From NCBI GenBank assembly GCA_009914755.4, contig CP068257.2, positions 30,080,001-30,144,000 on the forward strand: a DNA stretch of 64,000 bases, written 5' to 3'. Shown in pieces: positions 1 through 64,000 of the stretch. The stretch's first letter is position 1. Each line of letters begins with the position of its first letter. The DNA is from the human T2T-CHM13v2.0 reference genome, Homo sapiens. A program made the translations under genes and the position numbers. The notes beneath the pieces were generated by a model. It searched no databases, was not told the DNA's origin, and worked only from the letters and a program-made list of their open reading frames with translations.

Positions 1-78
1 TCTCAAGACTAAAGGTCAATACACTGTTTTTATGTTTTAGAACTCAATTTTACCTTAGGGCATGAGGGAAAGCTTTAA

Positions 79-504
<426 letters not shown>

Positions 505-514
505 TGATTCTCCC

Positions 515-880
<366 letters not shown>

Positions 881-1295
881 TGAAAGCATCTAAAATAATC
901 AGTGCTTAATAAATGTCTTGGTCTCTAACTCCTACCCCCTCTCACATACACCAATCCCCGACTTTTGTTTCTCTTAATTAAAAATCAATTATACTGCTCA
1001 TTGCTATATCTGTTTTATTTTCCATTTATGCATGGTATATTTTTCTCACTCTAAAACAAAATGAACTTGTTAGTTGTAAATGATTTATTACTGAGTCCTT
1101 ACTTGTGTCTAAAGCAAAGTTGCAATTTATTAATCTTAAATAAAAGAGTTAATTGTCATGGTCACCAATATTGTTTGAGGAATCTCTCAAGAGAAGTATA
1201 TAATGTTGTGGTGATCTAAGATTTTGATTGATTTTCCACAATAATTTGTTAGAATAACAGTAAGTGCACAGGCTCAATAATAACTGCCCGAGAAA

Positions 1296-1465
1296 TCTTG
1301 GCTCTACCACTTGCTACCTATGAGAATTCCTCCATCTGTAAAATGGGGATAACAGTAGTCCCTCCTTATTTAGTTAAGTCTAAGAATTAAATACAAACAA
1401 TACATACAAAAGCACTTAGAGCAACACCTAGCACAGAGTAAATACACAATAGATATTAATGAGTA
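1296..1465 (+). mobile_element. MIR SINE fragment
   Basis: MIR core 'cctccatctgtaaaatggggataa..' and 3' 'agcacttagagcaacacctagcacagagtaaata..' motifs. Confidence 0.55.
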
Positions 1466-1984
1466 CTACACGTAATTCTTTTGAGAAAAAGAGAGAATCC
1501 TGGAGTTAATCCAGAGCAGTGTTTTTCAAACTGTGGGTTGAGATCCAGGAATGAATTACATAATTCCTACTGTGTGTACTGTGGTCAAAAATATGAAGGA
1601 CAACAGCCCAGGGAAAAATTATTTTGTTTTTAGAAATGAGGAAAATAAGGCCCAAAATAACTGCTAGTCACCTTTCAATAATGTGTAGGTTCCTTCAAAC
1701 CATTAATAAATTTCTCATGGGCAAACCGGAGCGGGGGTGGGGTGGGGGGGGGCAGGGAAGAAGCACTGCCATGTCAGAAAAAAACTTCATGTTTTTCAAT
1801 CAAGTTTAGATACACATAAGTATTATACACAGAGTAGACAACAGATTCAAAGATAATTCAGTTACTTATGACCAACATCCAATTTCAGTCAACAAACCTC
1901 AGGAAAAAAGCTATTAGCTTTATATATCAAGTCTAAAAGCCACAAAATTTAATATAATTCCAACAAAATCTACTAGTGAGAAAA

Positions 1985-2125
1985 ACCAGAAATTGTGGTC
2001 TTCTATAGAGAGTGAGAAAGATTTGGTTTTGAATCTGGGTCTGGCCATGCAGATGACTCTGGGCAAATTAATTTCTCTAAGCCATAATGTCCTCATTTGT
2101 AAAAAGGATATACCGATATCTGCTT
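1985..2125 (+). mobile_element. MIR SINE fragment
   Basis: 'gatgactctgggcaaattaatttctctaagcc..cctcatttgtaaaa' resembles MIR 'gtgaccttgggcaagttacttaacctctctg..cctcatctgtaaaatgg'. Confidence 0.45.
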
Positions 2126-3002
2126 GATAGGTATCAGTTTCAGTTAGAACTAAATGAGTTTTTGTATATGGAATGACTCGTACTATGTCACCCCGCAGAG
2201 GACAAGTATTCAATAAACACCGTTAGGTGCAGAGCTCCCCCAACATTATAGCCTGTATTCACAATTAATGTTATCTGTGAATGAATAAAAAGTGTCAAAG
2301 CAGCCAGAGAAAACCATGAAATCCTCCTGCATAAAAATAACAACAGCCCCTCCAAATACAAGACTTCTTTAGAAGGGATAAGCATAGTGGAAAAGAATGC
2401 TACTTGTCAGCAGTAGATATGAGCTTGGCTCTTTGCTTTGTCACTAGCAGAATGACTATGAAAACGTCTAAATATGACCACTGCCCTGCTGCATGACATA
2501 TAGAAGCCTGAGACACAAAATCCTCTAAAAATTATGAAGAATGATTCATCCTGATCCCTCATACCAGTAAAGAGTTTCAAGTGAAGATAAAGAAGAACGA
2601 GGGTATCTGGCCTGTGATACCTGCAGAATTCACAATGTTTAGGGATTAGTCAAAGTAACATGGGTACTCTGCTATTTACCAGTGGCATAAACCTTAACAA
2701 GTTTAGTCAACCTTTCTAAACTCCAAGGATTTTTAAAATCTGAAAAACAGGAATTAATGGGCTCACCTCACCACATTGTTAGGATTAAATAGGATAATGT
2801 ATGTAAATCTCTTAGCCCAGTACCTAACACATAAGTGCTGAGTAAATGGAGCAAAACAATGTGAAGATAACTAGTATTTCCTCTCTGTTCTTTAACTATT
2901 AGCCAAATGATAAGGTTTCCAGATGATCCTGGTTAATTCCCTTTAAGTATGGTATCCTCAAATGGACAGGGTCCGGACGTAGTCCTGCACTGTGAATTGG
3001 CT

Positions 3003-3470
3003 TTTGTATTAGTTTCCTATTTCTGTAGTAAGAAATTACCACAAATTTACTGGCTTAAAGCAACACAAATTACACTTTTGAGGTCAGAATCTCACCAGCA
3101 TCAGCAAGGCGACATTCCTTGTAAAGGCTCTAGGGAAGAATCTATTTCTTGTCTAATCTTGCTTCTACAGGGTGCCTACATTCTTTTGGCTCATGGCCTC
3201 TTCTTCCATCTTCAAAGCCAGCAGTATAGCATCTTCTCCTTCTATCTCTTCTGTTGTTTTATTTCCTTCTTTGACTCCTACCTCTCTAGTATAAGGACCC
3301 TTATGATTACACCGGGCCCACCCAGATAATCCAGGATAATTAACCCGTCTCAACATTCTTAACCTTATTCACATCCCCAGTCTCTTTTGCCTTGCAAGGT
3401 AATATATTTACAGGTTTTAGAATTAGATTATGAACATCTTTGGAGAAGGGGGCATTATTTATTACCTAAA
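3003..3470 (+). repeat. ancient interspersed repeat (family not assigned from memory)
   Basis: 'gtattagtttcct..gtagtaagaaattaccacaaatttactggcttaaagcaacacaaatt..gaaggctctagggaagaatc' matches a common mammalian repeat consensus; carries a spurious 126-aa ORF. Confidence 0.4.
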
Positions 3471-5814
3471 AAAAATAGGGCTTAATTCATTAACTCCAAT
3501 TTGTAATCATCTGAAATCTTCAGGCTGCTTTCACCAGAATTCCCATCAAAACTAGATCTTCACATTGACTTTGTGTTGGTTTCTAACAGACCTTTCAACC
3601 TATTTAGCAAGTCTAGAAGTGATTTTCTGCTATTTGATGTAGCTCCAGCTATTCCAATCAGCTTGTAAATTTCATGAACTCATTTGGTATGCTTTCCTCC
3701 AAGTCAATGTTTTCTAAAAATTAAAATAGGACCTATTTGAAAGATGACCTTAACTGATATTCCTTGGGTATTTATAACCAGTCAGCTAAAATCCACTTAG
3801 CAATACTGTCATCCTGCCCATATTTTTCTAATTCATTCATAATGCAATCATATACAATACCTTTCTGAAATATTTGGTATATAGTTTTCACTAGACATAA
3901 CATACTTTACAAATGGTAGTCTGTTATAAATTGTTAGTGAATCTGTTCTGGCTCTTAGTGACTAGCAATTTCTAAAATTAATAAAAACTGGCAGACAAAA
4001 GTAAACTGGCCCAGAGTCTACAATTTCTAAAGTATGCTTTTTCCTACTTTTTGAAATAAAGTTGCCGAGGCAATAAGAATTAGAAGACTATATACTAATC
4101 TAAGCCATCTTTTTAAAACTTAAATCTCTCAAGCAATATTTCTTTCTGAATCTTTCTCAATGGGATATTTATCCCTTTCTTTTCGAAACCTAAACTTTAA
4201 AAAATGTATTTTCCTAAATTTACTTTGTAACGGATTACACTGATTATTTCCAGTATTCCTTCCTTTGGTAGTATGACCTCCAAGATGACAAAGCAATTTT
4301 CCCTTAAGCTCCTATTACTATGTGAAGTTGAATTTAAAGAAAAAATAGAAATGTTTCCTAAAAGAAATACATATATACTCACAATGACAGGCTAGTATTC
4401 AAATCTCCTTCCTGTTAGATGCAAATATCAAAGCATTTAGTTCTACAGTCTTTCCTCCTCTTTCATACTCAACTTAATATATCAAAGACACTGTCTTAAA
4501 CCAAATAGTTAAATCCAACACAACTTTTATGTTTATTAGCAACACATAGACACTGTATAACAAAGCACACGCTAAATTTCTTAACAAAAGATAATTTTAA
4601 ACAAGTTTTAAAATCATCTTTCCTGTAAAGATGCTTTATCCATCTAATTTAAACCTGAAGACAACTCCATAAAACACTACTGCTAGAACAACTAGGTAAG
4701 GGATCATGTACAGTCCTTTTCTTAACCTGGTATTTCATCTTATGCCTTCAATATATAATTTACTAAATGTGTGTCTGGGTTAATACTTTTTTAATATCAG
4801 GTAATATAATGGGGCGAGGAAAGAAAGCCAATCACATGTTAAACAAGTACCACTATGTCACTTTACCTGAAAGCAGAATACTGTGTATGAGTTAATCAAT
4901 GGTACATACACACAGTAAGAGGTACAATGAAACTGAAAAATGTACAGAAGCAATTCATTTAACAAACAAAATCCCAATATCTAATTAACAAACACAGGAA
5001 AAAGTGTTCAACCATACCAATCAATAATCAAAGTACAAATTAATACAAGGAGATAAAATTCTTACATTATCCAACGGACATGCATGTGGACTAGCATAAA
5101 GCAAAAAGAGTACTGGGCTGGTGAGATCTAATGGACGAGTTTTAATTCCGAAGAGAAATTTAAAACTATAAAACAAGAACTAAAAAATGTCCATACCTTT
5201 TGAACCAGTAATTCTACTTCTAGAAATTTATCTAAGGCAATTATTAGATATTCTCAAATTTTCCACAATAATTATTGAGAAAATGACAGAGAATTTCATG
5301 CTATTAAAAAGATCTGGTAACTACATAAAAAATTCCAAACACAAGTGGAGGAGAAAAAAAGACAAAGGAAATACTCTAAAATGCTAATGGTGTTTGATGG
5401 GATTGTTTTATCTACTAATTCAAATTTATCTAACTTGCATTAATTTTTAAATGAAAACAATTAAATTCATGGATTTAAAAATGAACTTTAATTTGTATCT
5501 GTCTGAGATACATCTTTGTTCAACTTTTGATTATAAATATAACTAAGTGATAAAGAAATATGGTTATACAGAATCACCATTATCACATAACTTGTCCACA
5601 GAGTAAATCTTGTCTTTGAAGCTCAGTTACTATGTTTAAATCAGTAACTTGCAAATCTTTAATAAAGCCTTTCAAAATTAGTAAATTTTTAAATTAAAAA
5701 ATTAAATTAAAAACACCCCTCCCCCCACAAATCCTTACAATAACTGAAGCCCTGTGGATAAAATGAACAACATACACTGTGCAAAAAAAAAAAAATTTTT
5801 GGGAAACTGCTGCC

Positions 5815-5869
<55 letters not shown>

Positions 5870-5886
5870 TATATACACATATATAC

Positions 5887-5942
<56 letters not shown>
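5815..5942. repeat. compound microsatellite (TA)n(CA)n(TATACACA)n(CA)n
   Basis: direct reading 'atatatatatatatatacacacacac..catatacacatatatacac..(ca)n..atatat'; gives the repetitive CVCVCV/HTHTHT ORFs in the track. Confidence 0.95.
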
Positions 5943-6233
<291 letters not shown>

Positions 6234-6457
6234 TATATTTTTTTCAACATCTCTTCATTAAAGAAAGTGTCCCTTTAATTATTGATATACAGCTTACTTC
6301 CATATAAATTCCACTTGCTTGTCACAGACTCAAACCTTTTGAAACCTAAACATTTAACCACTTTTCCACTTGCTTAGAGGAAGGTATGAAAACAAGATAA
6401 ATCTGGCATTGTCAATATGAAATACTCCTAAGGTAGAGAAAATTTACAAAGCTTTTT

Positions 6458-6578
6458 CTTTTTGGTACAGATGGGATTTTGCCATGTTAGCCAGGATGGT
6501 TTCGAACTCCTGGTCTCAAGGGATTTGCCAGTCTCAGCCTCCCAAAGTACTGGGATTACAGGCGTGAGCCACCTCATC
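6458..6578 (-). mobile_element. free left Alu monomer-like element (FLAM-type)
   Basis: only ~120 bp: T-tail plus reverse complement of the Alu left arm ('..ccaggatggtttcgaactcctggtctcaag..cctcccaaagtactgggattacaggcgtgagccacc'); TSD 'aaagcttttt' at 6447-6456 and 6589-6598. Confidence 0.6.
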
Positions 6579-6996
6579 CCACCCCGAAAAGCTTTTTAAA
6601 ACAAATAGGGGAAAGATGCTCTACCATTTTCCTGCTCCGACTGAGCAGAGTCTTGTTTGAATGTAAACATTACAAAACAGTTCCATCTACTTCTGTACAA
6701 AATTTACTCTTCAGATTTCAAGAGATTCCAAACCAGGTACTTTCATAAGCAACAAAACCGCACATAATATTCAAATTCAAAATTTTCATACTTACTTCTT
6801 CCTAAATTTCTTTACTATACCATATTCTCCTCCACAATCTTGTTGACTTTTCTTCTAGTTCCGGAATTTAAAGAAATGTTTTACCAAATAAACACATGGA
6901 ATTGCTAAATTACATTTAATAATAAATATAACACCATTTTTAGGTTAACTACTTATATTTCTATGTGCAGTAAGAACATTAAGAAAACAGAATATA

Positions 6997-7310
6997 GGTG
7001 GGGCACGGTGGCTCATGCCCGTAATCCCAGCACTTCGGGAGGCCGAGGTAGACAGATCGCCTGAGGTCAGGAGTTTGAGACCAGCCTGATCAACATGGAG
7101 AAACCCCATCTCTACTAAACATACAAAATTAGCCGGGCGTGGTGGCACATGCCTGTAATCCCAGCTACTCAAGAGGCTGAGCCAGGAGAATCACTTGAAC
7201 CCTAGAGGTGGAGATTGCGGTCAGCCAAGATCACGCCATCGCACTCTAGCCTGGGCAACAAGAACGAAACTCTGTCCCAAAAAAAAACAAAAAACAAAAA
7301 ACAAAAAAAA
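6997..7310 (+). mobile_element. Alu SINE
   Basis: 'ggtggggcacggtggctcatgcccgtaatcccagcacttcgggaggccgagg..' through A-rich tail (caaaaa)n; TSD 'acagaatata'. Confidence 0.9.
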
Positions 7311-7438
7311 CACAACAGAATATAATACACAATGGTTTAAACTTCATCTGCATTATTTTTCACTCTTTAATTGTACCATCGAGCCCTTATTCTATTACCA
7401 TTTACTCCGGGCAGAACTAATTTTCTAAGTATTAATAG

Positions 7439-7837
<399 letters not shown>

Positions 7838-8569
7838 TAGCCTTCACTCAAACTTTCCACTTTTAGAATCAAGGCTGTATACCTCACCAGGGTTTTTAAC
7901 CCTATTGGTTCCAGCTTATCACATTAGGTCATTTTCCAAATGTACTTCCCAAATCAATCCACAACTTCTTCCTTTTCACTTGCTTGAAAGACAGGCCAGG
8001 AGGTGATTTTAGGAAATGCCAAATGTTTTATCCATGCCAGTGCTCTCCTTTAGCAGTACAGGTGCCATACCTCAGCATCACATTTACTGTGCCTCACTAA
8101 TGAACTTCTGGTCTCCCTCCCCTCACAGTTGGCTATTAAAACATTTTTGTGAATTAAACACTTCTTCCTAGACATCAATACAAGAAATAAAAATTGATTC
8201 CAGGACATAAAATCATTTAATTAGAAAACAATATTAATGCTAGCATTTATAAAATCCTTAATGAGTTAAAATTTTTAATGGAGTATAAACTGGTAAAAAG
8301 AATAGACATCTTTAGTTTTAAATGCTGATTACATTTACTGCATTACTGTGGATGGCTCAAAAACTTAACCAAACCTTGTTATTCTTAAACTGTGACAAGT
8401 CCTTCCAAAAGTACACATTATTTTGATAGTTATCACTTGCTACCATGCTTCAGACGTATAAAAGCTGTTCACTGAGTCTTCTCCCCACATAAATGGTCCA
8501 TTAGATAAGGACTCACTGCTCAAAAACTTCACAGCAGCCATGTGGGGCTGTGGACTAGACTCAGATGGG

Positions 8570-8700
8570 CTCTTCAAAGGACTGTGTCAAATCTCAGAAC
8601 TGTTACTTTTACACTGTGTGACCTCAGACCATTCGCCAAACTTCTCTAGTTTCCTTACCTTTAAAATGGAAAGAATGCAAAGACATGTACACAACACCTA
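8570..8700 (+). mobile_element. MIR SINE fragment
   Basis: 'cactgtgtgacctcagac..cttctctagtttccttacctttaaaatgg' parallels the MIR core. Confidence 0.4.
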
Positions 8701-9712
8701 ACTCATTAGCCAGCACCTGGTTATTTAATGGGCAAATGCAGGATTCTTTTCTTGTCCTTCCCTTAAACTGTTCCCACTGGATTACTCCTTAAAATAGTAC
8801 GTCAAAACTAAACCTATCCTTTGAACAAACTTAGGATTCGGGATCAACAAAATAATTTACAGAGCCATGCAGAGGCCGCTAGATAGTTTTCATCTTGACA
8901 GAAAATCAGATAAGGCAAGTAAACAACAAAATGGTTATGATATAACCTGACATTTCTGTGTATTTTACAACAGCTTTGTGATATAAATCACATACCATAA
9001 AAATCCATCCATTTAAAATGGACAATTCAATGGTTTTTGATATATTCAAGAGTTGTGCACCCATCAACACTTTATAGAGTATTTTCATCACCCCCAAAAC
9101 AAATCCCATCCCCATTACCAGTCACTCTCCATTCCTCCTTTTGCTGTCTGCCAGCCAATAATCTACTTTCTGTCTCTACGGGTTTGCTTTATAAAATATA
9201 TCCCTATATTTGTTAAAATAGATAGTGGTAAAAGACCTTCATAAAGATTTGGACTTATTTCAACTGATCCCTAAACTTGGCTGCCCTATCTAAAGTGATT
9301 TAACATTCAGCATCTTTTAATCAATGTAAACTAAGTCATGTATGGCCATTAAAGTTTAAAGACTATTATATATTTCTTAAAGGCTTTAAAACGGATATCA
9401 CAGTAATTTTCGGTATTACAGGTTTCCTTTAAGCAGGGTATTATAATTCTACTTTAACTGAAAGTCAAAAGGAGGAAATATAGAGGAACACTCATGACAG
9501 AATGCATTAAGATATACTGGGCATATTGCAGAGGGAGACTTTACAGACTAGTGGATTGGTCAACTATTGCTCTTTAATGCAACTGCATACCTAGAGTGAG
9601 GCAAGAGGAGCAGTCCACCCAGGTGCAGGCAGTAAGTGGGTGAACTATCAAGACTAAATAAAACAGCAAGACTTTGATTTTGTTCTTTTATTAACATCAA
9701 GCAAGAGCAATT

Positions 9713-10024
<312 letters not shown>

Positions 10025-10662
10025 TAAAAAACCCAGGGATAAAATATATCGCCCCCAAAATATTTTGGCAATACTCTTTAAGTTTTAAGGGGTTGCTGTG
10101 GTTACTGCTGAGTTTTAACAACATAAAAATGTCAAATCTGCACATTTTTATTACATACCCTTTAATAAGCAATCCATCTTAATTGGAAGTTTATTAGGAA
10201 ATCCCCCAGTTATACAGTCAGTTCCCAACACATGCAGATTTGATATACCTGTTCATTTGGAGAGTAAGTACAAAAAGGTTCAGGATAGCTTCAGCTCTCC
10301 TCAGGCTCAGCATGACTCCAATCCTATTGTACCTATATACATTCCTCTGTTTAAATAGTATATTCAAAATTATAGCTGTGTCCAATTTTTCTGAGATAAA
10401 TTTTTTCTGGCATAAATATTTACAAACAACCAGAATCGGCCTCAAACAAATATAGAGATAAATAAAACTTTAAAAGTGAAGACCTGTGAACAAAAATTAT
10501 AGAGATGCCATCACTAAGCAACAAAGTACAAGGAAGCTGTACTTCCTTGTACGTGAATATCAAAAGTGGTTATCAAATATAATAGACATTTACATTGAAT
10601 TTTTAGGTGATAACCATTTCAGTAAAATTTTGACTGAGGCATTTCAAAGTCATTACACTCAA

Positions 10663-10949
<287 letters not shown>

Positions 10950-11240
10950 GTCATTACACTCAATGCTGAAAAAAATACATGGATAGTATTGTGATTTCTA
11001 GAATTTATTGTGAAGTATGCTTATAAATCGCTGCCAAACACAGTATGATGTTTAAAACTTCCTATTTGTGTATGTGTTGCTGTATGTACAACATTTTGTA
11101 ATTAAAATTAATTAAAAGTGCTCTTAACTGTAGGTGAAAACAGATGAATAAATCTGGTTGTAACTGTCTACCGAACACAAATATGTGAAGATCAATTTTA
11201 ATAGTCATTGACAAACCTGCCTAAGACTTTTAAAGATAGT

Positions 11241-11488
11241 GGCCAGCCTGGCCAACATGGTGAAACGCCGTCCCTACTTAAAATACAAAAATTGGCCGGG
11301 CCCGGTGGCGTGCACCTGTAATCTCAGCTACTAGGCAGGGCTGAGGCAGGAGAATTGCTTGAACCCAGGAAACGGAGGTTGCTATGTGCCAAGATCATGC
11401 CACTGCACTCCAGCCTGGGTGACAGAGCAACACTCCGTCTCAAAAAAAACAAAACAAAACAAACAAAACAAAAAACAAAACAAAAAAT
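11241..11488 (+). mobile_element. 5'-truncated Alu SINE
   Basis: starts inside left arm 'ggccagcctggccaacatggtgaaac..' and runs through the right arm to an (caaaa)n tail. Confidence 0.85.
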
Positions 11489-11598
11489 CCTGTAACATTT
11501 GTATTCATTATTGTGACATATCAGTATGCAGATAAGTTTTTCCACTATTTCAAAAAACATATATTAATGCAATTTAAAAGTCTGGTATGATTTATATG

Positions 11599-11642
11599 AT
11601 GTGTGTGTGTGTGTGTGTGTGCGCGCGCGCGCGCGCGCGCAC
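11599..11642. repeat. (GT)11(GC)10 alternating purine-pyrimidine microsatellite
   Basis: 'tgtgtgtgtgtgtgtgtgtgtgcgcgcgcgcgcgcgcgcgcac' read directly. Confidence 0.95.
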
Positions 11643-14041
11643 ATACAGTTCAAGTTTTCTTTCTGGCCATTTCCATTACTCATTTCATGATTATTTCTGA
11701 AAATAATTTTGCTATACAAAAAGGGTGTGTTTTAAAAAAATCTGCTCTGGATGTCAAATATGCCAGCTATACCACTGCTCTCCGGTCTCTTCCAACTGGG
11801 ATTATTGACCCACATGGATTTACACCAAGAATCATCAATTACCCAAACATAAATTATAACTTTCAAGAGGTATTTGGATGGCCATCCACCTTTCACTGAG
11901 CCCTGCTGTTCTCCTCTACCCCCTAGTAAAAACCCGGGCTTCTAATTCTTAACTCCACTGCTGAGTTACACTGGTTTTCTTCCTGAATTTACTACTAATC
12001 TGGTACAGTGCACTTTACTGGAATATAGGGTTTCTGTATACTTACTTATCTATGTCTTAAAAAGCACCAATAAAAAGCTCAAACTACTCAGCAATGAAAT
12101 GTAATCAATAAACGATGCAAATATTGAACAGAATGAAGGTGATCAGGGTATAATAAATTATAATATTGTTTGTAAAATCTCTTGTAGTTCTCAAAATCAC
12201 AGCAGCACAGTATTAATTACACTTAATATTAACACAGAAATGTAGACATGTCTCTCCTAAGCTCTCAACAGATCCTGGTAAGGCCTCTTCTAACGCAAAT
12301 TTAACTATTACCCACCTCTATATTTTCTGTGGTTTGACAGAAACATAATACTAATTAATATACCAATGTTACCAAAATTTTGAACTGTTAATAGGTAAGC
12401 TGCTTATTCTGCTATATACCTGACAACACAGTGTAGTTTTCAGCTTATCATGAAAGTTGTATGCTGTTGCTCTGAAGTGTGCTAAAAAAGGATTTGGCAT
12501 ATTGTCTCAACAAATGTTATGAATAACACTAAAGGTTCATTACTGATGTAACATTTTTTCCCTACTATGTTATCAAGGTGTATTTCAAATGAGATTTGAG
12601 TGTGCGCAGATATGTACAAAAAAGTTACTTCCAATTCTGAAGTAAATTATATTTGTTCGTGCCCCATGACACAGAACAACCTACAATTTTTACAGTGGCT
12701 TCGTATGTGGTAAAGAAAACAAACAAAAAAAAACTACCAATTGTGTCATCTCTCTAGTAGGTACAGTTTTAACCTGAATTCTGTTTCACAAGGTTTAGAA
12801 ACCAACTTTTCCATTATTCTAATTGCTCTCTGAATCAATTCCTCATGTGTTCATGTAATTTTTTCTGAAACAGAATACTAGACAAAATGATAGACTAGGG
12901 AGGGAAATACTTACAACAAGAACATCAGTGATAAACCCCGCTACAGAAAGCTCTGAAGAATCACTTTATCGCAATCACTATAAAGCCAGACCAATACCCT
13001 TGTCAGAAACTAAGAATTCCCTGGGTCAAGAAAGTAGAGAAAGAAAACACTGTATAACCAACTTTCAACATTCAAAAACTCCTGGGATAACAGCACAACA
13101 TGGTCAACTTTTGCAAGGGAAATCTCCAATTTTACTGCCAATAATCGACCTGGTCCTCTACATCTTTTCCATACAGTAAAGAACTTTGAACCCTCTGTCT
13201 ACATGTCTTTAGATAAACGTCTCAGAAATGATCAAACCCCAAACATTAACACTACAGGTTAAAAAAAAAATACTTAATAAGGCATCCCCATCAGATGAAC
13301 TAAATTCTAGAAGACAATCATCCCTAGTAATCAACAATAGTCATACAGAACAATTTACAGTAAGAGAAGGGAGTACCAAGCTCCCACTAAGATGTAAAAC
13401 TCAACTCTTCCTTCAGAATAACATGATTGACAGCCCAACTGGATAAGTGTACCAATGTCAATTCGTACATTAAGTATTCATAAAGCCTAATTTATGTCCA
13501 ATTTTAAAGATAACCATGAATATACAAGTACTCGCATTTTTTTTCTGTACTGCAAAGTAGCATTATATGCATACCACCTCAGCACTGCAGTTCTCAAAGA
13601 GTAATCCAAGGACCTCTGAGAGGTCTTTGAGTCCCTTTCCGTGGTTTGAGGTCAGAACTGTTTTCATATGAATACTAAGATAGTTCTTGCCTTTTTGTTC
13701 GTTTTCTCAGAAGTATGTAGCAGTATATTCCAGAGGCTACCTGATGTGTGTTACTGCAACAGACTGAATGAAAAAGTGGAATGAGGATCCAGGTTTTATT
13801 AAACCAAAGTTTAAATGACGTGCAAAAATGCAAAATGATGTCACTCTTTATTAATTTTTTTGTTTTAGAAACGTTACTTTTCATTAAAAATGTTATTTAT
13901 ATTAACATATTGTAATAAGTTTATTGTTATTTTTAGTAAATTAATAAACACTTGCATTTCTCAGTTTAAATTTCTAATATGGTAAATATCAATAAATATA
14001 ATAACCAATAGATAGATACAAAAGCTCTCTGTGGCCCTTAA

Positions 14042-14336
<295 letters not shown>

Positions 14337-14370
14337 GGTGGCCCTTAACCTTTAAGAATTTAAAAGGATC

Positions 14371-14673
14371 TAGCCAGGCATGGTGGCTCATGCCTGCAAT
14401 CCCAGTACTTTCAGGGGGCTAAGGTGGGCTAATCACTTGAGCTCAGAGGCTTGAGACCAGCATGGGCAACAGAGCCAAACCCCGTGTCTACCGAAAAAAA
14501 TTGAAAAATTAGCCAGGCATGGTGGCAGAGGTTTGTGGTCCCAGCTACTTGGGAGGCTGAGACAGGAGGATGGCTTGAGCCCAGGAGGCGGAGGTTGCAA
14601 TGGGTGGAGTTTGTGCCACTGCCCTCTAGTCTGGGCCACAGAGCCAGACCCTGTCTCAAAAAACAAATAAATG
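14371..14673 (+). mobile_element. Alu SINE (older, diverged)
   Basis: 'agccaggcatggtggctcatgcctgcaatcccagtactttcaggg..' through 'ctgtctcaaaaaacaaataaat'. Confidence 0.85.
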
Positions 14674-15024
14674 GGTCTAAAACCAAAAAGTTTGAGAACA
14701 GCTGTCCTACAGAAATTCCTACACATGCGCACCAGGAGACATGTTTGAAAAGTTCATTGCAGCCTGTCAGCAAAATATTAACTAATCTTAATAGACAGTA
14801 TTAATATTTGAGCAAACAAAAAAAGCAGGTCAAAGCTGCAGTAAGCCGTGCTGGTGCCACTACACTCCAGTATCAGAGAATATTATATATTGTTTATGGA
14901 CCACAGAGATTAATACTAAATTATTTGATTGCCTCTCCTGCAAGTGGGAGGAGGGTTGGGGTTGGAGTGAGGATGAAAGGAAGACTTTATATTTTATTTG
15001 TAAATTAAAAACACAAAATAGTAA

Positions 15025-15368
<344 letters not shown>

Positions 15369-15504
15369 ACTATTTTTGTACTTCAAATGTCTTAAAACTG
15401 CAGATGATGCAAAAAAAGTGGGAGGGGCAAGATACAATTCTTCAGGATTTAGGCAAGATGGGTTAAAGACTAAAAATACAATCAATGGGTTAAAAAACAC
15501 AATC

Positions 15505-15812
<308 letters not shown>

Positions 15813-16494
15813 CTATTCCACAAACTTTAGCAAATTCTTCACATTCAGAAGTATATAAACTATACAACAGACACCATTAAGTATTAGCCATAATTGATAA
15901 CTGATACTTTTTCACTACCCTTTTCATCTTTCACAACACTTAATACATGTCTTGCCATAAAAATTCTCCAAATATTCTGTTAAATGGGTATCTTTAATAA
16001 CCTCTCTTATCTTCCTTTCCTTCTGTATCAGAGATGGACGTCTTTTACTACTGCTTCTGATTTGTCCCATTTCTCTTATCCATAATTTTGCTTCAAGTTA
16101 GCCATCCCCTCTTGCTGGTAAACTATGCTATTCTACACCCCCTTCCTTGAAAATGCTAAAGCCTCTACTCCCATCTAAAAGACTAGGGATTCAACACTAC
16201 TAACTAAAGCTAAAGACTTATATATATACATATAATACAAACAAACGTACTGCCTATCACCAGTGCCTAGTACATTGTTAACTGCCCTTCCTTCCCTCAT
16301 CCTTAAGCAACATTTCCCTCTAATCCCTCAAAACCAAACCTCTAAAGACTACTTTACACTAGCTACCTCTTATTTCCTTATCTCCCATCACCATTCAACC
16401 CTAAACCTCAAATCCTGTTATCCTCAAACATTTCAGTGGCCAAGTCCCCTCATACTATACAAAATATTATCTTTGGACACAATTAAATTGGAGA

Positions 16495-16650
16495 GATCCC
16501 AATTCAAATCCTAGTTCTGCCATTAACTAGCAATATGCCCTTAGGGGAGTTACTATTTATTATAATTTCTTGGAAAATCAGTTTCCTCATCTGTAATTGG
16601 ACGTCTATGCAGGGTTGTGGGAATACATATTAAATTAGATATGTGTACAT
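16495..16650 (+). mobile_element. MIR SINE fragment
   Basis: 'caaatcctagttctgccattaactagc..cagtttcctcatctgtaattgg' follows the MIR core. Confidence 0.45.
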
Positions 16651-19600
16651 ATCTAATGCCTGACATGCCATTGGTCTTATATTAATTCCTTTTTCTCCCC
16701 CTTTCAATTTTCCCCCATCTTTCCCATCTGAACTCCTGGATGTCTCCCTCTATCTCTTAGTTGCTTCCAAGTTTAAGTCCTATAAGCCCAACTACTTGCC
16801 AAAAATTTCCACATGATTGTTCCACAATTAACCTGTTCAAAAATCAAACACATTTTCTTCTCTACTAAGTAGGCTTTTGATGACTTGTGATAAGGGTATC
16901 ACCACTCTCTCAGCCCTTAGGATGTGGGGACAAAAGGTGCTTATAAACCTATCAGATGCCAAGGTCCATGGATTCCTTTGGCCCACATCCTTTTCCTATT
17001 CTCCATTCCCACTATACACTTGCCAAGTTCAGGTTTTACTTATCTTTCCTACCAAGTCTCTGCCTCCTACAACACATAACACTACGAACGAAACAGTTTT
17101 GATTACATTATCCCACTGCTTAAAACCTTCAATGTTTACCCACAGCCTAAAACTGAAATTCAAACACATTAGGCAAACATGAAACTTGTCAGGCCCAAAC
17201 TACTTTACCATCCTTACTTTCCAGTAGCCTTCAGAATCAAAATACTCACTTTTCAGCACTACTGCCCTTCGATCACTGCTTCCTACATCTTCTGAAATCC
17301 TAAAACTGATACCTGCTCCTCTTCCCAAGCCTTCACTTATCTCCAATGGCTATGCCACACTGCAATGGAAGGATCCCAAAGGAAGCTGTTCTACCTCCTA
17401 TTAAAATTATTTGTCTAAGTCTTATGTCCTCTATTGGATTAGACTTTTAGGTGACTGAAATCCTTGGTAGCTCTACAGTATTCAGGACATGGCTGTGCAG
17501 GTGAGCAGGCACTCAAAAGTTTAAGTGAAGATCAGATCTCAGAGATTCAAGATTATATGGGGAACGAATCAAGAACATTTCATGAATGGGGAGAAATAGT
17601 TGAGAAGCACTACAAATCAAGTAGGCACAGTAAGATGAATTTTAAACTCAGATTAATTTCTCTAGAGGAGTTTTAATCTAGCAGAAGAGAGCTGGCATTC
17701 TTTGCAGTTCATAAAGACTAGGAATAGAACTGAAATGAACTGGAAAATGAACAATGATAAGAAAATGCTCATTTTGCACATTTAAAAGGTCAAATATCAC
17801 TTCCCTTTTTCAAGGAATCAATACCATTCCTAACTTTGGTTTTTCAAAGTAAAAATTACTGATTGTGCCTTTTCAGGATTAATAGAAAATACTTTGCTTA
17901 ACAATGTGCTTGATGTCAACTTCCATAATGCCTGAATCAGAATACTTCTGATCTTAAGAATAAACTAAAAATCCTCTTCTTTCATCAAAAACATTCATTC
18001 TTCCGATTCTGAAATAAATTTTTAAAATACACATTCATTGTTGGGAGAAAAATGTACTTGAAATATTTTAACTATTGTTGTGCCATTTGTTTAAATTCTC
18101 ATTCAACAATTATTTGCGAGGCACCTGTTTTGATTGGTAGAGAAGCGGGGAAAAGAACTGAAACTTCCTGCCCTCATGGAGCCAGGAGCCAACATGCCAG
18201 TGAATTCTACCTTCAGAAAACAATCAGCTTCCAACCCTGAAATGTTTGGAGCATTATCACAAATTCTCTGGCGATCAAAAACTAGGACATATTATTTTTA
18301 TTGTTTTGAAAATCATCACAACTGAACTTTTACAAGACACTGTCCAATACCAGTTGCAACTTCTGCAGTTAGGGCATTTTATGTACCCATCAATTGAAGA
18401 AAATCACTTTTAGGATAATTTATATGGCAATAAATTGTCTCAACTGCAGTGTAATTGGAAAGTCCCATATATTATGGCACTGCAAATCTAAAGGAAAGTT
18501 ATTGCACCATAATTGTTACAAGTAAACCTACAAAATCTGTGAGATGCAGCACGTTTTTAACGCCACATCCACACATCTCGAACTACAACATTTGATTTTT
18601 CAATGTTGCTTTATCTTTGGTATTTGGAAAGGGAAGACAATACAACTCAACCCATGACAATAGTTCCCATTCTGTAACTGCATTTTAAATCATCAATGGT
18701 CAAGTCTCCTCCTCCCAAATCGATTCTGACAAATAGGATGTATGGACTCTACACTCCAAAAGCAACACCTGGAATGATCAGAGAAACAACTAGAGAACTT
18801 TAAGGCCGCAGGCAGCTTTGTTCCCAGTTTGGAGAGGTTTTCACATGTAAATGTCCTCGTAGAAGGGAGCCGAGGATTAACTACCTCGGGAGGGGGTGCG
18901 AGGGTAGGGAACTGGAGGACAACGCCAGCTTTCTAGCGGACTAAGGCGGAGCGAATACTCTTCTCTCCCATTCAACTTTTTAGGCGTCACGTTGGGGCCA
19001 TAGAGCCTATAAGAGGGTTATGTTCACGACTTTAAATTATAACGAGCCACCCCCTCTCCGTTTATTAGCCCTATTTCCCAAGTGCGTGAATCCCGGAGAA
19101 GGGGGATGAACACCCTCTTCAACTCCTCCCAGACCCGGGATCAGAGTCCAGCCGTCGACGCGCCGCGGCCTGAGCAACAGGAGAGCTGAAGCCACCTCTC
19201 CGCCAGCCCCACGACCGGCAGATGCTCCCGCTCCCCCGCCCCCAACCCCACACGCCCGCCCGCGCTTCTTTCTTAGCCCTTTGCGGGCTCCCGGCACTGC
19301 GAACCCGACAACGGGGCTCGCGGAGCAGAGAGCGAGGGCGCCCAGACCCGAAAAAGGGCCAAGTTAGAGGAACAGGCACAGACTTGGGCTATGGGAGGCC
19401 GCAAGGGGGCGAGGGGAGAAGCCCGAGGTCGCGGTCCGGGGGTGGGCAGTGGGGGGAGGGGTGCGGGGTCAGTTCCCGTGGTCGCCGCGACCTCTCCCGG
19501 GCCACAGGCCCCGCTCCGCGCAGGCCCCGCCGCCCCGGAACCGGGGCAGGAAGCGTCCCCACCCGGACCAAAGCTTTAAACCTCCGGCGGCGGGAGAAAC

Positions 19601-19654
19601 GAGCCCCGGCTCCCGCAGCAGGCCCGGCACCCCCCTGCCCCAAACACCCCTTAC

Positions 19655-19684
19655 CTCCTGGTTGAAGGCGTTGACGGCGTCCAT
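19655..19684 (-). CDS. SCAF4: coding part of a first exon: ATG + 9 codons (MDAVNAFNQE) ending at a GT splice donor; matches the N-terminus of SR-related CTD-associated factor 4
   Basis: minus strand reads 'gcgaacATGGACGCCGTCAACGCCTTCAACCAGGAG|gtaagg'. Kozak has A at -3 and G at +4; the donor GTAAGG (19649-19654) directly follows codon 10. The remembered SCAF4 protein starts MDAVNAFNQE-LFSLMDMKPP, i.e. the exon would break exactly after E. Sits in the middle of the CpG island. Gene identity is from memory, not a search. Confidence 0.55.
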
Positions 19685-20100
19685 GTTCGCGCTGCGGCGG
19701 CGGCTGCTCCGGGCCCGCCGGTCACATAGACCTCGCGCCGCGGCGGAGCGGGGCTGGGAAACCAGCCGGGCCTGGTGGCCGGGGGGAGGCGACGAGCGGC
19801 GGAGTCCGAGGCCCGGGCAGGAAGAGGCTGCGCCCGAAGCGGCGAGGCGGGCGGCCGAGGCAGAGGCGGAGAGGTGGCGGGCCCCCTCTCAGTCCCGTTC
19901 GCAGGATGAGGAAAAGGAGGCGGCGGCAGCGCTGGTCTTCAACATGTCCGTTTGGTGGTGGCGGCTGCGCTCTGCGTCTCGCTGACACGGCCCCCCGCGC
20001 CCTCACGCACTGGCTCACACTGGCCCGGCCGGCGAGCGGGCGGGCCTCTCTCTCCCTCTCTCCAGCGGGATGGCGGCAGCGGCCCGAGTCCACGCCGCGC
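19685..20100 (-). promoter_or_regulatory. SCAF4: inferred 5'UTR and core promoter of the minus-strand gene (TSS not determinable from sequence)
   Basis: GC-rich, TATA-less CpG-island sequence immediately upstream of the ATG on the minus strand; a minimal start-stop 'ATGTGA' (plus coordinates 19722-19727) lies 38 nt upstream of the main ATG. Confidence 0.4.
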
Positions 20101-21489
20101 GGGGCACCCTGGGACGGCTCAGGCCTCCCGGCGCTTCCTGTGCCCGGCGTTCGCCCCGCCCCGTCGCGCTGGCCCCGCCCCCTCCCCGCCTCGTCCCGCC
20201 CTGCGCCGCCCTGCACCGCCCCGCGTGCAGGGCTGCTGGCGCGTGACGCCGGGACGCTGGGCGCTTTCCCGCCGGCGGCGGCGGCGGCCGCGGCCGCGGG
20301 CCGGGGAGACGGCCTTGCAGAGCGCGGGATCCCAGGGCTGCGAGGGTGACCCAGAGCAAGCCCTGGCGCACGCGCGCTCCGCTCGACGCGGTGCTCCCGG
20401 GGTGCGTCTCTGCGAAACGCTCGGCCCTAACCGGCCCTGCACCCGGCGGGGGCGGCGGGCACTGAGCCGCTGGCTCTCGGCTGCCGCGAACAAAGGGCGC
20501 AGGATTTAACCTCGGCTCTCTGGGCGTGCCTTTGCAGGCCCTCGTGCGCTCTGCTGGGGAAAAGAAAAAAAGCTTCTGCCAATGCCAGTGCAGCTGTGTG
20601 TCCGCTGTAGTTGTGCAGGTTAATTCTGCGCGAGCGAAAACACCGAGAAAGACGTTCAGGCACTGGATATCCACGCAGGCCTTAAGGAACCCCTGTGCAG
20701 CCTTGTGCCACGAGAGGAGTGGATTCACTAACTTTCACGCTGATTCCTCAAACCAAGTTGTTTCATTTTTGGCCAAAACTCTTTATGTTGATCACTTTCC
20801 TTGAGTACCTACTGTCTGCCTAGTGTTGGAGACATGGAAATAAACGATAATTGTTTTGCCTGAAAACAGCACAGTTTAGTGGAGAGGACAGACAACTGAG
20901 CAGATACTTACCAAAGCATGCTTAGTGTTAGGGCACAGGCCCTGGGAAACGAGAAAGATGCGCCTCCGACAGGAAGTCCAGGCTACATCTGGAGGGAGGA
21001 GAGGCCTGCAGAGCCTGATGAGGACTGCCACCATCACCTCCCCCGAAGGAGGACCAGCTGGAGCTGAGGAGCAAGGTGGACTGAGAGAGGAGAGTGAGAC
21101 CATAAAGAGGCTTTGCTCTTCCAGAGTTTGGATTTTGCCCCCATAAGGCAGAGGGGAGCCCTTGAAAGGGGAAGGTGGAGTGATGGATGCAGTGTTCTCT
21201 CAGAAGGATGGTGCAAAGTAGTAAGAGGAGACAGGGAAAGAATGACCCCAGCCCCCTGGGAAAATGAGGGCTGAAGGTGGTGGCGATAGAGAAGGAAGAA
21301 CAGATGTTTAGGAAGTGGAGTGGAAGGGCTGAGGCAGAGTAACTGTGAGGTTAATAAAGGGGGTGTCAAGGAGGATGCCCACAGCCTGACTTGATGAATG
21401 ACCTGGGTGGTGGGTTTATGAGTCAACGTAGGGGATTTATGGGGAAGAAGGCGTGGGTTTGAGGGAAGACAGAATGATGGTTAACACTT

Positions 21490-21700
21490 GTCGCTTACCA
21501 TGTGCCAACGTCTGCTGACATGCTATTCTGTACTCTCCGTAACAGGCTTCTGGGTGAGGTGTCCATTAGTAATGCCCTCATTTTATAATTCAGGGAGTGA
21601 GTTAATTAATGTGCCCAAGGTCACACAGCTGGATCATTTCCCTTTGGTGCCTGTGGAGTTTGAGCTGCGCCTGGGACAAGTAAGTGAGGATGTCTAGGAG
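21490..21700 (-). mobile_element. MIR SINE fragment
   Basis: 'gtgcccaaggtcacacagctgg' is the reverse complement of MIR 'gctgtgtgaccttgggcaag' region; preceded by 'cattttataattcaggg'. Confidence 0.45.
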
Positions 21701-22160
21701 GCAGTTGGGTAAACACTTGCAGAGTCAGGAGCGATGGCTGAGATGATAGAAATCTGGGAGTCATTAGTGCACAGCTAGTGGTGGAAGGAGCTGAAATAGA
21801 TAGGGGGAAAAAGCCCAGGAACACGGGTATGTAAGGGATAAGTTGGAGGCAAGAAGAGGTGAAGAGAGAGCTCTGAAGTGATCAGCTCTGTCTGGTGCTT
21901 GGAGTAGAAGTCCAGCAAGATAAGAATTGGAAAGTGCCTGACGGGTGCTACATGCAGGGAGCTTGTCCTGCGTGTAGGCTGGCGTGGTGAGGGCAAAAGC
22001 TAGACTGATGTGTATCAAAGAGGGGAAGGCAGGCAGGAGAAAGTTTATAGAAACTTGGCTGTGAAGGCAAGTTGTGAAGACAACAGAAAAAACCTGCAGG
22101 AGGAAGTGAGAGTGTTTGCTTGTGTGTTGTTTTGTTTTGAGATGAGAGTAATGTACTCTT

Positions 22161-22323
22161 TTTTAAAATTATTTTATTTTATTATTATTATACTTTAAGT
22201 TTTAGGGTACATGTGCACAATGTGCAGGTTTGTTACATATGTATACATGTGCCATGTTGGTGTGCTGCACCCATTAACTCGTCATTTAGCATTACGTATA
22301 TCTCCAAATGCTATCCCTCCCCC
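22161..22323 (-). mobile_element. very short 5'-truncated LINE-1 3' end (about 160 bp) with TSD
   Basis: reverse complement of L1PA-type 3'UTR end ('tactttaagttttagggtacatgtgcacaatgtgcaggtttgttacatatgtatacatgtgccatgttggtgtgctgcacccattaactcgtcatttagcatta..atgctatccctcccc') led by A/T-rich tail; 16-bp TSD 'agagtaatgtactctt' at 22145-22160 and 22324-22339. Confidence 0.85.
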
Positions 22324-22539
22324 AGAGTAATGTACTCTTAATTACTTGTTAAAGGAACAAAGAAAGTAGTTTTCAAATTTTATTTTCGGGTCCACTCATC
22401 TTCTACTTCATTACCACTTCCTATCACTACTTTTTAATCTTCCAACTGAACTACCATTATATTTTCCAAATCCATCTTGTTTCTGTAACAGCTGTCATCC
22501 GCAAGACCACTAACATTGCATTAGAAAGTACAGACATGA

Positions 22540-23075
<536 letters not shown>

Positions 23076-23255
23076 CTAGTTGATATTGAGATGTCACTGC
23101 CTTTTCATTCATTAATCATGTATTGAGCATGTACTTTGTGCCAGGCACTGTGCGGAAAAGCTTCCCCACTCTCCTTTCAGCCAGTCTTGGCATCTTCCAC
23201 CATATGCTTCTATGACTCCACCATAGCACCTCTTACCTTGTATTGCTGTTATCTG

Positions 23256-23281
<26 letters not shown>
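23256..23281. repeat. poly(A) tract (26 nt) terminating an ancient SINE-like element
   Basis: 'ctg(a)26gtctgc'; upstream 23095-23255 carries 'cattcattaatcatgtattgagcatgtactttgtgccaggcactgtgc', a motif of an old mammalian repeat (similar element at 25960-26075). Confidence 0.5.
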
Positions 23282-23286
<5 letters not shown>

Positions 23287-24382
23287 CATTATTCTGACAT
23301 GATGTGCCCCCGCTGTATCTCTACCTGTTTCTGTGAAGAGTGGCAGAACTTAAAAATGGGTCCACAAAGCCAAATGAGATCCCCCTTCCCCAATTCATAC
23401 AGTCTGCTTTCCTCTTGTGAGTCAGGGAAATAGATCTGGCTAAGGAAGGATGAAGTCTTAAGCTGGGGTTGGAAAGGGGGACTTGGGAGGAGAGTAGTGA
23501 GTTGAGCTTTGGACAGGTTGCCTTGGGACTCGGTGCTTTACAGCTATTGGGGCCTATAATGGTTGTTGAATGAGGAAGTGATAGTCCAAAGGGGGTATTT
23601 TCTGTGTACCATCCTACTGAGATTTGAATGCACAAGAAACAAGATTTGGCTTCTAAGATCCATGTGCTTGAGATAGTTAACGGATTTTGGAGGTTCTTTC
23701 CTGGATAGGATTATTTGGTTTTTATGTTGACAGTGTTTGAGAGGTCTTTTAGCAAGTAGTTGGTATCAGCTAGACTTTGGGTGCCTTGGCAGCATTTTCT
23801 AGCATTTTCCTGTTCTGAAGACAGCAGCACCTGTATCTGTTCTGGAACATCTGGTGGCCATTTGCACAGCTACTGCTGGACTTCCATCTTTATCTCTCCA
23901 GGCAGACGAGTCGAACCTTCCAATAGGAAATTTTGGGTAAATGACAAAAACTTATGAGGGTTGTCCTTTGTGAGCAGACTTTGAAGCAGTAGGAATGTAG
24001 CCTATTGAAAAGATGGCCAGAGGTTCAGAAATAAGCGTGACGGATAAAAATCAGCAAGACATTTAATACATCTGCAAACTTGCCTTCTTTCAAAGAACAT
24101 TGATTGAAACAGATTCGTTTGTTCATAATGTGGGTGTGAAAATAGTTCTGAAAAGCCATTCTAAACAAACTTATGTTTTTAAAAAGAGTAGATGAAATCT
24201 GTTTGCGGAGGAAGGAAAAGATGACATTCAGGAAGCAATGTTCTGGTTAATTCTGTGTTCTTCAAAAGCCAGCTCATTTTCTTGAAAAGAATGCTGGCCA
24301 CAATCCACAGGTATAGAGAATATGGAGAGAAAGCATCTCACGCCTGAAGAGTCCAATAAAACATTTATAGATAAGAATTTAA

Positions 24383-24828
<446 letters not shown>

Positions 24829-24949
24829 GAAAATGAGTTCTTTCTAATGCTTTATGCCATATACTTTCTGGAGAGAGTATAAACTGGCTGTATTATATGA
24901 GACTTCTTTCTCCTTGGTCTGCTTTCCTTCTCTGGCCAGCCTCCTGGAT

Positions 24950-25018
24950 TCAAGTCATTTGTCAGATATGTGTATCGTAAATACTTCCTCCCAGTCTGTG
25001 GCTTACCTTTTCATTATC
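24950..25018 (-). mobile_element. short L1 ORF2-derived fragment (antisense)
   Basis: 'tcatttgtcagatatgtgtatcgtaaatacttcctcccagtctgtggcttaccttttcattatcttg' matches the antisense of L1 ORF2 '..WEKIFANHISDKG..' segment; the same segment recurs at 26541. Confidence 0.5.
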
Positions 25019-25330
25019 TTGCCTCCTCCTCTCTCTGAAGCTTTCCCTGACACCTCTGTGATTCTTCTTCCTCCCCACTTAGGGATGTGACTGAACTCTC
25101 TCCTGGTTTAGAACTGCATTTCAACTGCCCACTGGGGAATTCCACATGGGGATCCCTCCATCCCCAAGGGACCCACCTGACTCCTTTTGTGCATCTTCTG
25201 TCTTCATGCCCTTTATGTTGTTGGGGCCAAAACAATGGAATGAAATGTGTGGAAAGCAGGAACTCCAAGAAGGAAGAGCTCAACGGCAGTTGGGCAATGG
25301 GATTTTAGGGAATTTTCATTTTCTTTTTAA

Positions 25331-25721
<391 letters not shown>

Positions 25722-25959
25722 TAAACATACAAGTAAGTATGCAGCAAACCTAAAATGTTCTGGATGTCATCTTAGCTATGATTGCAACAGTGAGCATATG
25801 AGTAACTAATAAAGGAAAACAATTTCTCTTCATCACTTCCTATCTTACTTAGGATTAGGAATCCAAGATTCTCTTTCCAAAATGGAAAGTATTAAAAACC
25901 AGTCTCATCTGAAGTGAAATGTCACCTTTTAGGACTAGGCCACGCCAGTCCAACATTTG

Positions 25960-26444
<485 letters not shown>

Positions 26445-27202
26445 ATGTATACTTTCTTTAGTAAAGTGTTCAAATCGTTTGCCCTTTAAAAAAACGGATC
26501 ATTTGGAAGCTTCAATAGGAAGCTATTGAATGATATGAGTCCTTTGTCAGATATGTGTGTTGTAAACATTTCCTCACAGTCTGTGGCTTTCCTTTTCATT
26601 TTCTTTTGAAAAGCAGATGTTTTTAATTTTGATGGATATAATTTATTACTTTTTTCTTTTATGGTTTGTGCTTTTCTGTCATATTGAAAAATTTTTGCTT
26701 ATCCCCAGGATATGGAAATGTTCTCCTCTATTTTCTTCTTGACTCTTTATAGCTTAGCACTTTTGTTTAAGTCTGTGATCCATTTTGATTTAATATATGT
26801 GTATGAGATAAGATAAATATCAAGCTTCATTTTTTTACATTAGGATATCTAGTTGTTCCAGCACTATTTGTTGGAAAAAAAGATCATTTCCCCCATTGAA
26901 TTACTTTGCCTCCTTTGTTGAAAATCAGTTGACCACATATGTGTGGATCTAGTTCCACGTATGTGTACTCTGTTCCTTTATATATATCTATATACTTTTC
27001 TTGCATATACATAGCCCACTGTCTTAATTTCTCTAGTAATTCAAGTAAATCAGTTAAAGTCTCCAACATAGTTCTTTTAAAAATTGTTTTCACTATGCTG
27101 TAATCTTTGCATTTCTATATAAATTTTTAAATCAACTTGTTAATTTCAAAAAAAAAAAAACACCCCACACAACTGAAAACAAGACAAAATAGGAAGTATG
27201 CT

Positions 27203-27523
<321 letters not shown>

Positions 27524-27865
27524 TCACAAATGGGTGTTAATGTTGTCAGATACCATGGCTATATTCATTGGGATGATTATGTGATTTTGTCTATTCTATT
27601 ATATTAATGAATTACTGTGATTGGTTTTTGAATGTGAAACCAACCTGGCATTCCTATAATAAAATCCACTTGGTTATGGGATATTACTTTTTTTATATGT
27701 TGCCGGGTTCAATTTGCAAAGATTCTGTCTGTCAAAATATTTCCTTCTATATTCATGAGTGGTATTGGTGGTCTCTGTTTTCCTTTTCTTGTAATGGTTT
27801 TGGTGTCGGGGTAGCTTGCTCTCATCAAATTATTTGATAAGTGCTTCTCTCCTTCCCTGTTATCT

Positions 27866-28161
<296 letters not shown>

Positions 28162-28604
28162 TCCTTCTCTATTTTCTAAAATAGCCTGTGTGGAATTGAT
28201 ATTATTTCTTTCTTAAGATTTGTTAGAATTCACCAATGAAGCCACTTGGGCCTAAAGTTTTGCTTATGAGAGGGTTTTATATTAATCAATTTTTAAAATT
28301 GATATAGTGTTCTTCAGGTCTTCTGTTTCTCGAGGGAGTTTTGATCATTTGTATTTTTTTCAGAAAATTGTCCATTTAAAGGTTGTCAATTTATTGCATA
28401 AAGTTTTTCCATGATATTCTGTTATTACCCTTTTAATGTCTGTAGTGATATTTCCTCTTTCATTTCTGATATTGATAATTTCTATCTTCTTTTTTTTCTT
28501 TTCTTGTTGAGTGAGGTTAGAGATTCATCTATTTTGTTGTTCCAAAAACCAAAGAAACAGTTTTTGGTTTCATTGATTAGCTCTATTGTTTGTGGACTTT
28601 CTAG

Positions 28605-28971
<367 letters not shown>

Positions 28972-29016
28972 TCTTTTCCGGTTTCTTAAAGTGGAGGCCT
29001 AGATCATTGATTTTAG

Positions 29017-29277
<261 letters not shown>

Positions 29278-29615
29278 GCCTTTTTTTTTTTTTTTTTTTT
29301 TGTATTGTAAGCATTTAAAACTTTAAATTTACTTCTCAAATTTTGGAGTGTTGTATTTCTTAAATATTTAGTTCAAAATATTTTGTAATTTCCCTTGGGA
29401 GTTTTTCTTTTCCCTAAGTTCTTATTTATGAAAGTATTGTTTAAATTCCAAATAGTTGGGAATTTCTGTTATCTTTCTGTGATTGATTATACTAATCGAA
29501 TTCCATTATAGTCACATATCATACTTCATATGATTTCAGTTTTTTTTTAATTATTGTGACTTGTTTTGTGGCTCAATTCATGGTCTACCTAGATGATTGC
29601 TCCATGTGCACTTTA

Positions 29616-29744
29616 AAATAATATATATTCCGCTCTTGTTAGGTAGGATAATAATATATATTCCGCTCTTGTTAGGTAGGATAATAATATATATTCCGCT
29701 CTTGTTAGGTAGGATAATAATATATATTCCGCTCTTGTTAGGTT
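29616..29744. repeat. 4 x 33-bp perfect tandem repeat (minisatellite) derived from L1 sequence
   Basis: unit 'ataataatatatattccgctcttgttaggtagg' repeated with no mismatch. The unit corresponds to L1 antisense 'agaagaatgtgtattctgctgttgttgggtgg', which is single-copy in the L1 consensus. The 33-nt period keeps all frames open, which explains the PNKSGIYIIIL/IPLLLGRIIIY ORFs in the track. Confidence 0.9.
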
Positions 29745-29864
29745 CTGTTAACGTCTCTTGGATCAAGTTGGTTGATGGTATTATTTAAGTCTTCTAGATT
29801 TCTATTCTTTTTCTACCTGCTTATTATGTCAATTAGAGAGGAGATTTGATGTCTCCTGATGTGA

Positions 29865-30211
<347 letters not shown>

Positions 30212-30760
30212 TGACTCATGTATATTGAAGCTTTGTTACTAGGTACGTAAAAATTTAGCATTATTATTTCTCCTTGATGAATAGACTCCTTATCAATTGG
30301 AAAATTTTCTCTTTTTTCTGGTAACATTCCTTGCCCTGAATTCTCTTTTACCTGATATTGAAAAGCCACTTTGGCTTTCTTGTGGTTAATACTTGCTTGG
30401 TATATTTTTTTTCCATCCTTTTGCCTTTAATCTATCTGTGTCTTTATTTTTAAAGTGGATTTTTTTTGTGGACAGCATATAGTTGGGCCTTGCATTTCAG
30501 TCCATTCTGACATGTCTGACTTAACTGAATTGTTTAGACCATTCACATTTAATGTAGTTGTCAATAGGGTTGAGTTTCATTCTACCATTTTGCTGTCTGT
30601 TTTCGGTTTGTCCTGTCTGCTCTACTATTTTTCTCTTCATTTGGCTTTTTTTGGCATAGTTGAGTATTTTATTAGTATTTTATTTGAACTCTACTAGTTA
30701 ACTTACTATGTGCACCTCTTTTTCTTTAGTGGTTGATCTAAGGTTTACAATATGCATCTT

Positions 30761-31061
30761 TTTTTTTTTTTTTTTTTTTTGAGACGGAGTGTTGCTCTGT
30801 GGCCCAGGCTGGAGTGCAGTGGCGCTATCTCAGCTGAGTGCAAGCTCCGCCTCCCAGGTTCATGCCATTCTCCTGCCTCAGCCTCCTGAGTAGCTGGGAC
30901 TACAGGTGCCTGCCACCATGCCTGGCTAATTTTTTGTAATTTTAGTAGAGACGGGGTTTCACCATGTTAGCCAGGATGGTCTCGATCTCCTGACATTCTG
31001 ATCCACCTGCCTCGGCCTCCCAAAGTGCTGGGATTACAGGCGTGAGCCACCGCACCTGGCC
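30761..31061 (-). mobile_element. Alu SINE (inside L1) with 16-bp TSD
   Basis: 22-nt poly-T then reverse-complement Alu; TSD 'tacaatatgcatcttt' at 30745-30760 and 31062-31077. Confidence 0.9.
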
Positions 31062-31395
31062 TACAATATGCATCTTTAAGTTATTACAGTCCACTTTCAA
31101 ATAAACTTATGCTACTCGACATATAATGTGTGATTCTTATTATATGCCTCTATTTCCTCTCCAATCCTGTGCTTATTGTTGTTTTATATTTTATTTCTAC
31201 ATGTATATTTTATAAGCCTACAATACATTAATATTGTTTTTTCTTTAGTCATTATTTTGAAAACAAGAAAATACTTTTTGTATTTTCCCACATATTTAAC
31301 ATTTTCAGTACTCTTCATTCCTGTGTATAGATCCAAGTTTCCATCTGTTGTCAATTTTCTTTTTCATAGGGAAGTTTCTTTCATATTTGTTTTAG

Positions 31396-32470
<1,075 letters not shown>

Positions 32471-33055
32471 ATTTTTAAAGCTCCTCAGGTGATTCCAATG
32501 TGAAGCCAAGGTTAAGAAGTACCGTCTTAGGGGCTGAGGAGTCCTAGGCTGGTCCCGCTGGGTTTGTGGTTTTGTGGTTTTGTGTTTTCAACGCATTTCC
32601 TTCAGGACAGTATGTTTATAGTCTGTTTGCTTCTGAATAATTTCATGTGTAAGTAACCACATCCAAGGGCTTTGTGGAGAAATGGCCTTTAAGCCTAAGA
32701 ACTCTTGGCTCCAAGCTGCTGATCATTGTGCCCTGTCCCGTCCCCTCTCCCATAGGTTCAGTGGCTATTGCATGAGATAATTTGATAGAAAAGAGTTACA
32801 TGGGGAACACTGCCCTTAGTCACCTCTTTGGTGTCTAAGTGCCCAAACTCCCCTGCTTAGACAGTCACTTTCCTGCGTCCCCTTGTATTAGCTTCAACTG
32901 AAGTAGAGGAAAAATTGCCTTTATTAACCCTGCCAGGCTTAAAATTATGGGACTCTCTGTTAAATTGGATTGGAGAAGAACTTCACATTTAGTAAAACTG
33001 ATTTTCCCCCCACTCACCTCTCAAACCAGGTGTCTCTAAGTTAAGATCTCCTCTT

Positions 33056-33464
<409 letters not shown>

Positions 33465-33825
33465 TCAAGAAGTGAGCAGTCCAGAGCTGGTGAGGTGATT
33501 CTGCCATCCCCAACATGTGAACTCCAGGGTGACTTTGCCATTTGTCATGATTTTCTAGCCACAGGATGGAGAAAGAGGAAGTAGAAGGCCTGCAGTTTCC
33601 ATTTTAGGATGTTACATACTTCATGTTCACTCATATCCCATTGGTCAGAGCTTGGTCACAGGGCCATGCAAGGTGCAGGGGAGGCTGGGAAAGGTATTTT
33701 TGGACCGGATGACCATGTATCTTGCTGAATCTCAGAAAACTTCTATTATTAAAGGTACTAAAGTCTGAATGGATATGGGAGGAAAATCATTAATCTTCAC
33801 CATGGCTGTCTTTTGCCAAGAGCCC

Positions 33826-34186
33826 AATAAGGTTTGGCTGTGTCCCCACCCAAATCTCATCTTGAATTGTAGCTCCTATAATTCCCACGTACTGTGGAAG
33901 GGACCTGGTGGGAGATAATTGGATCCTGGGGGCAGGTCTTTCCCGTGCTATTCTTGTGATAGTGAATAAGTCTCACAAGATTTGATAGTTTTGTAAAGGG
34001 GAGTTTCCCTGCACAAGCTCTCTTCTCTTGTCTGCTGCCATGTGAGATGTGCCTTTCACCTTCTGCCATGATTGTGAGGCCTCCTTAGCTACGTAGAACT
34101 GTGAGTCCATTAAACCTCTTTCTCTTGTAAATTGCCCAGTCTCGGGTATGTCTTTATCAGCAGTATGAAAACAGACTAATACAGAG
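33826..34186 (+). mobile_element. MaLR LTR (THE1/MST-type), apparently solo
   Basis: 'aaggtttggctgtgtccccacccaaatctcatcttgaattgtagctcctataattcccacgtactgtggaagggacc..ccattaaacctctttctcttgtaaattgcccagtctcgggtatgtctttatcagcagtatgaaaacagactaatacag' matches the THE1 LTR consensus end to end. Confidence 0.8.
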
Positions 34187-34663
34187 CTATAACAATGAAT
34201 AAAAAAATCAACATTCTGAAATTTCATACCATTCCTCCCAATAGCACAGCATGTAGAGTTGGCCACATTTTACCTAAATCTTTTGCCATCACCAAATTAC
34301 TGACCTGGAATAATTTAATCTTACTGCCTTCTATCCTACCTCTTCTGCTCAGCCAATTAATATTTTAGAGTCTATTTCTCATAGCAAACCACTTCAAAAC
34401 ATAAAATTCTGTCTCAAGTAGGAATGCTTATGGCTGCAAGTAATGACAACCTGATCAATAGCTTAAAAAGGGGTTTATTTTTCTCATTACATAAAAAGTC
34501 TAGAGTAGGTGGTTTCTGGCATTGGTTCCAATGCTGCAGCCGAGGACTAAGACTCTTTCTTTCATTCTGCTTGACTTTTCTTAACATGTTGGCTTTTTGA
34601 CTTCTTCTTTGTTATTTTGTGCTTGCAAGATGATTGCTATGGTTCCAGCCATCACATCTATTT

Positions 34664-34974
<311 letters not shown>

Positions 34975-35048
34975 CATCGTATCTATTTCAAAGTGTGAAT
35001 CAGGAGAGAGGGTGGTATCTGCTGCGTCTGCTCCTTACTTACGTAAAG

Positions 35049-35127
35049 AAAGGAGGTTATTCCACCAAGATCATGCCATTGCATTGCAGCCTGGGCAACA
35101 GAGCGAGACTCTGTCTCAAAAAAACTA
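35049..35127 (+). mobile_element. 3'-terminal Alu fragment
   Basis: 'caagatcatgccattgcattgcagcctgggcaacagagcgagactctgtctcaaaaaaa'. Confidence 0.7.
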
Positions 35128-36764
35128 AACTAAACTAAAATAATAAAAATTTAAAAATTAGAAAAGAGGCTATTCCAGAAATGTCTCCCCACAGGTCTCC
35201 TTACCTCCTTATTGACCAGAAATGAGCCATGTGCTCATTCCTAAACCAATGGAAAGAAGAAAGGGATTGGATGAACACCAGTCAGGATTCATCTGCTAGG
35301 GCTAGAATATGAGCAACTTTCCTTTAGAACAAGGGATCTTTGCCTTCTATCTGAACAAGTAAGTTCTATTAGCAAGGGAGAACAGGGAAGAAGGAAGCTA
35401 AGGTATGGCTAATGAGTGAGAACAAAGACTAACGGCCACACAGACAGGACACTGTGAGTGTGAGTGTGGGCTGTGTGATTGTGTAAGCACGCAGGAAGTA
35501 TGGAAGGATGTATACTTGGTTGTCAGCACATGCCACATCACAGTGGGAAAGGGGGCATGGATACAGGTGAAGGTGGGAGGGGAAGCAAACAAAACTGAAA
35601 AGAAAAAGTGGCCTAAAAATATGGCGATCACGTTTATGCATTTATGTCCAATTGTGTACTTATGTGAATATCTAAATAAATTTGAAAAATGTTTAAAATA
35701 ATCCTGATCCCATCCTAAATACAGGTAGTTTTTTGCATTATGTCAGCACCCTGGCTGAGCCCCTGCATTCAAGCAAAAAAACTAAATCAATGAATGATGA
35801 GTACATGAATAAATGAATAAGTCCATAGCAGCCACAGTAGATATCCCATTGTCCACGGATTAAGATCGTTCATGCCACCAGCTAGAGGGACAGCCACTCT
35901 GCACTCACTCCCTAGCATAGTTATCTAGTGCAATTCTAACATCTTGAATCTTCTTCTTTTTGTTTTAAAGTCCCAGCATATGAAAAGTAGAAAAATAGTT
36001 AAGGAGGCTACTAGAGATAGGGAAACTGACAGCAACTAGAGGTAACAGCTGACATGTTGACAGTGAAGAAGACAGCCATCTATAGGAAGCAGACACAAGA
36101 ACACACAAAGAACATACACAAGAACACACACGATCTATAGACAGCAATCTATAGGAAGCAGACGAAAGAACACACAAAGACAACACTGTCAGGCCATTTT
36201 GTTTAGGAGGAACTTGTTCCAGGCACCTCCATAACCCCCGGTGGCACTGGTTTTACAGCAAGTCACAACAAGGCTGCTATACACATCAGGCCCCAGTGAA
36301 TGAGGAATGGGAGAGTATGCGCCACATTCTCTGTTTAAGAAGGCAAGGCGGTGTGTGATAGAACAGAGGACAAGGGCTATGCCCAGTTCATCCTTGTGAC
36401 TTTCAAGGCACAACTTTCAGCTCTCAGCTGGATGCCACATCTGGACTCCGCAGCCTTCTCAAGCTCAGCACATTTTAAACTCTTCCTGCGTCATTTCCAA
36501 CTGAGGTGCCAAGTTGTCATTGGCTACCAAAGCTATAGGCAAATCCATGTATTGAGATTTTCAAGGGCAATGTCTGAAAAAGTGTTTCTCAGCAATTCCT
36601 CATCCTTCCCTACTTGGAGATAATAAACATGATCAGGGTGCAGAGAGAGAGAATTTGGGATAAGGAGATTGGTAGTGAGAGTTTTGGGGGAAAGGAGTTG
36701 ACCGTTTCAGGCTTCTAACCCCCCTCTATTTGGGGTGAGAGGCCAGCAAGCTTTTGTCCTGTGA

Positions 36765-37160
<396 letters not shown>

Positions 37161-37634
37161 TCTCGCTGTTTTCAAGTATCAGTGGGAAGCTTGTGACAGA
37201 GGCTGAAGCCCATAAAGCCTAAAATATTTGCTGCCTGGCTCTTTCCAGAAAAAGTTTGCCATCCCTGATTGTAACCTCATGCCTCATGAGGAAGACCACA
37301 GGGGTCCCCAGGAGAGTTTTAAGATATGTCCCTGCTAGGTGGGCAACATAAAGGATGAGTACCTAGACTGTATCTAAGGCGGCCATGGGCTAGGCTCTGA
37401 CTCTCCCAAGGGGGAGAGAAGGGTGAAGACCTGCTTTGGTGGCATACCCCGTGCTATGACACTGGGATAGGAGGTGACGCTGAGTGTTTCCCAAGGACCA
37501 CACTCAGGATTGAGTGGGAGAGAGAGCAGCCACCTGGAGACCTCAGCAGATAGAGGCTGGAGTGGATCAACTCCTGCCCAGGGATTAAAGACATCACAAG
37601 AGACCACCCAGAATAGGTGCATTCTTTGCAGTCA

Positions 37635-38770
<1,136 letters not shown>

Positions 38771-38771
38771 C

Positions 38772-38906
38772 AATTTTTTCTTTTTTTGTAGAGACAGGGT
38801 CTTTCTGTGTTGTCCAGGCTTGGTCTCAAACTCCTGGCCTCAAGAGATCCTCCAGCCTCAGTCTCCTGAAGTGATGGGATTATAGGCATGAACCACCACA
38901 CCCAAC
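38772..38906 (-). mobile_element. older Alu, part 2 (left arm)
   Basis: 'gtagagacagggtctttctgtgttgtccaggcttggtctcaaactcctggcctcaagagatcc..gggattataggcatgaaccaccacacccaacc' continues the interrupted element. Confidence 0.8.
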
Positions 38907-39358
38907 CCATTCTAACATTCTAACTACTAAATTGAAACTGTTTGTGACCTAATATGACTCATCTGTTCCAAGGAATGAGTGGAAAAGGTTTGGGACCTGC
39001 CAGAGTTTCCCAGCTCATGAGAAGGCCACCTCCACTAGGGAGAGCTTAGGGGGATGATAGGAACACACTGAAGTAAGGTTTGGTTTCTGGCATGACTCAT
39101 GCTTGTTCAACATGCTGGATCCAATAACATATAGAATGAGTGTCCCTAATCCCCAAATCCAAAATATGAAATGCTCCAAAATGTACTAGTTTTTGAGAAC
39201 TGATGTGACATCACAAGTGCAAAATTTCTCATTTGACCTCATGTGAAGGGGTGGCAGGCAAAACACAGTCGAAACTCTGTTTCATGCACAAAATTGTTTA
39301 AAATATTGTATAAAATTTCCTTCAGGCTGCGTGCATAAGGTGTATATGAAACATAAAT

Positions 39359-39700
39359 GGCCAGGGGTGGTGGCTCACGCCTATAATCCCAGCACTTTAG
39401 GAGGCCGAGGTGGGTGGGTCACCTGAGGTCAGGAGTTTGAGACCAGCCTGGCCAACATGGCAAAACTCCGTCTCTACTAAAAATGCAAAAATTCGCCAGG
39501 CGTGGTGGCACATGCCTGTAATCCCAGCTACTTGAGAGGCTGAGGCACAAGAATCGCTTGAACCCAGGATGGGGAGGTTGTAGTGAGCCGAGATTGCGCC
39601 ACTGCACTCCAGAGTGCACTGCAACAGAGTGAGACTCTGTCTCAAAAAAAAAAAAAAAAAAGCAAACAAACAAACAAAAAACCGTAAATGAAACAAACAA
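39359..39700 (+). mobile_element. Alu SINE with duplicated 3' tail
   Basis: 'ggccaggggtggtggctcacgcctataatcccagcactttaggaggccgagg..'; the tail carries 'acaaacaaaaaaccgtaaatgaa' twice. Confidence 0.9.
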
Positions 39701-39977
39701 AAAACCGTAAATGAATTTTGTGTTTAGACTTGAGTTTCAACCCCAAGGTATGTATGTGCAAATATTCCAAAAAGTGAAAACATCTGAAATCTGAGACATT
39801 TCTGGTCCCAGGTATTTCACACAAGAGATATTCAACCTGTATTATTAAGCACATGCTGGACATCATGCTAAGCCCTTTTCATGCATTACACATGAAACCT
39901 CCCAACCAGCCTCTACTGTTAAGCCAATTTCACAGAAGAGGAACCGAAGCAAAGGAAAGATAGGCTATGGTCTAGAG

Positions 39978-40215
39978 GAAGCTTGTCCAACGCACAGCCT
40001 GTAGGCTGCATGTGGCCCAGGACAGCTTTGAATGCAGCCCAACACAAATTTGCAAACTTTCTTAAAACATTATGAGTTTTTTGTTTGTTTTTTGTTCCTG
40101 TTTTAGCTCATTAGCTATCATTAGTGTTAGCGTGTTTTATGTGTGGCCCAAGACATTCTTCTTCCCATGTAGCCCAGGGGAACCAAAAGATTGGACAACC
40201 TTGGTCTAGAGCCTC
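39978..40215 (+). mobile_element. MITE-like nonautonomous DNA-transposon copy (TIR '..cttgtccaa / ttggaca..'); family name not assigned
   Basis: 'gaagcttgtccaacgcacagcctgtaggctgcatgtggcccaggacagctttgaatgcagcccaacacaaatt..cttaaaacattatgag..agctcattagctatcattagtgttagcgtgttttatgtgtggcccaagacattcttc..aaaagattggacaacc'; termini are inverted repeats; a second copy lies at 41668-41893. Confidence 0.7.
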
Positions 40216-41667
40216 ATTATTAAGTGGTGGAGATGAGATTCGAACCCAGGCAACCCAGGACCAGCCTGAGTTCTCAATCGCTATGTCATGCTGACTGGAA
40301 GCACAGCAACCCAAGCCTTGGTTCTCAAAAGGTTTGTTATTGGCTGAGAGGTCTTGACTTCCCCTAGAATCCCAGGGTTGCTGACTTTGTTTCTCCCGTC
40401 AGAGCCTGCCACAGACTCCTTATTGGATCCGAGTTGGCCAGAGACCCTTCAGACCTCATTGAATCAGCTGGGTCACAAGTGCCAAGTTGCTCGCAGTGCA
40501 GCCTGGACCGGCTCTGGAACTTCTCATTGTCAAAGCTAAGAGTCAATTGAGTCACCCACTGAGTCAGATGGCATACTCAAATGTATTGCACAAGTCTAAA
40601 ATCCTGTGTAGGCCCACAAACATTGCACCTGAGTCCTAGTGATAGGGCATACCAGGCACAGCAACTTGCTTTTCATTTTGGAGAAAGAGCCCTAGTCCCC
40701 CAGATCATTGAACACCTTCCCCCACCTCTGCTCCAAATCCACTGTCCCAAATCTTCTGTAGCTTTGGGAGATTTCTCTTCTACCCATTGTTGTGAATTTT
40801 TTTACCCAGGCATCCTTGGTGTCTGCTACTTCAGCTCCCTAGATTCTATCAACTTGATGTCCCTTGAGATGGTTCAGGTTCCCACAGACCAAACTTAAGC
40901 CCAGCACCAGAGAGGTAACAATACTGAGGTAAGTAAGGAAAAGATGTACTATTGTCCTTGCCAGGTACAACAAACAAATGAACGAACAAATGAATGAACA
41001 ACTAACCTGCTTCTGCTTCTAGTGTGTGTCATAATAGAGAAATATTTGGCAAATCCACGGATGCATACCAAGTGCCAGAGTCTCTGTATATCTGTTTTGG
41101 TCAAATGAAGCCACCTGGAACAGCACATGTAACTGATTAAGTTTATGATAATGCACTGTCATTCCCCAAGCCCCATCTGGTTTTCTTCACTAGTCAAACT
41201 AGAGAGTTAAAAGGGAATGTGATAGCAATCATCACCTCTGGATCTTTCATGTCTATTAATCTCTGAAATTCTCCGAGGGATATGGTATCACTTGTGATGT
41301 GCCATTTTGTACATGAAGAGCCCTTTGAGTTTACACTTGGCCATTTGAGCCAATGTGGGGATTTGCTATTGGTACATGTATATGTTCCACTTATACCCCT
41401 ATGAGCCAGGGAAATAAAGACAGATTTGGGGACTCTTTGGGCCTAGTGACAAACTTAAAACTTAGTTTCTTACCTAACTCACCATAAATCCCTTCTCTGA
41501 CTGGTGGGCAACAGTGGTATTCCAGGTCCATAGGAATTAGCATTAGTAATGGATGCAGTTTTCAATAATCCTTCAAAGATCTAGGTTTTCTGTTTCTCTA
41601 GTACACATTTGCCTTGATTAATGGTGGCAGTGATTTTGGGGGCAGATGAGGATGAAGATTTACAGCA

Positions 41668-41893
41668 GAGATGTCCAATCTTTTGACTTCCTTGGGTCAC
41701 GTTGGAAGAAGAAGAATTGTCTTGGGCCATGCATAAAATACACTTAACACTAACAATAGCTGATGAGCTAAAAAAAAAAAAAACATATATATATATATAT
41801 ATATCATAATGTTTTAAGAAAGTTTAAGAATTTGTGTTGGGCAGCATTCAAGGCCAACCTGGGCCACATGGGGCCCACTGGTCTCAGGTTGCA
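41668..41893 (-). mobile_element. second copy of the same MITE-like element, inverted
   Basis: reverse complement aligns along the whole length with 39978-40215 ('cagagatgtccaatcttttgacttccttgggtcacgttggaagaagaagaattgtcttgggccatgcataaaatacacttaacactaacaatagctgatgagct..'); has an internal (A)14 and (AT)11. Confidence 0.7.
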
Positions 41894-42914
41894 AAGGCTT
41901 AATTTAGAGTATGTATCTGTGATCTTATTGTAACATTCTTCATCAAGAATACCTGGTCTGTTTTCATTCAAGAGCCTCTGGGTCTGTGATACAATTCAGG
42001 TCTTGAATTGAGAATGTCTATCCCAGAGGCTCGATCCATGCCTCTTGTTAATCAGGTCTGAGTGGGCTCCTTAATGCTCTTGGTCCTAGAAATTCCTTGG
42101 TCAATTAGCATGGTGAAAGACCCCTGCTAGGCAGAGCAGTTGGATTCTATTCTGGCCCTACTTCCTTGTGCACTAGGGGGTGGTTTGGGGATAGGCTGGG
42201 GAAATAAATACTGATTTGTATTTGCTATCTGGAGGTGGTTTGGGGATGGTGGTGGTTTCTAGTTAGCCAAGTGTAGGTCACTTATCCATAGCCTTGCAAC
42301 AGAAGAGCCTGGGGAGTTGTGAAACAGGGATTTTCAGTTTCAACTGCCGGAAATAGTCTGCCTTTCAGCAGAATTTATAATCTGGGGAAATAAATTCAGA
42401 TTTTCATTGTAAACATAGGAAGAAGGTTCAGAGGTTGCTCAGCCAAAAATGATGACAAATGCTTTTCCACAATTCATCTCACCTTCTTCTGTCATTTAAC
42501 AACTGTAAGGTTTAGAAGATTAATCTCAGCTTCAAACGTAGTTCATGTTTTATTCAAACCAAGTTGAATAATGCAATTCTCTTTGCCAGTGACTTATTCA
42601 GAAAATCAGACCTAAGCTAGTTAGGCACATGGCATGCCTCTGACCTCGGGGGTTGGTTCAGGAGCTCAGGAGTAGGCATCTGACACACTTTGGTCTAATG
42701 AGATGCAAGATGACATGTTCTGGGAGATTCTGGGGAAAAGTTTCTCATGTTCCAGAGAGCCAGAGAAAGACAATAGTATCTTCTGTACTTGATCCCTGCA
42801 GGCATCTTGATAGCAACATGGAGCTCCTGCAGGACAGCGGGCAGAGCTAAGAGAATCCTAGAGGAACTGAGCTGGATCTGCTGGGGTTTATTTATGTATT
42901 ATTTTATTTTATTT

Positions 42915-43215
42915 TTTTAGAGACAGGGTCTCACTCTGCCCAGGCTGGAGTGTAGTGGAGCAATCGTAGCTCACTGCAGCCCCAAACTCCTGGGCTCAAG
43001 CGACCCTCTGGCCTCAGTCCTTTCCGCCTCAGCCTCCGGAGGAAATGAGAGTAATGGCGCATGCCATCACACTCTGCTAATTTTTTTATTTTTAAATTTT
43101 TTGTAGAGGTAAGTTCTCGCTTTACTGCCCAGGTTGGTCTCAAACTCCTAAGCTATCCTCCTGCCTTGGCTTCCCAAAGTGAGGGGATTTACAGGCATGA
43201 GCCACCCCACCCAGA
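42915..43215 (-). mobile_element. old, diverged Alu (AluJ/FAM-like)
   Basis: 'agagacagggtctcactctgcccaggctggagtgtagtggagcaatc..cccaaagtgaggggatttacaggcatgagccaccccacccag'. Confidence 0.8.
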
Positions 43216-43587
43216 CTGGATCTTCTGGTTTAAACCAACCCTGAAGCCTTCCTTCAAGACTCACTAGATTTACTTCTACACATTTCCTCATTGTTTAAGC
43301 CAGTTTGAGTTGGATTTTCTGGTATTTGTGATCGAAAGCATCCTAATTTGATTCCATATAAAATCGTCTGTGTTTACAGCTCCTAGTGGCATCTTCCAGA
43401 ACTGGTATTCCTTTATAATAATCACTACTGTCCTGACAGATGGGAGTGGCTGGAATCTGGACTAAAATGGCAATATAACAAATGTAAATTTTGATATGAA
43501 AGGAAATAAATATCGATTAAATGAAATAACGATTAAAATGTATAGTTTGTATAATAAAAGAAATAAGTTTTAGTTACCCAAATTTTT

Positions 43588-43890
43588 CTTTTTCTTTTTC
43601 TTTTTTTGAGATAGAGTCTTACTCTGTCACCCAGGCTGGAGTGCAGTGGCTCGATCTTGGCTCACTACAACCTCCCACCTCCTGGGTTCAAGAGATTCTC
43701 CTGCCTCAGCCTCCTGAGTAGCTGGGATTACAAGCGCCCGCCATCACGCCCGGCAAATTTTTGTATTTTTAGTAGAGATGGGGTTTCACCATGTTGACCA
43801 GCCTGGTCTCGAACTCCTGACCTCAGGTAATCTGCCCACCTTGGCATCCCAAAGTGCTGGGATTACAGGCATGAACCACTGCTTCCGGCC
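43588..43890 (-). mobile_element. Alu SINE
   Basis: TSD 'cccaaattttt(c/t)' at 43577-43588 and 43891-43902. Confidence 0.9.
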
Positions 43891-44271
43891 CCCAAATTTT
43901 TTAACATACGGACCATTCAATTCCATATAATACAAATAAATGAGGCACCATTAAGTGTTTAGAAAATACTTATACAAGTAAAATTATAAGCCTATTTTCG
44001 TCTCTCTCCACCCTTCCCCTCCCATTGAGCTGCTTCGTTATTCTGAGGCATTGCAAGTCAGGGGAGCTGGTTTGTGATATGTCCTTAGGCAGGTGAATCT
44101 GCTTTTCTCAATCTTAGGCTTCTAGTCTGCAAAACAATTTCTGTTAGTATCAGATTAGTTCATATGTGTGAAAAATCATCATAAAGGCCAGTGCAGAGAA
44201 GAGGCAGGTATTATTCTGGGTTCTGGAGGGATGAGATAGTCACACTGATCATTAATGAATTTTAGTTCTCA

Positions 44272-44645
<374 letters not shown>

Positions 44646-44934
44646 AATTGGTGTATATCTTCATCTCCCATGGCATCATAATTAGTATTCCACATATATT
44701 TGATAGACAACTGAGTATTAATAACTAACAGTTTATGAGAGTGAGCAGAAGTAACAGAGTACTTTCAAATACGTAATCACATTTGAGATATGCAGGAACT
44801 CTGTAGTTGGGAAAGAGGGCAGTGTTATGATCACAACTTTGTGTCTCAATTTGTATGGCTAGTTCGTGTTAGAAGCAGAATTTTAATCCTGTCTTCTGAT
44901 AATATTTCTATGAGAGTCTAATTTCACATTTGTG

Positions 44935-45125
44935 TTTTTCCCTGACTACTAGCTTTGTGACCTTGGACAAGTTACTTAGCCTCTTCATGCCTTGGTTTTC
45001 TTATCTGTAAAATGGGGATAATAATAGCATAGGGTTTTTTGAGAATTAAATGAGCAAAGAGTTTGGACTAGAACTTTGCACTTAGTAAGCACTATGAAAG
45101 TGTTTTTAAATAATATATAAATATT
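44935..45125 (+). mobile_element. MIR SINE
   Basis: 'actagctttgtgaccttggacaagttacttagcctcttcatgccttggttttcttatctgtaaaatggggataataatagcatagggtttttgagaattaaatgag..cacttagtaagcac' is close to the MIR consensus core and 3' half. Confidence 0.75.
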
Positions 45126-45209
45126 TGAGAATTAAATGAGCAGTGTTTGGACTAGAACTTTGCACTTAGTAAGCACCACGAAAGTGTTTTTAAATAATAT
45201 ATAAATATT
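45040..45209. repeat. tandem duplication (2 x about 85 bp) of the MIR 3' half
   Basis: 'tgagaattaaatgagca(aaga)gtttggactagaactttgcacttagtaagcac(ta/ca)(t/c)gaaagtgtttttaaataatatataaatatt' appears twice, differing at 3 substitutions and one 2-bp indel. Confidence 0.9.
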
Positions 45210-45544
45210 TTTTTCTTCCCCTGCTACTACATCATCACCATGGTTAATTCCCATCTTCAAGTATTTCTCCTCAAATACTTGTGTCATCTTGATCTAGTTG
45301 GTTTTTGCCTACTATGCATGAAATAATGTTTTACATTACAGTGTGTTGTTACTTTTCACACAGGGATTTAGATCAGGGTTGGCAGAATTATGGCCAAATC
45401 CAGCCCACCATCTGCTTTCATAAATAAAGTTTTATTGGAACCCAGCCACTGCCATCATTTACATATTTTCATATGCTATGATTGGCAGAGTTGTGTAGTT
45501 ACAGCAAAGAACGTATGGCCTGCAAAGCCTAAAATATTATCTAG

Positions 45545-46193
<649 letters not shown>

Positions 46194-47487
46194 CTAAGAT
46201 ACATATTTTTTAGAGAAATACTTGGAGTTTTAAGGTCTTCAAGAGAAAAGAAATTGTACACTTAAAAAAATTCAAAGACAATAAATATTTCCTTTCTTGT
46301 TCCTACTGAATAACAAAGGACAAATATAGATGATTCCCTGCAAAACTATTCACTTACCTTACCTACATCACAGACAAGGGGCAATTAATATTATCATTAT
46401 TAATCTGTTACTATTATAACAATTGCAAATTGCTCTTGCCCAGCCCCATGCCTGCCAAGAAGCTTATGGATTTGCCTCTTTTAAAGAGGCTCATTTCCCT
46501 CCTCAAACATGACTTACAATTAGAGACTGTCCCTTGCGATCAAAGGAGTGATTTATTTCCCCCTGAGATCAGATCAAAGCCAGTTTTGGAGCGCTAGGTC
46601 TTGTGCTGTCGTCCCCCCACCAGCCCCCATCACCTCACAGATACTTCCTAGAGGAGAGCAGTTTCTTCTAAGTTTGATCCTGGGTTATACCAGGCAGATT
46701 TCTACATTGTCATGACTGCAAGTCACCCCCCTTAATCTTGGATATTTGTCTCCTAAGTTGATGAGAAATTCCAGGAGAAGAATTGGGATGGACCAGACCC
46801 AATCCATTATGATTTCTTCCCTGGGAAAACATTTCAGAGCACATGACAAGCCCCGCTGCGTAAACAGGACTAGATCAAATGCCTGGCATGGGACTGTATC
46901 ATTGTATATTTCTACTGTTCTGATGTTTTATGTTTTAAAGTGATCTATGACACAGTGGCTACCTCAGTTCTGTCCCATCTAGTTCTTGCAGTGGAATTGC
47001 TTTTTCTCAGGGCCTCTGCCTATACAGATCACTTTGAGCAATTTGTCTTTAAAGCTTCTTGAAATGATCCTAATATTCTCCTGTAATTCTCACTGCTCTA
47101 AGAATCTGTCTCCTCTAGACATAATTCCTATCATTTTATAATGCAATGATATTGCTTAATAAATCCTTAATGTATGTTACTATTCAGATTGACAGATTGT
47201 ATACTTATTATGTATGACATTTTCATTGACTTCTTTTGCGAAGTGACATTATTGCCATCCCAGCCTGGGAAAGATTTAATACCTGATTCTTCCTCCGTCC
47301 ATTTATCAGAGTCATTCAGAACTCCCTCCTTTTTCCCTCCCGCCTCAAAGTATAAATTAAAATATTTTTCTTTCAAACATATTTCCTTGGATATTTTTCT
47401 CTAGTAATCACTTTGTTAAAGAGATATTACTACCTAAAGGACAGTCACGTTCCCAGTCCCTGTCTGCATCCTGATTTATCGAGATAG

Positions 47488-47970
<483 letters not shown>

Positions 47971-48155
47971 CTTCAGACATGTTTTATTATAATCTTATAC
48001 AGCCTACTTGTATTTATTTGGGTTCAGTTATAACATAGCATAATAAGAATAAAATACCTGGGTGATGAAATAATAGGTACAAAAAAATCCCTGTGACATG
48101 TGTTTACTTATGTAACTAACCTTCACATGTATCCCAAACCTAAAATAAAAGTTAA

Positions 48156-48503
48156 GGCCGGGCGAGGTGGCTCACACCTGTAATCCCAGCACTTTGGGAG
48201 GCCGAGGCGGGCAGGATAACTTGAGGTCGGGAGTTCATGACCAACCTGGTCAACATGGTGAAAGCCTGTCTCTACTAAAAATATGGAAAAAATTAGCTAG
48301 GCATGGTAGTGCACACCTGTAATCCCGGCTACTCAGGAGGCTGAGGCAGGAAATATTGCTAGAACCCAGGAGGCGGAGGCTGCAGTGAGCCGAGATGGCG
48401 CCACTGCACTCCAGCTTGAGTGACAGAGAGAGACTCCATCTCAAAAACAAACAAACAAACAAATAAATAAATAAAATAAAAGTAAAAAACCAAAAAACAA
48501 AGC
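48156..48503 (+). mobile_element. Alu SINE
   Basis: 'ggccgggcgaggtggctcacacctgtaatcccagcactttgggaggccgaggcgggc..' with (caaa)n(taaa)n tail; TSD 'aaaataaaagt'. Confidence 0.9.
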
Positions 48504-49015
48504 ACTGGTCCTCTGAAATAAACCAGGCAAACACCATTCAATAAATACACTTGATTGATTTTGTATAGAAGGGCTAAGTTTACAACTAAACTTATATAAA
48601 AAGTTTAGCATGAATCAGTACATCATTACACCTTTTGAGGCAGAAATATACATCTTTGCCACTATACAAGAAAACTCTAAAGAGTTTACAAGGTTTCACT
48701 CAATAGATATATATTCATGTATAAATATATAAACAGCATTCAGCAGGCTTGTGTCGAAAAGGTAATTTCTGACCAAAAGACTTCATTTAAGTGACTGAAT
48801 CCTGGATCCTTCTGTTATTCATGCTCCGCTCTTGAAAAAAGGCAAAGTCTGCTCACGTTGTGCAATTCCTTGTGATTTTAACATTTTTGTTTTCATTCCC
48901 CATGGTGGGAATAGTGTATAAAGAAAACCTTCCAACTGCAGAAAGGGCATTTAAATGTCTCTTTCATAAATAACAAATATCACAGTCCAAGTCAGAGAAT
49001 ACCCTGCAAAGATGA

Positions 49016-49567
<552 letters not shown>

Positions 49568-50304
49568 TAATTCCTTACAAATATTATTTATAATGTCTCT
49601 ATTAGAAACATTATAAGTGGTTTCTAAGTTGCTTCTATTTAATGTTTATGGAAATTTAAAACCTTAAACTCTATTTTTAAAGAGACGATTTTTAACAGCC
49701 TTGAAAGCATCTTCAATTTTGATGACAAATTGTTAAACTTGAAATATTAATTTGTGTCTTAATTCAAAGGCAGTGGGATGCAGATCAGAATGGTGCAGCG
49801 TTCCTGCCCTCATGAGGTTTGCAATTTCAGGTGAGAGTCCGACACATTTTAAAAAATATCGCAATGTGGGAAATGCTAAGGGAGCTACTGTTCTGGGTGG
49901 ATTCTACAGGTTTTACTGGAGCAAGTATGATGGCATCATCTAGGAGGGCTTCCTGGAAGAGGTAAACTAGGTCTTAAGGGAAGCATCAGATGTCACTGGC
50001 TTGGGAAAGATATTCCAGAAGGAAGGAACAGGTTGTACAAAGTAAGGTAATTTTGTTTGGGGAAGCTCCAGCAGGTCCACATGAGGACACAGTTGAGATT
50101 GTCTAACTCTATGCTCATAACTGTAGGTGCTTGGGAAAAGCTGAACTAAGCCAGTGTTAACAGACGTTGTCTGGACAATGCAGTGGGTCTAGAAGCAGGT
50201 TAGAAGGACTAGAAGAGATTAAAAAAAACAAAACTCTGATGTAAGAAATGAATATAGCTGCAGATAAAAGTAGTTTGGCGCTATCTGTATGGTTCCCATC
50301 TAGG

Positions 50305-50615
50305 TTTATTTTATTTCATTTATTTATTTGAGATGGAGTCTTGCTCTGTCGCCCATGCTGGAGGGTAGTAGCGCGATCTCGGCTCACTGCAACCTCCACC
50401 TCCCAGGTTCAAGCAATTCTCCTGCTTCAGCCTCCTGAGTAGCTGAGATTACAGGCATGCACCACCATGCCTGGCTAATTTTTTTTTGTATTTTTAGTAG
50501 AGATGGGGTTTCACCATGTTGGCCAAGCTGGTCTAGAACTCCTGACCTCAGGTGATCCACCTGCCTCAGCCTCCCAAAGTGCTGGGATGACAGGTGTGAG
50601 CCACAGCACCCAGCC
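50305..50615 (-). mobile_element. Alu SINE
   Basis: (tttat)n tail, reverse-complement Alu ending 'gagccacagcacccagcc'. Confidence 0.9.
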
Positions 50616-50822
50616 TCCCAACAAGGCTTCTAACAGGGCAATCAGAATTTTCTTTAATTTTCCTCTATGGTTCTATTGGGTAAGATCCTTATTGAGTGTA
50701 CAGGTCTGCAGATAGAAAGAAACAAGCCAAGGAGAACACTGCTTCCTCTGTTTCTGTGGGTTATGTCTAATTTTAGGAAACAGCGCAACAAATAATAAAA
50801 AATGGATGTTTCTAAGTAGATT

Positions 50823-50857
50823 TGTGTGTGTGTGTGTATGTGTGTGTGTGTGTGCGT
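50823..50857. repeat. (GT)n microsatellite
   Basis: 'gtgtgtgtgtgtgtatgtgtgtgtgtgtgtgcg'. Confidence 0.95.
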
Positions 50858-50949
50858 CCTTTAATGCTTTTACCCCCATCCTGGCCTCATGCAATGTCAA
50901 AAAAAAGTAAGTGAGCAAATTGACACTTTCTTCTTTTAGTGATTATTAT

Positions 50950-51160
<211 letters not shown>

Positions 51161-51239
51161 ATTATTTTTATCTCCAACATGCACCTATGGCAGGTTGGCC
51201 TCTGCTCTCTCATCCCCAGAACCAAGTTATTTGCTTAAA

Positions 51240-51470
51240 CTCTCTCTAATGCAGTGGCTCTGAGGAGAGTCCCTGGAGCCAAGGCGCCTGGATTTGAATC
51301 CTGGCACTACTACTTAACTATTCACTGGGATGAGTTATTCAACATGGCTACATCTCAGCTTTCTCATCTGTAAAATGGGGGTATTAATAACAGTACCAAC
51401 TTCATAAGCATCTTGTGAGGATTGAATGAATTGAACATATATAGGTGCTTATAAGAGTACCTGTCACGTG
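51240..51470 (+). mobile_element. MIR SINE
   Basis: 'ggatttgaatcctggcactactacttaactattcac..catctcagctttctcatctgtaaaatgggggtattaataacagtacc..atcttgtgaggattgaatgaattgaacatatataggtgcttataag' follows the MIR consensus closely. Confidence 0.7.
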
Positions 51471-51759
51471 CTAGTACAGCTTGAGTTTGGCCAGTCTCGT
51501 CTCTCAAACAGCATCTAGGGACATATGCCCAGAGCCGCAAGAGCACTGATCTTCAGTACTCTCCCTCTTCCTTCTTTTCCCCACTCTCTTAATCACCATT
51601 CAGTGTGTACGCCCCTATCCTCACCCCAGTTAGCTCCTGGGGCTCACACTTAATTTGTTCAGAGGAGAAGTGGCCTGGGCAGTGTCAGTCCCTGGTAGTA
51701 ACGAGATGTGTTACGTGTTGATGCCTGGAAAAGAGGGAATAAGAAGAAATCCTAGGTCT

Positions 51760-52107
51760 GCAGCCATAAAAAAGGATGAGTTCATGTCCTTTGTAGGGAC
51801 ATGGATGAAGCTGGAAACCATCATTCTGAGCAAACTATCGCAAAGACAGAAAACCAAACACCGCATGTTCTCACTCATAGGTGGGAATTGAACAATGAGA
51901 ACACATGGACACAGGAAGGGGAGCATCACACACCGGGGCCTGTTGTGGGGTTGGGGGAGTGGGGAGGGACAGCATTAGGAGAAGTACCTAATGTAAATGA
52001 TGAGTTGATGGGTGCAGCACACCAACATGGCACATATATACATATGTAACAAACCTGCACATTGTGCACATGTACCCTAGGACTTAAAGTATTAAAAAAA
52101 AAAAAAA
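51760..52107 (+). mobile_element. 5'-truncated LINE-1 3' end (ORF2 C-terminus + 3'UTR + poly-A), L1PA-like, with TSD
   Basis: encodes '..AIKKDEFMSFVGTWMKLETIILSKLSQRQKTKHRMFSLIGGN*'; then 3'UTR 'acatggcacatatatacatatgtaacaaacctgcacattgtgcacatgtaccctagg' and (A)17; TSD 'aagaaatcctaggtct' at 51744-51759 and 52108-52123. Confidence 0.9.
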
Positions 52108-52593
52108 AAGAAATCCTAGGTCTATTTCTCCATCACTGCTTACCAGCTTTAGGAAAATCTAAAAAGCCTACAGCCCTCAGTTTCCTCATCCTTAAAGTTG
52201 GGATGATAATAATTATCCTCATCCCCCTTGGTCCTCGTGAAGGTCACAGGAGAATACTGCTTATGGAAATCTTTTGTAAACTGTAAAGTGCAAATAGATA
52301 TATAGGACTGTTTTCATTCACCCAAACACTTGTCAATGAATAGCATTAGCTTTTCTTGGTCTTAATATATTATTGAGTACCCGCCATAGAATGTCAAATA
52401 GAAATCTTGTCTTAGTCCTGACTTTTATGGGAGGGATTTGTAATATCTGACTTGTAAAATCATGCTTGCTTAGATTGCTAACATGCTTGATTAGGTTTAA
52501 GACATTTCTTTTCCTGGGTTGCTATCATGAATGGATGTTGTATTTTAGCAAATGCCTCTAAAAGATCTGTTAATACCACCAATGGTTTTTCTA

Positions 52594-52892
52594 CATATAT
52601 ATATATATTTGAGACGGAGTCTTGCTCTGTCACCCAGGTTGGAGTGCAGCAGCACGATCTCAGCTCACTGAAATCGCCATCTCCCAAGTTCAAGCGATTC
52701 TCCTGCCTTAGCCTCCCCAGTAGCTGAGAGTATAGGTGTGCACCACCAGGCCTGGCTAATTTTTGTATTATTAGCAGAGGCAGGGTTTCACCATGTTGGC
52801 CAGGCTGGTCTTGAACTCATGACCTCAAGTGATCCACCCGCTTTGGCCTTCCAAAGTGCTGGGATTATAGGTGTGAGCCGCCATGCCCAGCC
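52594..52892 (-). mobile_element. Alu SINE with (TA)n tail
   Basis: reverse-complement Alu 'gagacggagtcttgctctgtcacccaggttggagtgcagcagcacgatctcagctcactg..' ending 'gagccgccatgcccagcc'. Confidence 0.9.
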
Positions 52893-53019
52893 TCTACCTT
52901 GAAATTTTTAATAGACTGTTAATATGGAAACATCTTAACATTCCCAGAATGATCCTTTGTACCTTTAATACACAGCTGGATATGAAATTTTGTATCTTTG
53001 TTTTTACTGATATGTAAAT

Positions 53020-53115
53020 ATATATATTTGTATACACACATATGTACACCATATATATTGTGTGTATGTATGTGTGTGTGTGTGTGCTGATTGATAGATA
53101 CAGATAGATATAAGG
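53020..53115. repeat. mixed (TA)n/(TG)n/(GATA)n microsatellite
   Basis: 'atatatatttgtatacacacatatgtacaccatatatattgtgtgtatgtatgtgtgtgtgtgtgtgctgattgatagatacagatagatataagg'. Confidence 0.9.
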
Positions 53116-53116
53116 T

Positions 53117-53470
53117 TGATATGGTTTGGTTGTGTCCCCACCCAAATCTTATCTTGAACTGTAGTTCCCATAATCCCCATGTGTGGTGGGAGGGACCTGG
53201 TGGGGCAGTTTCGTCCATGCTGTTCTCATGATATTGAGTGAGTTCTCATGAGATTTGACAGTTTTATAAGGAGCTTTTCCCCTCTTCATTCTGGACTTCT
53301 TGCTGCTACCATGTGAAGAAGGACATGTTTGTGTCCCCTTCTGCCATAATTGTAAGTTTCCTGAGGCCTTCCCAGCCCTGTGGAACTGTGAGTCAATTAA
53401 ACTTGTTTTCTTTATAAATTACCCAGGCTTGGATATGTCCTTATAGCAGCATGAGAATGGACTAATACAA
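53117..53470 (+). mobile_element. MaLR 5' LTR (THE1/MST-type)
   Basis: begins 'tgatatggtttggttgtgtccccacccaaatcttatcttgaactgtagttcccataatccccatgtgtggtgggagggacc' and ends '..taaattacccaggcttggatatgtccttatagcagcatgagaatggactaatacaa'. Confidence 0.85.
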
Positions 53471-54975
53471 TAAGTTGGTACCAGGTAGTGGGTGCTGCTG
53501 TAAAGATACCTGAAAACGTGGAAGCAACTTTGGAAGTGGGTAACAGGCAGAGGTTGGAACAGTTTGGAGGGCTCAGAAGAAGATAGGAAAATGTGGGAAA
53601 GTTTGGAACTTCTTAGAGACTTGTTGAATGGCTTTGACCAAAAAGCTGATAGTGATATGGACAATAAAGCCCAGGCTGAGGTGGTCTCAAATGGATATGA
53701 AGAACTTGTTGGGAACTGGAATAAAGGTCACTCTTCCTATGCAAAGAGACTGGTGGCATTTTGCTTCTGCCTTAGAGATTTGTGGAACTTTGAACTTGAG
53801 AGAGATGATTTAGGGTATCTGGTAGAAGAAATTTCTAAGGGGCAAAGTGTTCAAGAGAAAGCAGAGCATAAAAGTTTGAAAAATTTGCAACCTGACAATG
53901 CAATAGAAAAGAAAATCCCATTTTCTGGGGAGAGATTCAAGCCAGCTGCAGAAATTTGCATAAGTAAGGAGGAGCTGAATGTTAATCACCAAGACAACGG
54001 GGAACATGTCTCCGGGGCATGTCAGAGACCTTCATGGCATCCCGGAGACCTGAGAGGAAAAAATGGTTTTGTGGGCCAGGTCCAGGGCCCCCGTGCTGTG
54101 TGCAGCCAAGTGACTTGGTGCCCTGTGTCCTAACCACTCCAGCCGTGGCTAAAAGGGGCCAAGGTACAGCTCGGGACATGGCTTCAGGGGGTGCAAGCCC
54201 TGGTCCTTGGCAGCTTCCATGTGGTATTGAGCCTGGGGGTGCACATAAGTCAATAATTGAGGTTTGGGAACCTCCACCTAGATTTCAGAGGATGTATGGA
54301 AATGCCTGGATGTCCAGGCAGAAGTTTGCTGCAGAGCCAGGGCCCTCATGGAGAACCTCTGCTTGGGGAGTGCAGAAGGGAAATGTGGGGTTGGAGCCTC
54401 ACACCGAGTCCCCGCTGGGGCACTGCCTAGTGTAGCTGTGAGAAGAGGGCCACCAACCTCCAGGCACCAGAATGGTATATCCACCAACAGCTTGCATGGT
54501 GCACCTGGAAAAGGCGCAGGCACTCAACGCCAGCTGTGAAAGCAGACTGGAGGGGGATTTTACCCTGAAAAGCCACAAGAGCAGACTGCCCAAGGGTGTA
54601 GGAACCCACCTCTTGCATCAGCATGACCTGGATGTGAGACATGGAGTCAAAGGATATCATTTTGGAACTTTAAGGTTTAATGACTGTCCTATTGGACTTT
54701 GGACTTGCATGGGGCCTGTACCTCCTTTGTTTTGGCCAATTTCTCCCATTTGGAATGGGTGTATTTACCCAATGCCTGTAGCCCCATTGTATCTAGGAAG
54801 TAACTAACTTGTTTTTGATTTTACAGGCTCTTAGGCCTTGTCTCAGATGAGACTTTGGACTTGGACTTTTGAGTTAATGCTGGAATGACTTAAGACTTTA
54901 GGGGACTGTTGGAAGGGAATGATTGTGTTTTTGAAATGTGAGGACATGAGATTTGGGAGGGGCCAGAGGTGGAAT
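53471..54975 (+). mobile_element. MaLR internal region (non-coding retroelement interior) between the two LTRs
   Basis: about 1.5 kb unique-looking sequence bounded by two same-orientation THE1/MST-type LTRs; contains the 189-aa and several 60-140-aa ORFs of the track. Confidence 0.65.
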
Positions 54976-55299
54976 TATATGATTTTGCTGTGTGTCCCCA
55001 CTCATATCTCATCTTAAACTGTAGTTCCCATAATTCTCACATGTGGTGAGAGGGACTCGGTGGGAAAATTGCATCATGGGGGCGGTTACCTCCATGCTCT
55101 TCTCATGACAGTGAGTTCTCACGAGATCTGATGGTTGTATAAGGGGCTTTCCCCACTCCTTTTCTCAGCACTTCTTCTTCCTGCCACCATATGAAGAAGG
55201 ATGTGTTTGCTTCCCCTTCCATTTTGATTGTAAGTTTCCTGAGGCCTCCCCAGCCCTGCAGGTATGTCCTTATAGCAGGATGAGAATGGACTAATACAA
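54976..55299 (+). mobile_element. MaLR 3' LTR (THE1/MST-type, small internal deletion)
   Basis: 'tatatgattttgctgtgtgtccccactcatatctcatcttaaactgtagttcccataattctcacatgtggtgagagggac..cctgaggcctccccagccctgcaggtatgtccttatagcaggatgagaatggactaatacaa' is co-linear with the 5' LTR. Confidence 0.85.
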
Positions 55300-55311
55300 A
55301 GATATCAGTGT

Positions 55312-55618
55312 TTCTTTCTTTTCAGAGACAGAATCTCACTCTTATCAGCAAGGCTGGAGTGCAGTGGCATGATGGCATAATCATAGCTCACTGCAACCTT
55401 GAATTCCTAAGCTCAAATGATCCTCCCACCTCAGCCTCCTGAGTAGCTAGGACTACAGGCATGCAACACACATTCCTGGCTATTTGTTTTTTAATTTTTG
55501 TAGAGATAGGGCCTCGCTTTGTTGCCCAGGCTGGTCTCAAACTCCTAGCCTCAAATGATCCTCCTGCTTCGGCCTCCTAAAGCGCTGGGATTACAGATGT
55601 GAGCCACCATGCCTGGCC
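55312..55618 (-). mobile_element. old Alu (AluJ-like)
   Basis: 'gagacagaatctcactcttatcagcaaggctggagtgcagtggcatgatggcataatcatagctcactgcaaccttgaattcctaagctcaaatgatcc..' ending 'gagccaccatgcctggcc'. Confidence 0.85.
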
Positions 55619-56019
55619 AGGTATCAATGGTATACTGAACCTCTAAAATGAGAAAATGTGTTAGGTAAGCTTCCCATGTTTTCCTAGGATCAGAGGCAGT
55701 TTATATAGAATTATCTCTTCCTTAAAGCTTTGTCAGAATCTACCTGAAAAGCCCTCTGGACTCAGTGTCTGTTTTAGGGATAGATCTTTGAGTATCTCTT
55801 TAAGTTCCTTGATAGTAATGATTCTATTTAACATTCCTAATTTTCCTTGAATGAATCTTTGTAATTAATATTTTTCTAGGATATTAGTCTCTTCATCCAG
55901 TACTTTTCAAAATGCTTGCCATGAAGATAAACATTCTTAGTTTTTGACTTGTGATTTTTTCTTGAAAGATAAGCCAAAGTTTTGCCTTTCTATTACTTCT
56001 CTCAAAAAACAAGTTAATT

Positions 56020-57560
56020 TTTATTTTTTAACTTTTATTTTAAGTTCAGGGGTACATATGCAGGTTTGTTATATAGGTAAACTTGTGTCATGGGGGTTTG
56101 TTGTACAGATTATTTCATCACCCAGGTATTAAGCCTAGTACCTATTAGTTATTTTTCCTGATCCTCATCTCCAGCCCCTGATAGGACCCCGTGTGTATTG
56201 TTCCCCTCTATGTGTCCATGTGTTCTCATCATTTAGCTCTCACTTAAAAACGAAAACATGCGATTTTGGTTTTCTGTTTCTGTGTTAGTTTGCTAAGGAT
56301 ATTGGCCTCTAGCTCCATCCATGTTCCTGCAAAAAATATGATCTCATTCTTTTTTTATGGCTGCATAGTATTCCATGTGTATATGTACCACATTTTCTTT
56401 TTCCAGTGTATCATTGATGGGCATTTAGGTTGATACCGTGCCTTTGCTATTGTGAATAGTGCTGCAATGAACATACACATGCATGTGTCTTTATAATAGA
56501 ACAATTTATATTCCTTTGGGCATATACCCAGTAATGGGATTGCTGGGTCAATTGGTATTTCTGCTTTTAGGTCTTTGAGAAATCGCCACACTGTCTTCCA
56601 CAATGGTTGAACTAATTTACACTCCCACCAACAGTGTATAAGTGTTTCCTTTTCTCTGCAACCTTGCCAGCATCTGAAAAACCAGTCACCACATGCTATC
56701 ACCTCTTTATTTTCTATTTTTATTAATTTCTACTCTTATCTTTCTTAATTCATTCCTTCAACTTTCTTCAGGTTTATTTTGTCTCTCTCCATCCCCTGCC
56801 AAGCTTCTTGAGTTGAAATCTTGGTTGATTCATTTATTTTCAACATTTCTTATTTTCTGTCACATGCACATAAGGCTATGTATTTTCCCTGTGAGTGCTG
56901 TCTTAGCGTGTCCCATGGGCCTTGATATCCATGGACAGCTCTTACTGTGATTCAGTTCTAAATGGCTTGTAATTTCTGTGCTTATTTCCTGTCAAACCTA
57001 AGACTTATTTAGTGGAATGTTTTAAAATATCCAAGAGGATAGATTTTTGTTTGTTATCCATCTTTTATTATTTTCTAATTTTATTCCATTATAGTTCATG
57101 AATGTATGCTGTCACAGTTTTACTATTGGGGATTTGTTGTGATTTTCTTTGTGGTTTAATACATTCAGAGAATGTCTCATGAGAGTTGGAAAAAAATGTG
57201 TAATGTCTGTTGGATAAAAACTTGTTTCTCTCCATATGCCTATGAAGTTATAAATGTTAGTTTTGTCAGCCAGGACTTCTTAAGACATATTCATTTGGGT
57301 AGTAGTTGATCAGCCTGTTTTTGAGAAATGTATTTAAAGCCACCCATGATGGGGACTTACCAGTGATTCCTTGCATTTCTATCAGGGCTTGTCTTACTTA
57401 CAGATTTTGAGGCCAAGGTTGTAGGTACATAAATGTTTATGATTCATATTTTTGTGGATTATAATGTTATAATTATGATATATTCTTTTAATGCTTTTCA
57501 TTTTGAATTTTATTTTGTGTGAGATGACTACTATTAATATATACCTGGCATGCCTTTTTC
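56020..57560 (-). mobile_element. LINE-1 3' portion (3'UTR + ORF2 C-terminus, L1PA/L1PB-like) plus adjoining older L1-derived sequence, antisense
   Basis: 56025-56130 'ttttattttaagttcaggggtacatatgcaggtttgttatataggtaaacttgtgtcatgggggtttgttgtacagattatttcatcacccaggtattaagcctagtacc' is the L1 3'UTR antisense; the minus-strand ORF 56355-56702 translates to the L1 ORF2 tail '..LVQPLWKTVWRFLKDLKAEIPIDPAIPLLGICPKEYKLFYYKDTCMCMFIAALFTIAKA..IHWKKKMWYIYT'. Confidence 0.8.
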
Positions 57561-57574
57561 TTTTATTTTCTTTT

Positions 57575-58370
<796 letters not shown>

Positions 58371-59002
58371 TAGCATGCCTTTTTCGATGTCTTTTCCATC
58401 TTTCCTGTGTTCTTTTCATTAGGTGTTAGGATTGCTGATATGTTTGGCCTTCTTTCTGGCTGTGGCAGAAAAGTCACAATGGTCTTTCCCAAGTATATGC
58501 CATTTGGCTACCAAAAATGCATCCTCCCTTTCCTAGCATGGAAAGTGACAGCCCAGTCAAGGGCTATTTTCTCAACCCTCTTCATGCCCAGTTATGGTCA
58601 TGTGATTAGTTCTCAGCAATGAAATGTGGGCAGCAGTGATGGGAATCACTAAGGACTTAATGTTTTTCTCTGCTTTGATTGAATGCGCACTTAATTGGTG
58701 ATGATTTGCAGAGAAGTGGAGAAAGCAGGGAACTAAGGAGTTTCTATTTGTTTACTGATTCTAAGCCCTGAAAATGCCAGGTGATCGGGGGTGATCAGAC
58801 GTGTCTGAATCACGTTGGTGGTGCCAGTGACTTGCTTGATGTTTGCCTTCCCCATCACTTCAGCTCCCTGAGGCCTGGGACTGTGCCTACCAAGTGCTAC
58901 ATGGTCTCCCTAAAGCTTGGGTTATAGTACACTCTTTATTAACATTTATTGTGTGAATAAATGAAATGCTTTACATTTACTGGTGACCTCATCAACTAAT
59001 TC

Positions 59003-59301
59003 TTTTTTTTTTTTTTTTTTTGAGACGGAGTCTCGCTCTGTCACCTAGGCTGGAGTATAGTGGCGCACGTCGGCTCACTGCAAGCTCCGCCTCCCAGGTT
59101 CACGCCATTCTCCTGCCTCAGCCTCCGAAGTAGCTGGGACTACAGGCGCCCGCCACCACGCCCAGCTAATTTTTTGTATTTTTAGTAGAGACGGGGTTTC
59201 ACCATGTTAGCCAGGATGGTCTCGATCTCCTGACCTCATGATCTGCCTGCCTCGGCCTCACAAAGTGCTGGGATTACAGGCGTGAACCACCGCGCCTGGC
59301 C
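59003..59301 (-). mobile_element. Alu SINE, AluY-like (young) with perfect 18-bp TSD
   Basis: near-consensus AluY reverse complement ('gcaagctccgcctcccaggttcacgccattctcctgcctcagcctccgaagtagctgggactacaggcgcccgccaccacgcccagctaattttttgtatttttagtagagacggggtttcaccatgttagccaggatggtctcgatctcctgacctcatgatctgcc'); 19-nt pure poly-T; TSD 'tcatcaactaattctttt' at 58989-59006 and 59302-59319. Confidence 0.9.
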
Positions 59302-59569
59302 TTCATCAACTAATTCTTTTGGTAAATGAATTTCTGCTTAAACCAGGCCAAGACCTTTCTTTATAAGAAGCCAGGCCAGTGAATCAGGGAGTGAGATCAG
59401 AGGAAAGGAAGTCTCCCTTTTGTGTCTTTAAGTCATGTATTGTGCCGTGACTAGCTGGAAAAGCTGCAAAATAGTATAATAGAAGCTGTATATATCAGCA
59501 ATAGCAAGGATTACTTGTCTGAGAACCTGGTTTGTGCCAGGCACTGACCTTGATGCTTTTCATACATTG

Positions 59570-59760
59570 CTTCATTGAATACTCATAAAAGCTACCACAC
59601 AGGTGTGATTCTCCCTATTTTACAGATGCATCAGCTGAGGCTCTGTGCGGTAAATAAGTTGTTCAATGACAGAGACCAAGTAAGTGGCCAAGTCAGGACT
59701 CATATCCATCTTCCTGACTTCGAGCTTGAATTCCCTTCTACCATACCTTATAAAAAGAAT
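59570..59760 (-). mobile_element. MIR SINE
   Basis: 'ccctattttacagatgcatcagctgaggctctgtgcggtaaataagttgttcaatgacagagaccaagtaagtggccaagtcaggactcatatccatc' is MIR antisense ('ccccattttacagatgaggaaactgaggctcagagaggttaagtaacttgcccaaggtcacacagctagtaagtggcagagc..'). Confidence 0.7.
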
Positions 59761-60024
59761 TCAGCAGCCTGAGGTTCAAGGTTCAGCTGCATGATATTGA
59801 GAATTCATTTAGTTTCTCTGAGCCGCCATCTCCTTATTTGTGGAATGGAGATAATGATGACACTGATTGATGCTCAGCTCCTCACAGAGTTATTGTAAAG
59901 ACAAGTGAGAGAATGACTATGTGTTTTGCAAGCGATTAAATTCACAAACACAAGTCACTTTACTTACAGTATACTGGAGACACTTACATTAGGCTTTTAA
60001 ACATTTATATATATATGTATATAT

Positions 60025-60322
60025 ATTTTTTGATACAGGGTCTCACTTTGTCACCCAGGCTGGACTGCAGTGGTGCAATCTTGGCTCACTGCAGCCTAGA
60101 CCTCCAGGACTCAAGAGGTCAGATCCTCCCAACTCAGCCTCCTGAGTATCTGGGACTACAGGTGTGTGCCACCATGCCTGACTAATTTTTTTTGTATTTT
60201 TTTGTAGAGATGGGGTCTCGCCATGTTACTCAGGCTAGTCTTGAACTCCTAAGCTCAAGTGATCCATCCACCACGGCCTCGCAAAGTGCTAGGATTATAC
60301 GTGTGAGCCACCGCTCCTGGCC
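60025..60322 (-). mobile_element. old Alu (AluJ-like)
   Basis: 'gatacagggtctcactttgtcacccaggctggactgcagtggtgcaatcttggctcactgcagcctagacctccaggactcaagaggtc..'. Confidence 0.85.
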
Positions 60323-60361
60323 AGACTTTTTTTTTTATTTAAAAAACTTTATTTTTAAACT

Positions 60362-60649
60362 TTAATTTTTGATACAGGGTCTCACTCTGTCACCCATGCT
60401 GGGTTGCAGTGGTGTGATCATGGCTTACTGCAACCTTGACTTTTTGGGCTCAAGGGGTCCTCCTGCCTTAGCCTCCCAAGTAGCTTGGGCTACAGGCATG
60501 TGCCACCACGCCTAGCTAATTAAAAAAAATTTTTTTTGTAGAGACGGTGTCTTGCCATGTTGCCTAGGCTGGTCTCGAACTTCTGGGCTCAAGCTCCCAC
60601 CTTGGACTCCCAGTGTTGGAATTACAGGTGTGAGTCAATGCGTTGGGCC
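60362..60649 (-). mobile_element. old Alu (AluJ-like)
   Basis: 'gatacagggtctcactctgtcacccatgctgggttgcagtggtgtgatcatggcttactgcaaccttgactttttgggctcaaggggtcc..'. Confidence 0.85.
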
Positions 60650-61711
60650 GCATTAAACTTTAAAGTTTCTGAATTTGAGGACACGACTTTATGACAGGCA
60701 ACCTCTCAGTTTTTCAGAATAGAAATAATCCTTTCAGTCACATGAGAGAACAGTGTCTTCTATTTTAAGTAGTCAACTTTCTCTTTAGTGTTGTTTGTAT
60801 GTGGGCAAACCCTACCCAAGTTTCTGTTCCTGAAATCAATTTCTTAATTTGCATTAGGCAAAAGTGTTGCATAAGCTTATTTTATTATCATCCAGCTTTT
60901 TATAGATCTTTGCTGAGAGACAATACGGGCTTGTTGAAAGAGGCCCTGTTTGACTGTCCCAAGCCCTGGGATGGAGTCCTAGCCCTGGCACTTAGCAGCT
61001 GTGGGATCGTGGGTGAACTACTTCACCTCCCTGCTTCTCAGGCCTCTACATCTGCAAAGTGAGAACAAGGGGAGCTCTTTCCCTAAGGGCCCTTTCACTG
61101 TACTACTTAAAAATGATTGCAAAGAGTCTTGCGTTAAGCAAAACTGAACACCTGCTGTAAATGTCTGCACCTCAGCAACATGACCCACAGTAGAATCTAT
61201 ATTTAGTTGCATTTGGATAATCTTCCTTTCCCCTTTTGCTTTAGCACTTTCTACCTTCAATTATTTCTTTATTACAGCAATGCCCCCTTTTTGCTCTACT
61301 GATGTGGGTGAGATGCAAATGGGCCTTTTGAGACTCTTGCTGTGTCCCCTGGGCCCCAGATGGACAGATGGGAGACAGAACGATTGTGGAGTACATCTTG
61401 GAGCTGACAGGTTTTGGGGGCAGGAAGTGTTAGTCAACACATGAGAAAAATGGGGTAAACAGCTGGAAAAGGCTGAGCATTAGCTGACAGGCTCTTTAGC
61501 CAACTGTCCTAGGACTGGATCAGGGCCTTGTGCATGGTGGGAGAGGCACCTAGGACCTGTGGAAAGGACAGGAAGCCAGACCCAAGAAGCCTCAGGCTGC
61601 AACCTGGCCCTCAGTTATTATCACAAAACTTACAAAGGTGTGAGCCTCGTGAATCAGCTGCAATAGATTGTTGCCTTGAGGACAAGACAGTCTAAACAAC
61701 TAAAAATTAGC

Positions 61712-62060
61712 CAGGTGTGGTGGCTCATGCTTGTTATCTCAGGGCTTCGGGAGGCTAAGGCAGGAGGATTGCTTGAGGCCAGAAGTTCAAGACGAGCCTG
61801 AGCAACACAGTGAGAGCCCCCCCCACAACCCCCCACCCCTCAACTTCTACAAAAAAATTTAAAAATTAGCTGGGCATGGTGTTGCACACTTGTAGTCCTA
61901 GCTACTTGGGAGGCTGAGGTGGGAGAATTGCTTGAGCCCAGGAGTTTGAGGTTGCAGTGAGTTATGATTGTGTCACTGGACTCCAGCCTGGGCAACAGAG
62001 CAAGACTCTGACTCAAAAAAAAAAAAAAACAAACCCAAAAAGCAAAAAGCAAAACCAAAA
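61712..62060 (+). mobile_element. old Alu (AluJ-like) with C-rich linker
   Basis: 'agccaggtgtggtggctcatgcttgttatctcagggcttcgggaggctaaggcagg..agcccccccc acaaccccccacccctcaac..attagctgggcatggtgttgcacacttgtagtcctagctacttgggaggctgagg..' with (a)n(caaaa)n tail. Confidence 0.85.
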
Positions 62061-62087
62061 ACCACACATACACAATGAAAATTATTA

Positions 62088-62420
<333 letters not shown>

Positions 62421-63502
62421 AAAAGAAAAGAAAGCATTTCTTGAATACCAAGAAACCCAAGATATGACAGCTGATGCACATGAGGCTGTGTCCCTTCGTG
62501 CAGTGAGGTGGCAAGGCCTGAACAGGCGGATGTGGCCTCTCAGGAAACTTGTCCATGATTTCTGCCTTCCTCCCCTGGGGCAGTCCTGCTTGGTTGTGTA
62601 GGAGGCAAAGGAAACTGATGGCTTGGGAAAAGTCCTGTTGATACGAAACTAACCTGTTTAAAATTTAGTGAGATTCAAGTTGTCTCTGAAAAGTAACATT
62701 TAGGCTAGTCCTGTTGGATTGTGCTTCCACCCTACTATATGCGTAACCTGTTCCTACTATAAGCAGCACTCAGCATTTACATCTGGTTTTACAGGGACCA
62801 AGGACCCATTACCATTAATGATCTGCCAAGCCACACAACAGTTCTGTGGAGGCAGATAATGATGTCCAATTTACAGACAAAGAGGGTTAGATTTGAAGAT
62901 GCACCGTACTTTTCCTGGGGCCAGATCCTTTTACCAGACACAGGGAAATACATTAGAATTTTCAAGTATGTAACTCTTTGCTTTTTTGCAAGCCATGCAT
63001 CCTGTTGGGTGCATTCCAAAGATTGTGGATTCTATTGGTGGATACCAACTCATACACAAAAGAGAAACTGTAGGAATTCTGCCCAAAAAGGAGGCCGTGT
63101 CTTGCTAGGCCCTCGGGTCTCTGTAGGGATGCACCTGTTGATGTCCTCTGGCCTCTTGTCCATCTTACCTGGTAAGGGGCTTCTCCCCTCTAACCCCCCC
63201 TCCCCTCACCTAATGGATCTTCCCTAAACCTAGCTTTTATCTGGTCAGTCCTTTGGAAGTTTCCAGAGTAAGAAATATGAATAAAGGGAACATGTGTACA
63301 CAACTAGGGGGACAGTGAGTCCATTAGATCATTTCAGAAAACAATTTCAGAGAACCTAGGAAAGCTGGAGGCGCCCTGCCATCCAGAAGCCCTTGCACGT
63401 TCTCAACAGACAACACACATAAGAACATCCTGGCAGCATTTTTATTAGAGCAGAAATATGGAAATCAATCCAAAGTTTCGTTAATCAGATGAAAAAGTAT
63501 GA

Positions 63503-63576
63503 GATATGTTCTCTAGTGGTGCTAGAGAACAATGGAGATGATATGTTCTCTAGTGGTGCTAGAGAACAATGGAGAA
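63503..63576. repeat. 2 x 37-bp tandem duplication, each unit containing an 8-bp-arm palindrome
   Basis: 'gatatgttctctagtggtgctagagaacaatggaga' at 63503-63538 and again at 63540-63575; inside each, 'ttctctag-tggtg-ctagagaa' is a perfect inverted repeat. Confidence 0.9.
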
Positions 63577-64000
63577 GAATGAACCAGAGCCAACACCTCA
63601 CTGTGGGTGAATCTCTAGAACACAAAGTTGAATGAAGAAGGAAAGTCATGGAAAAATATGCACAGTAAGATCCTATTTATATAAGGTTTGGAAATAGGTG
63701 AACTAAACAGTGTCTGTGGGGAACAGACAAATGCAGTTAAACTATCAAAATAAACAAGAGAATGATGAGTGTCTAAATCAGACTGAGTGGTTTCCTTTGA
63801 GGGGATGGGAGGGACAGAGACCAGGGAGGGGACTGCAAGGGTTTACTTCTTTGGTGATGTTCAGTTGCCTAAGCTGGGTAATAGGTCCCTAAGGATTCAT
63901 TTTATTATTATCCTGCAAATCTTGCATCTGACTACACACAAACACCTGCATACATAAGTATTCTTTACTTTGCATGACATATTTTGTAATGAAAAAATAC

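What the first reader, a model, noticed from the sequence alone, without database searches (positions are those of the whole stretch)
29616..29744. Perfect 4 x 33-bp tandem array that arose inside the L1 (candidate VNTR)
The L1 consensus has this 33-mer once. Here it is present four times with zero mismatches, whereas the surrounding old L1 is about 20-30% diverged. That implies a recent expansion, or ongoing copy-number instability, on an old background, so it is likely polymorphic in length between haplotypes. A period of 33 preserves reading frame, producing the repetitive ORFs in the track. Those ORFs are artefacts.
Basis: seen in the sequence. Interest (0 to 1): 0.5.

Follow-up and report, generated by a model that had tools for sequence, protein, structure and literature searches.

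The report
Young 33-bp minisatellite inside old L1
A 33-base piece of a long-dead L1 retrotransposon has been copied head-to-tail into a flawless array of nearly four units; this is an ordinary, young, probably neutral tandem duplication whose variability between people could not be tested here.

Summary
Tandem Repeats Finder reports window 29617-29743, period 33, 3.8 copies, 100% matches and no indels. That is three full units plus a 28-bp truncated fourth, so 127 bp rather than 4 x 33 = 132.

The array lies in the endonuclease-coding part of ORF2 of an ancient, minus-strand L1 that carries five nested Alus. With the array collapsed to one unit, the stitched L1 frames align collinearly with human L1 ORF2p residues 143-236 (E about 1e-11). 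L1 therefore has this segment once, and 99 bp are extra.

Calibrated on the four full-length Alus nested in the same L1, 127 bp as old as those Alus should carry about 11 substitutions (P of none = 1.4e-5). The four-copy state is at most about 0.27 of the Alu age. That makes it younger than the L1 and the Alus, but it does not show ongoing instability.

A 7-bp deficit relative to L1 sits exactly at the truncated edge.

Polymorphism and primate orthologs could not be tested, because every route to other copies of the locus returned nothing. The two repetitive ORFs are artefacts.

The array lies about 9.9 kb upstream of the start codon of what is probably SCAF4. It is an ordinary transposon-derived minisatellite of low interest.

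The parts
29617..29649 (-). Unit 1 of the array (33 bp, + strand AATAATATATATTCCGCTCTTGTTAGGTAGGAT). In the L1 sense (minus) frame it reads LTRAEYILLSY-type codons.
29650..29682 (-). Unit 2, identical to unit 1.
29683..29715 (-). Unit 3, identical to unit 1.
29716..29743 (-). Truncated unit 4. It matches the first 28 bp of the unit and lacks the terminal AGGAT.
29743..29744 (.). Right edge of the array. A 7-bp deficit relative to L1 and the L1 frameshift fall exactly here.
   Evidence: The gap appears in the alignment to the L1M-like probe. Counting against ORF2p codons gives 26 nt against 33 nt between the D(I/V) and EY codons.
29744..29912 (-). L1 ORF2 endonuclease remnant, about aa 143-187 (GDIKSPL... 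NQLDPRDVNRT), on the N-terminal side of the array in L1 sense.
29307..29630 (-). L1 ORF2 remnant, aa 190-305 (AEYILF*SAHGAII*VDH...). It runs from the leftmost unit of the array on into the left flank.
29913..30212 (-). AluS-like element inserted into the L1, 170 bp from the array. It was used as the local molecular clock: 5.5% non-CpG and 40% CpG-site divergence from the in-window Alu consensus.
30211..30576 (-). L1 ORF2 endonuclease remnant, aa 5-127, from the same L1 on the other side of the Alu.
29597..29788 (+). Artefactual 63-aa ORF with an 11-aa repeat (IIYIPLLLGRI), on the strand antisense to the L1.
   Evidence: It is listed. It is not on record and has no relative in 5.8 billion proteins.
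29578..29766 (-). Artefactual 62-aa ORF with an 11-aa repeat (ILPNKSGIYII), out of frame with the L1 ORF2 reading.

Best explanation
The feature is a young minisatellite derived from a transposon. A 33-bp stretch of a decayed, minus-strand L1 was duplicated locally, head to tail. The stretch encodes the part of the ORF2 endonuclease domain around the (S/A)-x-EYTFF motif, near ORF2p residue 190.

The likely mechanism is replication slippage or unequal sister-chromatid exchange. One initiating duplication creates 28-33 bp of perfect homology, and further misalignment between the copies adds whole units.

The favoured history is this:
- The ancestral L1 copy read ...TTGTTAGGTAGGATGTTCTG... on the + strand.
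- The 33-mer ending in AGGAT expanded to four copies.
- A single 7-bp deletion (GTAGGAT, between two GT dinucleotides) then removed the end of the last unit plus two flanking bases.
- That one deletion explains both the truncated terminal unit and the 7-bp L1 deficit and frameshift at the same point.

The array has no coding, RNA or recognisable regulatory role and is most likely neutral.

Shown: the array itself, its L1 origin, the single copy in L1, and its youth relative to the nested Alus. Inferred: the mechanism, the order of events and neutrality.
For: - The array is perfect and unique in the window.
- L1 identity and collinearity: the L1-sense translation hits only human LINE-1 ORF2p/endonuclease chains in the PDB. 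With the uncollapsed four-copy translation as the query, E = 0.007 and only the last unit onward aligns, to aa 188-236. With one unit kept and the frames stitched, E = 1e-11 for aa 143-236, with no extra repeat in ORF2p. tblastn places aa 5-127, 190-305 and 500-588 in order on the minus strand.
- Old background: 78% identity to an L1M/L1P-like probe over 640 columns, stops in every frame, and five Alus nested in 3.5 kb.
- Youth of the copies: the nested Alus show 6.1% non-CpG and 37% CpG-site divergence from a 42-copy in-window consensus. That predicts 11.2 changes in 127 bp against 0 observed (P = 1.4e-5; at L1 age P is about 7e-15). All four CpGs are intact.
- A truncated terminal unit is a recognised mark of slipped-strand origin, and L1-associated minisatellites number in the hundreds (PMC3389668).
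- No sign of function: no single-strand structure (z = +0.66), no Rfam match, no protein relatives, and no Jeffreys core, PRDM9 or chi motif above chance.
Against: - No ortholog or second haplotype was obtained, so the single-copy ancestral state, the order of events and the timing are inferred from one sequence.
- The terminal AGGAT matches the L1 probes at only 2 of 5 ungapped positions. It could therefore be a filler insertion at the first duplication junction rather than L1 sequence.
- Gene conversion could keep an older array perfect, which would void the age bound.
Only the protein-level L1 comparison rests on a database.
- The Alu clock uses a mixed-subfamily in-window consensus and assumed Alu ages.
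Confidence: 0.85

Rival explanations
1. The array is an actively unstable, length-polymorphic VNTR in present-day humans. Frequent slippage or unequal exchange keeps adding and removing units, so haplotypes carry different numbers.
For: Perfect unit identity and nearly 4 copies give 94 bp of perfect out-of-register homology. All four hypermutable CpGs are intact. About one in five human minisatellite loci showed a non-reference allele in 2770 genomes (PMC8096271). From general knowledge, repeat purity is a predictor of variability.
Against: This was not tested. No other haplotype was retrievable. Zero mismatches in 127 bp is also expected for a fixed array up to about 8-11 Myr old. The unit is AT-rich (30% GC) and lacks recombination-associated motifs. 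From general knowledge, classical hypervariable minisatellites are GC-rich. Only about 3% of loci are commonly polymorphic (PMC8096271). No paper links a VNTR to this locus.
Confidence: 0.4
2. The first event was a complex duplication rather than clean slippage. A 28-bp L1 segment was duplicated with a 5-bp filler (AGGAT) at the junction, as in end-joining or template-switch repair. The 33-bp period (28 + 5) then expanded by unequal exchange. The 7-bp L1 deficit at the edge would be part of the same break repair or an unrelated older deletion.
For: The array is exactly 28 + 3 x (5 + 28) bp, which this model produces with no extra deletion. AGGAT matches the L1 probes poorly at 2 of 5 ungapped positions (and my own alignment of the sequences). 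TAGGTAGGAT looks like a local stutter of TAGG.
Against: This model needs the 7-bp L1 deficit to fall at the array edge by coincidence or through an unspecified linked event. Restoring AGGAT plus GT brings the locus back to L1 length without gaps, which favours an L1 origin for the 5 bp.
Confidence: 0.35
3. The array is a functional cis-regulatory tandem element about 10 kb upstream of the SCAF4 promoter, and selection or homogenisation maintains its perfect copies.
For: It lies 9,933 bp upstream of the ATG of what is probably SCAF4 exon 1, which sits in a CpG island. The literature reports VNTRs enriched near transcription start sites and enhancers (PMC8096271).
Against: No motif, structure or conservation evidence was found. 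The unit is AT-rich decayed L1 sequence. Two other perfect short tandem duplications occur in the same 64 kb, so such events are routine here. No literature connects SCAF4 with a VNTR.
Confidence: 0.03
4. The array is an assembly or sequencing artefact, that is, a spurious expansion of a single-copy segment.
For: Nothing specific supports this. Perfect identity is what an artefact would also give.
Against: The period, the in-register copies and the clean flanks are typical of real minisatellites. The truncated unit coincides with a 7-bp L1 deficit, which is a biological signature rather than an assembler's. This could not be tested directly.
Confidence: 0.02

Closest known systems
Transposon-derived single-locus minisatellites (Ahmed & Liang 2012, PMC3389668)
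   Same: A tandem array whose unit is an internal piece of a transposable element. It was generated in place by local duplication, present at one locus, with at least 95% identity between units. It has an incomplete terminal unit, as expected for slipped-strand origin. That survey counted 601 L1-associated arrays.
   Different: The unit is 30% GC, below the 40% cut-off of that survey, so this array would not have been in its catalogue. The host is an ancient L1 rather than the young, active elements that the survey found most prone. The terminal unit is 15% short, against their criterion of 10% or less.
Human minisatellite VNTRs as genotyped genome-wide (VNTRseek; Eslami Rasekh et al. 2021, PMC8096271)
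   Same: The pattern is at least 7 bp, there are at least 1.8 copies, it is detectable by TRF, and the 127-bp array is short enough to be spanned by 150-bp reads only just. The proposed mutational mechanisms are the same: slipped-strand mispairing, unequal crossover and gene conversion.
   Different: Membership requires observed copy-number variation, which was not tested here. The unit was not found in the part of that paper's supplementary files held as text.
Classical hypervariable (Jeffreys-type) minisatellites
   Same: The unit length (33 bp) is in the classical range, and the organisation is head-to-tail.
   Different: Those arrays are GC-rich, often have tens to hundreds of units with internal variants, share a G-rich core, and sit near recombination hotspots (general knowledge). 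This array is AT-rich, has 3.85 identical units and matches the core no better than chance.
Human L1 ORF2p endonuclease domain (PDB 1VYB, 8SP5; full-length 8SXT, 8UW3)
   Same: The host sequence aligns collinearly with residues 143-236. The repeated unit covers the residues just before and including the EYTFF strand.
   Different: The host is a dead relic with stops, frameshifts, Alu insertions and about 30% amino-acid identity. The repeat is a DNA-level accident, not a protein repeat.

Membership tests
Minisatellite (tandem repeat) | Two or more adjacent head-to-tail copies of a pattern of 7 bp to a few hundred bp | tested here: met
   TRF gives period 33, 3.8 copies and 100% matches. The copies are in register.
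Transposon-derived minisatellite | The unit is similar to a transposable-element sequence, or the array overlaps an element by at least one period | tested here: met
   The L1-sense translation of the unit plus flanks aligns with human L1 ORF2p aa 143-236, E about 1e-11. L1 pieces lie on both sides in collinear order.
Transposon-derived minisatellite | The segment is single-copy in the element itself, so the array arose in place and was not inherited from the source element | tested here: met
   ORF2p has the segment once. Perfect copies on a background about 22% diverged exclude inheritance from the L1 source. The correct L1 subfamily consensus (Dfam/Repbase) was not available.
Transposon-derived minisatellite (catalogue criteria of PMC3389668) | Unit over 20 bp, at least 95% identity between units, GC at least 40% | tested here: not met
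   The unit is 33 bp and identity is 100%, but GC is 30%. This is a catalogue filter, not a biological criterion.
VNTR (variable number tandem repeat) | Copy number differs between individuals of a population | not testable with these tools
   No second copy of the locus could be retrieved from any collection.
Human- or ape-specific tandem repeat expansion | Fewer units (ideally one) at the orthologous locus of outgroup primates | not testable with these tools
   No primate genomes are held. Only an upper age bound from the sequence itself is available.
Hypervariable GC-rich minisatellite | GC-rich unit with a G-rich core or hotspot motif | tested here: not met
   GC is 30%. The best matches to the Jeffreys core, the PRDM9 13-mer and chi each have 3 mismatches, no better than 48-72% of random pieces of the window.
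Slipped-strand-initiated tandem repeat | Incomplete terminal unit at one end of the array | tested here: met
   The last unit is 28 of 33 bp. This is a consistent hallmark, not proof of mechanism (PMC3389668).
Protein-coding repeat | An ORF with relatives or a domain match, in a frame supported by its context | tested here: not met
   The ORFs of 62 and 63 aa have no relatives and no record. Pfam finds nothing for the L1-sense reading. That frame has no start codon and is bounded by stops.
Structured RNA or DNA hairpin element | A fold more stable than shuffles, or a match to an RNA family | tested here: not met
   The DNA fold gives z = +0.66. Rfam finds nothing at gathering score or at E up to 1.

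The most novel reading that the evidence does not exclude
The array is a human- or hominine-specific expansion that is still polymorphic, and its copy number modulates the activity of an upstream regulatory region of SCAF4. SCAF4 is a regulator of transcription termination that, from my own knowledge, is linked to neurodevelopmental disorder. That would make the array a VNTR expression QTL about 10 kb upstream of the promoter.
Probability: 0.02. Interest if true: 0.4.

Novelty: new member of a known kind. Interest (0 to 1): 0.1.

Why it matters
The finding matters little. If the array is polymorphic, it would be one more minisatellite marker on (probably) chromosome 21q22.11, upstream of SCAF4, just short enough to genotype with 150-bp reads. 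It is a tidy textbook example of how a dead transposon seeds a tandem repeat. Two details are useful. The truncated end coincides with a 7-bp loss, and the nested Alus supply a local clock. It opens no outstanding question. A score-254 TRF array in a reference genome is almost certainly already in the standard simple-repeat tracks, although I could not check that.

Tried and rejected
Searches for other haplotypes or orthologs all came back empty:
- Exact-protein look-ups of the two array ORFs and of a flanking 129-aa ORF.
- A homology search with the 63-aa array ORF.
- Exact DNA scans with a left-flank 30-mer and a unit-junction 32-mer in metagenome contigs and genome contigs, and with the unit-junction 32-mer alone in viral contigs.
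- An attempt to reach primate genomes through SCAF4 proteins, followed by encoding-contig look-ups with a 10-kb flank. It failed because the search returned only short fragments or non-primate entries and no full-length human or ape SCAF4.
- I ran no further search on the minus-strand ORF. That ORF has a single possible start codon, so the failed exact look-up already shows that the 4-copy allele is not in the collection.

Literature searches also found nothing:
- Full-text search for the unit sequence.
- Search of the VNTRseek paper's supplementary files held as text.
- Search for 'SCAF4' together with 'VNTR'.

Functional readings I rejected:
- A coding repeat.
- A structured RNA or DNA element.
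- A recombination-motif minisatellite.
- Inheritance of the repeat from the L1 source element, which perfect copies on a roughly 22% diverged background exclude.

One caution on method. The first PDB query, using the out-of-frame ORF, gave only a chance hit to TRIM45 at E = 1.1. The correct L1 frame had to be found by translating all three frames.

Full report
**1. The observation**

Reading the sequence and running Tandem Repeats Finder (and on the whole window) confirm a perfect tandem array at 29617-29743. The period is 33, with 3.8 copies, 100% matches, no indels and score 254. The consensus unit is AATAATATATATTCCGCTCTTGTTAGGTAGGAT.

The three full units are 29617-29649, 29650-29682 and 29683-29715. 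A fourth unit, 29716-29743, stops after 28 bp. The bases just outside (TTTAA before, TCTGT after) do not continue the pattern.

The unit occurs nowhere else in the window at up to three mismatches, and none of 100 shuffles gave a match. The observation itself is real.

**2. What the array sits in**

The + strand here is T-rich (AT skew -0.32), and the L1 lies on the minus strand.

Translating the minus strand in three frames shows the decayed L1 ORF2 endonuclease. The pieces ...GDIKSPL......NRNLEDLNNTINQLDPRDVNRT... and ...AEYILF*SAHGAII*VDHELSHKTSHNN*KKTEII*SMICDYNGIRLV... can all be recognised.

In the L1 frame the array reads LTRAEYILLSY three times and then LTRAEYILF. A PDB sequence search with that frame hits only human LINE-1 ORF2p and endonuclease chains (aa 188-236, E = 0.007).

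When one unit is kept and the three frames are stitched, the alignment runs collinearly over ORF2p residues 143-236 at E about 1e-11. ORF2p has the (S/A)-x-EYTFF segment once. The locus is thus L1 plus 99 extra bases.

It translates to an intact 932-aa ORF and agrees with the PDB fragments. By tblastn it places aa 5-127 at 30576-30211, aa 190-305 at 29630-29307 and aa 500-588 at 27855-27595, all on the minus strand and in order.

Five Alus of the same orientation interrupt this 3.5-kb L1 stretch. They lie at roughly 27865-28160, 28670-28972, 29019-29280, 29913-30212 and 30759-31062.

No other L1 fragment in the window covers the repeated segment.

**3. How old is the background, and how young are the copies?**

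An L1M/L1P-like antisense probe, also from memory, aligns to the window at 78.3% identity over 640 columns once the array is collapsed and the Alu is cut out. The probe's source cannot be verified here, but a meaningless string would not align like this. The L1HS probe gives 62%.

For a clock that does not depend on memory, I built a consensus from 42 near-full-length Alus of the window. The four full-length Alus nested in this L1 differ from it at 5.5-7.2% of non-CpG sites and 30-43% of CpG sites.

Applying those rates to the array (119 non-CpG bases and 8 CpG bases) predicts 11.2 substitutions if all copies were as old as the Alus. None is seen, so P = 1.4e-5. At the age of the L1, P is about 7e-15.

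The 95% upper bounds are as follows:
- The four-copy state is at most 0.27 of the Alu age.
- The first duplication is at most 0.55 of the Alu age.

With the textbook 30-40 Myr for AluS-type elements (general knowledge), these are about 8-11 Myr and 16-22 Myr.

The array is therefore clearly younger than its surroundings. 'Recent' could still mean anything from a segregating human variant to an event in the ancestor of the African apes. Gene conversion could also keep an older array clean. Perfect identity over 127 bp does not show ongoing instability.

**4. Anatomy of the edges and mechanism**

A clean tandem duplication of a 33-bp segment would give a multiple of 33. This array is 5 bp short at its right end.

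Exactly there, the locus is also 7 bp shorter than L1. The alignment to the L1M-like probe has its gap at this point. There are 26 nt where ORF2 has 33 nt between the D(I/V) and EY codons, and the L1 frame shifts at this point.

The simplest history is this:
- The ancestral copy read ...TTGTTAGGTAGGATGTTCTG..., which has the same length as L1.
- The 33-mer expanded by slippage or unequal sister-chromatid exchange.
- One 7-bp deletion (GTAGGAT, between two GT dinucleotides) removed the end of the last unit together with two flanking bases.

The alternative is a 28-bp duplication with a 5-bp filler (AGGAT) at the first junction, followed by expansion of the 28+5 period. AGGAT matches the L1 probes at only 2 of 5 ungapped positions, so this cannot be excluded. 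I rate the two about 60:40. A single-copy primate ortholog would decide between them.

An incomplete terminal unit is the recognised hallmark of slipped-strand origin (PMC3389668).

**5. Function**

None is indicated:
- The two repetitive ORFs (63 aa on +, 62 aa on -) are out of the L1 frame. They have no relatives among 5.8 billion proteins and are not on record.
- The L1-frame reading has no Pfam match.
- The single strand does not fold better than shuffles (z = +0.66).
- Rfam finds nothing.
- The unit is 30% GC with a 10-bp AT palindrome and one CpG.
- It matches the Jeffreys core, the PRDM9 motif and chi no better than chance.
- Perfect two-copy tandem duplications of 23 and 37 bp occur elsewhere in the same 64 kb, so small young duplications are routine here.

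**6. Polymorphism: not testable here**

I tried exact-protein look-ups, a homology search with the array ORF, and DNA scans of three collections with flank and junction patterns. I also tried a detour through SCAF4 proteins to reach primate genomes. All returned nothing usable.

The published base rate is that about one in five minisatellite loci showed a non-reference allele in 2770 genomes, and about 3% are commonly polymorphic (PMC8096271). Perfect purity and nearly four copies raise the odds, while AT-richness and the small array lower them. My estimate is about 0.4 that some length variation exists in humans.

**7. Genomic context**

Window 19684-19655 on the minus strand reads ATG GAC GCC GTC AAC GCC TTC AAC CAG GAG, followed by a gtaagg splice donor, inside a CpG island.

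MDAVNAFNQE is the N-terminus of human SCAF4, as confirmed against PDB 6XKB. The window is therefore very probably the SCAF4 promoter region. From memory this is chr21q22.11. The array lies 9,933 bp upstream of the start codon, outside the gene. No paper in the library links SCAF4 with a VNTR, and none contains the unit sequence.

**8. Comparison and verdict**

This is an ordinary member of a well-described class, the single-locus minisatellite derived from a transposable element. That class makes up 23% of human minisatellites and satellites and includes 601 L1-associated arrays (PMC3389668).

The array would have been filtered out of that catalogue only because of its low GC. It is not shown to be a VNTR, and it is not a Jeffreys-type hypervariable locus.

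The step from 'perfect' to 'likely polymorphic or ongoing' is plausible but unproven. Interest is low.

Noticed in passing
window 19655-19684 (minus strand); CpG island about 18000-22000: ATG GAC GCC GTC AAC GCC TTC AAC CAG GAG followed by a gtaagg donor encodes MDAVNAFNQE, the N-terminus of human SCAF4 (PDB 6XKB). This is probably SCAF4 exon 1 and promoter. Exon 2 is not in the window, so 1-19654 would be intron 1.
   Followed up: partly
whole window: The window is very Alu-dense. At least 42 near-full-length Alus lie in 64 kb. Most are 3-10% diverged at non-CpG sites from the in-window consensus, and seven are older at 15-18%.
   Followed up: partly
window 27865-31062: Five Alus, all in the same orientation as the host L1, are nested within 3.5 kb of it. 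The one at 30759-31062 has a clear 14-bp target-site duplication (tacaatatgcatct).
   Followed up: partly
window 29034-29275: This Alu has an internal deletion: the stretch between ...ctcagg and cgtgagcc... is missing. It is followed by a T21 run at 29281-29301.
   Followed up: no
window 39668-39715 and 63503-63575: Two more perfect tandem duplications are present: 23 bp x 2.1 and 37 bp x 2.0, both at 100% matches. These are young two-copy events of the kind that could seed arrays like the one studied.
   Followed up: no
window 45038-45210: An 84-bp unit is present twice at 94% identity. This is an older tandem duplication.
   Followed up: no
window 5831-5935: An (AC)52 microsatellite at 92% purity. 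It is long enough to be a likely length polymorphism.
   Followed up: no
window 49027-49218 and 47820-47973: Long polypyrimidine tracts of (CTCC/TTCC/TCTC)n type, about 190 bp and 150 bp. Mirror-repeat-like sequence of this kind can form triplex DNA.
   Followed up: no
window 20152-20224: (CGCCC)n, 14.6 copies at 65% matches, lies inside the CpG island and about 0.5 kb upstream of the putative SCAF4 ATG. On the gene strand it reads as GC-box-like GGGCG repeats.
   Followed up: no
window 32251-32443 and 55619-57096 (minus strand): Further L1 ORF2 remnants cover aa 860-930 and aa 229-518. The first is out of order with the L1 that hosts the array, so it belongs to a separate or rearranged element.
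   Followed up: no
window 29630-29633 and each unit: The unit carries a CpG (TTCCGCTC) where both L1 probes have TG (TTCTGCTG or TTCTGTTG). The CpG arose by T-to-C change in this L1 copy before the duplication, and it is intact in all four units.
   Followed up: partly
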